In this document: positions 1 through 64,000 of the stretch, one piece after another
How the letters are laid out: each line of letters opens with the position of its first letter
Numbering within the stretch: the first letter of the stretch is position 1
From: Schmidtea nova
Taxonomy: Eukaryota
Length of the DNA stretch: 64,000 nt
NCBI GenBank assembly: GCA_044892505.1
Contig: JBJFYY010000020.1
Coordinates: 124,001-188,000 of the forward strand
Direction of reading: 5' to 3'
The notes under the pieces: generated by a model
What the model was told of the DNA's origin: nothing
The model's input: the letters and a program-made list of their open reading frames with translations, nothing else
Database searches by the model: none
Translations under genes and position numbers: made by a program

Positions 1-923
1 TTATTGGTCCACCAGTTGTTTCAATTTTATGTTCAATTAAATCAGTGCATCCAATATCCCACTTGTCAGCCATGAAAACACATTTATTTCTCTTGATAAT
101 TTCTAAAAGGAATTTATCTTCTTTTACTTTCAACTTCTCTATCGCATATTGGAATCTTTCTTCATTTGTAATATTCCTCCTAAATTTAGCATCAATTTCA
201 CATATACGTTCGTTATATATTATTTCATCCTCTTGAATCCATCTTAATTCAATACCGAATTGTTTCTGTAATTCTACACCTCCAATAACATCTGGGACAA
301 TGTTTTGGACTACAGTAAAGGTCACTATTTTTGTTAGTTTCCCTATCTTTACATCAATTTGAATTTTACCGATAGTCTCCAATTTACTGTCATTTGCACA
401 CCTTAGCATTTCATCTGTTTTTATTATCTCGACTTTGTCCAGTTTATCCAGTACCGCTTTAGACATAACATTAATTCGTGCTCCTGTATCTAACAGACAC
501 TCAATTCTGCGGCCCTGAATTTCAAGTGTTATACTTGGTCTACCTTGCATTTTATGATAAGTCATACGAGGTCTTCTCCATTCATCTTTTGTAAATATAT
601 TTTGTTCCACTTTATTCTTTATACTATCGGAAATTTCATTAATCCACATAATCTTATCTTCATTCATATCAAATGTCTTTTTTAGGAATCCATATACTTT
701 TTCTCCAGTTCTTTCATCGCTACACATTAGTTTTCTGTTTTCATTTTTCTGATCTATACTGCCACTTTTATAAACATTAAAATTAGTTTTATTATCAATA
801 TTATTACATAAATCTTTACTAACAAAATTAAAATTATTTACATTATTTAAATTATTTACATTATTCAAATTATTTACATTATTCAAATTATTTAAATTAT
901 TATAACCAGCATTTTCATCAAAA
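1..923 (-). mobile_element. Ty3/Gypsy retrotransposon, 3' portion: gag-pol linker and aspartic protease; interrupted at 923/924 by a nested LTR element and running off the window edge
   Basis: The minus strand near 476-540 reads EIQGRRIECLLDTGARINV (retropepsin DTG). Joining 923 to 14025 and removing one AAAA restores a continuous reading (LGNFDFDENAGYNNLNNLNNVN). Confidence 0.8.
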
Positions 924-2653
924 TGCTGGGTTTATGGGTGGGTTTTAAATAATTAATAATAAATAAATAAATAATAATTAAACAAATAATCATAACTAAG
1001 TATACTAGGGATGCCTCACCCATAACCATACATAAAAAACAAATCGTCTCACTCGCACGCCCCTAACTATTCCCTATCTAGTTAGGTTGGAACTGCGCGC
1101 GGTGGTTGAAAAATGATGGGCAGGTGAGCTCCATCGCTGGAACTACTCCCCATTTATTTTCACGGGTTCCCGCTGCCGCTAGAAGGTCTTACGCGTTATT
1201 CTCTCAATGTCTACGCTCAAATTCCTTAAAAAAATTAACAAACGTCTTTTAAATAGAGATTTTATTTAGCTACAAACTCCTTACGCTATATAAAACCCAA
1301 AATAATGCGCTGCACCTTAAAATTATATTTATTTATAAAAACTCTCGAAAATTTCCTTTACTCAAAATCACCGCTATGTCGTTGCATTGTTATGCGTAAC
1401 AAAATCTATTGATCAAGTTCGTCTTGCTAACATTTTAATTCTGAAATTAAATCACTACATAAGATGTAAAATTCCTGTAAAGCTCCAAAATTATCGCTGA
1501 AAAATGCGCAAACCTCAAAACCTATCGTTCAACACTCAAAAATCCTATCATTATATGAAACCCTCAAAATCTATCGCAATTTCCAAAACTATTCTCTATG
1601 TGCAACCATTCATTATGTGCAAACTCAAAAATATCCGAAAAAATCCCAGATACATAAATTATAAAAAGGTACAACCGTCGTGTGAAGCGACGAGGCTCCA
1701 CGATGACGACTATGTCTCCCTCGCCGCGTTAGCAGCCTAGGAAGCATAACTATGTAAATATTTTATATAATAACTACAATAATACTCATCATCGAATATT
1801 TATTTTCGGAAAAATTAGCCTCAAAACTTTACTAGGACCACTACTTAACAAATTACCCAACACATCTCACACAAAAATATTCAAATAACACAAAATTACC
1901 CGTTCGAAATCGATCCACACGACTGGCGAAATCAAAACCAAAATTTTGCTCTCAGTAAATTAATGCCAAGTAAGTTTAGATTGTGATTTTTCAGCGTCTA
2001 TTTATACTAATTTTACTGACGCTTAGATATTTTGTTATTAACATAATTTATTAACAATTTAAACTTACTTATTAGTTTTAATAAGTGAGCATTTATTAAT
2101 CTTTCATAAATTTAACTTTATAATTTGATTTATTTATTTCGAAAATATTTGTTTTTAATTCTATTAAATTAGGTGTGTATCCATTGTTTTATTGTGCATT
2201 TATTGATTAAAACAATTTATTTTTAAATCTATTTTCATTCCAATCTCTCTTAATTTTTGCGATATTTCAATAGGGATTTATTCTATAATTTTTAATAAAT
2301 TATTTTCTTTATTCTGATACTGATTTTATTCTTTGATCATGCTTTTCATAATCACTTTACAAGCACTGATCTTCCCCATTCAATTCTCATGCGGTCTTTC
2401 GTGTGTAAATCTGACCTGCACTCAAATTGTGTGCTCTCCTTTGAGATGCATCTTTTTATCGCTTTAACCCTATCTCGACAGACTTATAAGATGCAGTTCG
2501 TAAGACTACTATTGTACTTAACTGTTTTTATTTTCCCTTGCGTTATTTTACTGCTTAACGTCTTGTCGTTCGTTTCTTTTTGTTTCTCTTTGTATGTATT
2601 TATTTTTTAATAAATTTTAATAAAATTTTATTTTTGATTTCACCAGCCCAACA
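924..2653 (-). repeat. 3' LTR of the gag-only element (1730 bp)
   Basis: Direct repeat of 12295-14024 at a constant offset of 11371. About five substitutions were seen by eye. Imperfect terminal IR TGTTGGG/CCCAGCA on the minus strand. Confidence 0.93.
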
Positions 2654-4381
2654 ACACTCTGGGCCCGTTTAAATTGCGTCCCGCAATGTGATTAATTATA
2701 CAACATAAAATCTATTTCATCATTCTGTCATTACTCTTTACATTGAAGGAAAATAAATTAGATTACACCAATAAATATCAAAATTATAAGTATGCAAGAA
2801 TCATTCAAGGTGTTTGGTTTATACGTACAATCACAATAATTATTATTGTTTAATGCAACTGTTAGTTCATTTGTTGGATCCTTCGACTCGTTGTGGGTTT
2901 GTTTTTATCTAATGGGTTTATTTCGTTGATGGTTTCCAATTTCATATTTGATTTGATTTCTGAGTTAGGGTGGTATTGATTTTGGGTTTCTCCTTTCTCG
3001 GGTGTATCGAATTGTAGATTGACTTGAATGATTTCGGGGTTTTCTTTTTTCTTAGTCGGACGAACTGTTGGGTTGTTGATTGTATTCTCTTTAATGTTTT
3101 TGCTTGGAATGAAATCCTAGTGATTCGGGTGTAGATTAATAGTATGCTGAGGAGATGATTATGATGATGACGATGCTTCATCCTTTCGTTTGGCTTCTTT
3201 GGATTTGATAGATCTTTTAATAGTCTCTTTGTTCTCCTTCGATAATCTTTAGGTTTCTTGAATTTGTAGGGGTTGGGTTTTATCGCCTTCGTTTGGGATT
3301 GATCTCTCTTGGATCTTTGTCATTGATTCGGTAAGTCTTCGTTTGATTTGTGATTGCTCATTGGTTTCTTATTTTGATTGGGTTGAATTCGGTGTTTTTA
3401 CTATTAATTCTATTTTAAGGATTGTTGGGATAACGAGTTGATTCTCCTTGATTCTCTTTGATAAATATACCTTGCTACTTTGTACGTTCATTTACCATTA
3501 CGGTTTTATTCACATAAGCAATTTTCCATTATTTTATACAGATGTTCCTGAACCCAGTCTTTCTCCCTGCATTCCTCTGTTAAAATTCACATTCTTGTTT
3601 TATTTTCTCAAGGTGGTTAATTATTGCTTTCGTTCTTTCGTTCTTTGACGCATTTCTGTCTATTCTGACCCCATTTCCTGGCTGAAGCTTCTTGTCGAGT
3701 CTTTCTTCTTTTTGTTTTGTTTTCTCAATTTTGTTTCTGTCATGTTCATCAGGTTCTTGTAAGTTTCGGTAATTTTCTGGTCTCTTGATGTACTCTCTCT
3801 GTCTTTCTTTATTTCTTTAAAGTTCTATAATATACATACCCCTCGATACCACGACTGTTCTTTTTACTTCGTATTGACTAGCGTTTCTTAATTCCTTTCA
3901 TTTCTTTTCGTATCAAATTTCGTTTGGCTTCATTTTCAATTAGCTCAATTGATCCACCATTTCAAATACTTTCGTTTTGTCTGTCATATTGGTTTTTTGC
4001 TTTACTCTTATCGCGCCTGATGAGGTTTAATCTACCTTTGTATTCCGTTGTATTGATTAGTTTAATATAGTCTAATTTTAGGTTTTCTTTTCTAGATCTC
4101 TTTTCTGGCTCGATTTACCCATTTTCCTTTCTGATTTTCTTTGTCACCTTGTTTTATTTTTATTTTTTTTTTTTAAATTTTTGTTGTCTGGGTTTACAGT
4201 GAACTAGCTTGATGACTTCTTGATTTTTTGCTTATTGATTTTTGAAATACATATACATCGGGTTTACATATATCTGTTTCATTACTGGCATTTAAATTTC
4301 TTTGATTTCTACAAATAGTAATACCATATTGATACGTATACATTGAATTTGCTATTGACAATTTATCCACTTTATTTCTTT

Positions 4382-7075
4382 CTACACTTCCCTCTTCACT
4401 ACCTCATTGTTTGCGGTGAGAGCTTTTACGGTTTCTACATTTTTTGCAATTTCGACGTAATCTGATGCCGACTCTTGATAGTTTCGATTTTCCTTCTCTT
4501 CTAATCGAGTTATTACTGACATTAGTTGGTTTTGAGATCTGGTTATTATTTCCTTTTGTTTAATAATTTCTTGTTGATAAATGAGAGCTAATCGCATCAT
4601 ATTAGTAAATTGTGTCTCTTGACTTTTATTTTCTTTCATCAAGATTTTTTGTATTCTACTGAGATTGTTTACTTGCTTTTCCAACATGTGGACTCTATTA
4701 TTTTCCCATTTGTTTATGTTCCTCAACTGCTTTTGTTTTCCTTGATTTGCGTATTCCTTGTTGTTTTGATTAATTTTCGCCTGATTCCTTGCTATGGTAC
4801 ACTGGAATGCTAAATGTCCTCTTTGTCTGCATTGGTAACATATTTGTACATACTCATGAGTCACGTTGTTTCGTTTCTTCTTGTGATCGTTTTGAACAAT
4901 TTGATTTTCGTAATACCCTTCTACATGTTTGTTATTATTATTTATGAATTCGTATTGCTTCGTTTCTTTGGTTGTCTTTGACATAATTTTGTTACTGATT
5001 TTGTCCAGCTGATTTTGGTTTTCCTGTTGTTTCTTGCGATTCCGGCAATTTCTTGAAATGTGTCCTTTTTTCCCACAATTGTAACATCCTTGAATACCAC
5101 AAACTTTCTTTCCATGTCCTTTTCTTCCACATTTGGTACATATTTTGTTCTTGAAACAGCTGCTTTCTAAGTGTCCTTGTCTTTGGCAGCATTTACTCCA
5201 TTTGTCCTTTTTGTATAGATACTCTTCTTTTAGTTCTTGTTGGCCTTTCTTTTCCTTCTTTTCATTTTTGTTTCCTTCTGCGTTTCTGGTTTGTTCTTTT
5301 CTCTTTTCGACTTCTGTCATATCGTTTATTACTGACTGCTTGCTGTGTTTATTTCCCGTGACAAGTTGATCTATTGTTATCTTTCCCATTTCTTCGATTA
5401 TTTCGCTTTCAATTATGGTTTTTCTGTCCTGTTCTGTTTGATTCCTAGTTTCTATTTTTATTAGGATATTGATTCTTGGTTTATTCTTTTCTTTTTGTTT
5501 CCATAATTCTTCTATCTTTTGTGCACTATTACGTCTATTCGCCATTTTCAACGTATCTGCTTTTAGTAGTTCTTCCTTTATCTTCCTGCAATGTTCCTCG
5601 TTGTCACAGGCCTGCAATCCTCCTAATTTACTCCATGTGAATTCTTCTTGACGGGCTTCTTTGATTGTTGGCTTTTGTAGTTCTGATTGGCAACTGGTCA
5701 TCATGTTGATTCTCCCTATTTTTCTTGCTAGTTCATTTCCATTTTCTTTGAATTTCGCGGTTTCGTCCTTTTCATTTGTGACTGTTATCTGTTTGCGTAC
5801 TTCTTCAAATTGCTCCTTTCGTTCTTGGAATCTTCCTTGTAATATACGAGCTTCATCCGCATTTAGTTTGCTACCACGTTCTTCTCCTATTCTTGCTTCA
5901 TCTAATTGCAACTCTAGCCATTCTCGACGTTGTTTCTCTTGTGATGTTTCTTCTGTTAGTGTTGGTTCGATGAATGTAAGTTTGTTGATTTTTGGTTGTT
6001 GCGTTATTCTTGTCCTCTTTTTGATCACCTCATTTAGTCTTAAGATTTCTTGCATTAGTCTTATTTCTCTGTCATTCGGGTTGTTACTCAGACTATTGTT
6101 TTGATTATAGCTGTTTACTCCGTTTCCATTGGTCTGCTGGTTTCCTTGTAGATTATTTTTTGTCCCACATTTTTGTGCTATATGTCCTAATTTGCCACAA
6201 CTATAGCATCCCCGTATTCCACATATTTTCTCAGAATGTCCCCACATCTTGCACTTCTCGCAAAATTGATTTTTATAACACTCACTACTCGAATGTCCGG
6301 ATTTCCAACATTTTTAGCATTGTTTGGTGTTGTTCAAGGTGTTATTGTTTCTGGGGTTATTCTTGTTGTTGCCTCTATCGTCGTTATTTTCTTTCCTCGT
6401 TTGTCTGTTCCCAGTTCCTTGGTTTGATTTCTTTGGCTTAACTTGATTCCCTTCGTCTTCCGATTCGTTTGGTGTTACTGTTACGATTCTGATGTCGTTT
6501 ACTCCTATGTGTAACTCATATCTATTTGCAATTTCTAGCGCATCGTCAATTGTTAGGCATCCTTTACATCCCACTTGAGCTCGAATATCTGGCCTTCTCA
6601 ATCCTCGCACAAATATTGCTGTCATTAATTCTTCGTTTATAGGGTTTTCTCTGTTGAATGCTAGTTTGGATAATTTCCTTAGTTCGCTTGCGTATACCGC
6701 ATTTGACTCGTTCTTCCTCTGCCTTCTTGCTGAAAAATCATCGAATGCCTGGCTTAATACTTTGTTTATTCCGAATGTTTGTCGGAAGAATTCTTTTATT
6801 TCGTCCCAATTTTTAAATGGTTTGGTTCCTCCTTGGGCTTCTAGGTACAAGTCTAACGCACTGTCTCTAAGGTATAGTGGGATTCGACCGATTATTGTTT
6901 CTGGATCCCATCTATATACCTCGACGAATACACCAAATTCCTTTAAAAACGTTTCTAATCTACTAGCGTCTCCGTTGAATGGTTCGCCTTGAAATCTTTC
7001 TCGATATTCATTTCTCTTTTGTGCTATTGACGTTGCTGGTGTATCTGACTCATTTCCGTTTCTTTCGATATTCAT
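4382..7075 (-). CDS. Gag-like polyprotein (about 897 codons) with one in-frame TAA at 6314-6316; capsid-like domain, 7 CCHC-type zinc knuckles, coiled coils
   Basis: ORFs 6314..7075 and 4382..6247 are in the same frame. The stop falls inside the first knuckle (KQC*KCWKSGHSSSEC). The N-terminal part has FNGDASRLETFLKEF...IPLYLRDSALDLY...RQRKNESNAVYASELRKL (retrotransposon gag). Confidence 0.8.
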
Positions 7076-8460
7076 TTTCCTGTTTCTTGTTTCCTTGTTT
7101 CTTGTTTCCCTATTTGTTGTTTTATTCTCCGTATACTTTTCTGGTTGTTCAATTTGTGCTTAGCTTTTCCTAGAGTTATCTTCGATGCTGGTTTTTGTTG
7201 TCTTAAAATAGAATTGGGTGTTTATTGTAATTTCTCTGTTTTCTTTGATGCTTGATTCACTGTTTGTATTCTGGGTGTATTTATCGTTTGTTATTTGATA
7301 GGGTCTTTTTATTGATACTGATCGTGCTCTTTTAATTTTTTTTTTTTTCACTACGGATTTGTCTAATAATTGGTTAAATTTAGAACTGAGTCTGAATTTT
7401 TCTCTGTAAAGATTCTCAATGATGGCGAATTTCTTTCCTGATTTGGATTCCGATTTTGGTACGGTTACTCAATTTACCGTTGGCTTCTTTTTGACTTGGG
7501 TTTGTCCTCTTGAATTATGTTTTACTTGTTCTGTATCTGTAGCTTTCTGTTCGTTTGACTTGTTGGTTGTTGTTGACTTGAATTGGTTGCTTGGTTCGTT
7601 GTTTGATTGAAATCTACAAAAAAAAATACACTTTTAACCATTTGGGTGGCTGTCACCGCTCACCCAGTTCCTTCAAATAATTATTATTAAATAAATTCTG
7701 CTCTTTAGTTTTATCGAATATTTATGGGTATTTTATGGCTCGGTTATCTTTCTCCCTTGATTTTAGTCTATTCTATCTGTATTGCAATATTAATTGTTCT
7801 TTACCTGGTCGTAATTCATCTTAGACAATTCTTTTATTACCTTCATCACTTTGAACTTTTCAGTGTTTTGTTGCTTTTATTATTTTGGTAATTATGTTTC
7901 TTGTCACTTAATTCTCTAAATCGATGTAATTCTTTTGAATTATTCTATATCCTTGCTTCTTGTGGTCTTTATGTCCTTTCTTATGATATCTCGAATTCTC
8001 TCAAATTTAGTTGTTTTACTCTCGTCGTCTTCACTATTTTCTCTAGTCTATGATTCTTAGTTTATTGGTCTTAGGTTTTATTTCACACAATTATTATCTA
8101 CTCGTTCCTACAACTTTTACTTGCTCGTACAGCTTTGGTTTTAATTGTTTATAACACTTTTATTTTACTTGTTTATACCCCTTTTACTTGTTCGTTTTTT
8201 ACTCCGTTCTATCCTTTGTTATTTTACTTTAACTATGTATGCTGGTTTTTTTTAGTCAGTATTTAGACTACATCATCAGCTTGTCTCTCGTATCCTTTTA
8301 ATCCTCTGATGCGCACCTTTTAACTCTATGAAACTCTAATCGTCGACGACTTTATTTTCCTCAATCGCTATTACTATTTCTACTATCCGGATAGTTTTTA
8401 ATATGACTCTCTTTAATCTAATAATTTCTAAAATAAACCCTTAACCTCTTTCAAATTATT

Positions 8461-9470
8461 TTATGCCCCTTTTAATATATTGACGGCTATATGTCTCTTG
8501 GCCTCAATTTTATTTTATGTCCCTTTTAATATATTCATGGCTCTATATGTCCTTTGGCCTCAATTTTATTTTATGTCCCTTTTAATATATTCATGGCTCT
8601 ATATGTCCTTTGGCCTCAATTTTATTTTATGTCCCTTTTAATATATTCATGGCTCTATATGTCCTTTGGCCTCAATTTTATTTTATGTCCCTTTTAATAT
8701 ATTCATGGCTCTATATGTCCCTTGGCCTCAATTTTATTTTATGTCCCTTTTAATATATTCATGGCTCTATATGTCCTTTGGCCTCAATTTTATTTTATGT
8801 CCCTTTTAATATATTCATGGCTCTATATGTCCTTTGGCCTCAATTTTATTTTATGTCCCTTTTAATATATTCATGGCTCTATATGTCCCTTGGCCTCAAT
8901 TTTATTTTATGTCCCTTTTAATATATTCATGGCTCTATATGTCCTTTGGCCTCAATTTTATTTTATGTCCCTTTTAATATATTCATGGCTCTATATGTCC
9001 TTTGGCCTCAATTTTATTTTATGTCCCTTTTAATATATTCATGGCTCTATATGTCCCTTGGCCTCAATTTTATTTTATGTCCCTTTTAATATATTCATGG
9101 CTCTATATGTCCCTTGGCCTCAATTTTATTTTATGTCCCTTTTAATATATTCATGGCTCTATATGTCCCTTGGCCTCAATTTTATTTTATGCCCCTTTTA
9201 ATATATTGACGGCTATATGTCTCTTGGCCTCAATTTTATTTTATGTCCCTTTTAATATATTCATGGCTCTATATGTCCCTTGGCCTCAATTTTATTTTAT
9301 GTCCCTTTTAATATATTCATGGCTCTATATGTCCTTTGGCCTCAATTTTATTTTATGTCCCTTTTAATATATTCATGGCTCTATATGTCCCTTGGCCTCA
9401 ATTTTATTTTATGTCCCTTTTAATATATTCATGGCTCTATATGTCCCTTGGCCTCAATTTTATTTTATGT
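8461..9470. repeat. Minisatellite, 56-bp unit x18 (two 54-bp variant units)
   Basis: Unit TTATGTCCCTTTTAATATATTCATGGCTCTATATGTCC(T/C)TTGGCCTCAATTTTATT. Variant units start at 8461 and 9187 (726 = 54 + 12x56). Confidence 0.97.
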
Positions 9471-11359
9471 TTCTCACATGGCACACTGGCCCTATTTATC
9501 CTATTCTGAGTTGATTTTCCATTTATCTTATTCTAGACCGGTCTATTTATGGCCGTTAATTATCGGCAACTATATTTACTAATCTCAGTTGATTAATTCC
9601 TACTACCTCTATTCATTCTAACTTCTACAACGTCGTTTTATTCTGATTTTTCGGTATTCTCGTTTTTATGCTATCGTCTTTTATCGTTACTTAATTGTTA
9701 TTCATGCTAGCTAGCTTTTATTTCACTTTCCTTATTCGCTATATTTACCTGGTTCGTTTCAATTGTTACTTTTCCCTTGCTTTCTTGGTTCTGACAGCGC
9801 TGTTTCTACTGGTTTCAAATTCTCGTGATGTTTTATTAGTTTAATTTTATTCCTTGTAAGCTTACAGATTTTCTCTCTTGCTTCTATGATTTAACTATTC
9901 ACGGTGTATTTTTATATTACCTATTTTTATTGCGCACTTTTTATAATTTATATTCGTTATGGGATTTCCTTCACTTCCTGACTCCAGATAAGAGACAATC
10001 GCACTAGTCCATTCCAGAATCGTATGGTGATCAGTCACACGCAAGAATTTTCCAGCCTCTGCGATGGTACCCAGTCTCTCATCCTTCATCGAGGATGATC
10101 GGTAATTTCCAAATTATTATATCGTACTACCTTTGTGGTAGCTCAAAAATTCGTTTTACTATTACCTAACAAGCTATTCAACATACACTAAATTGAAAAT
10201 AATTGGTTCTATTCGAATGATTTGGTTCTAAATCTTTTCCTTTTTAATTTACCCATCTTTTAGTTTGATTTCCCTACCAGCCAGTCTTTATTCGGTTACT
10301 TTGTGATCTACTATCGTCTATCTTAATTTTGTTATCCCTTTTTTAAAATTTATTTTGTCTCTACCCCGTTATTTCTGGATTCTGTTTTGAGTTTAGCTCA
10401 TTTTTTTTAATTGTCCTTTTACACGATTTTACTTTTGCTTCCGTTCATTTCGTTTAATTTTTATTATTCGTCTCTGTTCGTAATGTTTACTGTTGTTTGT
10501 TTCCCCCGATTCCCCGGTCTTACTTTATTAGACCTGCTTTTCTTTCTCGTCGAATTTATCTTTCAAGTAGGCATGTCATCCGTTTTTTATAGTTTTAATT
10601 TCCGGTTAGCGTTTTCTTTTAATATTTTCTGTGGTGTTCTCTCCACGGTTTCCTCCAAATATCGTCCTCGACATAATGTTCGTTTTGTATTTGTTAACGT
10701 CATATATGTTGTTTGCAATTTATCTTTGATCTTGACTTTTTCTCTTTGAGTAACGTAGTTCTCGTCCGATAAGTTTTCAGCTTGTGTATTTTCCCTGGTT
10801 ATTTACTACTTTTAGAGCTTTTACTTTAGCTTGGTTCGACTTTACCTCTTGATTTACTACTAACTTCCTTATAACTTTCATATTTTTCGCAAACAAACGT
10901 CTTTATCCATTTACATTAGTTGTTTTTATATTTACTTTACTTTTGGCTTTATATCGGTTATTTCTTTCGTTTTATTCAATCATACTTCCTTTCCCACCTT
11001 TCTCCATTCAAACGTTCCTCTATGCGAATCTTTCAACAAATTCTAAGCACTTATCCTTTATTCACTCACATTTTTCTATCTGTTAATGGTTTTTCTCACA
11101 AAAGCCAGATCAAAACATAATACTTTGCACTAATTGCATTCCATTTGCTGATTTCGACATAATTTCTGTAACGACGCTGTATTTCTTTTTCCAATATTTG
11201 CTCTAGCAACTACAAAATTTGATTTATTCCTTGTTTTTCGTTTCATTATAGCTTTGAACGTTAATCATTGTCTTTCCGCTTAAATTTTCGGCGGGTCCTA
11301 TTCATTCTAACAAGATGAGTATTTTCCGTTTTCGGGCATTATTCATTGTTAGTCAATGC

Positions 11360-11880
11360 ATATTTTCAATTTTGACGTTAATTACTGCAATATTTCCTAT
11401 ATTTCCGATTTTGATTTTTTTTTTCACTGTACTGCAACACATTCTTTTTATTTTGATGTTGTTCACTGAAATATTACATATCTTATCGCTTTTGATATTA
11501 TTCACTGATATGTCACGTATCTTTTCGATTTCGATGATATTCATTGACACGCAATATACATTTTCGCCTTTGGTGTTATTTGTTGAAGCTCCTCATTAAA
11601 TTTCGATTTTATTGGTTGATATACAATCCTTTTCCAACTTTTGATGTTAATCACTGAAATATGTTCGTTCTCATTACTTTCGATGCAGTACAATTTTGTT
11701 TCGTCAGTTTTGATGTTATTCACAGTCATATTATGCATTTTAAATATTTTAATATTATTCATTGTCATATCACAAATTTTACCTATTTTTATGTTATTCA
11801 TCGTCATATCAACTATTTTATCTATTTTGATGTTAATCATTGTACTACTATTTATTTTACAGAATTTGCTGTTATTCACT
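11360..11880 (-). repeat. Degenerate approx. 39-bp (13-codon) tandem repeat
   Basis: The minus-strand ORFs read NIKIDKIVDMTMN/NIKIGKICDMTMN/NIKIFKMHNMTVN. Related units occur at about 46920-47035. Confidence 0.6.
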
Positions 11881-12270
11881 GCAATCTAACCATCCGTTTT
11901 TAGGTATAATTTAATGTCTGCTTGTTCTACCATTAATTCATTGTAACACGAATCATCCTACTAAATTCAACGACATTCATACCATACAGCTCTTAATATT
12001 TGTTTTGTACTGTAATTTACTGTTAACTTATTCAACTATCAATCTGAATGCTATTCATTATCCTTACAATGTTATTACTTGCCTAGTCACTCCCCATCGA
12101 CTATTGCTTCGCTTTCCTTAATATAATCACTTTCATCTCGCGGGAGAACGCACTCTTTTTCATTTTATTTTTATTTTTACCCATAAAAATCGCTATCAAT
12201 TCCGGCTAATTATGCACGACAAAACTCTTTCTTTATGTTTGTTTTTCACTTTCCCCATAAAACTACTTTC

Positions 12271-12288
12271 ATCCCGACTGAGCCCCCA
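12271..12288 (-). promoter_or_regulatory. Primer-binding site, tRNA-Pro-like
   Basis: Minus strand TGGGGGCTCAGTCGGGAT, 6 nt inside the 5' LTR; 15/18 match to the canonical tRNA-Pro PBS TGGGGGCTCGTCCGGGAT. Confidence 0.8.
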
Positions 12289-12294
12289 AATTTA

Positions 12295-14024
12295 TGCTGG
12301 GTTTATGGGTGGGTTTTAAATAATTAATAATAAATAAATAAATAATAATTAAACAAATAATCATAACTAAGTATACTAGGGATGCCTCACCCATAACCAT
12401 ACATAAAAAACAAATCGTCTCACTCGCACGCCCCTAACTATTCCCTATCTAGTTAGGTTGGAACTGCGCGCGGTGGTTGAAAAATGATGGGCAGGTGAGC
12501 TCCATCGCTGGAACTACTCCCCATTTATTTTCACGGGTTCCCGCTGCCGCTAGAAGGTCTTACGCGTTATTCTCTCAATGTCTACGCTCAAATTCCTTAA
12601 AAAAATTAACAAACGTCTTTTAAATAGAGATTTTATTTAGCTACAAACTCCTTACGCTATATAAAACCCAAAATAATGCGCTGCACCTTAAAATTATATT
12701 TATTTATAAAAACTCTCGAAAATTTCCTTTACTCAAAATCACCGCTATGTCGTTGCATTGTTATGCGTAACAAAATCTATTGATCAAGTTCGTCTTGCTA
12801 ACATTTTAATTCTGAAATTAAATCACTACATAAGATGTAAAATTCCTGTAAAGCTCCAAAATTATCGCTGAAAAATGCGCAAACCTCAAAACCTATCGTT
12901 CAACACTCAAAAATCCTATCATTATATGAAACCCTCAAAATCTATCGCAATTTCCAAAACTATTCTCTATGTGCAACCATTCATTATGTGCAAACTCAAA
13001 AATATCCGAAAAAATCCCAGATACATAAATTATAAAAAGGTACAACCGCCGTGTGAAGCGACGAGGCTCCACGATGACGACTATGTCTCCCTCGCCGCGT
13101 TAGCAGCCTAGGAAGCATAACTATGTAAATATTTTATATAATAACTACAATAATACTCATCATCGAATATTTATTTTCGGAAAAATTAGCCTCAAAACTT
13201 TACTAGGACCACTACTTAACAAATTACCCAACACATCTCACACAAAAATATTCAAATAACACAAAAATACCCGTTCGAAATCGATCCACACGACTGGCGA
13301 AATCAAAACCAAAATTTTGCTCTCAGTAAATTAATGCCAAGTAAGTTTAGATTGTGATTTTTCAGCGTCTATTTATACTAATTTTACTGACGCTTAGATA
13401 TTTTGTTATTAACATAATTTATTAACAATTTAAACTTACTTATTAGTTTTAATAAGTGAGCATTTATTAATCTTTCATAAATTTAACTTTATAATTTGAT
13501 TTATTTATTTCGAAAATATTTGTTTTTAATTCTTTTAAATTAGGTGTGTATCCATTGTTTTATTGTGCATTTATTGCTTAAAACAATTTATTTTTAAATC
13601 TATTTTCATTCCTATCTCTCTTAATTTTTGCGATATTTCAATAGGGATTTATTCTATAATTTTTAATAAATTATTTTCTTTATTCTGATACTGATTTTAT
13701 TCTTTGATCATGCTTTTCATAATCACTTTACAAGCACTGATCTTCCCCATTCAATTCTCATGCGGTCTTTCGTGTGTAAATCTGACCTGCACTCAAATTG
13801 TGTGCTCTCCTTTGAGATGCATCTTTTTATCGCTTTAACCCTATCTCGACAGACTTATAAGATGCAGTTCGTAAGACTACTATTGTACTTAACTGTTTTT
13901 ATTTTCCCTTGCGTTATTTTACTGCTTAACGTCTTGTCGTTCGTTTCTTTTTGTTTCTCTTTGTATGTATTTATTTTTTAATAAATTTTAATAAAATTTT
14001 ATTTTTGATTTCACCAGCCCAACA
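12295..14024 (-). repeat. 5' LTR of the gag-only element (1730 bp)
   Basis: Near-identical to 924-2653 and followed on the minus strand by the PBS. Confidence 0.93.
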
Positions 14025-15118
14025 AAAATCAAAATTACCTAATAAATGGCTCCGATCATCGCCTCCTGTGATGGAGCTTCCTCGTTTGGGTATTGCATTT
14101 CTTCGTATTTCTCTTCGGCTTCACTTGAATAATTTACTTGATAGTTTGCATCTTGATTTCCAATTGCTGCTACCTCTCTTCTATTATACTGATTGTTTTG
14201 TTGATATCGGTCCCCTTTATTTTGATATGCTGCATTGTTCCTTCCATGTTGGTTCATTTTCGGCTTAAATCTTTCTAGGTTTGTATAGCATTCAGTTTCT
14301 TTGTGACCTCGTAAATGATCTCTCCTACACTGGATGTTTGGACATTCTCGGCGTACGTGTCAATATAATCCACATCCAAAACACTGAATCTTCCTCTTTA
14401 TAGTACATTCCCGGCTTATATGGCCTGGTTTCTGGCATGTCCAGCATACGACGTTTTTAGTCACTTCCAATGGTTTTGACATCGGAATCACATTTGTCTG
14501 TGCAGGTCTCTGAACGGCATCTCTGTAGCTTTTGGTAGGTTTCGGATATGATATAGGTCGAATCGTGTTAACATGGCTTATAGCTTTATTCACTTTCTCG
14601 ACTTTTCTAATTGTGCTTTTAATTTCTTCTGACGTCTTTAGTTCTTGCATTTCTATTTCTTTTTAAACTTTTTTCTCTCGAGTCCCATTCATGAGCAGGC
14701 ATTTTTTAATTTCTTCTTCGTTCCACTAATGTCGTAATAATCTTTTGGTTAATTTCTCCACTTTTTCGATGAATCGATCTGCTGAATCGGATCCTTGTTC
14801 ATAATTAAGAGCTTCCTTTAAGTCTTCAAATAATGATTTTGGTCTCAAAAATGCTGTTCTGAGCTTTTCCTCGAATGTTTTTCCTTCTGCTTTTTCATAT
14901 TCATCATATAATGGTTTATCCAACAGTGTGGTAACCAGAATCATTTGCATTTTGACAGATATTTTCGTTATATTAAAAAACTTTTGACATTCTTTGATGA
15001 ATTCTTCCAAGTCATCGTCTCTGTGGAATCTTTCTGGTAGCATCCTGCTAATCAATAGGTTTGTTGGCGTGGTCGCCATATTAGCAGCAACGATCTCAAA
15101 TTCGTTTTCGGCATCCAT
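14025..15118 (-). pseudogene. Ty3/Gypsy gag of the outer (host) retroelement, fragmented by stops or frameshifts
   Basis: LPERFHRDDDLEEFIKECQKFF (gag N-terminus); two knuckles CWTCQKPGHISREC and CFGCGLY..HVRREC. Confidence 0.8.
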
Positions 15119-16319
15119 TAAAAAATCAAACCAGCAACAAAATTTATTAAATTCAAAACTTCGATTTTATTTTCCAAATATTTAAACAAAAACTTGAAGG
15201 CTATTCTTCTTTAATTTTGATATTGATTCAAATGCTGGATAATTTTCAAATAAGAAATAACATATATTTAAGATTAATTTAATTAATTAATTTAAGATGT
15301 TTAAATAAAAATTTATGAAATCTGACAAATACAATTTAAATGTTTATTAGCAATTTTAATTTAAACGTGAATTCTACCCTTTCACTCGTAATGTCAAAAA
15401 GTCGGTAATATTGGCATCGATAAGACCTAGAAACGCATATCGATGACCTGTGATGCGGGTGTTAAAATCTAATACATTTATGTAATTTTAAGTCTCCAAC
15501 AAATATAAGAATGTTGAAAAAATGATATTGATAGGCTTAAAATTCGAGTTTGTTGTTATAATAATCAAATTTCTCTTGTCATGGTTTTATATAAATGTAG
15601 TTGTTTTTTTCTTCCCCATTTCATACGCCAATTGATCTTGCATGATTGTTTTTTTTGTTTCTTTTATTTCCAATGGAGCATAAAATTGTATTTCCGGGTG
15701 AAAAGATAAAAACATGGGGCATAGTTCAATAAATCTTTACTTGATTGACGAATTAAATATATAGGTATGAACAATGAATTGTGTTTGATTTCTACAAACA
15801 ACACATTGCTAAGATATGGGATTATTAATTAATATATTGTATAAAAAGGAAATTTAAACTTTCAATATTTATCCTTTAATACCTCGATTTCATTATGATC
15901 CCCATACAATTTCAAACCTATATTCATGTCGCTATAAATTAGAAATTGTTTATTTTCTAACTTGCCCAAATATAAAAATATCAGTAGTAATCATATCGAC
16001 ATACACAAATCCTGCCGATACCGATATTGCTGATATGATGTATCGGCACCGATATATCGGTAGACTTATAGTTGTGGAATTATTAAACGTATTTTTGCGC
16101 AACCCAATTTTTTAATTATTCTCAAAGTTTCAATTTTTTGTTATATTTTAGTCTATAACATGTAAAGTAATTTCACAAACTGTACTAAATACAATGTAAA
16201 AATACCAATATCGCAACTGATACACATAACAGGGCGAATCGAAAACAAAATTTTAGATTTAAACGAATAAATTTCACAGAAACACGTTCTAATTTAATAA
16301 TCAAAATTAAGCAATATTA

Positions 16320-17614
16320 GATTATAGTTCAATAAAAGAAGCATTTCACCTCTCTCAGCCAACAAACGCGAACTTTTGTCTGAATATATTTGTCCCGCTC
16401 CACTAAATAGTTGTTCACTTGGGACACTTGAAGCTGGAGGGGATAAATATTTCCACGTAAGAATAGATAGTGCACCTAATTAATATAATAATGGCGCTAA
16501 CAAATAATTATGAATCATTTTCAATATTTCTGCCTCTTCATTTGCTGATTCAACCGATTCACTGGTAGGAAAATGATCCCATAAACAAGATTTTGCAAGT
16601 GATGCAGATTTCCGGACTGCATTGTTTTTATTTACTGTCATCACAGATATATCATACTTTTTATCTACTTTAATTGCTGCCACCTCTTCCTTCAGTCAAG
16701 TTTTTGCCATCAATACGGTTTCATCACTGTCAAATATCTGATCTTTGAAACGAGGGTCGAGCACCGTGGCCAGAACGAGTGTTTTAATTTTTGCAGTATC
16801 TGAAAGCCTCGTGTTTAACGCATCCAATAAATTATTTTCATTGTTTTAATATCAATGTTCCAATCATGTGCACGTTTTAGTAACCGTCGAAGCAATGTAA
16901 GAATCGGCAGTATTACTGATGCCGATGTCGCATTGCCACTTATCTCCTTCGTTATGTCTTCGACTGGACTCAAAACCTCCATAATTCCTTCCACTAAGAT
17001 CCACTGTTTTGGTGTTAGTGTTTGTATGTTGTGCTCTACAGCATAGGCCCCAAGTACTAGTTTTTGCTCCTGGATTGATTGCAACATGTGTAACGAAGAA
17101 TTCTAGCGTGTTTTTACATCCTGAACAAGTTTTTTTTCTGTCATTCCCATCTTTTTTTGTAATGCTTGTAATTTATGCTGGGCTACAATTGACATCGAAA
17201 AAACTGAAACGATTTTGCGAGAAATGAAAAGAATATCTTTGACTGCGTCCTGAATAAGTATTACGTCGAGTATCACTAGTTGTAAGGTGTGAGTAAAACA
17301 AAGAACTCCTTCAAGTTTAGCGAGTCTCAAGCCTTAACAATGTTTGGCCCATTATCCCTTAGGCATGCATGTGCACGATCCATTCATATGTTAAATTCAG
17401 ATAGCATCATTTAAATCTTTTCGGCCAAATATTCTCCAGTGTGAGATTGTTCTAATGGGGTGGCAAAGAGAACAACTGCTTTTCTTTCAAAACATTCCGT
17501 TATATAATGTCCAGTAAAACTTAAAAGTGAAATTCCAGTTGACGGATCAGACCATACATCAGGGGTAAAACTAATATGTTTCTCGAAGTCAATGAGTGCC
17601 TTAATTTTGGTAGC
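16320..17614 (-). pseudogene. hAT (ZBED4-like) transposase, catalytic and dimerization part, degenerate
   Basis: ISFTPDVW, CFTHTLQLV (CxxH), VQDVKTR.NS, LDPRFK, and a C-terminal YLSPPASSVPSEQLFS (hATC). Confidence 0.88.
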
Positions 17615-19472
17615 CGACGAGTTTATCGAAAACTAGTTTATCGAAAACGAGTTTATCGAAAACGAGTTTATCGAAAGCGAGTTTATCGAAAACGAGTTTA
17701 TCGAATGATTAATTGATCGAATGACGAGTTTATCGAAAAATATTATTTTTAAGGAATTAAAAACTTGTTGCAAAAAATTCGTTTTAGGTAAAAATTATTG
17801 AAAAAATTAATTTGAAAATGCATTTACAATTCTTTATTAGTGAAAAAGGAAAACAGAAATTGTTTTTAAATGAATGTTTATTCTATAAGGACAAAAGTTT
17901 TGAAGCCAAAATATATTGGCGATGTGAAAATTATAAAACTAAATGCAGTGCTCGTGGAATAACGGAAAACGGCATTTTAGTTAATCTTAAAAATATTCAC
18001 AATCATGTGATAGATGCAGCAAGCGTTCAAGCTAAAAATGTCATCAGCTGCATTCGCCAGGAAGCCCTCATTACTCGTGATGCACCACAATATACTGTAG
18101 CTTCATCTTCAGCATTAGTAAGCCGAAGTGTTGCCGCCAAATTGCCAAGCGTGCCGAATCTTGCGAGAACTATACGGAATGTTAGAGCGAAGAAAAATAA
18201 AGGCCCACCGATTCCCAGATCAAGGCAGATATTGTATTCAGTGATGAATATACAAAAACAAACAAAAATGAAAAATTTCTTTTATATGATTCTGGAGCTG
18301 AGGATGACGACCGCATATTAATTTTTTCAACACAAGCAAATTTGGATATTTTACGGCGTTCTCTTCATTGGCACGGTGATGGTACTTTTAAAACCGTTCC
18401 TCCATTATTTGAACAATTATATACTATTCATGGATTGGAAGATAATAGATCAATTCCTTTAATATTTGGTCTCCTCCCAAATAAACGAGAGGAAACATAT
18501 GTAAGTTTTTTGAAAGCAGTAAAAGAATTAACTGGTCATTGCAATCCTCAATCTATAATGACGGATTTTGAAGTCGCAATGATCAACGCATTTCAACGAG
18601 AATTTCCACTATCCAGGCATTGTGGTTGTTTTTTTCATTTTAATCAATGTATTTGGCGTAAAATACAATCATCTAGACTAAAATAGCAATATGAAAATAA
18701 TCCAGAATACGCATTAAAATTTCGAATGCTTGCTGCAATGGCATTTGTTCCAACAAATGTTATTATAAACACATTTGAAGTTTTATGTGAAAGTAATATA
18801 TTTACTGACGATATGCTACCTGTGGTTGATTATTTTGAGGACACATGGATTGGACGACCTAATCGTCTCATAGGACGCCGCCCACCGAAATTTAATCACC
18901 AATTATGGAATTGCTATGAAGTGGTATTGCAGAATTTGCCCAAGACGAACAACAATCTCGAAGGATGGCACAATGGATTTCAGACATTGCTGAACGCTCT
19001 TCATCCAGGAATTTGGAAATTCATCGAACTATTAAAAAAAGAACAAAGCTTAAATGAACTAAAAATAGAACAATATCTCAGTGGACAGCAACCTCCACAA
19101 AAGAAGAAAAAATATCGTGATCTTGAAGCAAGATTGTTGCGGGTTGTCAATCGTTGGGATGAAAATATTAATATAAATGATCATTTACGATCGATTGCTC
19201 ACAATCTTTCATATTAAATTTTAAAATTATAATATAAATATTATGTACATATATAAATAAAATATTTAAAATTTCTGTATATAAATAAAATATTTAAAAG
19301 TTTTTAATTTTTTAAGAGACATGCTTTTTTGAGATAAAATCCAACTATTCGTAAGTTCCTTAAAAATAATATTTTTCGATAAACTCGTCATTCGATCAAT
19401 TAATCATTCGATAAACTCGCTTTCGATACACTCGTTTTCGATAAACTTACCGGGAATCTTTATTTTTGATTA
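17615..19472 (+). mobile_element. Mutator-like (MULE) DNA transposon inserted in the hAT transposase
   Basis: Inverted terminal regions of about 140 bp (17615-17760 vs 19350-19451) built from 15-bp GAGTTTATCGAAAAC units. The hAT frame resumes across it (MYRKV|ATKIKALI). No TSD resolved; ends approximate. Confidence 0.82.
17812..19217 (+). pseudogene. FLYWCH-MULE transposase with a frameshift (about 18230) and a premature TAG (18684-18686)
   Basis: FYK...YWRC...KCSAR...HNH (FLYWCH); HGDGTFKTVP, MTDFE, GCFFHF, PKTNNNLEGWHN. Confidence 0.9.
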
Positions 19473-20362
19473 AACTTTCCGGTACATGTCTGGAATTAAT
19501 GATGTTGCAAAAACTTTTGGACTAGGTAACTTATATCGCTTTTCTGCCTTCTCCATTACACGTCTGAACCCAATATTTTCAACCATGGTGAATGGTTGCG
19601 CATCAACGCAAATCATTTATCCTATTAATCTGTTCCAAGAGAGTGCTCTTGATCTATTAAAATCCCAAGCGATTGAGCAATCAATTACTTCTGATATAGT
19701 AGGTTGGTATGATAAATGTCCAGACGTAGATTCCACCCTAGATGTTGTTGTTTTTGTCGTTTTGAACTTTGAATATTCGATTTCATGCTTATATTTCAAA
19801 TGACTTATCAAATTAGTTGTCGAATAGGACGTAGGCTCCCGCCCACCCCGAGAAACTGCCGCATTGCAGACTTTGCGATTTGCTTTGCTGACATCTAGAG
19901 AATTAACGTCGAAAAAGGCCCGAATATTACTGGTCATCTTCGATTGTGTTGGCATGGTAAATTTCCAATTGTAATTAAATAAATTTAATCGAATTATTGA
20001 TTTAAAAAATTAACGGAAACCAATAATGATTAATTTCAAAATGTAAACAACTCAGACGTTCTATACGGTCTAACGATATATGTTTTCCATTATCATCAAT
20101 ATATAGAACAGAATTTTCACATATATAATTATAACGGTGATTGTTTTTCAATATATATTTTGATTCTACAGCATTGATAGTAAAAACCATGGTCGCCGGA
20201 TCCTATAATTTGAAGTTTATGTCGTTAGATAATACAAATTTAGTATTTTCATTTACTCTACTTAAAAAATATCGGTATTATCCATATTGGCACATATATT
20301 TCAGGCCGATACCAATATTGCCGATATGAAGATATTGGCACCGATATATCGGTAGACGTCTA
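19473..20362 (-). mobile_element. hAT 5' part: BED zinc finger and terminal sequence
   Basis: VSRGGREPTSYSTTNLISHLKYKH (BED) and QPFTMVENIGF...YKLPS. CCGATA-rich subterminal region ending TAGACGTCTA. Confidence 0.8.
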
Positions 20363-21397
20363 CTATAGTCTTACCATTAGGGGAATTATTGATATTGTTG
20401 GGTATCTATTGTTGGTTAAGTTGGTTTTTATCTGACTCCTCCGTGTTCTTATTAAAATCAATGAACAAGACCCAACACAGTAACCTTTATTAATAATAAA
20501 TTTAATACATAATTGTCTTTACAAATTATTTTATGTTTAACTGCTTTTCAGACTATTCGGTGACGCGCAGGGATACGTCTCCCAATGGCAGATGTCACTT
20601 TCTGGTACGCATGTTAACAAATGAATTTAAATTTGATTATCACTGACCTCGTTTCTCTTTTTACTTTTCACAATATTTCCTTTGCCGAGATGCGTTTCTT
20701 TTCTTCGACCGTAACGGGCGGCTCTGCTGTTTTTGTCTCTCTTTTTATATAAAATTTTTGAGAATTGATTTATTTGATTTTTCGTTAAAATAGTAAATTG
20801 CCCGTTATAGGCCATTAACCAGTCAATTTTTAATCTCAAAATGCCAGTTTACATTCTGAGGCAATTAAAATGCTAATTACGACTTGCCTTCTGCCTGGAA
20901 CATTAATTTTCAAGGCAATTAACTTGTCACGTCAGGTTTTCCTCATCGCCAGGGTTCTCCATTGGCTCAGGTTTTCCTCATCACTCGGGTGCTCCACTGG
21001 CTCGGGTTTTACGTTAGTTCGGGTTTTCCATTAGCCAATTAATTCTTAATTAATATTTTAATTTTTTGATTATTTCTTTCTGGGGAACACCCATCGATTT
21101 TATTTTTATATATTTGAATTCTTTTCTTCAATCGGCATACACCCACATCAATTTCCCCCACCATATGTTGATTTTCAATTTTATTAATTTTTTAATTAAT
21201 GATTTTGTATTTTAATTAATTTATAGATTTTTGTGTTTTTATTAATTTCTATTTAATTTTTTTAAATTGTCACTTTACCTTTGAGTCACTTATGACAAAC
21301 CCCAAAAATATTAATATTAAAAAAGATCAAAGGTGAAACAAAAAGGTAATTATGATATTATTGTTATTACTATTATTATTATATTATTGTAAAATTT

Positions 21398-21573
21398 NNN
21401 NNNNNNNNNNNNNNNNNNNNNNNNNNNNNNNNNNNNNNNNNNNNNNNNNNNNNNNNNNNNNNNNNNNNNNNNNNNNNNNNNNNNNNNNNNNNNNNNNNNN
21501 NNNNNNNNNNNNNNNNNNNNNNNNNNNNNNNNNNNNNNNNNNNNNNNNNNNNNNNNNNNNNNNNNNNNNNNNN
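21398..21573. other. Assembly gap (N run). Other gaps: 38701-38840, 43197-43483, 43490-43708, 52350-52534
   Basis: Runs of N in the sequence. Confidence 1.
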
Positions 21574-22074
21574 TGGCAATTTATTATTAAAAAGACCAAT
21601 TTGCCATTTCAAAATATATTTATGGGAAATATATTTCTATGGTATAACCATCATCTTCAGTCCTAAAATTATCGATTATCTAAACAAATTATGCGGTCAA
21701 ATATAAGTAACTACTATACGCATTGTGCAAATTTAAAGAATGAAAAATAAAATATTTTTCTTCTTTCCCTCTCTTCTAATTAAACACACTCAATAGATTT
21801 GTTGTCTCACTTTGTAAATTAATCTTAGGATCCAAAGATTTGATATACAAAGCTTCACAAACCACTCTTTCCCAGTAACTGGAAAATTTTCTATTCACAA
21901 TTTTAAAATCTTTAACATCGATAATTGTATTTTTACAGATTTTTTTAACATACTCACAAATATTACTGACACCACCGTCATCTCTGTACTCGCATTCGTG
22001 AACATTCTAGACCTAATGGTGTCAGTAATATTTGTGAGCATGTTAGGTCTAGAATCTAGATTCTTTAGATCGTA

Positions 22075-24178
22075 CTATTAAATATAACGAAAGAAAGGAG
22101 TTAATGAAAACAATAGAAGAAAATAAGGATGTTTTTAGTAAATATAAAATGGATATTGGGAAAAGTACATCAGTACATCATGAAATTGACACTGAGAACG
22201 CTCGGCCAATTGCTTTTAAACCGAGGAAGGTATCATTAGGTGTGAAGAAAGAGGTTAACCACGTGGTACAAGATTTATTAAGAGCTGGAATTGTGAGACC
22301 GAGCAAGTCAGCGTGGATTTTCTTTTATTGTGGTTATAAGGATAAATAATGGTGATATTAGAATGTGCTTCGATTATAGGCCAATGAACGCAAAGATGGC
22401 AAGACCAATCTTTTGCAATACCAGCTGTGGAAGATCTTTTTGATACACTTGGGGGAGCAAAGATTTTCTCTACGTTAGACCTATCAAGTGGTTACTACCA
22501 AGTACCAATAAAAGAAGGTGACATGGAGAAGACAGCTTTTAGCACAAAGTATGGACAATTCGAATTTACACAAATGCCATTTGGATTGTTTTCCGCGCCG
22601 GCCACTTTTCAGAAGCTAATGAACATGGTCTTGAGAAATGAAAATTGGATTAAATGTGTAGTATATTTGGATAATGTTCTTTTATTTGGGAGAACCACCA
22701 AAGAACATAATCAAAGATCGAACACTGTATTACGCCGAATTAAAGAGTCAGGACTGAAATTATCATCAGCTAAGTGTTCATTTTTAAAAAAAGTTAATTA
22801 TTTAGGACATGTCATCAATGAGAATTGGGTGAAAACTGACCCAGAGAAAATTGAGAGTATACGATCATGGACAATACCAACATGTAAAAAAGAATAGCAG
22901 ACCTTCTTAAGACTTTGCAATTATTACCGTAGATTTATAAAAAATTATGCAACGACATCAGAAAAATTGAATTCGATGTTAAATAGTGAAAATAATTTTG
23001 TGTGGAATGAAGATTGAAAAGAAGCATTTTACGAACTTAAAAGCAGACTGTCAACGCCACCGGTGTTGTCCTTGCCATATAAGGAAAGGGAATATATACT
23101 GGACATGGACGCTTCGCACAATAGTATGGGAGCCGTTTTGTCACAGAGACCAAATGGAGAAGTAAGAGTTTTGTGTTATGCATCAAAATCCATGAGTAAG
23201 AGTCAGAGAAAATATTGTATAACAAGAAAATAACTATTGGCAATATATACGTTTGTGCTGAAATTTAAACATTATTTGATGGGATCAAAGTTTTTAGTGA
23301 GAACGGACCACCAAGCGCGGAAATGGTTATTGAAATGGGATGATTCAAACACATCACAACATTGTTTTTTCTACGACATTATGTTGAATATAGAAAGGGC
23401 GAAGAACACATAAACGTTGATGCGATGTCCAGGTTACCTCCATGTGAATAATTAAGAAATTAAGGAATTAAGAAGACCTTTACCTCACCTTACTACCCAC
23501 AGAGTGATGGACTGGTAGAACGACTATTTGAAACTGCAAAAAGTATGATTGCAGCGGTGTTAGAAGAGAAGAAGAGCAAAGACTGGAGTGTAGTATTACC
23601 GGTAATAGAGTTCGGATTAAGAACTACAATACAAAAATCAACGAATTATTCACCATATGAAATATTATTTGGAAATCAAGCAGGATTACCCATATCAGCA
23701 ATAAAGGTTAATATGAGTCATTTTCAAGACTATGACGATTACGTCCAACAGCTGCAACTAAATTTATCAGATATTCACAAGAAAGTAAGAGAAAATATGG
23801 ATAGACAAAGAGAGTGTATCGCCGTAAGATATAATCAGAATCGATGGCACAAAGAATTGATAGTAGGAGATAAGATAACGATAAAGAATGAAGACAGAAG
23901 GGGTTTCGAGAAGAAGTATATAGGGCCATTCATAATAGTAGAAATAATGAATAAATGGACCTATGTATTATATTGTGACAAAGCTAAAAAGGAATAAGGA
24001 GAAATTATAATCAAATAAAAGTAGTAAATGACGAGGGAGATTTCTGTAGAGTAAAGCCAACCAACACTAGTATTTGGTCAAGGGAAACGAAGACCAATTT
24101 AAAACCGGTGAGAAGGTACCCATTACGGACGACGAGAAATCTAAAACCTAAGTACTGTTCGGTTGCCAGCGAGAGGGA
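22075..24178 (+). pseudogene. Degenerate Ty3/Gypsy pol (RT, RNase H, partial integrase), 5'-truncated and internally deleted
   Basis: FSTLDLSSGYYQV, FTQMPFGL, VYLDNV (YLDD decayed), D..ASHNSMGAVLSQ, RTDHQA, NYSPYEILFG; many stops. Confidence 0.9.
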
Positions 24179-24301
24179 TGTGATATAATTAATGAATTGA
24201 TTATATGCATTAGTTATATTTTAATTATTTAAGTTAATAAAGTTTTGAAGTATTATTGTGGTCTTATTTTATGATTATTTTATTTAATCATTGGTATCAC
24301 A
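24179..24301 (+). repeat. Probable 3' LTR (123 bp) of the preceding Gypsy
   Basis: Preceded by the purine tract GAGAGGGA; perfect terminal IR TGTGATA...TATCACA. Confidence 0.65.
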
Positions 24302-24965
24302 TAAAGGTATTATTATTATATTTTTAATCAGTTATAGATTTCAGATATAACCATAAAAATATAACAGTTATAATTTACAAAACGGTAGAGATTTGCGTTT
24401 ATTTTAATAGAATATTAGTTTTTTTTAATGTTGGCAGTTAATCAGTGCCCTAACACACACATCATAAATTTTGAAGGAAAAGATTCATAATTATAAAAAT
24501 AAATAAGTAATTTGCCTTTATTTAAAATGAATGTATGTGTTAGCTTTCTGTTTTTTTTAATTAATAGTTGTAATAAAAAACAAAAAATCATCAAGACTAG
24601 TAAAATAAAAATTTATTAATTATAATGAATAAATTAATTAATGTGATAAAAATTAATGTCAAACATTTACGCCTATAGTTTTAATCGGTTACAATGTTTT
24701 ATTTATGCTAATACACTTTTGCAGTAGTGCTACTGCCAAGCAACATTTATAATGATGACGCGCGCCATATCTCCCAAGTATATAACTGAATCTCGGTTGT
24801 TATAATCGATTACCATGATAATATTTAGTACCATTTTGTCTCGCCACCAAAGTAGGGAAAAGTGTGAGTAGAGTAATGCTAGCTATTTAGATGTCTATCT
24901 AACAATCTATTTTTTGAGTAATTTTCTTTTAAAGAAATATTTAAAATTTTTTTAGAATAATTCTA

Positions 24966-25070
24966 TTTTATTATTATTAATATCAATAATTCCCATAATG
25001 GATGACTATAGATCAAAATTTGATCTATAGTAATCCATTAGGGGAATTATTGATATTAATAATAATAAAA
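24966..25070. repeat. Near-perfect 105-bp palindrome (52-bp arms, 2 mismatches)
   Basis: TATCAATAATTCCCATAATGGATGACTATAGATCAAA-A-TTTGATCTATAGTAATCCATTAGGGGAATTATTGATA. Confidence 0.9.
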
Positions 25071-26122
25071 AAAGATCAAAGGTGAAACAAAAATATAATT
25101 ATGATAATTCTATTTTAATTGATTATTTCTTCATAATGGAGATAAAATTTTTTAGAAAATTAATTAATTAATTATTTTTAAATACATGAAATGTTGAGTA
25201 ATTTTTATGAAAATAATTTTTAAGTGGATTTATTTTAATTAATTTCAATGTTAATTAGGGTAATATCATTGACGATAAAATTATGGGGACTCATATTTTA
25301 GTGGAAGTATCAATGAAATCCTTTTAAATGGAGTAAATTCATTTAAATGAGAAAATTCGCTAAAAGCAAAAATCCATTCAAATGAGGAAATTCACTAAAA
25401 GGAAAACATTTTTCAGTGGGAAATAATCATTGTGAAACGAGTTTTAATTGTGAATTATCTTGTTGTATATTTATTAAAGGGTATTTTGATGGATTTCAAT
25501 AGTCATTAATTCCATTAAATTATTTGATTTTCTATAAAAATATAAAGTGTATCTAACCACCTGACTTTAAGTGTTTTGATGGTTATAGTCATTAAATACA
25601 TTAAATTATAATTCTATTTAACGATTTTTTAACTCTTTCTTATAACTTCCGATTTCTGTTTGTTTTCTTGTCAAACTTTGGATCGATTTTTAACCCACTT
25701 CCCGATATCCAATCGATCTGATAATTTGCGAGCAGAGTCGTGGTGGCCCACAAATTATTCCATTGAAAAATTGAAAAATTTTGAAAAATTTTGAAACAAT
25801 GTGATTTTTCAATTTACTGTTGCCAAAAAACTACCAATCAATGAAACAACAATAAAATTAACCGAGAACACGAGAAAAAGAAAGAGTTACATCAAAACTT
25901 GTTTTTATGGGTTCCTTTTTTAAGATTTAAAGTCAGCTAATAACTTGAATGTCGACAATAAAGAAGATAGTGGTATTGATAATAAATAATTCATTGACTA
26001 ATTAATTTTTTTTTAAATTGTAGTTTATTTACTGCACTGAGATTTTTAATTTGTTGCGTATAGCAATGTTGGTGTTATGGGTTGTTATGAAATTTTTATT
26101 AGTCTCTAGGGATTACTATAAC

Positions 26123-27105
26123 TCACAGCTCATCATAAATGTTAAACTTTACTACTCTTTCTCGAGCCGATGTTGTTGGCTTCATGGATCTTAGAAAACC
26201 TTTGCATACATTGGCTACCTCATCTGCATTTTCTAACGTCTTACAGCTTACACATCCCACCGTTTGTCTAATATTCTCTAGTAACAGCCCTTCTTGAATT
26301 GGATTAATAGTTGTTGTTCCCACCTTCCTTCCTCAAATACGGTTTTAACTAGTCTTCTCAGTACCTTTGCATAAATTGCATGTGTTTCATTTACCCTTTG
26401 TTTTCGGTTTAAGAATTCGTATATATCAAGTTGTTCGTCTTTCCTAGTTTCAAAAATTTCGATTTCTTTAAAATTCTTTGATAGCTTCTTTTCGTCTTCT
26501 AATCCGATATACCAATCTAATGCGCTATAATTTAAAATATATGAGAATATTCGTACTCTCAACTCTGGTGTCCATCCTGATGCTGTTACAAATGCTTATA
26601 ACTGTCAGAAACATGCTCTGAATTTCCATCAAACTGTTTTCTTGCAAATCTTGTTTTAAAACTAGGTTCTAGAGTTCTAGTGAGTTGTTCCTCTAATTTT
26701 GGTTTTTTGTTACACTACTGGTTCGATTTAGAGTGTTGTTCTCAGTTTACTTCATTCTAGAGATGCAGTTTTCTCCTTTATTCCAATTATCGTTTCCCTT
26801 TATTGAATGTCTTTACTCTGAATTGCCCGAAAAGCTTCCCTTCCTCTCCTCTTTGCTGCCATTAGTTCTTCTTCTCTTAAAAAACTTTATTTAGCTGTCG
26901 ACTGTCTGGACCAAGTTTGATTTCCGATTGACTTAATCTTTCTGTTTTAGCTTTGACTGTTTTGTTACTGCCCTATAGTGTTTGCTGATTGATTTCCGAA
27001 TAAAAAATATACTTTTAACCGTCTAGGTGGCCACCTTTGCTCACACAGTTTCAATCAATTAAATGAGCAAATTTTTTCTTCTTTATTCTCTTAAGTGTTT
27101 ACCGA
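26123..27105 (-). pseudogene. Decayed relative of the gag-only LTR family, left part (gag remnant); target of the Polinton
   Basis: ILNYSALDWYIGL...RKQRVNETHAIYAKVLRRLVK resembles the 6314..7075 Gag. 26995-27050 is homologous to 7615-7680. Confidence 0.65.
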
Positions 27106-27860
27106 AGTAGGTAGATGTGTGGAGCCGGGAACAAAGACATTATGACTCATGCGTGGGCGGAAAAAAAAGAACAAAGACCCCCTCCCCCCCGGGGGGGTAG
27201 AAATTTTTTTTGATGAGTCATCGATGAGTCATAGAAATTTTTTTTGATGAGTCATCGATGAGTCATCGATGAGTCATAAATTTTTTTTCAAAAATTTTTT
27301 TTTCGCGCCAAATTTTTTTTTCAAAAATTGTTTTCGCGCCAAATTTTTTTTTCAAAAATTTTTTTTCAGGCAAAATTTTTTTTTGAAAATTTTTTTTTTT
27401 ACAAATTTTTTAAGACAAATTTTTTAAGACGAATTTTTTTTTAACACAAATTATTTTTAGTCCAATTTTTTTATAAGACAAAATTAGAGTCATCAAAAAT
27501 ATTTACAACAGATGTGCAAACTAAACAAAGACATTTTTATATGTGTGCATGTTTAATTAATTATTATTTGTCAAGTATGAAGCTTTTGCACTTCAAAACC
27601 ATCACAGAAGAGGTTCTGCTTCCAGGGTTCTGATCGCAATGTTCTGCTTCCAGGGTTCTGATACTAATTGTTCTGCTACTAATGCTTTTTATTTAATTAT
27701 TATTATCTTTCAAACTAAACAAAGACTTTGCAACATGCGTGCAAGTTAACAAAGACATTGCAACACACGTGCAAGGACTTTGCAACACGCGTGCAACATG
27801 AACAAAGACATTAAAAAATCAAAATTTATTTATAAATATATCGTTGTGTACGTGTACAAA
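27106..27860 (+). repeat. Left TIR of the Polinton (about 755 bp)
   Basis: Reverse complement of about 43801-44825, apart from repeat copy number and a few substitutions. Confidence 0.92.
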
Positions 27861-28407
27861 ATTTAGTTTCAAAATTATTTACATCTGAATTATTACTCGG
27901 AATATTATTCATCGGAATATTATTCATTGTAATATTATTCATCGGAATACTAGTATTTGTCGGAATATTATTCTTTGGAATATTTGAAATCTTCTCCAGC
28001 CGTATGGATGCCGATAACATCATTATAATTATTAATATAAATAAACTTATATAATGTAATACAATTGCTGTTTTTTCGTTTTCAACTGTTTGATTTTGGT
28101 ATCTGACTTCATATTCTTTTTTAACAAATGTTTGATTGATACATTTTAATCTTTCAACTATTTTCATCATTATTTTGTTAATCATTTTTTCAATATCTTT
28201 ATTAATCACATTATTTTTGGAAGGACATTGATTACATTGTAATTTTATTTGATTGCATTCAATGTTTGAGTAAAGACATATATCGTTATAACTCGCGCAA
28301 GTACTATCTTGTTTTCGAAACGGATGGGATGATTGACAATCTTCCAAAGCTTGTTCTCCTTCAGTATTGTCAACACATAATAATAAAATAACTATAATTA
28401 ATTTCAT
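27826..28407 (-). CDS. Polinton accessory type I membrane protein (signal peptide, Cys-rich ectodomain, TM helix, Asn/Pro-rich tail)
   Basis: MKLIIVILLLCVDNTEG; six ectodomain Cys; hydrophobic AIVLHYISLFILIIIMMLSASI; tail of PMNNI repeats. The stop lies inside the TIR. Confidence 0.7.
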   Translation of the reverse strand: MKLIIVILLLCVDNTEGEQALEDCQSSHPFRKQDSTCASYNDICLYSNIECNQIKLQCNQCPSKNNVINKDIEKMINKIMMKIVERLKCINQTFVKKEYEVRYQNQTVENEKTAIVLHYISLFILIIIMMLSASIRLEKISNIPKNNIPTNTSIPMNNITMNNIPMNNIPSNNSDVNNFETKFCTRTQRYIYK

Positions 28408-28471
28408 TTTAAAAACAAAAACTAATATAAAAACTAAATTTGTTCATACTAAAATATTTATTAAAAAACAA

Positions 28472-28888
28472 TTATGCGTATCTTGCATTGTCAACTCTCC
28501 AAATCGGAGTAACAACATCTTTTTTATCAATCTTGTACCCTTGAATAATAACTGTAACGAACCAGTGTTCTTGATCCATGAAATCAATAGTCTGAAAAGC
28601 ATCATGAAACCGAGTTTTTCTGTTATTGATGTACATGGTTTCTTTACATGTCAAATTAACATTCATCTTTGAAAATAATCGATTTAATGCGATAATATCT
28701 TCATTGGCAATAATAACAGCAAGACTGTCATATAAAGATTTTGTTAATTTTACCGGATATGATAATCGATACGGTATTTCATTAACCAAAAAATAAAGTC
28801 GGCTGTCATAGTACATTTGAACTGGTTTTACCTCAGTCTGGTATATTTTTTCTTCGCTTATATCTAGATTTTGTTTTCGTGATTGCAT
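28472..28888 (-). CDS. Conserved Polinton accessory protein of unknown function (probable start MQSRKQNL)
   Basis: Part of ORF 28472..29005. A diverged homolog at 52742-53248 aligns from about this ATG. TGATTGG-N21-TATAAA lies upstream. Confidence 0.72.
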   Translation of the reverse strand: MQSRKQNLDISEEKIYQTEVKPVQMYYDSRLYFLVNEIPYRLSYPVKLTKSLYDSLAVIIANEDIIALNRLFSKMNVNLTCKETMYINNRKTRFHDAFQTIDFMDQEHWFVTVIIQGYKIDKKDVVTPIWRVDNARYA

Positions 28889-29400
28889 GTTGTAAATAGT
28901 GACAATATTTTTTAAAATGTCTTTGTATTTATACTGATGACTGGATGTCTTTGTCCAATCATATTCATGCATTTGTTTTGCACACACTATGCACATGTAT
29001 TGCAATGTCTTTGTTTTATGCGTGCATGTTTAAGTAATTAGTATGTGTTTAGTATGAAGCTTTTGCATATCAAAACCATCACAGAATAGGTTATTCTCAT
29101 AATGTCTGGTTACTAATGTTGTTATTTATTTAATTATTTATTTTATAATACTACTACTTTCTTTCTGAAAAGTATTTAATGAAAAAAAAAAGTTTTTAAC
29201 TTTTATATACAGTTAATAAAAAACTACTACTTTAATGTTTTAATAAAAAACTATTAATATTTAAATAAAATCAATAAAAAAACTTTTATTTAACTAAAAT
29301 GAAAAAGAAAACTAAAATGAATAATAAAACTTTTATTCAACTAATATAACAAAAATGATACAACAAATTACAACAACAACAGCAACAACAACAACAACAT

Positions 29401-30066
29401 TCACATGTCAGATGGTTCGCCACCAAGAGATTGGCAACCATAATCACTATTATTATTATTATCACCATCACAATCTTCTGCCTTTCGATGGCATTGTATA
29501 CAATCCGGTGATTGTGGCGACTCCATACAATCAGATGATGATGATTGAACCGGTTCAGGTGAAAATGGACCATCTAGATTTGGTGCTTCCAAATCTGTTG
29601 TTGTTGTTGTTTCATCATCTGTCGGCTCCGGAGTAGAGTTGGGCCAGGTTTCCTTGACTTGTTCATCCTCCTCCTTTTCCTCATCGATTTTGTCCATTTG
29701 TTGGACATCATAGAGTTTGAGGGAATTCCTCAAAACCCAGATATTAAACTGCCGGATTCTTTCCACGCAGCTCCCGCATTGATAAGCGCACATAATGTGC
29801 TCGGGTACCATTGGGATATCTGTATTCTGGCTCGTCATGTGATCGAGCACAATCTGATTGATATCTATTCCCGTCAAGACCATTATCTTGTACGGGAACA
29901 TCTCCGGAGCCGTGTAGACCAGAGCCGGCATCAGGTTCGGGAATAGCTCCTCCAATTTGCGATAGATAACGTTCATTAATTTATCTGAAATAATAATAAT
30001 ATAAAATATGAAAAATAAATAATTAAAATCCTTACGGCTTTTTATTAGTGTTTGGGTCATCGACAT
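29401..30066 (-). CDS. Polinton accessory protein (Cys/His cluster plus acidic S/T/P-rich tail); probable 51-nt intron at 29985-30035
   Basis: 221-codon ORF. GTAAGG...TTTCAG removes an AT-rich hydrophobic in-frame stretch, giving MSMTQTLIKSHKLMNVIYRK. Confidence 0.65.
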   Translation of the reverse strand: MSMTQTLIKSRKDFNYLFFIFYIIIISDKLMNVIYRKLEELFPNLMPALVYTAPEMFPYKIMVLTGIDINQIVLDHMTSQNTDIPMVPEHIMCAYQCGSCVERIRQFNIWVLRNSLKLYDVQQMDKIDEEKEEDEQVKETWPNSTPEPTDDETTTTTDLEAPNLDGPFSPEPVQSSSSDCMESPQSPDCIQCHRKAEDCDGDNNNNSDYGCQSLGGEPSDM

Positions 30067-30247
30067 AATTGTGAATATAAACTATGTGAGATTGTTCATA
30101 GTATATATATATATATCAAAGAAACACACATGATTTGAAACACACATAATGAACCAATCAGAGTGAAGCATGAACAACATGTCTTTATTCTAACGATACA
30201 CACAGAGCCAATCAGAATCGTGCATTTCTAATGCATCGATATTGCAG

Positions 30248-30715
30248 TCATGAGTCACATGTTAGTATGAAATCAACAAAGGCTTTATCTTCTATAATTG
30301 ATTTTATATCGTAAATAATATCATCAACTATAGTACTATAGTCTTTGTTTTTTAATCCTAATATGACTAATTTCCCACTTGCAAATATATTTACACACAT
30401 GGGATTATATTTGATATATCTCAAAGCTGGAAATAATTCTGGCTCGTAAACACACGGTATTAATTTCGATAATTCATTCAAATTACAAATGAATCCTAAA
30501 TCCGCAGTTACAGTTATCGATTGTATCTTTAAATCGTAAAACTCAACTTGTTCGTCACTAATAAATTCCCTGCATCCCATTATTCTATATCTTCCTGATT
30601 TAAAGTATATTATTGGGTATTTTCCACTTCGATTTACAATTTGCTGGGGTTTTCCTTTTGGAAATTTCATGTGTGATACATCTGTCTTACCCTTGTAATT
30701 AATGTTTCTAATCAT
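30248..30715 (-). CDS. TATA-binding-protein (TBP)-like protein encoded by the Polinton
   Basis: LKIQSITVTADLGF...VYEPELFPALRY...VNIFASGKLVILGLK matches TBP repeat 2 (FKIQNMVGSCDVKF...SYEPELFPGLIY...LLIFVSGKVVLTGAK). IIYFKSGRYRIMGCR matches the end of repeat 1. Confidence 0.85.
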   Translation of the reverse strand: MIRNINYKGKTDVSHMKFPKGKPQQIVNRSGKYPIIYFKSGRYRIMGCREFISDEQVEFYDLKIQSITVTADLGFICNLNELSKLIPCVYEPELFPALRYIKYNPMCVNIFASGKLVILGLKNKDYSTIVDDIIYDIKSIIEDKAFVDFILTCDS

Positions 30716-30808
30716 TACTGGAAATATTTTGAAATGAAATAATTACTTTGAGAACAGGTATTTAAAACAAATATAAACAATAATATTAAGAAAATATAAT
30801 TTTTAAAT

Positions 30809-31432
30809 ATGGAATTAAGAAATGATGCAGTGTTTCAAATTGTTGGTCCGAGCGGGAGTGGAAAAACTTTATTTGTTTGTAAATTATTGCAATCGAAATT
30901 ATTCAAGTCAAAATTTAATAATATTTATTGGCATAGGGGTGCTGACGACGAAAGTGGAATGACACAAGATCAATTTTGTAAAATAAAAATGACAATCATT
31001 AAAGGTTTCGATAAAAACTGGTCATCTAGATTAAAACATGGTGATGTGATTATCATTGACGACTTGTATCAAGAAGCAAATAAAGAAAAGGATTTCAATA
31101 ACTTATTTACGAAAATCAGTAGACATAAAGGTGTTACTGTTATTTTTATAACTCAGAATTTATTTCATCAGGGCGGTAGTCATCGAACTCGTAATTTAAA
31201 TGTTCAATATCTTGTTGTTTTTAAAAATCCTAGAGATGCAACAGTTATTGATTTTCTGGCAAGACAAGCTTATCCTTCTAATCGTAACTTTTTGATTGAA
31301 GCCTTTCAAGATGCTACAAAATCTCCTCATGGATATATTTTCCTTGATTTTACTCAACAATGCAGTGATCATTTACGCGTTAGAACTGATATTTTTAACC
31401 CTGAAGGAGCCATGGTTTATAAACAAAGTTAA
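30809..31432 (+). CDS. FtsK-HerA/A32-like DNA packaging ATPase
   Basis: Walker A GPSGSGKT, Walker B IIIDD, SRHKGVTVIFITQ, RTRNLNVQYLVVFKNPRD. Confidence 0.95.
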   Translation: MELRNDAVFQIVGPSGSGKTLFVCKLLQSKLFKSKFNNIYWHRGADDESGMTQDQFCKIKMTIIKGFDKNWSSRLKHGDVIIIDDLYQEANKEKDFNNLFTKISRHKGVTVIFITQNLFHQGGSHRTRNLNVQYLVVFKNPRDATVIDFLARQAYPSNRNFLIEAFQDATKSPHGYIFLDFTQQCSDHLRVRTDIFNPEGAMVYKQS

Positions 31433-31452
31433 TTCTGTTTGCAATCGTAATC

Positions 31453-31962
31453 ATGTTAATGAAATCTCGAGTAAAGTTTGAGCCATTGATAAAGGCTAGA
31501 ACAAAGAAAGCGGGAAAGAAAACAAAGAAACTATTTACAAAGAAATCTATAAAGAAATCAAGAAAGAAATCCAAGAAAATACTTATGGATAATATTCCCA
31601 AAAATAATTTGAAATCTAATGCTAAACAAGCACATCATCGGAGTTTACCGTTTTTTAATGCATTACTTAAAGCCCCTTCCGTTAGAAGAATGGGTATTCT
31701 TCAATCGTTTCCTAGTTACGTCATCGATGATTTACTCTCTATTTTAATTAAAGTCGTGCGATGTAAAATGAATCTAACTCCATCTAATCGCCGTGTTTTG
31801 AACAAGCATAAAAAACCATTGTTGTCGCTAGTAAACTCAAAAAATAAAAAACTTATGCGCAAAGTAATATATAAACAACAAGGTGGTTTTATCGCAGCAT
31901 TGTTACCATTAGCATTATCTTTATTGGGAGGTGCTGGTTTATTGGGAAAAAGAAAGTCATAA
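31453..31962 (+). CDS. Basic Polinton core/virion protein with an adenain-type cleavage motif
   Basis: Lys-rich, with a C-terminal QQGG|FIAALLPLALSLLG typical of Polinton conserved small proteins. Confidence 0.75.
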   Translation: MLMKSRVKFEPLIKARTKKAGKKTKKLFTKKSIKKSRKKSKKILMDNIPKNNLKSNAKQAHHRSLPFFNALLKAPSVRRMGILQSFPSYVIDDLLSILIKVVRCKMNLTPSNRRVLNKHKKPLLSLVNSKNKKLMRKVIYKQQGGFIAALLPLALSLLGGAGLLGKRKS

Positions 31963-32017
31963 ACAATGGGTCAATCATTACCTAATTTAAATTTAAACTT
32001 TAAATCTTCTTGTTGCA

Positions 32018-33067
32018 ATGGAGAAGATCTGGACGAACCCAAAAGACGACGCCGGTTTCGGTGGAGTCGAAAAGCTAAGGAAAAAAGCACAGAAGTCGAA
32101 ACAACAGACACAAAGTTGGTTATCGGGGCAACTTGCATACAGTCTAAACAAACCGATGTTGAAACGGTTTCCAACTCGAGCATATAAAACATATAGAATC
32201 AATGATTTGTGGCAAATGGACTTGATGGAAATGATTCCGTATTCCAAAATTAACAAGGGGTACAAGTATATTTTAACATGTATTGATGTTTACAGTAGAT
32301 TTTCTCGAGCAATTGGAGTCAAATCAAAATCTGCTAATGACATGGCAATCGCTATCAAGACAATGATGAAAAAGGATCGGCCAACTAATTTACAAACTGA
32401 TTTGGGTAAATTTTAATTTAAATTTATAAATTTAATATTTTTTTTTTTAGGAAAGGAATTTTACAACAGTAAAGTCAAGGAAGTTATCAAGGGAATAAAT
32501 CATTATTCGGTATTCTCACAATTCAAAGCCGCTCATGTCGAGAGATTTAATCGAACTTTGCGTGATCGATTGAAAAAATACTTTGTTTTTAAAGGCAATA
32601 AAACCTGGATTAATGTCTTACCTCAATTGATTCATAGTTATAATCATAGTGCTCATCGGGGTATAAATGGTAGGAAACCGGCAGAAGTAGTTGATACTGA
32701 AAATATTGTGAGTGAAGTGAAAGTAAAGAAACCAAAATATAAAGTTGATGATCATGTTCGAATTAGCAAGATTAGTACATCGCCATTCGTTAAAAATTTT
32801 GATAATAATTGGAGTGATGAGGTATATCAAATATCGAAAGTCAACACAGTGCAGAATCCTGTCATGTATACTATTCGTGACTCTGATAACAATATAATCA
32901 GCGGCAAATTCTACGAACAAGAATTACAAGTTATTCCTAAACCTACGATATTTAGAATTCAAAAGATTTTGAAGACTAAAATGGTGGGTAAGGATAAACA
33001 ATACTATGTCAAATGGCATGGATATAAAGAACCATCATGGATCTCGTCAAAAAATCTAGTAAAGTGA
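32018..33067 (+). CDS. Retroviral-like (c-)integrase with C-terminal chromodomain; join(32018..32405,32451..33067)
   Basis: WQMDL (D), spliced QTDLG|KEFYN (D), VERFNRTL (E); chromodomain YYVKWHGY...SWI. The 45-nt GT-AG intron restores the frame. Confidence 0.95.
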
Positions 33068-34080
33068 ATTTTTACACTATTTTACCGAGCAATAGTTGTC
33101 CGAATATACATCCGGATAATACCGCAAGTAAATTCATGGTGAATTTACCTAATCCAATTTATTTAAACGGAAATTGGGAAGTTGCTCTAATGGATTTTAC
33201 ATTTGTTTACCAACCTTTTCCATATTATAGTTATTGTAAAATTTATTACTATAAAAAGAAAACAATTGTTGCAAATGCGTTTTTCTCGATATATAATAAT
33301 AATGGCCATCTGAATGTTCCAACTCACACAATCGATCCGGATATCGAATTGTGGCAACGAGGTGGAAGAATATTTCTCACGTGTAATATTGTTCCGTATA
33401 CAATTACATTTAATGATCTTGAGATAGCAAAACGAATGGGAAGTAATAAACTGACAATAACATGTAATCAAGAAGAATGTGAATTCAAAGTTATGCAAAA
33501 CTTGGCCAGTAATGATGAAGAAATAATTACTTTTACTATATCGTATGATCGTGAAGAAGGACATGTATTCACATTCAAGGAGGAGTTGTATATAACGCAT
33601 CTAGATGAATTACAGAAATATATTAGTGATAATTGTTCGGATATTTTTACAGTTGTCGAATTAAATAAATTGTTCAAATTCAAACTCAAAGAAAAAATCA
33701 CTAAAGTCAGATTTGATAAATACTTGGTCAATACATTGGGATTAGATAAGGATACATTTACCGATAAAAATGTCATTTCTGGTGTTCGTCAACCGAAAAT
33801 ATCTAAACTTCATCAGCAATTATTCGTGTATACAAACATTATCGAACCCATTATTGTTGGTGATTCCTTGGTTCCTTTACTAAAATCGGTATGGATTGAA
33901 AAATACGAGCCAGATGAAATTGTTCAAATAGTAATGGATAATCCAATGTATTTATCTGTTTCAACATCCTGTATAAACAATATAGAAATAAATATCCGGG
34001 ATGACAGCGGAAGATTTATAAAATTTCCAAAAGATTCAAAAACTCACTTAACTCTACATTTTCGAAAAAACGATGAGTAA
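33037..34080 (+). CDS. Minor capsid protein (penton, single jelly-roll)
   Basis: FYTILPSNS...NTASKF.V.LP.PI.L.GNWEVAL; LFVYTNIIEP.IVGD..VPLL; NPMY...I.NIEINIRD..G. Confidence 0.88.
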   Translation: MDLVKKSSKVNFYTILPSNSCPNIHPDNTASKFMVNLPNPIYLNGNWEVALMDFTFVYQPFPYYSYCKIYYYKKKTIVANAFFSIYNNNGHLNVPTHTIDPDIELWQRGGRIFLTCNIVPYTITFNDLEIAKRMGSNKLTITCNQEECEFKVMQNLASNDEEIITFTISYDREEGHVFTFKEELYITHLDELQKYISDNCSDIFTVVELNKLFKFKLKEKITKVRFDKYLVNTLGLDKDTFTDKNVISGVRQPKISKLHQQLFVYTNIIEPIIVGDSLVPLLKSVWIEKYEPDEIVQIVMDNPMYLSVSTSCINNIEINIRDDSGRFIKFPKDSKTHLTLHFRKNDE

Positions 34081-34456
34081 TCCCGATATAGTTTCAATGT
34101 ACAGTGATAGCCAGACTGGTGGTGAATTACCGTATTTTGTCGGTAAACAGTATGGATCAGGTTGGTTAAAAACTATTGGGAGATTTGCACTTCCAATTCT
34201 TAGACGACTAGGTAATTTCGGAATGAATACCGCTAAGGACGTTATCATGAAAGATAATAAAATATTACCGTCATTGAAAACCAATGCTTTGGCCGCAGTT
34301 AATAAAGCTATACCTGCTGTAACTCAAATGCTTCCTACAATTACAAGTATGTTTACAAAAAATAAGGAACCGGAATCTGTACCGGTAGGACCAAGACGTA
34401 AACGAAAACGTATAAACAAACGAATGAAAGGTCATGGAACTATATTTGAAGAATGA
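34073..34456 (+). CDS. Polinton conserved small virion protein (amphipathic, adenain-site containing)
   Basis: QTGGELPYFVG.QYGSGWLKTIGRFALPILRRLG motif; basic C-terminus. Confidence 0.78.
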   Translation: MSNPDIVSMYSDSQTGGELPYFVGKQYGSGWLKTIGRFALPILRRLGNFGMNTAKDVIMKDNKILPSLKTNALAAVNKAIPAVTQMLPTITSMFTKNKEPESVPVGPRRKRKRINKRMKGHGTIFEE

Positions 34457-35673
34457 TTTGCGGTAAATCTGAATTATGTCTTTTTGATCGACCATCACCT
34501 CAAGCAGTTATTGAATATGGGGCGTTTGAAGATGTGTTTCCAATGAATTCAATTACAGATAGTAGAAATGATGTTGAATTTTACATTAATGGTTCTCAAA
34601 CCGAATATTTGGATTTGAACGATACATTATTGTCCGTTACAATTAAAGTTGTAGATAAAGATAAAAAAGCTCTAGCCGATGCGAGTGATGTAGTTCCTAA
34701 TAATTACCTGTTTCATACACTTTTCAAAGATGTAATTCTCGGATTTAATAATATAAAAATCGAGGGTGGAAACAATACATATGCGCACAAGGCAATAATC
34801 GAAACTATTTTAAATTATACGAATGATGCGAAAGAAACATGTCTTACTCCAATGGGATATGGTTCAGCTGACGATCGGAAAAAATGGATCAAGGGATCTA
34901 AACTTTTCAACATGTGTTCGTCATTACAACTGGATTTTATGGATCAACCTAAATACTTACTTCCCGGAGTTAATGTACATATTAGATTGAAGCGATCTGA
35001 TTCTGCATTATCATTGAAATCGGTAGGTGGGAAACCTGTTATCCAAATAGTTGATGCAAAATTAATGGTAAGAAGAGTTCGATGTGAATCTTCAGTATTG
35101 GCCGGTCATCAAATTGGTTTAAATAAAAAACATGCAATTTATCCTCTCAAATCAAAAGAAATCGTATCGTTTGCTATCGGTAAAGGAGCATCGTCATTTT
35201 ACAAGGAGAAAATATTTGGGGATAGACGAATGCCTAATTTCATTCTTGTGGCTTTTCAATCCGAAAATCAATATAACGGATCTTATACCGAGTCAACATC
35301 TACATTCAAACACTTTAATGTGACTTCATTAACATTGTCGAAAAATACCGATTATCGTGAAACATATACCCAGGATTTTGAAAATGATAATTTTAGTGCA
35401 TCATATATGCAAAGTCTTGTCCGAAATCTAGGTTATTTGGATAAAAACTTGAATTGTGGTATTGGTCTAGATGAATTTAAATCTAGTTATCCATTCTTTA
35501 CATTTGTTCTGGCTCCCGATTTTGATTTGAATCAAAGCCAAATCCCTCAAAACGGAAATTTACGACTGGATATAAAGTTTGCAAAACCTATTGATGAACC
35601 GGTTCATGTAGTTATTTATGGAGTTTTTGAAAATGAAGTTCAAATTACTGCCAATAGAACAATACTGGTTTGA
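34453..35673 (+). CDS. Major capsid protein (double jelly-roll, PY)
   Basis: KSELCLF...VEFYING...YLDLNDTLL; LDFMDQPKYLLPGV; GNLRLDIKFAKP. Intact 406 aa. Confidence 0.93.
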   Translation: MICGKSELCLFDRPSPQAVIEYGAFEDVFPMNSITDSRNDVEFYINGSQTEYLDLNDTLLSVTIKVVDKDKKALADASDVVPNNYLFHTLFKDVILGFNNIKIEGGNNTYAHKAIIETILNYTNDAKETCLTPMGYGSADDRKKWIKGSKLFNMCSSLQLDFMDQPKYLLPGVNVHIRLKRSDSALSLKSVGGKPVIQIVDAKLMVRRVRCESSVLAGHQIGLNKKHAIYPLKSKEIVSFAIGKGASSFYKEKIFGDRRMPNFILVAFQSENQYNGSYTESTSTFKHFNVTSLTLSKNTDYRETYTQDFENDNFSASYMQSLVRNLGYLDKNLNCGIGLDEFKSSYPFFTFVLAPDFDLNQSQIPQNGNLRLDIKFAKPIDEPVHVVIYGVFENEVQITANRTILV

Positions 35674-35742
35674 GCTTAAACATTACTAGTTTAAGTTCAA
35701 ACAGTATAAATGATCAAAGTTATTATTTTTATTATTCTTATT

Positions 35743-36121
35743 ATGGAGTAAGATTTTTAATTGATTAGTTATTTATTTTTTAAATAGTTCTTTTCAGGTA
35801 TTACAACAAGGTAAAAAACTATTGGGAAATCAATTTATTGGAGTATTTCCTCTGGATAAAATACCTTATTTGAAAATGAATCAAGCCATCATTGTAAATA
35901 CTCAGACATCTACATTGGGCGGTGAACATTGGATTGCAGTTTATGTGAAACCAGATCGAATACATGTATTTGATCCATTTGGATATTATTATCCGAATTT
36001 ACTTGTTCGAAAACTACAAACTATCGGTAAACCTATTGTGTATAATAGAATTCGGTATCAGCATCCCTTAACAATCACTTGTGGTGAACATTGCCTTGCA
36101 TGGTTGAAATCAATGTTATAA
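35743..36121 (+). CDS. Adenain-like cysteine maturation protease; join(35743..35747,35788..36121)
   Basis: A 40-nt GTAAGA...AAATAG intron gives MDSFQVLQQGKKLLGNQFIGVFPLD. Catalytic GEHW, FDPFG and Q....TCG. Confidence 0.9.
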
Positions 36122-36153
36122 ACAATTTATTTTAATAAACTTTATTTGAAAAA

Positions 36154-36555
36154 ATGTCTTGTTATTTTATCGATTTTTATGGATATAATGAAATGGGTGG
36201 AACAACAATTAAGGAATTATGTATTATGAATGTTAATAATATTTTCACACCTCAGTATTATATATACAGTGATTTATCTTTATGGCCTGATCGTATAGAA
36301 TCGTTTGAAGGACAAGATTATTTTTGCCCAAAATGTATAATGGATGATATCACGGATAAAGGAGCTATTTTCTATGTAACAGATCATGAAAAGATGCATG
36401 TTTTGAAGAAGTATTTCCCCAAATTACGATTAATTAAATATAATTATAAAGAAGTTGAATATGTTCCTGAAAACATTTCATGTCCCTATAAAGATCATTG
36501 CATGTGTGCCTATAAAGGGTGCTTGTCTGCTGTTGTCGATTATTTAAAGCAATAA
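36154..36555 (+). CDS. Polinton-associated small protein (IDxxG...IKEL N-terminus, Cys/His C-terminus; possibly a DEDD/RNase H-like fold)
   Basis: YFIDFYGY...IKELCI...; IFYV...EK..VL; CPYKDHCMCAYK. Fold assignment is from memory of similar proteins and unverified. Confidence 0.55.
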   Translation: MSCYFIDFYGYNEMGGTTIKELCIMNVNNIFTPQYYIYSDLSLWPDRIESFEGQDYFCPKCIMDDITDKGAIFYVTDHEKMHVLKKYFPKLRLIKYNYKEVEYVPENISCPYKDHCMCAYKGCLSAVVDYLKQ

Positions 36556-36915
36556 ATGTATTTTATTATTTTTTATTATTTTTATTAATTATTATTTTAA
36601 TTAATTATTATTTTTATTATTATTAATTATAAATATTATTATTTTCATCACAAAGGCATGACCAGTGCGTGATCAATGCGTGATAAGCACATGTCATGTC
36701 TTTGTCACGATACAAAGCAATATCGTGACGTCAAACACACATAAACAAAGGTATATTATGTGTGCAGTATGTGTGCATGTATTTGTCTATCCTATCTCGA
36801 TTCTGATTGGTCGGTTAATAAATTTCACCTTTATATAGTATATACTTGAATTATTTCGTCACTTTTTACTCACAAATTTTTATAATCAATTTCAAATTAT
36901 TTTAAAGAAGAAAAT

Positions 36916-38955
36916 ATGCAAAATTTAAATCTAATTATGCCACGAAGAATCGCCGGAGGTCTAAAAAGTAAAATTATTAATTTTTATTTTATTATATTTA
37001 TATTATGTTATTTCTAGGTGTTAATTTAGCTAATAATATGTCAGGATTTTTGATAAACGGACTCAGAAATCAAAATAACTTAATTGGTAAAAATTTATAC
37101 TATTTTATTTTGTTTATTATTAAACTTTTAGGTAATAATTTCCAAAACGTAGATATAGATGCCTCTCTTATTGATGATGATGTACCGATTATTGATGTCC
37201 CGATTATTGATGTTCCGAACTATACTGATGTCCCGAACTATATTAATGGACAGAGTTTTAAAAACTCTAAAAAATGTAATTTTTATATTAGTATTTTATA
37301 TGATGATAATGTAATTATATGATTTTTTTTTTTTAAAAAATTTAATTACTATCTTTTAAATAAATTATTAATATTATCAATGATGATGGTACTTTTTTAT
37401 AATGAAGAAGATGAATTTTTGTTATTTTAATGAAGAAATTTAATGAAGAATTTTAATGAAAAAGAATGAATTTTTGATGTTTATTAATGAAGAACAAGAT
37501 GATATTTTAAAGACGAAATAATTTTTATTAAGAAGATGAATCTTTTGATATTTTATGAAATAAAGAATAATTTTTTTTATATTTTAATGGTATTTTAATG
37601 ATGAATTTTAATGAAGAAGATAGTATTTTGATATTTTAGGATATTTTTATGAAATAATTAATTTATTGATATTTTAATGATGAATTTTAATGATGAATTT
37701 TAATGAAGAATTATAATGAAGAATCTAATATTTTAATGATGAAAATGAATCTTTTGATATTTTAAAGATATTTTTTATGAAAAAGATTAAGTTATTTTAA
37801 TGCTATTTTATTAATATCTTATAATGGAATAATTATGTTTTTTTTTATGTATAGATATAAAAAACGTTGATTATTATAATATATTTTTTTTTATGCATAG
37901 ATATAAAAAATTATATTTAATATAATATGTAAATGTTTTTAAACAATTACCTATTATTTTAAATATAAATAATTGTTCAAAGAAAAAAAATAAATAAATA
38001 AAAGTTATTATTATCAAAAAATATTATTGTTTAAAATATTTATTAAATAATAAGTTAAATTATATATTTTATTTTAATGTGATTATTTTTTAATTGTAGC
38101 CTTTGATTTAATTTTTTTTCATCATATTCAGGCTCAATATATCAAAATCTTTGCAATAATACTTTCCATAGTGACTGTCATGTCATTATGGAAAAGTATT
38201 ATTCATATAAATATAATGGTGTCACCCACCTCCTCTGCCCAAAATGTAAAATTATAGAAGTTAAACCTTATAAGGAATTTTATCTTTCACATAGGTTACA
38301 TCTTTCGCAATACCAACCTTCTAAAAAATCACTTTTTAATTCTTTATATAAAAATTATATTACTAATAACAATCTTAATAATAATAATAATAACAACATT
38401 AATAATAATAATACAAATAATAGAAATATTTTACAAAATAATAATTTACAAAATAATACAATTACAAATAATTTACAAAATACAAATAATTTACAAAATA
38501 CAAATCATTTACAAAATACAAATACAAATAATTTACAAAATACAAATAATATTAATACAAATAATTTACAAAATACTAATAATCAAATTAATAATCTAAA
38601 TAAAATCAATACACCTAATTTAAATAAACGTAAAAATACAACATTAATGGATTCAGTTCCTAAAAAACTGATCATAATCGACATCAGCGATGATGAAGAT
38701 NNNNNNNNNNNNNNNNNNNNNNNNNNNNNNNNNNNNNNNNNNNNNNNNNNNNNNNNNNNNNNNNNNNNNNNNNNNNNNNNNNNNNNNNNNNNNNNNNNNN
38801 NNNNNNNNNNNNNNNNNNNNNNNNNNNNNNNNNNNNNNNNTGATGAGGATGATCTTATTTATAATAAAAGTAGTAATATCAATATTATATCTGACATAAT
38901 CGTCAATGATGATGAATTTGACGATTATGTTAATATTATAAATAATAATAATTAA
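36916..38955 (+). CDS. Predicted multi-exon Polinton gene: join(36916..36967,37018..37086,37132..37275,38132..38955)
   Basis: Three phase-1 GT-AG introns (50, 45 and 856 nt) give an open frame with DVPII/DVPNY repeats, C..C.FH..C...CPKC, an Asn-rich linker and IIIDISDDED. It spans an N gap, so the frame beyond 38700 is uncertain. Confidence 0.5.
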
Positions 38956-38961
38956 ATTGGA

Positions 38962-41900
38962 ATGGGTATTGTTGAAGTTACTTCCGACTTGAACGATACC
39001 CATTTTATTATAAAAATGGATGTTTCTAACTTATTATTAAAAACGGTCTCTGTGCCGGATATATTATTAGAGAAACTAAACTCATATATAATTAAATTAA
39101 AATCAGTTAAAATTCAATTTTGTCTCAAGGTAGAATTTGAGAAAGATGATCAATTACAATCTTTTGTCATCTCAAATTCTGCCAGAGAGTGGAGTGATAC
39201 ATTTATTGAGGAAGGTATCACTAATTTAAATGAGAAGATTGTCCAGATTAACGAAAAGGGGAGTAATTGGACAATCTCCAAAATCGAATATATTAGTTTT
39301 TTAGTCACTAAATTTTCAGAAATTAGTCGATTGAGCGGCAGCAGTTATATCGAAACGCCGAATACTTTAAGAAATTTAAGTTGCCTTGTTAATGTCCAAA
39401 ATAACGACACCTATTGCTTTTTATATAGCTTTTTAGCAGTAGTTAAATACGATAGTATTGAACGCCAATACAGACATAGGACTACTTCTTATGATCTTTC
39501 CCAAATTGTTTTTGACCCCAACGACATGCCCATGAAATTAGTTAACATAAAGAAATTTGAGAGACAAAACAGTGGCTATAGTATAAATGTCCTGACATAT
39601 GACGAAAAGGCCCAAATAGATGTAAGCGAAAAAGACAATGATGATAATGTCGTCCTTAAACACCCCTTTATAGATATAGTCTACCGTAGTAAAGTAGTCG
39701 GGGCTATTCCCATAAATTTGCTTCTTTTGGAGAAAAAAGATAATTTTCATTATCTTGCGATTACCGACCTGAATCGCTTTTTGAATTGTAGAAATAGTGC
39801 CATCACCCCAGTTAGGATTTGCAGTCAATGGTGCCCTCGTTGCTTGAATGGGTTTAGGAACGACGAAGCCTTTAATCGTCATAAGGGTCTTTGTACCAAA
39901 AATCAGTTGGGTACTACACTGTACACCTTACCAAAAAATAAATTTTTAGAGTTTACTGATTGGAAGAAAACAGTAACTCCTCCTTTCGTAATATATGCAG
40001 ATTTCGAGGCAATATTACCTAAAGATACTGTTCACCACCAAAAACATCTTCCTATTGCTGCAGGTCTACTTCTCATTAACAACTTTACTGGGGTGAGAAT
40101 ATACAAATCTTTTGTAGGGCTAGACTGTGTTGATCAATTCTTAAGAGAAATTGAGTCAATCAGTCGGTATATAGTAACACCTTATTATTATAAAAATTAT
40201 CAAAAACGCATGACTATTACTGCGACCCAACAGCGACAATTTGATAATAGCACTAATTGCTATTTATGCAAAAAACTTTTAGTGGCACCGGTTAGGGATC
40301 ACGACCATTTCACCGGTCTTTATATTGGAGCAGCCTGCTCAGAGTGTAACAAGTCCCGGCAAATACGACACTCTTTGCCCGTAATTTTTCATAACTTGAA
40401 GGGTTACGATTTGCACCATATTTTAAAATATGGTCTTTCCAAATATAACAGTTGGAATATTAGTTGTATACCCTTGACCAGCGAAAAGTTTTTAAGTCTT
40501 TTCGCGTACATCGATAGCCTGACCGTAAAATTTATTGACTCTTATCAGTTTGTAAGTGAGTCTCTAAATAATGCAGTAAAAACACTTACTAGCTTACCTT
40601 TAACAAACTCTGAATTTCGAGGCACTATAGTCACTGCCAAGGGCATTTTTCCATACGACGCTGCCACTTCTTTAGAAGTTTTAAAATCAACCTTGTGTTT
40701 ACCCCCCAAATGGAAAGATATAACTGCTGTCGAGTATGCTGCTGCCCATAAAATCTGGCAAGAAACATCATGTACATCACTGTACGATTACATGATGGTT
40801 TATTTGAAATTGGACGTTTTTTTATTAGCCGATTATTTCCAACAATTTCGGGTAAAATCTATTAACCATAACAGGCTTGAGCCTTTAAATTTTCTCGGAA
40901 TTCCCGGCATGTCGTGGAGTTCCGCTTTATTAACACTTGACTCTCCTATCGAGCTCCTCACCGATATGGAGATGTATAACTTTTTCGAGGGCGGTATTCG
41001 CGGCGGACTAACGTTTGTCAATAAACATTATGTCAAGACGAGCCCGGATACCGCATTACTATATATTGACATTAATAATTTATATGGGTGGGCCTTAAGC
41101 CAACCCCTGCCTTGTGGTAATTTTGAGTGGGTCACTGATGACCAATTATTAAATAACATCGTTTGTGAGTGCACATCGGAAAATCTCGATACACTTCATT
41201 ATGGTTACACCATAGAAGTGGATTTGGAAATTCCGGCATCGATTCACGACAAACTGGATGATCTTCCAGTTGCCGCTGAAAAGATGTGTGCACCGGGATC
41301 CAAGGTTGAGAAGCTGTTGCTAACGCATCTTCCAAAGAAGAATTATGTTCTTCATTGGCGGCTTCTGCAACTATTTATTAAAATTGGTGTGAAGGTAACG
41401 CACATACATCGCGCTATTAAATTTTCGCAAAATAAAATATTTTATAATTATATTAATATCAACACCAGTTTACGAGCTGCATCTACAAATAAACTAGACA
41501 AAAATTTCTACAAATTATTAAATAATAGTCTATACGGGAAAACCGTAGAGAATTTAAAAAAAAGAATTAATTTAAGACTGTGTAACTCGGCACAAAAACT
41601 GCTGACTTACACGTCAAAAGCTAATTTTAAAAAAACTACTAAAATAGACAATGACCTCATCTCTGTATTGCTTCAGAAGGAATCAGTATGTTTGGATAGA
41701 CCCAGCTACATTGGACAAACCGTACTGGATTTATCCAAACTTCGTATGTACCAGCTGCAGTATGAAGAGTTACAAAAATATCGTAACGACTTCAACTGCG
41801 AAATTAACATCGTTGCTGGGGATACTGATTCCTTCTTCTTGGAAATCAAACATCTTGACCTTAACACTCTTTTGACCGCCATGATTCGAGATAGGCTTTT

Positions 41901-42408
41901 GGATACCTCTAATTACGACACTCGTCATACATTGTATAGTAGGTCCCTTGATTCTGTGATTGGCAAATTTAAGGATGAGAATAAGGGTCTACTGTATGAT
42001 GAGTGGGTTTTCTTAAGACCTAAGTGCTATAGTCTTATGGGAGACGAGGCCTGCATGAAAGCGAAGGGGATCTGTTTAAAAGATGCAGGTCTCACACACC
42101 AGTCTTACCTTGACTGTTTTTTAAACGATAAGATATATAATGTCCCCCAGTTCCGCACTACGAGCAAAAATCACCAGCTCTTTAGTATAAAAAGCAATAA
42201 GAGAGCCTTATCTTGTAGGGACGATAAGAGGAACTGGGTGGAAAAAAATAAAAGTTTGGCGTATGGCCACTATATGGGGGGTGACACCAATATATTTATA
42301 GGTGATGATGGATCAGAACAGCAGCATCTTCAACAACAACAACAACAAGGTCCGTCTGATGACCCTTATGATTTCTACGATCCGACTGCTAGGGACTACT
42401 TCGGATGA
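38962..42408 (+). CDS. Protein-primed family B DNA polymerase (pPolB)
   Basis: Exo I YADFE, Exo II FHNLKGYD, Exo III YLKLDV; pol YIDINNLYG, KLLNNSLYGK, GDTDS; EndoVII-like Zn insert CYLC...DHDHFTG...AC..CN; N-terminal ND..CF and HY residues. 1148 codons with no stop. Confidence 0.97.
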   Translation: MGIVEVTSDLNDTHFIIKMDVSNLLLKTVSVPDILLEKLNSYIIKLKSVKIQFCLKVEFEKDDQLQSFVISNSAREWSDTFIEEGITNLNEKIVQINEKGSNWTISKIEYISFLVTKFSEISRLSGSSYIETPNTLRNLSCLVNVQNNDTYCFLYSFLAVVKYDSIERQYRHRTTSYDLSQIVFDPNDMPMKLVNIKKFERQNSGYSINVLTYDEKAQIDVSEKDNDDNVVLKHPFIDIVYRSKVVGAIPINLLLLEKKDNFHYLAITDLNRFLNCRNSAITPVRICSQWCPRCLNGFRNDEAFNRHKGLCTKNQLGTTLYTLPKNKFLEFTDWKKTVTPPFVIYADFEAILPKDTVHHQKHLPIAAGLLLINNFTGVRIYKSFVGLDCVDQFLREIESISRYIVTPYYYKNYQKRMTITATQQRQFDNSTNCYLCKKLLVAPVRDHDHFTGLYIGAACSECNKSRQIRHSLPVIFHNLKGYDLHHILKYGLSKYNSWNISCIPLTSEKFLSLFAYIDSLTVKFIDSYQFVSESLNNAVKTLTSLPLTNSEFRGTIVTAKGIFPYDAATSLEVLKSTLCLPPKWKDITAVEYAAAHKIWQETSCTSLYDYMMVYLKLDVFLLADYFQQFRVKSINHNRLEPLNFLGIPGMSWSSALLTLDSPIELLTDMEMYNFFEGGIRGGLTFVNKHYVKTSPDTALLYIDINNLYGWALSQPLPCGNFEWVTDDQLLNNIVCECTSENLDTLHYGYTIEVDLEIPASIHDKLDDLPVAAEKMCAPGSKVEKLLLTHLPKKNYVLHWRLLQLFIKIGVKVTHIHRAIKFSQNKIFYNYININTSLRAASTNKLDKNFYKLLNNSLYGKTVENLKKRINLRLCNSAQKLLTYTSKANFKKTTKIDNDLISVLLQKESVCLDRPSYIGQTVLDLSKLRMYQLQYEELQKYRNDFNCEINIVAGDTDSFFLEIKHLDLNTLLTAMIRDRLLDTSNYDTRHTLYSRSLDSVIGKFKDENKGLLYDEWVFLRPKCYSLMGDEACMKAKGICLKDAGLTHQSYLDCFLNDKIYNVPQFRTTSKNHQLFSIKSNKRALSCRDDKRNWVEKNKSLAYGHYMGGDTNIFIGDDGSEQQHLQQQQQQGPSDDPYDFYDPTARDYFG

Positions 42409-42990
42409 TGTCAATACTGATGACGATGGCAAGGACGAGAATAATAAATTGAAAAAAAAAAATCAAAAGAAAAATAATTCAAAAACCAAAAAAAAAAAAA
42501 AAAAAAGAAAATAACCAAAAAGATATGAGAATGTACAATCGGCCCTCTTCAGGGCCACAATTTATGATTGTATAACAAATAATAAAAAAAAATTTAGATA
42601 ACCGAAAACAGAAACGAAATAATGAAAACAGAACCCAAATAAAAAAAATAATTAAATAAATAAAAGATTAAGAAAACCGAAAAGAAACCAATAATGAAAA
42701 TTAACAGAAAATGAAAGGAAACAAATGATGAAAAGAAAAAATATTGTGCACGAAATAATGGTCCTCTTTAGGGCCTTCAAATTATGATTGTAATATAAAT
42801 TGCGCAATCAATTAAAACTACGGATTTATTAGTTATTTTTTTTATGTATCATTTATTTGTATAAGTTATTAATATTTTTTATAATTTTTTTTATAAGTGA
42901 TTAATATTTTTTTATAAGTTTTTATAAGTTATTATCTTTACTTTTTTTTATAAGTTATTTTAATAAGTTATTATTATTAAAAGTTTACAA

Positions 42991-42991
<1 letters not shown>

Positions 42992-43082
<91 letters not shown>

Positions 43083-43115
43083 AAGTATTTATAATTATTA
43101 TTATTAATATTACAA

Positions 43116-43180
<65 letters not shown>

Positions 43181-43196
43181 AAGTATTTATAATTAT
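42992..43196. repeat. (ATT)n microsatellite running into a gap
   Basis: Long pure ATT tracts interrupted by ACAAGT units. Confidence 0.95.
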
Positions 43197-43800
43197 NNNN
43201 NNNNNNNNNNNNNNNNNNNNNNNNNNNNNNNNNNNNNNNNNNNNNNNNNNNNNNNNNNNNNNNNNNNNNNNNNNNNNNNNNNNNNNNNNNNNNNNNNNNN
43301 NNNNNNNNNNNNNNNNNNNNNNNNNNNNNNNNNNNNNNNNNNNNNNNNNNNNNNNNNNNNNNNNNNNNNNNNNNNNNNNNNNNNNNNNNNNNNNNNNNNN
43401 NNNNNNNNNNNNNNNNNNNNNNNNNNNNNNNNNNNNNNNNNNNNNNNNNNNNNNNNNNNNNNNNNNNNNNNNNNNNNNNNNNNATTACANNNNNNNNNNN
43501 NNNNNNNNNNNNNNNNNNNNNNNNNNNNNNNNNNNNNNNNNNNNNNNNNNNNNNNNNNNNNNNNNNNNNNNNNNNNNNNNNNNNNNNNNNNNNNNNNNNN
43601 NNNNNNNNNNNNNNNNNNNNNNNNNNNNNNNNNNNNNNNNNNNNNNNNNNNNNNNNNNNNNNNNNNNNNNNNNNNNNNNNNNNNNNNNNNNNNNNNNNNN
43701 NNNNNNNNAATTATAGTTATTATTACGAGTATTTATTATTATCATTATTATTAATATAATAATTATTATTAATATTATTATTTTGATTATTACTATTATT

Positions 43801-44825
43801 AATTTGTACACGTACACAACGATATATTTATAAATAAATTTTGGCTTTTTAATGTCTTTGTTTATGTTGCACATGTGTTGCACGCATGTGTCTTTGTTTA
43901 GTTTGCATGTGTATTGCAATGTCTTTGTTCATGTTGCACGCGTGTTGCAAAGTCCTTGCACGTGTGTTGCAATGTCTTTGTTAACTTGCACGCATGTTGC
44001 AAAGTCTTTGTTTAGTTTGAAAGATAATAATAATAATAATAATAATTAAATAAAAAGCATTAGTAGCAGAACATTTAGTATCAGAACCCTGGAAGCAGAA
44101 CATTGCGATCAGAACCCTGGAAGCAGAACCTCTTCTGTGATGGTTTTGAAGTGCAAAAGCTTCATACTTGACAAATAATAATTAATTAAACATGCACACA
44201 TATAAAAATGTCTTTGTTTAGTTTGCACACCTGTTGTAAATATTTTTGATGACTCTAATTTTGTCTTATAAAAAAATTAGACTAAAAATAATTTGTGTTA
44301 AAAAAAAATTCGTCTTAAAAAATTTGTCTTAAAAAATTTGTAAAAAAAAAATTTTCAAAAAAAAATTTTGTCTGAAAAAAAATTTTTGAAAAAAAATTTG
44401 GCGCGAAAAAAAATTTTTGAAAAAAAAATTTGGCGGGAAAAAAAAAATTTTTGAAAAAAAAAATTTGGCGCGAAAAAAATTTTTGAAAAAAAAATTTGGC
44501 GCGAAAAAAATTTTTGAAAACAAAAATTTGGCGCGAAAACAATTTTTGAATAAAAAAAAATTTGGCGCGAAAAAATTTTTGAAAAAAAAAATTTGGCGCG
44601 AAAACAATTTTTGAAAAAAAAAATTGGCGCGAAAAAAAAATTTTTGAAAAAAAATTTATGACTCATCGATGACTCATCAAAAAAAAATTTATGACTCATC
44701 GATGACTCATCGATGACTCATCAAAAAAAATTCTACCCCCGGGGGGAGGGGGGTCTTTGTTCTTTTTTTTCCGCCCACGCATGAGTCATAATGTCTTTGT
44801 TCCCGGCTCCACACATCTACCTACT
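43801..44825 (-). repeat. Right TIR of the Polinton (about 1025 bp) with an expanded internal tandem repeat
   Basis: Inverted copy of the left TIR with 8 TTGGCGCGAAA-type units versus 2 on the left. Confidence 0.92.
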
Positions 44826-47080
44826 TACCGATATTTTATAACTAGCGTATTTTTCTTTTGATTTTAAGTTTATTTTAACTCATCCATACCTGGATGACAG
44901 TTTTTCACACATTATGTGTTTGTAATTATCGGTCCGATTATACAATCCAGTTGCTCTTTCGTGTTTTGCTCAAAAGGCTTTTGTTTTGTTACTTGATCTA
45001 ATATTCTCAATTGGCTTGTTTCTTCCGTTACTGTATGCTTTCCTTCGTTGTTTTGCCGTCTTTCTGTGCCATTTTATTCTGCTGTTCTTTGAGATCTCTT
45101 CTCAGCTATTCCTCTTCTATGTTTTCTATCTCTTCACTTTCTATTTTATTTGGTTAGATTCATTTTCCTTTCCTACTTTATTTATACTTTTTACCCAAGC
45201 TCTCTGTTACATCGTTTACTTTTCTTACTTTCTCTGTACTTTATCATTTGCTTCTATCTTCTATCTTTTACTTTTACTGTTTTTTTACTTCTATGTGTGC
45301 TTATTCTCTATGTATTTCTCTATGTACTTTTATCTCTTCTTTTACCTCTTTAAATTCTATTTATCTCCTTTTTATCTTCTTTTTATCTCCTTTTAATCTC
45401 TTTTTAAATTTCCTCGTAAGCTTACTGATTTTCTCATCTTCTCAAATTGTAATTTATTTGTTTGTTGTGTGTGTTTACATATTCCTTATCTATAGTGCTC
45501 ACTTTTTATACTTTTATGGGATTTCACTTACTTCCTGATTCTAGATAAGAAAGAAATCGCACTAGTTCATTCTTGCAACGTATGGTGATCAAGAACTTTT
45601 AAGCATATGTGATGGTACTTGGTCTATTACCCTTTATCTAGGATGATTGATAGTCCCTCATTTATTATATCGTACCATCTTTGTGGTAACTCAAAATTTT
45701 ATTTTTACTTTCGCTAACACAATTAAAAACAAAAAATTAAAATTTATAAATTATTTGGTTCTTATTTTCCCCTTTTTATTTTACCCATTTTAATTGATTT
45801 CAATACCAGCCAGTCTTTATTCGGTTATCTTGTAATTTACTATCGTCAATCTTATCGTTTTTATCTTCTCCTTTTACTTTGTTTCATTTCTGTCAATCAA
45901 TCTCCAGATTCTGTTCCCGCGACTGCTTATTTAAGCTTATTCTTTTCGTTTTGATTATCTTTGTACTAATTTTGTTTTTGATTTCGTTCATCTCGTTTAA
46001 CTTTCCTATTTGTTTCTGTTTATAAGGTTTATTGTTATTTGTTTTCGACCATTTACTTTATTAAACTTGCTTTCTTTCTCGTCGAAGTTATATTTTAAGT
46101 CCATTTCTGTTAGTTCTAATTTCCTGGTTTGCTTTTGCCTTTATCACGTTTTATGTTTTTCTCTCTGCGGTTTCTTTCAAATGTTATCCTTGACATGTGT
46201 TCGTTTTGTACTTGTTGATGTCTTATCTGTCGTTCGTGATTCATGTTTAATCTTGATTTATTTTTGTTTGCAAAAGTAGGCCTCGCCCAGTAAGTTTTAG
46301 GTTTATGATTTTTTTCTGGTTATTTACTGCTCTTGGTGCTTTTGCCTTTACTTAGATTGTTGCCCATCATCGTTTCTGTCACTCGCGTGGATTGTCTTTT
46401 AATTTGCTCTTGATTCATTGCTACATTTCTTATAATTTTTATTATTTTCGCAAATAAATGCCTTTATATATTTACATTGGTTGTTTTAACTATTTTTCTG
46501 TTACTTTCGACTTTTTTGGATGGGCATCACTTTCATTTCATTCAATTATACTTTCTTACTCACATTTCCCTATTCAAGAATTTCTTTATGTGAATTTTCT
46601 AGCAGGTTTTAAACACTCATCTTTTATTCTCTCGCGCTTTACTTTCTTTCAATTGCATTCTTCTCATTAACCAGATATGTATACAATACTTTACAATAAA
46701 TGTTCTTTATTCCTTTATTCTGATTTAGTTTCCTGGAAATACGCTTTATCTTTTTCTTCCCTTATTTACTCTTTTGATTATTACATTTGATGTTGTTCAT
46801 TGTCCTTTCGCATCAATGTTATTATCCTTTCGCCTCGATTAAATTTTGGAAGTTATTCGTTGTCTTCTTTAATTTTCCCTTTGAATGTTTTTTATTGTTC
46901 CACTTCAATTTTCAACGGGTGTTATTCATTGTCCTCAAACGTATATTTTCACTTTTGGTGTTTCTGGTTTTGATGTTATTTCATTGCCATACTAGCCATA
47001 CTACGTAATTTTCTGATTTTGATGTTGTTCATTGAAATACAACACCTACTTTCTATTTCTACTTTCTATAATTAAATATT
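44826..47080 (-). mobile_element. Decayed relative of the gag-only LTR family, right part
   Basis: Patchy nucleotide similarity to 9990-11900, e.g. CCAGCCAGTCTTTATTCGGTTA at about 10278 and 45806, and TTATTATATCGTAC...TTTGTGGTA.CTCAAAA at about 10115 and 45662. Confidence 0.7.
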
Positions 47081-47740
47081 TATTTCTAGGTTACTGGTAA
47101 ATGTCATTTTGTTCGACAAAAATTTAATCCCATCAATTTGGAGGCGAATGCGGACTTTGCATGTAGAAACCACGCAAGAAGTATATTCAAATATCTGAGC
47201 AAACACTAAGTAATTAGAAATAGTTAGAAACACATTGGAAAATATTAATTAAAAGAAAAATAAAATTTAAATTGAAGAAGTAACCACGAAAAAACACATA
47301 AAAAACAAATTAACAGGAATCTCATAAAAGAATTAGATATATATAAAAATTCAAGAACAATTTTATAAATACTTATCTTAATTTTGATAGTATAAATGTG
47401 AAAAACATCAGTAAATTGTAAAAATTAAAAAAAAACTAAAGTATTTAAAATTTATGTAAAGAATAAAATGTTGATAAAAATAAAATTTATTAAAGTAATG
47501 AATTTATTGAATTTAAAGTTAAATTTAAAGTTAAATTTATTAAAGTAATATTTAACTTTTAAATTAAATTAAATTGAATAGAAAGAATATTCTAAAATCA
47601 TTTGTTTTTCTGCATTAATTAAATTTAATGTTCTGAAAATGGTATCAATTGAGATGACATTTTCAGTATTTTTAACACTCTTAAGAATATGAGAAATTTT
47701 CACGGAGAGTCGAGATTCTTTCTGGAAATTTCGAGAATAC

Positions 47741-50700
47741 TGTTAGAATATGCGTATATATATTTGAAATTAATTAAAAGATTGATATCAAATATATACT
47801 TTGTTTTAATAAATAAATTTACGATCAACGTGAACTTTTTTGAAATTAGATATTGCGATAACAATTGGCGACGAGGATGGAGAAAATTCAATTACAAAAT
47901 ACAGATACAATCGAAGACTGGTTCGATTGACTAGAGCTGTTAATGGCAACAGACAAGAAGTATACGAGTGCCAATGCAACCGCACATTTGCTGGAGCAGA
48001 GACTTACAGTTTAGTCAAGCAGTTAGCCTTTCCAAAAAAACCAAAAGATCTGTCAACAGAAGAAATCAAGAAGTTGATAATAAGACATGTTGTACCAGTT
48101 AATTTAGAAATCACAGAGAGGAGCAAGTTTCACAGTTTGATAAAGGAATCAAACGAGAGCAACAAATAGTTTTTGCTCAAGGTTCAAGCTCAAGCGGCAA
48201 GATGCAATTTTGGAGATCAGATGGAGATACAAATGAGAGACAGAATCATCGCCGGAATTAATAATACTGTTTTAAAGAAAAAGCTTTTGGAAGTCGATGA
48301 TACGTCATACCAGAATATACGCGAAATCGTAGAGAAATCAGAAGACTTGGATCGCGCCATGGCGAATGAAACCAATTGTCTATATTCGAAGAGAAATTAT
48401 TCCGATAGGCTAGGCCAGAATTCAAAGCCTAAGGATAATATGAAACAGAAAGGATCAGCAAACATGAGCTGCTTCTCATGTGGTGGTCCACATCTCAGAA
48501 ACAATTGCAAGTTTCGCAGTTCCAAGTGTTACAACTGCAACAAGATGGGTCACGTATCCAAAGTCTGTAGAGCTCAAAAACGAAAAGAGTCACTTCAAAG
48601 CAACTATGTGAAGTATAACGAAGATGTCAGCACAAGTGAACAGTTAGCACTGTGGTCAGGTTCAAGCCAATTAATTCAAGTTTTAGATTTTGGAGAAAGA
48701 AAAGTAGAGTTCATTATCGATACTGGGTCGGTAGTTTCATTTTTGCCATTGAAATTAGCCAAAGAAATTGACAAGAAGTTTAAGTTAATCAATTGTGATA
48801 TGGTAGTGAAAGGAGTTACGGGTTACAAACTAGAAATACTTGGAGAATCTTCAATGACGATAAGACATGATGATAATTTAATAACTGTTAAGTTTATCAT
48901 TACAAGAAACAGTCCTTGCATCTTAGGGCTCAGAGACATCAGAAAATTAAAAGAAACAATCGTGTTGCAAACAGAGCTGGAAACAGATTTCAAAACATTG
49001 ATAAAACAATGTGGTCAGAATAAAGGTGGATTCAAGACGGATCCTGTGAATTTTGAATTAATGTCAGACTCAGTACCGATATTTGAAAAAGTAAGACATT
49101 TGCCATATGGAACTCGAGAGGGTGTGAAGAACGCACTTGAAGAACTAGAAAGAAACGATATCATTTACAAAGTGGAATCTAGTGCATGGGCAACACCTAT
49201 GGTTGTCGTAAGTAAGAGCAATGGTAAATTTAGATTATGTGGTGACTATAAAGTCACTGTGAATAAATTTCTTAAGCAGCCAGCATCAGTTACTTCACAG
49301 CCGGAGGATATATTTGAAAAGACGACTGGTGCTAAGTATTTTAGCAAAATCGACTTGAAAGACGCATTCCTGCAGCTACCGATTTTAAAAGAAGCACAAG
49401 AACTTACAACGTTGCATACGATGTGGGGATTATACTCCTATAAATATCTACCGTTTGGATTGAAGAATTCTCCCGGTTTGTTTCAAATGACAATAAACGG
49501 AATTATAGAAGGGTTACGAGATTGCTATGCATATCAAGATGACATATTAGTATTCGGTGCAACAGAAAAAGAACACGACAAGAATCTTTATCAGTTAGTG
49601 CAAAGATTTATGAAGTACAATGTGAAGATTAATGTGGACAAATGTATCACGAAAGTCAAAACATTACCATTTCTGGGATACATCATATCTGAAGACGGAA
49701 TTATTCCAGATGAAACGAAGTATAAACCGATAGCTGAAGCACCGGATCCCAAATCTCAAGAAGAATTGCGATCATTGCTAGGATGTCTACAATATTATAG
49801 CAGATTTATAAAAGACTTTGCCGATAAAACAAGAAAGCTACAATCGATATTAAATGACTCTGAATTTAGATGGAGCTCGGAGAATTCAGAATCGCTCAGA
49901 TAGATTATTTCAGAAATAGTGAAGGCTAAGCCACTGAAGCCGTTTAGGCAGGAATCAAAGATTGAATTGATAGTGGACGCTTCTGAGTTTGCTATTGGAG
50001 GAGTGCTAGAACAAGAAGGCTGTCCGGTCTATTTCATATCTAGGAAATTAACCAAAGCGGAAACAAACTACTCTCAGACTCAAAAGGAAGCTTTAGCAAT
50101 CGTATGGGCTGTGGACAGATTACACAAGTTCTTATTTTGTAGACCATTTGTTATAATAACTGGCATGCCGCATTAAAGTACATTTTCAACAGTGGCTTAT
50201 CGGCTGCCAAGGCAACCTCAGCTATGTTGCAAAGATGGGCGCTAAAGCTTAGTGCGTATAATTATGAGATTATTCATCGAAAAGGTAAAGACATCCCACA
50301 AGCAGATTACCTGTCTCGATATTCAATGCTCGGTGAGGCAATTCAATCAGATTGTTTATTTATCCAGCCACTACCAATACCAAGAGACGGTCTGATTGAG
50401 GAATCTCGAAGAGTCTATGGGCCGATTTTCAAGGCTGTCAGAAATGGGTGGAACACGAGTCACAAAAAGAAATTTCCTGAGCTATACTTAAAGCGAGATG
50501 AGATATCCATTGCGGCAGATGGAATCATTTGTTGGAAAGAACGTAGTCTCATACCACCAAGTCTACGAGAAGAAATGATTAAGCATCTACATTCCGGACA
50601 TATCGGTTACGACAAAATGATTTCATTGGCCAGTCTCATATGTTGGTGGCCAAATATTGACTCAGATGTCAGACAATTTACTAAAAATTGCACAAATTGC

Positions 50701-51659
50701 ATCACGAACAAAGTCAATACGCATCCTGATTGGAATCCTTGGCCCATAGCCTATCAAGTGTGGCAAAGAATAAATGTGGACTATTGTGGTCCATTCTTCA
50801 GTAAATATTATGCTTTAATAATAATAGATGCTCATTCAAAGTGGCCGGAAGTATTTTTTACAACCTCTGCAAACGCGGATTTTACGATAGTGGCATTGAG
50901 AAAATGTTTCTCGAGAGAAGGAATACCGCAAGTATTAGTCTCAGATAATGGCACACACTTCAATGCAGAGAAGGAATCTAGTTGGTTAAAGAGTATTGGT
51001 ACATCTCAAGTGTTTACTCCTCCGAGACATCCACAGTCTAATGGTCTGGCCGAAAACTTCGTTAAATCTCTCAAAACGGCTATTTTAACAGCTCAGATAT
51101 CAACGAAAGAGGAATTAGATGAAACGGTAGACACATTTTTATTATCTTATCGTAACTCACAGCATGCAACGACAAAACACCGACCTTCTGAACTATTCAA
51201 GAAAAGAATACTATGCCATCCTATGATCGAGCCGGCGAAAGTCCTATTCCGCAAAGGCACGATGCAGGACATCCAGCATGGAATCATTATGGACAACAGT
51301 TCAAAGAAAATTGTAAAGGTATTGGACACGACAGACGGAAGCGTTCACAGGCGTCATGTTGATCAGATAGTATTGGAACCAAAGAAAAAATATTTCAATG
51401 AGTCAGCAAGTCAAATATCACGAGACAGTGAGGACACGGATAGAGCTAGTGACGGTACAGGAAATAATGATCAAACCGAATACAGGATAGCGTCAGACGA
51501 GAAAATAAAGGAGAAGCGAAAATACAAAAGGTAAAGGTGTTAGAATATGCGTATATATATTTGAAATTAATTAAAAGATTGATATCAAATATATACTTTG
51601 TTTTAATAAATAAATTTACGATCAACGTGAACTTTTTGAAATTAGATATTGCGATAACA
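47741..51659 (+). mobile_element. Compact full-length Ty3/Gypsy element (3919 bp)
   Basis: LTRs 47741-47863 and 51538-51659 (identical but for one T), TG...CA ends, 5-bp TSD AATAC, PBS TGGCGACGAGGATGG (tRNA-Ser(GCU)-like), purine tract before the 3' LTR. Confidence 0.96.
47878..51534 (+). pseudogene. gag-pol (two CCHC knuckles, protease, RT, RNase H, integrase) with stops and frameshifts
   Basis: CFSCGGPHLRNNC, CYNCNKMGHVSKVC, IIDTGS, YLPFGL, YQDD, VDASEFAIGGVL, H..H..C..C, VDYCGP, VSDNG, SNGLAE. Stops at about 47930, 48167 and 49901; frameshift at about 50165. Confidence 0.92.
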
Positions 51660-52741
51660 AATACTTAATTTCAAAATTAGAAAAAACTGTTCACAATTGG
51701 AGTTCAGAATATTGAGGAGCATATGCTGTTCAAAGTTTTCGAGAGCCGGTATCATTTAGTGCATTCAATGTATGTCAGTTTCATACTTTGCTCATCCTAT
51801 TTTGATTTATTAGGCACTGGTCAATGCCCTGGTTACCTATGTTTCTGTTCTATTGTTGATTTTATGTAAAAATATAGACTTTTCTTGGAAGAGGTCAATG
51901 AACTTTCGATCACTGACAAAATTATCACATGTACTAAAATGAATTTTTATCTTTTTATGTTTAATTTCTTGACCTTCCGAGTCACTAACTTGCTGGGATA
52001 TCCCAGCTTATTGTGATGTAAGTAGTCAGTGTAAGCTCACGCGTTTGAAGTGAATTCCCTTTTACTGCCCAACTAAATGTTGTCAGAGCGATATCGAAGT
52101 CTAGACTCATACACACGTAGATGTGAGAGAACGGCCGCAGGTTTATCCGCAAGATTTTTATATTAAAGATTTTGTTTAACTAAATTTTTATTTTTACTTT
52201 TTTTGTTTTCAAAATAAAAGCTCCTTTAAATATTAGAAAAATATGCATGAAATATTAGCGAAGTTAGCGATGAGAAAAGATTGAATGCGAGTTTTGTGAT
52301 GTAACGAAGAATGAACGGTAAGTGCAATCTAAGATCTGAAATCACAATTNNNNNNNNNNNNNNNNNNNNNNNNNNNNNNNNNNNNNNNNNNNNNNNNNNN
52401 NNNNNNNNNNNNNNNNNNNNNNNNNNNNNNNNNNNNNNNNNNNNNNNNNNNNNNNNNNNNNNNNNNNNNNNNNNNNNNNNNNNNNNNNNNNNNNNNNNNN
52501 NNNNNNNNNNNNNNNNNNNNNNNNNNNNNNNNNNTTTGCAAACAATTAGCAATACAAATGCCTCATATTAGTCATACATGTACACACATTAAAAGTCGTG
52601 AACTTTCGTACATATAAAACAGTTGCAATCAAGTTGCACAACACATGCATGTCATATGCAATACAAATGCGCGAATCTGATTGGTTGCACAAAAACAATG
52701 ACTAGTATAAGTAACCGAACAAAACTAGTTTTAGTCATAAA

Positions 52742-53015
52742 ATGCAAAATCTTTTCAGCAAATCAAGTCCAATTAAAGATTCAGTTAAAGTGAAACCAGT
52801 TAAGAATGAAACCAAATAAATTCAAACCAAATTTGATTTACGACCGGTTCAGATATTTCACGATTATCAAATGCTTTTCTTGGTAAATGAAATCTAATTC
52901 AAGATGCCGTATCCAGTAAAGTTGTCGACTTCGCAATGTATCAAACTTAATCGGTCAGCTTTATAAAGATGTCGGTGCAATCACTAAAATGTTAATGGAA
53001 ATTATCTTGCAATGA

Positions 53016-53095
<80 letters not shown>

Positions 53096-53248
53096 ACAAC
53101 AAAAAAACTTACTTTCATGACTCATTTCAATCCGTTGAATTTATGGACAATGAAAATTGGTTTATTGAGATATAGGTTCAAGGATAAAGTAGATCCAAAA
53201 GAAGCAGTGTATCCGATTTGGAAAATAAACAGCGCTAGAATAGCTTAA
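52742..53248 (+). pseudogene. Relic homolog of Polinton gene 28472..28888
   Basis: LRPVQIFHDYQMLFLVNEI*FKMPYPVKL vs VKPVQMYYDSRLYFLVNEIPYRLSYPVKL; FHDSFQSVEFMDNENWF vs FHDAFQTIDFMDQEHWF; VYPIWKINSARIA* vs VTPIWRVDNARYA*. Confidence 0.85.
53021..53093. repeat. (TA)n microsatellite, about 36 units
   Basis: Pure TA tract. Confidence 0.98.
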
Positions 53249-53819
53249 TGTTTTTAATAAATCTTACAATCAATTTTTGAGTTTTTGAAAGTTTTTGTAT
53301 TTTTAAAAAATTTTTAAGTTTTAAAATTTTTAACTTCAAGATGACCTCATGGTTTGTCCTTAAAATGATCTTAAAAATTAAAAATAAATTTTCATGACTT
53401 ATCGTGCGAGTGCAAAAAAATATTGGGAGGGTTCGAAATTCCATCGAATATCCCTCTTCTCCAAATTTTTCTCAATTTTGATTAGCTGCACACATAGTAT
53501 TACGTCATTATCTTTGCTGTGGAAACCACACTTCCTCCTACTATTGTCTGAAAATTGTTATTTTTGGATCAAATAAAGCACGCTTTGGAGTCAGAGATTT
53601 GATTGGTAACTATTACATTTCACCAGCAACCCAACAACCCAACATAGCAAGTCCGATATTGCTGAAGGATCAACGTTAAATTTTCGTGAAAATGATCAGT
53701 CAAATTTGTAAAAATTATTTTTCAATATATAATTATAAGTACCATCTCAACACCATTTCAAGTTGCCTCAAAACAGCATCAAAACAGCTCAATTCTATAC
53801 CAACTGACTTCTTAACTAA

Positions 53820-54560
53820 GCCCATCATACCCGGTCCTTAGAGCCAATCCTTTTACCGAAGGTACGGATCTAATTTGCCGACTTCCCTTACCTACATTGT
53901 TCTAAGACTATAGGCTGCTCACCTTGGAGACCTGCTGCGGATATCGGTACGGATCGAAACGAAATTTATAACTGCTCCCTCAGATTTTCAAGGGCCATCA
54001 GCGGTGCTTCGGACATTACGAGAAACGTAATGCTTTTGACATTTTACATCCTTTTCTCCAGTTAACCTGATTCCAAGGACATAGTTATGTATACAAAGAA
54101 AAGAGAACTCTTCCCAAAACAACTGATGACGTCTCTGAGATCGCTTGTGTTACCACCTTGTGTTGCCGAAGCAACGAAATTTCCATTTCGAGTTCAGTAA
54201 TATTAAACTGATTCCCTTTCGCTTCAGAAGGCAAATGAGTCAAATATAAACACTATTGCTAATGTCTATCACCTTCATCTGATAACTGAGTTACCAGTTC
54301 GCTTAGGACCGACTAACCCATGTTCAATTACTGTTCACATGGAACCCTTCTCCACTTCAGTCATCAAGGATCTCACTTGATTAATTGCTACTACTACCAA
54401 GATCTGTACCCGTGACCGCTCCACTCTGACTTACGCCAGTAGCTTCTCAGCAACCACGGCACCCTCCTACACGACATCGCATACTCGTTATAAATAACTT
54501 ACGACATCGATCGGGTATAGGTCCAACGCTACAGCGCCATCCATTTTCAGGGCTGGTTGA

Positions 54561-54594
<34 letters not shown>

Positions 54595-54726
54595 ATGACG
54601 ACTTCCATGTCCACCGTCCTGCTGTCTTTACCAATCAACACCTTTTGTGGGTTCTCATGAGCGTTATGTTAGGCACCTTAACCAGATGTTTGGTTCATCC
54701 CACATCGCCAGTTCTGCTTACCAAAA
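53820..54726 (-). rRNA. Isolated fragment of 28S (LSU) rRNA, probably a pseudogene
   Basis: Reverse complements of conserved LSU motifs: TGCCGACTTCCCTTACCTACATTGTTC, GGAGACCTGCTGCGGATAT, GAGTTGTTACACACTCCTTAGCGGA, GCCAGTTCTGCTTACCAAAA. Both ends abut AT-rich DNA. Confidence 0.92.
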
Positions 54727-55071
54727 ATATAATTATAATTATCGACTAAAAAGATTGATTTTTTGAAACACTATCTTTGAAAAAAAACTGCGAGTTAAGA
54801 TTTTATCAAAATTTGTCAATTAGATTAAGATTTCTTTTCAGAAACCATTATTTAAATTTTGAATGGGTTGATGTTGGACAAGTTCGTGGAGATTAAGTCG
54901 GTCTCATAAAATATTTAATTGACCTGCCTGCTAGACCTGAAATGAATGAAACACAAATGAAAGGTGAAATCATATCGCAGTAGGCTTTATTTAAATGTAA
55001 ATGAATGCATAATTTTTTAACAAATGAATGAAAGTTGTTAATTATTTAGAAAATTAAAGATAAAATAAATG

Positions 55072-55281
55072 TTAAGGCTTTTCCAAATATTCCTTAACTT
55101 GAGGCAGAGTTGATAGTATTTTTTCATGAACTTTTATGAAATTTGGATGATTTTCCAGTGTTTTAGAAAATGTTGTGAATTTCAAATAATTCATCATGAC
55201 CAAAAAGTATAAATCTGTTAGTGTTATTCCTTTTGTGACAAGATACCCATGGCCATTCTCGGTAATCAACTTTTCAATATG
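55072..55281 (-). CDS. Terminal exon of a glutathione S-transferase (C-terminal domain; sigma/alpha-like)
   Basis: TTTTAG acceptor followed by HIEKLITENGHGYLVTKGITLTDLYF...LENHPNFIKVHEKI..LPQVKEYLEKP*, matching the GST N-capping G..xTxxD motif and C-terminal pattern. No upstream exon recognised. Confidence 0.7.
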   Translation of the reverse strand, partial: HIEKLITENGHGYLVTKGITLTDLYFLVMMNYLKFTTFSKTLENHPNFIKVHEKILSTLPQVKEYLEKP

Positions 55282-56419
55282 CTAAAATATTAAAAATATT
55301 ATTATTATTATAAGTAAGCTATTTATAAACATTCAACTATTTTAAGAATTTAGTGAATTATAAAAATAATTTATTTTATAATTTATTACATATTTTTTAT
55401 TTTTTTTTAAAATAAATTTAAAAGAATTAATATTTATATTAAATATAAATACTCCAATAAAGATTTAATTAATAAAAAACGCCACTCATTTAACTTTCTT
55501 ACTATATATTTCAACAGTCTCATTGTCATCAGGTAATAGTCATTAAGAAAAAAACTGTTATTTCAATTAATTCAAACAGATTTTAAAATATTAATAAATA
55601 AAACTAAGTCACATGGTTCTCCTAGCAACCGCATACAATCACATTACTACTGGCTACTCGTTGCTAAGCAATATTAGTGATGTAGCACAATATGTAGAGA
55701 AAAAAAGTTAGCTGTTTCTAGAACTATAATTTTTCTTTTATAGTCTCATTTATCATCTCAAAGTCATCCATCAATTATCTAATGCGTAAATATTAACTAT
55801 TAGTATTTATTTGAATAGATTTATTAATATAACAATGTGGTGTCTGAATTCCTTAGCTTCCACAACTATGAAATTTTAAATAATTATTTAACTAAAATAT
55901 GTAATATTTATATTAATAATTAATATTGGCTACATAAAATATACAATATATATATGTACATCATATCAAAAAACATAAATCACACTAATATAAATTAAGC
56001 AAGTTCTGACTCGCGAGGTAAGCATTGACTCGCAAAGCAAGCAGGCCTCCTTCGTTTTCGCCAAGTCCGTTCTACTTTACTTGGTTGGGCATTCCGCGAT
56101 GCTTATCTGGACCCAATTTCATCTACTCCATGCAAAGATGGGAACAACTCCAATGTTGAGTGGTCTAGTTGGGGCTTTACTCTTACGGCTATACTGTGGT
56201 CAATCTCGGTGGCCTGATCCCGAATCGTCATCTTAATGGCCCTGTTATTATTTGTTGTTATTTGGGGATATGAATTCGATCAAAGGGTTAGTGTATTATA
56301 TATCGGGAAAATACATTTAAGTAAAATTATATTATTGATCCCTATCTAAAATTTTTTGAAAATCGTAGAGGTGATATAAATAATTCTGTTAATATAACCT
56401 AATAAAAAGAACCCAGCTG

Positions 56420-56960
56420 AGAGAATTTACAATTTACGAAATAAAATAATATATAGGATGAATAATAATAATAATCATAATTTTATTAATACATTACCCA
56501 TTGAGGAGAGACCGAAAAGTTTGAAGATATTTTCACTGAGATTACCCAGCAGCGGCTTGTAGGCAGAATTCTGACGAATCAAAAGACGAATTGCTTTATA
56601 CTTAAAAGGATATGCGTTGTAGACATACAATAACTGAGAATGTAAAGAAAATAATTATGAGGATAAAGTTATTAATCGTAGAGAGGAAATTGTAAAATAT
56701 AGATTTACAAAAAATAAACATAAAAGTTTAGAAACATATATCAAGGTAGTAGAGAATCTATAGGTGAATACGTTTATACAATAACGATATTTGGTGTGCG
56801 AGAATAGTCTATTAAATTAATTGAGAATCAATTTTGTAGTGAATACAAAAATATTTATATAAAGCGTTAATTACGATTGGATATAGAAATTTAAATGATT
56901 TTGTTCAAAAGGCGAAACGCATCAAGGCAATACTAAGAGATAAATTTAGATCACAGGTAG
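56420..56960 (+). pseudogene. Highly decayed retrotransposon gag-like fragment
   Basis: Short stretch KRIALYLKGYAL resembles the RIPLYLRDSAL of the 6314..7075 Gag; many stops. Confidence 0.3.
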
Positions 56961-57270
56961 ATGTAAATAAAATGTTGTTTATTTAATCAAAATTGCGAAA
57001 GTTTTTGGTAATTGGAATTGATGAAATTTTGTAAATTTATTAGGTTTAAAAAATAAAATGTTTTTTGAGTTTTCAATCGTTATCTATTGTGCTTTCATTT
57101 ATGAAATTATCTCATGAAATCTGCGAGAATTGTCATATTACCAAATTTTCTAAACAAAAGAATTAAAAGTTGAAGTTAGATGTGTTAGAAATTCTTTAAT
57201 GCCCATCAATGATAATCCGTATTGTACATTTTACTCAGTGATCGATGTCCCAATGCATGACAAAACTGTA

Positions 57271-58490
57271 CTAGGAAGCAGTAGGGAAATTTTGTGCAAT
57301 CTTTACACAACCATCGCAGCACAAATATCTTGACATTTCATAATTCGACATTTGATAATTCGGTTTTTTATTGTATTTTCTTTTTCGACTTCTACTTTGC
57401 CTCTGGACTGTATTAAGAGAGTCCCCATTACTTCCCCCTTCCGAATTGTTATCGTCCCGATAACTTGTATTACCCTCCATTTCCATTCCAATAATCTCGT
57501 GTTTTACCAAGTTTCTCTTTTTGATTGTCTTTATTTCTTTACGATGATGTTTAAACAATGCAAATTCCGCACACATAGGACACAATCCTAAAATCAACTT
57601 CTACGACCATCCTCCGATTTTGAATATACTGTATGTGGAAATTAATTGTGTTATTATTAACTTTAAAATTACGAATATTTTGTGTATATTCCTGAGCAAA
57701 CTGCCACGAAAATACCAAAATTGGTAAACCTTCCCCATATTTTCATCATCACATTTTCAGCTGCTTCTTTATAATGCTATGGACCAAATAATATATTGCA
57801 ATCCAGTCTCATTTCATTTGCTTGGTAAATTGATCTTATGATTTCCGTGATACCTCTTTCTCTTACTTGAGGGAATAGCAAAGTCCATCTTGCCTCCTTA
57901 ATGTCTATTGGAGTGTAAATTCCTCCTTGCGATAATTCATCGAGTGATTTAAATTTCATATTTTCCACGAGTTTCGTGACTTCCAATGTTTCCACCTTTC
58001 TATTAGATGGTTTTCTGTCAGATAATGAGATCCATCTATCGTTTACCTTGTATAAAGGTGATATTGCTGGATTACAGATCGAAGGTTGAGGCTTTTGGTT
58101 TTCATCCAAAAGTCTCCTCGTTACTGGCATTACAAATCGTATTTTGTTTTGATATGACAGTGGTAATTCTAGAGTACATTCATTATACCGTGTTAATTGT
58201 ACCTCTATGGGTTGACATTGATAGCTGTATATAGCTTCCCCCATAATTCTGCCAAACATTCCATCTTCGAGCAACATGGGTGTCACCAGATCTGGGTTCC
58301 CAATTGCTATCGCTAATCGATTTCGAACTATTTCGCGATTTAGTTTGCAATGTTGAGTATTACTTCCTGATACATTTCCTACATTTGTCCTTGCAGATCA
58401 TAATATAAATAATCTACTTTATTATTTATATAGTTCGTGATTTTGATGTCCTAGCTGTGAATATTCTTGGCTGTTTGGATAAATGTTCTT
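57271..58490 (-). pseudogene. Chuvirus/herpes-gB-like (class III) envelope glycoprotein, C-terminal half including TM region and tail
   Basis: YINNKVDYL...CKLNREIVRN.LAIA..NPD; GEAIYSYQCQPIEV...ECTLELP; GGIYT..DI...LFP..RER; KIWGRFTNFG...GGWS. Several frameshifts. Confidence 0.75.
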
Positions 58491-59134
58491 GACAAATATA
58501 ATCCTTTATAGTTGGAGAAGAGGAAATCAAACTCAATAATGAAGAAACTAACGTAGGAGCTTCAACTTCTCAGACGGTAGAAACCGTCACACCAGCGTGG
58601 CAGACAAAGAAAGAAAGACGAGTGAGGCCTAGGAAAGACCAATTGAAACCTCCACCAATAAAGCAAAATTAACCAAGAAACCATTAAACAGGTTCAGATG
58701 AAAACCCTGTCAGGAATAGCCAGGGATGTCGACATGAGAGACGAAAGGGTACACATACCAGAACATGGAAGAGATTAAAGCAGATTATAGGAATAATAAA
58801 GCAGGCATGGCAGATCAATCGAATTAAAGGAATCCAAGTGGATAAAGTGACACAGTCAATCGCGACGTCGATGAGGAGAATACCTAAAGGGGTACCTCCA
58901 AAAAAGATACAGAGTATGATAGAGACACTCATACAAGATGGGTTATAAAAAGGAAAAATAGTGACAGCATTATTAATGCTGATTCTAGATGCATTAGCCC
59001 ACGCAGGTAATCAAAAGAAACTTATAAATCAAGAACTAGACAAGATCACGGAGATAACGGAACATTATCTTGGAACATGGATGAGAGAAAATAACTTTTG
59101 GGAAGAGGACAAACATAAACCATGATATGAATTT

Positions 59135-59810
59135 GTGAAAGAGGCTATGAATAACAACCACCTCGGAAACGGAGGAATGGGGAATGTGACAAATATGATA
59201 TTAATGTTTTTAGTAATGATGGGAATAATGAAACAGACAAATACAATGGCAGCGTTTGATGGCAGTTATCCGAAGTTAGCTCGGATATATTCACTCGTAG
59301 ATGCAATTGAGTGCAAAGAGTCATATCCAGAAAAAGTCCAAACAGAAGAAAAGGTCGTATACTATGTTTACCAAGAAAGTGAATTCTTTAGAACCAAGAT
59401 AAGAGAATGTAGAGTTCAAAGAGCGACATTTGAATATTATTGTGGTTCACACAGCTATACAGCTTTTCTATCAGCCACTCTGATACCTTGACCGGTCAAT
59501 ATATTACCGGAAGACTGTCTAGACGCCTTTTAAAAAGGTTCTTTAAAAATCAATAATGAGGTAACCATCGCCGCGGAAGTAGGAAAGACACTGGGAGTAA
59601 CTATTACGCGGGGAGGATCGATCGGATCAGATGGTACATGTACTGGAAAAAAGAAAACTCGCGGATCAGATCTAGTAAGTTATGTTGTAGATATCGAGGA
59701 CTATTCAATCGAACTAAGAGAGTATGAAGGGACTTTCGATGTATTATCAGGAAGATTAATGGCACATCCTCAGTGCCTTGCAAAATTTGGAAGCTGTAGA
59801 ACAAGGGTAT
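59135..59810 (+). pseudogene. Chuvirus/gB-like glycoprotein, N-terminal part (signal peptide and first ectodomain), opposite orientation
   Basis: MILMFLVMMGIM signal; AAFD...YSLVDAIEC...YQESE....IRECRV....YYCGSHSYTA; GSIGSDGTCTG. Confidence 0.75.
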
Positions 59811-59874
59811 TATGTTATCTAAAGTCATAAAACTCGTTTTTTAAATTTTACTTTTTTATTACAATTTCTAAATT

Positions 59875-62800
59875 CATTGCATCTGCTGCTCATTTTCTAC
59901 ACACGACTTGAGTCTGTCAATTGAAATTCTCTTTATAGCTCCATCCAGATTGATTATCATCGCTTTTTTGTCGGATGATCTTTCCATAACATTATATTGT
60001 CCTGTGTACGGTTTCTTGAGTGTTTTTCTGAATTCGGAGTGCAGCCAAACCTTATTACAACTTGAGAGAAGTTTATTGATGCATGTAGCTTCTTTCTGTT
60101 TTGAACACGGAGCATCCTCTTCTTCATTTTCATTTATTAGCTTCTGAATTGATTCAATATCTTCTTCGTCACATGGAATTTGTTTCGTGATTACAAAATC
60201 TCCTGGAAGTCTAGTTGTTTGTCCAAATGTGAGTTTGGCCGCCGATGGTTTGCCGCCTGATCTCTCACAGTTGCGAAGGCTTAATAGAATCTTTAGAAGG
60301 TCTTCAGCCCATGTTCTTGAAGCATTATTTGCGGTAGATGTTAAAAATACGGTGTTTTAAATAAAATACGGCGTTTTAAATTATATTAATTAAAAATTAA
60401 AATAAACCACTGATTAATGAAAAAATAAAAATGCACAATCAAGATAACAATTAAACAACAATTTAATAAAGCACAACAATTTAATAATTTTGAAATCCGA
60501 GTAAAATAATCAACTTATTAAATCGTTTCCTTTTCTCAATGCCATATTGCCACATAAACATTATCAAATATTGCGATTGTTTTTCTTGTGAAATTCCTCT
60601 TTTCTTCCTGATGAAATATTTCGACCTACTCCATAAACCCTCAATATTTTGCGTATGGATTGTCGGTTTGGCAGGATCCACAAAGCAAACTAAATGGTTC
60701 ACCGTTTCGTGGTTCAAGTGTCCTATTCGTCTTATTGCAACATTGTACGCTCTCCACTGATCCGTTACTACCAAAGTTCCTGGCAATACATTGTTGTTAT
60801 CGTATTCGCATTTCGGTTTGGCACAGGCCTCATAAAAATATTTCTTGTTCCTCGTTCTATGCCTCCAATATACCATTGTTGATCCATTAGACGCCCTCTG
60901 TGGTATTTCCTCTTTGAAAACAAGCTTTCGTTGATTTCAACTATTTTATTACTTCCATCATCATTCATTTTGCCTAACATGACATTATGGGTACTCATAC
61001 ACGTAGCGATTGCCTCCGTGGCAAGCTGTGCTCAACCACTGGCGGTTACCCGGTTGATTCCTAGTTCAAAGGCAATGTCTCCAAATTCTTTACCCTTCAA
61101 AAACCCTTCATTATTGTCTTAAATTCCAATTTACTTTCATAAAAATAGGATCCTTTTCGAACACTGCATGAAAATGTGCAGGGCCGGGAACATGTCCAGC
61201 GAAAACCATCTAGGTGCGTTTTGTCTCGTATTAAAGACAGCGATGGATAAGTTACACATAATTCTCATTGTTGTGTATTTAAAATCAGTTTATTTTGTAC
61301 CATAAATAGCCGTTGAGTGCAAATATCAGCGATTACCCTGTCAAGGTACGATTCATTTATCATTGTCTCCATGATATCATTGTCATTTAAGATTGTTGCA
61401 GTTTCTACAATTTCATGGCGTTTTGTTTTTGACATGGATTGATTATTTTAATTTTTAATTAATATAATTTAAAACACCGTATTTTTGACATTAACCTTAT
61501 TTGCATGCGCTCGAATGGAGTTTTTTTATTGATCTATGCCATCTCTTTATTTTACCATTTGATTGAGGGTGATATGCAGTCGTTCTATGTCTTTCAATTC
61601 CTTTTCGACACAAAATTGTCAAAATTTCTCTGACTCGAATTGCGTTCCTTGGTCTGTAATGACAATGTGTGATGTACCAAATCTACTTATATATTCCTTT
61701 TCAAAGGTTTTCAGGATCATGTCGGATGTTATATCATAGAGAAAAATTGTTTCGACCCACGATGTTCTTCTGTCTATCATGGTTAGAATATATCGTTTAT
61801 TGTTTACAACTTGGAGGGGTCCGGCGATATCCAGATGAACTGTATGAAATCTTCCTTTAGTTGGTATTTTTCCAATGGGTGCTTTGGTATGTCTAGATAT
61901 TTTGGCTACTTGACATTTCTAGCATTGTCTGCACCACTCTCTTATATCGCTCTTCATTCTTGGCCAGACATAACGTTCTTTCATAAACTGTATGGTCTGT
62001 TTGGCTCCTGAGTGAGATATTCGGTGAATTCTTTCAAATTCTGGAAGTCTGTACATCTTTGGTAGAATCACTATTGGGCTTCCCTGGGATGTATCGACCA
62101 ATATGTTGTTTTCAGTGATTACTAGTTCAAGTTTGCCATCCTTTAATACTTGTAGCATCTGGTCTTTGGATTGTTCTTCTATTAACTCTGAGGTTGATAT
62201 TCCCATTAGATGTATACTGTGTTCTTTTTGTGAGGCTTTTATGTTGGATCTTGACAGTAGATCAGCTATCACGTTGTCGACTCCTTTTACAAATTCCCAT
62301 TGGAAGTCAAATCGGCTTAGAAATTCGATGGATCTCTACTGTCTGGGTGATGGTTCTTTCATCTTCATAACTCGGAGTATTGGTTTGTGGTCAGTCATGA
62401 CATTGAATTTTGATCCGTCTAAATAATGTTGAAAATGTTTAATTGATAAATAAACTGTCAGAGATTCCCAGTCAAATGTCGAGTATCTTGTCTCGGCATC
62501 CGTTAATTTCCTAGAGAAGAAGGCAATGGGTGTATAGTTTTCACTATTTCTCCTCTGGTTTAAACTTGTTCCTACAGCAATGGAGGAAGCCTCTGTCTGT
62601 AATATGAACGGCAGTTTTTCATCAGGGTATTTGAGATGTGTTATGGAGTTAAGTTGTCGTTTTGCTTCTTCAAATGCATCATTGTGGACCTTCAACCACA
62701 GATAGTTCTTTTTATCTTTAATCTATGATGTTACCAATTGATGTAGAGGAGATAGGATAGATGATAGATGTGGTATTTGCCAATGATAGTATCCTATACT

Positions 62801-63900
62801 CCCGATGAAGCGTCTGAGTTCCTGTAAGTTGTCGGGTTTATTTACACTCATGAGAGCATCAACCCTCTGTTGTGTTGGCCTGATTCCTGATGCCGATATA
62901 TTAAATCCTAAGAAATCGACATTTCAGGCCAGCGGCTATTAGTGTTTGCATCACACTCTTTACGTTGTCACGATGTTCCTCCACATTGTTCGAGAATATC
63001 AGCACATCATCATTGTAATTGAGGCAATATCGCCTCGTCTTGGACAGCGTATCGTCCATGTGATGCATTCCTAAGGCCGAACGGCATCTTTACATACTTG
63101 AATAGGCCAAAAGCTTGATCACCACTGTCTTTGAGGTATCCATGGGATGGATTGGGATTTGGTGGTATACCTTCTTCAGATCTAGTTTCGTGAAATATTT
63201 GCTGCCAGATATTCTGTCTAAAATATCATTAATTCTAGGTAATGGATATTTATCTACTTTCGTAATTTCATTCAAGAGTCGGTAATCTCCACTAGACCTC
63301 CAAGTGCTATCTCCCTTTTTACTACTACTAGTGGTGAAGCCAATTCGCTTTTGCTGTGGCGTATGATCCCCGCCGCCAGAAGTCTGTCAAATTCTTCCTT
63401 AGTGGCTTTGTGTTTGTCCCCGAAGAGTCTTCGTTGACGTTGGGTTACTGGAATTCCGGAGGTGTATACGAAGATTTGTTTTTGGGTTTATAATGTTTTG
63501 CTCGGAACTCTCGGATTCCGCTATCATGTCTCGGTAGAATTGAATGTTTGATACACATATTGTCTTGCTTGTACTTTCGTTGGATTTTGATTTGAATATT
63601 GTTCTGGTACTGCAATCTACATTTATTCTAAAGTGAGATAGAAAATCAGCGCCTATTATTGGCTTCGTGACGCTTGCTACGGCAAACGTCCATTTAAATT
63701 TGTTACTGAAACCATCAATAGTGAAATGTAACGTTTTCTCACCATTACACTGTATCGGAGTGTTGTTGGCAGAGACTAAACATTGATTGGTGTTGCATTT
63801 ACTGTCGGCCTCAAATGAAGACATTGGTATTACACTAATGTCAGCTCCAGTGTCAATAAGAAAGTCGATGAATCGGTCCTTAAGTTTCGCTTTTTATCAT
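59875..63900 (-). pseudogene. Degenerate Ty3/Gypsy pol (protease, RT, RNase H, integrase), interrupted by a Merlin element
   Basis: LIDTGADISV, YPLPRI.D, FTKLDL, NYNDD, QTEASSIAVG, TDHKP, H..SHSG...C..C, YHPQSNG, LTFGQTTRLPG, SIDRLK. Confidence 0.9.
60333..61496 (-). mobile_element. Merlin (IS1595/ISXO2-like) DNA transposon with a frameshifted transposase
   Basis: 30-bp TIRs (GGTAGATGTTAAAAATACGGTGTTTTAAAT, 27/30 match), 8-bp TSD TTATTTGC (60325-60332, 61497-61504); VEINESLF..RKYHRGR, VTDQWRAY, VNH...HTQNIEGLWS. Confidence 0.95.
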
Positions 63901-64000
63901 CTTTATTAGTTAGTGCAATTTTTGAATTTTTAAAGCTATATAACTGACGATTTTTTGTACCTATTCTAAATTGTGGTACACTTATCTCTGAGTTATTTAA

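Follow-up and report, generated by a model that had tools for sequence, protein, structure and literature searches.

For the switch of endogenous Polintons from silent inserts to the production of virions, a map of two promoter classes would offer named cis-elements and a candidate trans-acting factor. The window analyzed here (the whole 64-kb stretch of the Schmidtea nova contig) contains a Polinton/Maverick copy in which an inverted CCAAT box followed by a TATA box precedes some genes and a different box precedes others, and it raises the question of which genes are marked by each signal and which proteins may read them. SMEDWI-2 represses both Polintons and LTR elements in planarians (PMC8532177), and the legend of a figure on MELD viruses mentions a TBP-like gene (PMC8502044 and its preprint). 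A literature search, mostly of openly available journals and mainly at the level of listings, turned up no animal Polinton for which a TBP target box, a spliced polymerase or promoter classes had been described.

The element and its main parts are located as follows.

27106..44825, no strand assigned: Polinton/Maverick copy with AGTAGG...CCTACT ends, flanked by the 6-bp target duplication TACCGA (27100-27105 and 44826-44831)
27106..27825, no strand assigned: left terminal inverted repeat, with arrays of TTGGCGCG, TGACTCA and ACAAAG
43855..44825, no strand assigned: right terminal inverted repeat, with 7 TTGGCGCG, 6 TGACTCA and 8 ACAAAG
30809..36555, plus strand: structural/packaging block (A32-like ATPase, 31453 gene, small Met-Gly ORF, integrase, minor and major capsid, protease, 36154 gene)

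Terminal inverted repeats and a 6-bp target-site duplication, both present, are shared with Polintons/Mavericks (adintoviruses), as are an rve integrase (Pfam, E 4.8e-8), an A32-like ATPase (Pox_A32, E 6.8e-7) and a C5 protease (Peptidase_C5, E 5.4e-6). A putative family-B polymerase and candidate jelly-roll capsids would be further common features; the major capsid candidate has a DJR-like match (E 0.0072) weaker than the cut-off. Within the terminal repeats, we take TTGGCGCG to be E2F-like and TGACTCA to be AP-1-like.

Among the 15 TGATTGG words of the window, three are followed by a TATA box after a spacer of exactly 21 nt, at the places given in a preliminary description.

28928..28961, minus strand: P1, promoter of the SSB gene, TGATTGG-N21-TATAAA
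36804..36838, plus strand: P3, putative DNA polymerase promoter, TGATTGG-N21-TATATAG
52678..52711, plus strand: P1 orthologue, upstream of the disrupted SSB gene (52742-53248) in a diverged Polinton lineage

Shuffled windows had a mean of 0.10 matches, and at least three occurred in 0 of 100 shuffles. The third site carries the motif as described but is not a further independent case: the disrupted ORF downstream is a homologue of the 28888 gene, which it matches by tblastn at 57% over 30 aa (E 1e-8), and the promoter DNA is 75% identical to that of this gene over 51 nt. Of the three promoters in the window, two are therefore independent and one is an orthologue. The starts of the ATPase, capsid and protease genes lack an ATTGG..TATA pair at promoter position, as had also been noted.

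The genes behind the two promoters had been called accessory; the motif instead precedes an SSB gene, recognized by its predicted fold, and, through a putative splice, the DNA polymerase.

28472..28888, minus strand: predicted OB-fold ssDNA-binding protein of the T7 gp2.5/Enc34 type, 138 aa, from a fold model
36916..36967, plus strand: putative first coding exon, 52 nt, closed by a phase-1 GT donor
38112..42408, plus strand: predicted phase-1 splice acceptor with the exon start at 38132, then the polymerase N-terminal ORF and, in frame with it, the putative family-B polymerase ORF

By sequence alone the SSB had no match in Pfam, PHROGs, PDB, Atlas or a word search. Its structure model (pLDDT 92.9) gave as best four VIA matches DUF2815 (Z 7.7), ASFV CP312R (Z 7.4), the Enc34 SSB (Z 7.2) and T7 gp2.5 (Z 6.9), all middling scores (below 8) with rmsd 2.6-4.5 over 98-122 aligned residues; the best Foldseek match was the Enc34 SSB (E 0.011), and 44 viral models match the fold at E<=0.001. 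The modeled product appears to be an OB fold closest to gp2.5-type SSBs, with ssDNA binding predicted. As for the polymerase, P3 would drive it through a phase-1 splice from 36967 to 38132: the conserved acceptor upstream of the polymerase N-terminal ORF is of phase 1, and the P3 pattern occurs in 9 of 11 regions upstream of this ORF. The window copy has a stop at 38953-38955 in the polymerase frame, and another lineage has a single 1348-aa ORF. The polymerase ORF of 1148 aa matched no Pfam polymerase family; motifs found in it by eye are, on our assignment, those of family-B polymerases.

A third promoter of the same kind shows that the distance between the boxes may vary.

30108..30216, minus strand: P2, two TCTGATTGG boxes, the proximal one 38 nt from TATATA, with a short tandem duplication in the spacer
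29401..30066, minus strand: intron-bearing gene, predicted to be P2-driven, with no Pfam family matched

These additional boxes, at 30160 and 30214, had been reported as lying outside the 21-nt spacing, and they do. The P2 spacer measures 20-24 nt in four other lineages and 36-38 in all 33 copies of the window family; in this expanded family the 21-nt geometry is therefore not essential at P2. Beyond the window, the P1 pattern was found in 55 of 58 SSB upstream regions with spacers of 20-24 nt, and five P1 lineages are 93% identical in the TATA hexamer versus 55% in the spacer. Lineages with SSBs as little as 48% identical keep the pattern at three promoters in equivalent positions. The pattern falls into 42 spacer clusters less than 60% identical, across which the flanks read ATTC-TGATTGG-YYGA, a match to the NF-Y consensus.

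In the S. nova genome TGATTGG-N21-TATA is, as a check against background frequency shows, far commoner than its reversed control (18,795 versus 184), followed by N22 (6,148 versus 458), N20 (5,142 versus 961) and N10-19 (about 330 per spacing); these counts reflect how often high-copy families are repeated and do not stand for independent events, and many loci were retrieved through the pattern itself. The spacing had been described as exactly 21 nt, which does not hold: it is 20-24 nt in most Polinton lineages, 27-30 and 36-41 nt also occur (one gene reaches 41), and metagenome relatives with a TBP have spacers of 10-11 nt in inverted and 16-18 nt in forward orientation. The distance is a preference rather than fixed. 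What survives of the proposed early-promoter class is a CCAAT box with NF-Y-like flanks and a TATA box that mark non-structural genes and are kept while the spacer sequence changes; the fixed geometry does not. The metagenome spacers showed no significant helical periodicity (p 0.06-0.5), and initiator positions downstream of the TATA box gave no clean peak at +30.

The same geometry has a second carrier. Seventeen of 20 hand-picked unlike spacers lie within a repeat of 3.2-3.9 kb with TG..CA ends and 4-bp target duplications (16 assigned from ORFs or blastn matches, 1 by visual inspection). Two pairs of these LTRs, each with 99.9% identity and a distance of about 24 kb between the partners, enclose ORFs for gag, fusion-env, protease, RT, RNase H, integrase and ankyrin; 8 of 12 copies of the LTR element found by protein search carry N21/22. 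Before the paired LTRs were found the repeat had been considered a Penelope, DIRS or Ginger element, and these candidates were dropped. Its domain order points to a Burro-like giant Gypsy: planarian Burro elements are likewise 25-30 kb long, with fusion-env inside the polyprotein before the protease and with ankyrin and TRAF-type domains (PMC6431247). Rfam searches on 15 non-Polinton loci returned 5S rRNA only.

Taken in its strong form, the preliminary description, which named the element's own TBP as a possible partner of NF-Y, would mean a promoter class restricted to Polintons, held to exactly 21 nt and read by these two proteins. It is true that the genome-wide mode is 21, that 28 of the first 30 sites made into loci were Polinton or Polinton-derived, and that an element-encoded TBP could act in trans on LTRs. 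This strong form is nevertheless very improbable: giant Gypsy LTRs share the geometry and the LTR-element stretches examined gave no TBP match, TBP-bearing relatives have the other spacings given above, the first genes would be needed before any element TBP exists, and the structural genes are marked by a distinct box. Since the geometry is also found in giant Gypsy LTRs, host NF-Y and host TBP are the likely readers; the S. nova genome has four NF-YA matches (PF02045). The pattern TGATTGG-N20-22-TATA was found at 0 of 30 host histone loci and 0 of 8 HSP70-family promoters, so use of the geometry by the host itself is unsupported in the genes sampled. At one HSP70 locus CATTGG-N21-TATAAA lies 562 nt upstream.

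Whether the two carriers reached this promoter separately can also be asked. An exchange of the module between Polintons and Burro-like LTRs, or a duplication between P1 and P3, would agree with the similar extended flanks (GATTC before, CAG/TAG directly before TATA), with the nesting of Polintons and LTR elements in each other, and with a lineage in which a second, intron-bearing SSB gene sits at the P3 position. Such descent is improbable against convergence, given that P1 and P3 share only words of 10-18 nt (E 0.22 or worse), that the spacer clusters are so dissimilar, and that blastn found no match between LTR and Polinton flanks close to the motif. Two unrelated superfamilies of selfish elements, with thousands of copies, have one inverted-CCAAT/TATA distance in common, which gives a natural read-out of the spacing preferred by the host machinery among animals in which promoters have rarely been defined. 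A TATA box is reported for just 5% of planarian promoters (PMC10558129).

Taken alone, TGATTGG-N21-TATA is a familiar promoter type. Adenoviruses and retroviral LTRs have an inverted CCAAT box upstream of TATA, and the adenovirus E2 unit has a promoter of its own for the replication genes (SSB, polymerase), E2F-like sites and a polymerase ORF that splicing joins to a short first exon. The Polinton has E2F-like sites too and would likewise express SSB and polymerase from promoters of their own, the polymerase through a putative short first exon. It differs in a much shorter CCAAT-TATA distance (about two helical turns, one turn in relatives), in a T7 gp2.5-like SSB, and in a motif common to two unrelated superfamilies in one host.

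The structural genes are preceded by a variant TATA box, YATAAAC, without an upstream CCAAT, next to a gene for a possible reader.

30248..30715, minus strand: TBP-like protein, 155 aa (PF00352, E 9.5e-14)
30772..30779, plus strand: late-type box TATAAACA, between the divergent TBP and ATPase genes, 37 nt upstream of the ATPase start

In the S. nova genome the box stands before the ATPase in 41 of 41 upstream regions, and a CCAAT-TATA pair stands upstream of the TBP gene in 0 of 22. Further YATAAACA words lie in the structural block at 31418, 31870, 31958, 33972, 34411 and 36117, with TATAAATG at 35705; the plus strand of the block holds 7 YATAAACA versus a shuffle mean of 1.7 (at least 7 in 0 of 300 shuffles). 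Across the whole window there is no enrichment (19 versus 13.1), the signal being confined to the structural block. In metagenome lineages YATAAAC precedes the ATPase (15/16), major capsid (7/7), minor capsid (8/9) and integrase (9/14), against a background of 5.3%; it precedes the protease in only 3 of 7 and the TBP gene in 0 of 42, and on the opposite strand it was found for none of the structural genes.

YATAAAC also accumulates near the 3' ends of structural ORFs (4.6 per kb in their last 150 nt versus 0.25 elsewhere), and TATAAA and CATAAA are variants of AATAAA, so that a polyadenylation signal of the preceding gene might be suspected. This is scarcely credible: at the ATPase the neighboring gene is divergent and no co-oriented gene ends there, the boxes lie inside ORFs ahead of their stops, and in 13 of 15 ATPase cases the box stands at -32 to -53 from the next ATG.

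A more serious alternative, still unlikely, is that host TBP alone reads both signals, CCAAT plus TATA as a strong activated promoter and YATAAAC as a bare weak TATA firing as template copies rise, with the element TBP as a decoy or in another job. TATAAAC is a usable site for host TBP, its first six letters fitting the TATA consensus, and the element TBP has a shortened N-terminal repeat, HMMER aligning only the second repeat to cellular TBPs. The box nevertheless begins with C at 19 of 59 sites, its seventh letter is C (T at few sites) and narrower than the early-class TATAWATA, and the box is absent before the TBP gene in the lineages counted above. The TBP-like family carries invariant substitutions at positions that we take to be the DNA-facing ones of cellular TBP. 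Scans of viral contigs with capsid and ATPase found no relatives, and a TBP scan gave one locus, which lacks Polinton genes, and no TBP-less Polinton.

The CCAAT-TATA pair is thus probably a host Pol II promoter bound by NF-Y and host TBP, with starts expected about 30 nt after TATA, and the YATAAAC box of the structural genes is predicted to be read by the element TBP, whose suggested role at CCAAT-TATA is unsupported in view of this separate box and of the LTR-element stretches examined, which gave no TBP match. An integrated copy would first make SSB and polymerase using host factors alone, and the element TBP would next turn on the block of capsid, ATPase, protease and integrase. More tentatively, and with some doubt, the animal Polintons of this clade may pack a herpesvirus-like cascade into 18 kb, in which host NF-Y/TBP fires SSB and a spliced polymerase from a host-tuned CCAAT-TATA on which unrelated LTRs converged, and a miniature TBP of altered specificity drives every virion gene through YATAAAC in upstream ORF ends.

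Beta- and gammaherpesviruses have a virus-encoded TBP-like protein (BcRF1/ORF24/UL87) and a TATT box at late promoters, and their transcription likewise combines early host cis-elements plus TATA with a late bare variant box and a TBP-like protein of their own (PMC4893493). The likeness is functional: the Polinton protein differs in being a sequence-recognizable TBP homologue of 145-155 aa, with YATAAAC as box and binding predicted. Within structural ORF ends the box is read in two frames, as YKQ/HKQ and xIN, and in a distant clade it takes the form CATAAAC.

The pattern TGATTGG-N21-TATA, an inverted CCAAT box and a TATA box 21 nt apart, occurs three times in the window (0.10 expected), a count not reached by any of 100 shuffles:

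28961, minus strand: TGATTGG-N21-TATA in the complete Polinton copy
36804, plus strand: TGATTGG-N21-TATA in the complete Polinton copy
52678, plus strand: TGATTGG-N21-TATA before a disrupted homologue of the 28888 gene

All three sites described in the preliminary description are present, but not all are independent, since the site at 52678 stands upstream of a homologue of the 28888 gene and thus reflects one conserved promoter and no third invention. The complete Polinton copy (27106-44825) is delimited by the target duplication TACCGA and long inverted repeats, and has a stop or short intron within its integrase (32414-32416). A Gypsy gag-pol relic (48170-51534) directly precedes the relic at the third site, and the window also contains a 56-nt tandem array (8456-9470; 18 copies, 97%) and a small inverted-repeat element (17617-17739 with 19342-19447). 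Locus L001 (G000:C20:240213-243913) has an inverted second copy about 89 kb away on its small contig, with 100% identity across the 701 nt searched.

A scan of the 1.25-Gb genome with the reversed pattern as control, in which the figures are copy numbers of high-copy repeats and not independent events, gave 18,795 matches to TGATTGG-N21-TATAWA versus 184. The corresponding counts were 5,142 versus 961 for N20, 6,148 versus 458 for N22 and 6,823 versus 643 for N23, most of the last, among the matches listed, being N21 sites matched again through TATATA. With TATAWAW, spacings N10-19 summed to 3,301 (control 2,135) and N24-33 to 9,668 (control 2,462); the forward orientation reached 12,119 over 24 spacings (control 3,215), with no spacing dominant among the matches listed. 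At P1, the promoter of the 28888 gene, the pair was found in 55 of 58 upstream regions, with spacers of 21 (49), 20 (3) and 24 nt (3), and at P3 (36804-36838) in 9 of 11, with spacers of 19-21, 24 and 27 nt, and of 28 and 30 nt at two further loci; presence at both is inflated, as many Polinton loci were retrieved via the pattern itself. The loci of P2, the promoter of the 30066 gene, were mostly carried along and constitute the least biased set as well as the one with the most variable spacers: the pair occurs in 43/49 regions, spaced by 20, 23, 24 and 24 nt in four clusters and by 36-41 nt in four others (38 in the window, including a short tandem duplication). Twenty-one nucleotides is the modal spacing and no rule; the exact distance originally proposed gives way, across Polinton lineages, to 20-24 nt at P1, 20-24 or 36-41 at P2 and 19-30 at P3.

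The genes behind these promoters had been called accessory. The 28888 protein has 82 relatives in a profile search, and its structure model (pLDDT 92.9, 77 sequences) is closest to ssDNA-binding proteins (SSB) of the T7 gp2.5/Enc34 type, with middling Z scores (6.9-7.7), which is the fold predicted for this product. P3 leads to a 52-nt exon with a phase 1 end, and a phase-1 acceptor at 38132, present in the eight upstream regions compared, opens the reading frame shared by the polymerase and its N-terminal ORF; splicing between them would link P3 to the polymerase. The same series of short exons recurs in other lineages, one lineage has a single 1348-aa polymerase ORF, and the window's copy carries a stop at 38953-38955, upstream of the polymerase ORF. 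Since P1 precedes the putative SSB and P3, through the proposed splice, the polymerase, the CCAAT-TATA class would mark replication genes and therefore fits the expectation for an early class.

The TBP-like protein encoded by the element (155 aa; 30248-30715, minus strand) falls in a large clade of proteins 145-155 aa long, and 80 metagenome loci around such a protein hold the same gene set as the Polinton. CCAAT-TATA pairs are kept there, with modes of 10-11 nt inverted (6/15) and 16-18 nt forward (6/15); a test for helical periodicity of these spacers was not significant. The structural genes lack the CCAAT-TATA pair, as had been noted for capsid, ATPase and protease, and have in common the box YATAAAC instead, which occurs seven times on the coding strand of the window's structural block (30809-36555; 1.7 expected) and upstream of the ATPase in 41/41 regions. 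Among metagenome lineages made non-redundant at 80% protein identity (background rate 5.3%), it lies upstream of the ATPase (15/16), major capsid (7/7), minor capsid (8/9), integrase (9/14), protease (3/7) and the 31453 (6/8), 34073 (6/6) and 36154 (7/10) genes, and of the TBP gene in 0/42. Its density is 19-fold higher in the final 150 nt of structural ORFs, where it is translated in two frames, so the constraint acts on DNA; a role as poly(A) signal is ruled out at the ATPase, where the neighbouring gene is divergent. A YATAAAC box also stands upstream of an ORF resembling, by eye, a ubiquitin-conjugating enzyme in a related metagenome Polinton (L218:225-719). A small Met-Gly ORF with a basic patch (31966-32187), which is conserved in relatives and overlaps the start of the integrase in a different frame, possibly encodes a myristoylated virion protein.

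The terminal inverted repeats (TIRs; 27106-27825 and 43855-44825) hold nine copies of TTGGCGCG, versus none in the 46 kb outside the element, together with TGACTCA (12) and ACAAAG/TTGCA repeats. The arrays resemble E2F and AP-1 sites and, taken together, a cell-cycle enhancer. A stretch upstream of P1 (29003-29097) repeats TIR sequence at 83%. The second repeat of the element TBP keeps the EPELFP and IFASGK motifs, and several positions close to them carry invariant substitutions. In the most likely course of events, NF-Y and TBP/TFIID of the host would fire P1-P3, aided by the TIR arrays, the SSB and polymerase would then replicate the Polinton, and the element TBP would finally bring polymerase II to YATAAAC. 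What is shown is the sequence architecture; the model built on it parallels the TATT-box transcription of herpesviruses (PMC4893493).

The CCAAT-TATA feature is real, and its earlier reading in part mistaken. Adenovirus and retroviral promoters are comparison systems for it. As a promoter type the early motif is familiar, with a geometry that is unusual and shared, and more surprising is the matching of a late box with an element TBP. The main-text passages compared contain no Polinton promoter classes and no CCAAT-TATA distance rule (PMC10558129, PMC6431247, PMC8532177, PMC8502044, 10.1101/697771, PMC4893493; nothing relevant in PMC11410931).

The geometry is also not specific to Polintons. 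Of the first 30 N21 sites expanded to loci, 28 belonged to Polintons or Polinton derivatives and two did not. In a second sample of 20 sites, chosen because their spacers differed, 17 were situated some 350-550 nt into a 3.2-3.9 kb repeat that has TG..CA termini and is flanked by 4-bp target duplications. Two repeat pairs, about 24 kb apart and 99.9% identical across the 1.6 kb compared, enclose gag, fusion-env, protease, RT, RNase H, integrase, ankyrin and TRAF-RING ORFs, an order which matches that reported for the giant planarian Gypsy elements named Burro (PMC6431247). Of 12 LTR copies from a protein search, eight had N21 or N22, one an altered box at N22 and three no CCAAT-TATA site; six stretches covering parts of LTR elements gave no TBP match. 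Solo LTRs are abundant, as none of 30 LTR right ends compared ran into an internal region common to them. The host encodes NF-YA, and the pattern was found in 0/30 of its histone loci and 0/8 HSP70-family upstream regions.

The LTRs (L061-L080, L111-L152) have spliced ORFs of their own, among them one for a coiled-coil protein that is conserved, has 9,322 first-look candidates and lacks a Pfam match. At about 150-330 nt downstream of the TATA box, eight of them (L061, L063, L065, L069-L071, L073, L077) carry an intron and, behind it, a conserved segment rich in hairpins that terminates in a purine run; it is possibly a structured RNA and has no Rfam match at gathering score. A palindromic non-autonomous Polinton derivative (L079; also L038-L040, L044-L045) has in each arm, facing inward, the N21 promoter together with an SSB homologue that contains an intron. 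Thirteen of 30 host histone loci (L081, L088-L090, L092-L095, L102-L104, L109, L110) share a ACCGCAACGTA-like motif, usually 14-24 nt upstream of the TATA box, a candidate histone promoter element. On contigs C1-C3 of the genome (G000), the matches listed include more than 50 dispersed ones to HSP70 profile positions 209-420 in long ORFs, which appear to belong to a mobile element carrying a captured HSP70 fragment.

Follow-up and report, generated by a model that had tools for sequence, protein, structure and literature searches.

The TATA-binding protein (TBP) of cells and archaea is a beta-saddle built from two repeats, each of which canonically carries two helices. Its N-lobe faces the 3' half of the TATA box, and the H2 surface of that lobe is the contact surface for TFIIA, TAF1, Brf1 and Mot1. 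For the canonical element TATAWAWR the protein presents a symmetric pair of Asn residues and a hydrophobic minor-groove face. An acidic stirrup in its C-terminal half contacts TFIIB; canonical TBP bends the promoter DNA to which it binds and nucleates a Pol II pre-initiation complex. A crystallographic study of a TATAAAC box reportedly gave a Hoogsteen result. Virus-encoded proteins with the TBP fold are found in giant viruses (Nucleocytoviricota) and mirusviruses, which are large and many of which carry their own RNA polymerase. According to the available part of PMC1935006, the second Phe pair of canonical TBP inserts between positions 7 and 8 of the box, and the EPD-derived consensus YWTAWADN does not allow C at position 7; the available part of PMC12236790 served as a source of TBP background only. 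The TBP mimics of beta- and gamma-herpesviruses (KSHV ORF24, EBV BcRF1 and HCMV UL87) are described, in the accessible sections of PMC6541308, as working some 30 bp before late starts, at a modified TATT box, as binding Pol II directly and as acting in a six-protein vPIC.

Polintons, or Mavericks, and the adintoviruses are characterized by terminal inverted repeats (TIRs), a 6-bp target duplication, a protein-primed DNA polymerase B (pPolB), an RVE integrase, an A32 ATPase, an adenain and capsid genes. The list of eight core genes given for vertebrate Mavericks in the part of PMC8097293 that was available does not include TBP, in agreement with the preliminary description of the present locus, which had placed TBP outside the canonical core set. 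For PLVs and polintoviruses, VLTF3 is the transcription factor that is usually mentioned, as far as the excerpted Polinton/PLV literature goes.

The window, that is, the whole stretch of 64,000 nucleotides analysed here, contains a complete Polinton/Maverick of 17,720 bp (27106..44825). It lies between copies of the 6-bp target duplication TACCGA (27100-27105 and 44826-44831) and has the termini AGTAGG...CCTACT. Both TIRs are imperfect; the left one (27106..27860, plus strand) holds arrays of ATGACTCAT, TTTCGCGCCAAA and AACAAAG words, and the right one occupies 43803..44825 on the minus strand. With its TIRs, 6-bp duplication, pPolB, rve integrase, A32 ATPase, protease and capsid genes the element is a Polinton; of the core-gene calls, rve, Pox_A32 and Peptidase_C5 were made by Pfam, the major capsid protein by a weak DJR match and the minor capsid protein by position.

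The morphogenesis and integrase module is on the plus strand. It begins with the A32-like packaging ATPase (30809..31432; Pox_A32 E 6.8e-7), followed by orf31453 (31453..31962), a basic conserved frame of 169 aa whose composition and position make it a candidate core protein, and by a retroviral-type integrase with a C-terminal chromodomain (32018..33067; rve E 4.8e-8, Chromo E 1.2e-5). The integrase frame is split by a putative short GT-AG intron near 32406-32451, and the split recurs in other copies. Next come the putative minor capsid protein (33037..34080), assigned by position and conservation and without a Pfam match, orf34073 (34073..34456), a conserved frame of 127 aa in the virion module, and the putative major capsid protein (34453..35673), which is conserved in relatives and has a weak DJR-like match, PF21738, at E 0.007, under the cut-off. 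The C-terminal part of an adenain-like protease (35876..36121; Peptidase_C5 E 8.1e-6), the true start of which is probably further upstream, and orf36154 (36154..36555), conserved and 133 aa long, complete the module. The pPolB region with an endonuclease VII-like insert (38188..42408, plus strand) is broken into two frames near 38955 in this copy; in other copies of the same genome the pPolB family matches PF03175, and those examined are 57-66% identical to that of the window.

The minus strand encodes the 155-aa product (30248..30715), hereafter vTBP, in which the preliminary description had recognized a minimal, Polinton-encoded TBP. The frame yields 155 aa from ATG to stop and 164 aa from stop to stop. 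The ATPase gene diverges from it across an intergenic region of 93 bp (30716..30808), and a longer N-lobe has no room because the ATPase begins 93 nt away. This head-to-head layout is repeated in all 80 copies picked from the same genome by their ATPase. On the 3' side of the vTBP gene and on the same strand lie orf29401 and orf28472 (28472..30066), both putative early genes; residues 31-130 of orf29401 found no match in the ESM Atlas.

That description had noted the motifs RNI (residues 3-5), YFKSG (37-41), YEPELFP (90-96) and NIFASG (109-114) and an SGK signature (SGKLVILG), all of which are present. The Pfam TBP family PF00352 matches residues 62-133 with an E-value of 9.5e-14 (51.4 bits, cut-off 22.9), and a PDB sequence search gave 35 matches (best E 8.5e-18), each of them a TBP or a construct that contains one. 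Hhalign pairs vTBP with TBP at a probability of 99.1 over both lobes, and the ESM Atlas returned TBP clusters only. The AlphaFold2 model, built on our alignment A1, has a mean pLDDT of 92. It gave 44 Foldseek matches in the PDB at E<=0.001, every one listed to rank 44 being a TBP-containing chain, and a VIA alignment superimposes it on TBP over 143 residues (1-143) with a Z-score of 12.2 and an rmsd of 3.0 A; the closest non-TBP has a Z-score of 6.1. By profile and fold vTBP is a member of the TBP family, predicted to form the two-repeat antiparallel beta-saddle, which it shares over 143 residues with cellular and archaeal TBPs (PF00352; 5fur_A, 7o4i_O, 1mp9_B, 2z8u; Z 12.0-12.2).

The two lobes differ. 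In the model the C-lobe (residues 61-153) is complete, with helices 79-85 and 127-153. The N-lobe (residues 1-60) keeps its beta-strands (2-10, 25-28, 35-38 and 42-48) and has lost both helices, no helix of four residues or more being predicted anywhere in residues 1-60, so that the canonical pair of helices in each repeat is absent. Cellular-type TBPs have an H1 span of 48 residues and an H2 span of 34-35; in vTBP these spans measure 35 and 19, and the family medians are 40 and 23. The N-lobe is about 13 residues shorter than that of cellular and archaeal TBPs in the H1 span and 15 in the H2 span. The near-complete repeat 2 of the preliminary description and its lost N-lobe surface are both borne out. 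Its shortened repeat 1 stands as far as RNI and YFKSG are concerned; the repeat is, however, more than shortened, as both helices and the fourth intercalating Phe are missing.

The residues on the DNA face were counted in 181 family proteins aligned with five cellular-type TBPs, after four cellular-type matches had been removed; positions follow yeast TBP numbering, with the C-lobe offsets checked against the range of 1rm1_A. Three of the four intercalating Phe are kept: F38 (F116) in 155/156, F95 (F190) in 176/177 and F111 (F207) in 174/174. The equivalent of F99 is K22 or P23, depending on the register, and in neither alignment register is it Phe. Also kept are N69 (132/142) and P191 (152/177). 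Other base-facing positions carry non-canonical residues that are fixed across the family: V122 is replaced by Arg (R44, 156/157), T124 by Met (M46, 173/173), N159 by Ser or Thr (176/177), V161 by Thr or Ser (174/177) and L205 by Asn (N109, 173/174); further family swaps are I194 to Arg (138/177) and V71 to Asn (110/142). The symmetric Asn pair and hydrophobic minor-groove face suited to TATAWAWR are thus not retained, N69 being kept and N159 being Ser or Thr. The resemblance to cellular and archaeal TBPs, which extends to the YEPELFP stirrup and the equivalents of F116, F190, F207 and N69, stops at F99 and at these family-wide replacements (N159, V122, T124, V161, L205 and I194), and overall identity is about 25%. 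Judged from these alignments, the DNA face of vTBP is remodelled and probably re-specified rather than kept canonical, and the earlier claim that TATA contacts are kept is not supported. The claim that the TFIIB stirrup is kept holds at the level of residues: E91 (E186) is found in 161/177, E93 (E188) in 174/177 and Leu or Ile at position 94 in 170/177, and the putative acidic C-terminal stirrup for TFIIB is present. The core of the host TFIIB is split by introns.

The genome of origin (1.25 Gb) contains at least 150 copies of the vTBP gene at 98-100% identity, and 149 of the 150 scored have no internal stop; the 19,089 first-look candidates of this search are not copy numbers. Other vTBP subfamilies of the same genome are 86% and 63-65% identical. 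Where loci were picked through the ATPase, the TBP gene adjoins it in 30/30, 30/30 and 20/20. Two ATPase-picked sets of 30 gave pN/pS values of 0.131 (406 pairs) and 0.198 (435 pairs), the pairs being non-independent, and dN/dS against the two other subfamilies is 0.15 and 0.18. A first dN/dS set (L001-L030) had been chosen by TBP identity, is biased and was set aside as evidence. By these values and layouts the vTBP gene is intact, evolves under purifying selection and is linked to Polinton cores, and a recent, neutral capture confined to one copy, which the preliminary description had considered, is excluded.

Outside this genome, 40 of 56 matches in a protein search fall into a compact family with 37-73% identity in alignment A1, and a profile search among 50%-identity representatives found 58 proteins at E<=1e-30. 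Among metagenome loci (the best 80 of 135), 39 carry a Polinton core gene and 55 any element gene; among the 23 that are at least 4 kb long the figures are 20 and 22. All of these loci were chosen through TBP, and the families examined in the genome of origin all carry it. As to a location within Polintons, a TBP gene adjoins the ATPase in 80/80 ATPase-picked copies, and a core gene accompanies it in 20/23 of the longer metagenome loci. The pPolBs of the metagenome loci are 33-52% and their capsid proteins 26-58% identical to those of the window, and the position of TBP in the gene order varies, which indicates that these elements have retained TBP while diverging over a long time and rearranging their genes. 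Plasmid sequences searched with the ATPase gave no match, and IMG/VR yielded no relatives when scanned with the TBP, the ATPase or the capsid protein; the pPolB scan of IMG/VR found one distant PLV, on two contigs. A phage collection yielded only three weak haloarchaeal-virus TBP records, and a GTDB scan almost only Methanobrevibacter-type TBPs, which were taken as the outgroup. When a TBP-less Polinton family was sought in the genome of origin through PF03175, the same pPolB family was found in the five regions examined; some PF03175 regions have a pPolB without other core genes.

The host has its own intron-bearing TBP, one paralogue and two divergent TBP-like genes. In a tree of 52 rows, none of which was dropped, all 31 Polinton-type rows (8 of them without genomic context) lie on one side of a branch with support 100/99, apart from host TBP. 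On the other side are the host's four TBP-like genes together with further cellular-type (10), archaeal (3) and IMG/VR (4) rows, and no IMG/VR row joins the Polinton branch. The tree has a midpoint root and was built without divergent giant-virus TBPs.

A second conserved feature of these elements is a short box, YATAAACR, before the genes for morphogenesis and integration. In the window the form (T/C/G)ATAAACA precedes seven of the eight plus-strand module genes. A copy of TATAAACA at 30772..30779, a putative late promoter, has its ATAAAC core 36 nt before the ATG of the ATPase; a second (31418..31425) is 34 nt before orf31453, within the end of the ATPase coding sequence. The integrase has CATAAACA (31958..31965) 59 nt before its ATG, and the minor capsid gene has GATAAACA (32993..33000) at 43 nt, within the coding end of the integrase. 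Three more copies of TATAAACA, likewise on the plus strand, are placed 100 nt before orf34073 (33972..33979, within the minor capsid coding sequence), 41 nt before the ATG of the major capsid gene (34411..34418, within orf34073) and 36 nt before orf36154 (36117..36124). The window copy has no YATAAACR before the protease, TBP, orf29401, orf28472, orf27826 or pPolB.

Across the metagenome loci, the window and the locus L118, with near-duplicates removed, start codons assigned automatically and related elements non-independent, 69 of the module's 84 distinct upstream regions have ATAAAC between -110 and -20, against a background of 6.1%. It precedes the ATPase in 22/22, the major capsid gene in 9/9, orf34073 in 5/5, the minor capsid gene and orf36154 in 8/10 each, the integrase in 10/15, orf31453 in 4/6 and the protease in 3/7. 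The absence of the protease box from the window copy and from 4/7 distinct upstream regions speaks against the late-promoter reading of the box. On the opposite strand ATAAAC is found before module genes in 2/84, and before TBP, pPolB, orf28472 and orf29401 in 5/61. The base on its 5' side (n=68) is T in 44, C in 20, G in 3 and A in 1, and that on its 3' side (n=68) A in 55, G in 11 and T in 2. The distance to the ATG, counted from 24 nt for the 69 boxes, is never 24-29 nt and is 30-49 nt in 42, a TATA-like spacing. No initiator consensus stands out 3' of the box.

The box is retained among elements whose ATPases are 28-94% identical to that of the window, and it persists within upstream coding sequences in different reading frames; only 50 of the 298 Ile-Asn codon pairs in these loci read ATAAAC. 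By itself ATAAACAA is hardly more frequent in the window than expected (19 occurrences for 12.4 expected, with 5 of 100 shuffles reaching 19); the signal of the box lies in its position and strand. In L320, a distant PLV without TBP (18,367 of 21,601 bases covered), the box is absent before the ATPase and integrase, which, in one distant element, is weakly consistent with a pairing of vTBP and box. Four sequencing runs (from one study, their kind not on record) covered genes and spacers alike and, among the rows listed, gave no joint across the integrase intron; they are therefore uninformative on expression.

The promoters of the TBP genes are of another kind. TATAWAWR precedes 20 of 53 TBP genes, against a background of 3.7%, and 4 of 22 ATPase genes. 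In 16 of 21 TATA-bearing TBP-gene regions TCA(T/C) follows 28-30 nt 3' of the TATA, so by their motifs the TBP genes of relatives often have an ordinary TATA plus initiator, an apparent host-type promoter. A canonical TATAWAWR is missing before the TBP gene of the window itself, as it is in 33/53 relatives. TGTTT(T)A, nearly the reverse of the box, is found before 17/53 TBP genes, against a background of 5.8%.

Because its base-facing residues are fixed in a non-canonical state and the structural genes stand behind YATAAACR, not TATAWAWR, vTBP is likely to have its own DNA specificity. The box deviates at position 7, where the N-lobe of vTBP has lost a Phe and gained Arg, Met and Asn. We hold with moderate confidence that vTBP is a late-gene promoter factor that acts at YATAAACR in an early-to-late switch, the link between the two being a correlation joined to a structural fit. 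The TBP gene would be an early gene, transcribed by host TFIID. Its product would bind YATAAACR in the orientation usual for TBP, with the remodelled N-lobe placed to read the C of position 7, which is non-canonical, and the stirrup would dock TFIIB and thereby the host RNA polymerase II. Loss of helix H2 from the N-lobe would free vTBP from the partners of that surface, and the outcome would be an early-to-late switch inside an 18-kb element. The putative GT-AG intron of the integrase fits with nuclear Pol II transcription.

Alternatively, the reader of the box might belong to the host, as its TBP, a TBP paralogue or a Forkhead protein, and vTBP might act separately as a decoy that takes TFIIB or other general factors from host genes. 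The acidic TFIIB stirrup, among the best-kept parts of vTBP, is what such a decoy would use, and host TBP might read TATAAACA, because wild-type TBP has been crystallized on a C(-25) TATA variant (PDB 1qn3, from its title). The host's own TBP, its intron-bearing paralogue and its two divergent TBP-like genes could provide other specificities. The word ATAAACA matches the Forkhead consensus. A decoy, however, does not need new DNA-face residues fixed throughout its family (R44 156/157, M46 173/173, N109 173/174), and a host reader is at odds with a box that is kept among elements with ATPases differing by up to 70%. The fixed strand and a distance to the ATG of no less than about 30 nt are core-promoter-like, whereas an enhancer-type Forkhead site need not have them. 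We consider this explanation unlikely, with some weight left to it.

In another, improbable reading the late genes use host machinery, and vTBP either represses its own or other early promoters or bends the ends of the element in protein-primed replication or integration. Proteins of the TBP fold bend DNA sharply, which would suit an architectural role, and the TGTTT(T)A word before 17/53 TBP genes could be an autoregulatory site. The boxes, however, stand at gene starts, and both TIRs together hold a single ATAAAC (43865); the TFIIB stirrup, moreover, would have no use in replication.

It is very improbable that the box is a variant poly(A) signal (TATAAA, CATAAA or GATAAA) of the upstream gene, to which vTBP would be unrelated. 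A same-strand frame does end within 300 nt upstream in 18/22 ATPase loci, and several boxes are near the ends of upstream genes. Yet the box is also present where no same-strand gene lies upstream (4/4 loci, the head-to-head window copy and 20/20 copies of the same genome), A precedes ATAAAC in only 1/68, so that AATAAA is avoided, and the C that follows is fixed. Where a box precedes the next start by 41 or 100 nt, it sits within the upstream coding sequence, and cleavage there would shorten the product. The notion that vTBP is a decaying, passively carried fragment of host TBP, suggested by its short length and missing canonical residues, is hardly credible and is refuted by pN/pS of 0.13-0.20, by 149/150 scored copies without an internal stop, by 58 proteins at E<=1e-30 and by the branch (100/99) that separates the Polinton-type rows from the host's four TBP-like genes.

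As a late-gene promoter factor, vTBP would resemble the herpesvirus mimics: both are TBP-like proteins encoded by a virus, with a modified TATA box ahead of structural genes as the proposed target. It differs from them in standing alone with 155 aa, in keeping the TFIIB stirrup and in its box, YATAAACR versus their TATTWAA; vPIC partners were not found. A large Pol II-binding domain is absent, all residues of vTBP being accounted for by the TBP fold as a single domain, and the structural match to BcRF1 is weak (Foldseek E 0.022). By analogy vTBP is likely to work like the herpesvirus mimics without being a member of them. With the TBPs of giant viruses and mirusviruses it shares the virus-encoded TBP fold; unlike them, it belongs to an 18-kb integrating element without polymerase subunits. 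Its best match in BFVD is a Heterosigma akashiwo virus TBP (E 1.4e-7, 18% identity), and in Foldseek cellular TBPs are closer to it than viral TBPs.

Late transcription driven by a viral TBP is known, and for Polintons it has apparently gone undescribed beyond one figure label. That label, 'TBP', appears for non-animal MELD viruses in figure legends only of the part of Starrett et al. 2021 that was available (PMC8502044; preprint 10.1101/697771); one supplement text had no match for it. Full-text literature searches, with figures, Repbase and most subscription papers outside their scope, found no description of the vTBP family or the box, nor did the available main texts of the Polinton/PLV papers 10.64898/2026.06.19.733378, 10.64898/2026.10.13.758929, PMC12220804, PMC11161782, 10.1101/2023.08.22.554363, PMC11131425 and PMC8097293. 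The finding was first put forward as possibly unreported, and apart from this one legend label that is mostly so.

By sequence, the conserved, element-encoded minimal TBP is real, and its cognate late promoter is a candidate. No Maverick virions had been observed as of PMC8097293, in the part of that paper available. A conserved factor-promoter pair bears on the timing of capsid and integration genes in Polintons, and the pair of YATAAACR and vTBP offers a concrete and inexpensive test of an autonomous early/late cycle. It also suggests a rule for annotating late genes in such elements, a YATAAACR at least 30 nt before the ATG. A natural minimal TBP that has dropped its N-lobe helices and apparently rewired its contacts with the 3' half of the TATA box may help to show which surfaces of TBP are required for Pol II initiation. 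Given at least 150 intact and near-identical copies in one genome, their expression, if any, could also affect host promoters that carry the same word. The chances seem to us evenly balanced that a large and old Polinton lineage runs its temporal transcription with one TBP of 150 aa, pared down to the beta-saddle and the TFIIB stirrup, re-specified for YATAAACR and free of control by TFIID, TFIIA and Mot1. If true, vTBP and its box would make up one of the smallest orthogonal TBP-promoter pairs that serve host Pol II, and they would be evidence, at the level of sequence, for an autonomous early/late virus cycle of these 'transposons' for which no helper virus is needed.

The putative early gene orf28472 (28472-28996, minus strand), which lies downstream of the Polinton's gene for a TATA-binding protein (TBP), has relatives that adjoin TBP in 20 of 80 metagenome loci. 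A Pfam search with its product returned nothing above the cut-off, and the C-terminal pattern may resemble that of viral OB-fold ssDNA-binding proteins. A second conserved frame, orf36154 (36154-36555, plus strand; 133 aa), had no match in Pfam. Its acidic N-terminal pattern may resemble that of DEDD exonucleases, and the late box, the putative late promoter word YATAAACR, is found upstream of the gene in 8 of 10 relatives.

Putative short GT-AG introns are present in the element's integrase gene (32406-32451), where the split is also seen in other copies of the Schmidtea nova genome, and in the protease gene (about 35750-35798). The polymerase region (38188-42408), in which residues 417-465 form an endonuclease VII-like insert, is comprised of two ORFs in the window copy, whereas other copies in the genome have a single frame of 1,243-1,322 aa. 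In contrast to this element with its putative introns, vertebrate Mavericks are reported to be intron-free (PMC8097293).

A second word, TGTTT(T)A, precedes 17 of 53 TBP genes, compared with a background of 5.8%. In 14 of the 53 it lies about 43-64 nt ahead of the start of a gene that has no canonical TATA. The upstream regions bearing it include those of loci L033, L060, L064, L078, L084 and L118. One possibility is that the word acts as an alternative early promoter, another that it is a site of autoregulation.

The host TBP family is itself expanded (loci L111-L116, on sequences C1 and C2 of the genome) and consists of the canonical TBP, an intron-bearing paralogue, which occurs at two positions close to each other, and two divergent TBP-like genes that form a pair in the tree. 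The host TFIIB and Brf1-like genes appear to be duplicated as well.

Three further features of the window lie beyond the ends of the Polinton: a 56-bp tandem array (8319-9624), a 1.8-kb element (17602-19447) that has transposase-like ORFs and whose inverted arms measure 106 nt, and an LTR retrotransposon-like element with a gag-pol-like ORF between identical 100-nt direct repeats (47741-51637).

The Polinton expansion across the genome is very large, each of the two ATPase subtypes searched giving at least 150 near-identical matches. Nested and fold-back pieces occupy two regions of C1, 127070001-127110000 and 464678001-464718000 (loci L299-L302 and L307-L310). They include large inverted duplications in which the protein-primed polymerase pPolB is present and other core genes are absent, and are possibly non-autonomous derivatives.

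The terminal inverted repeats (TIRs) carry repeated short words. Arrays of ATGACTCAT, presumably an AP-1/bZIP-like word, lie at 27142-27277 and 44658-44789; 12 of its 14 matches in the window fall within the TIRs (0.94 expected), and TGACTCA is found again in L083, L045, L093 and L303. AACAAAG, which we take to be a Sox/TCF-like word, is repeated in the TIRs (27130-27801 and 43856-44795) and occurs at 29009. A second copy of a 95-nt TIR segment (29003-29097) lies immediately upstream of orf28472. TTTCGCGCC was found in none of 12 other loci checked, although not every one of these extends into a TIR. Eight tandem copies of TTTCGCGCCAAA, against 0.01 expected, are distributed over both TIRs (27301-27343 and 44397-44603) and presumably match the DHFR promoter's overlapping E2F site. 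Through these TTTCGCGCCAAA words, activation of the element could be tied to cycling cells.
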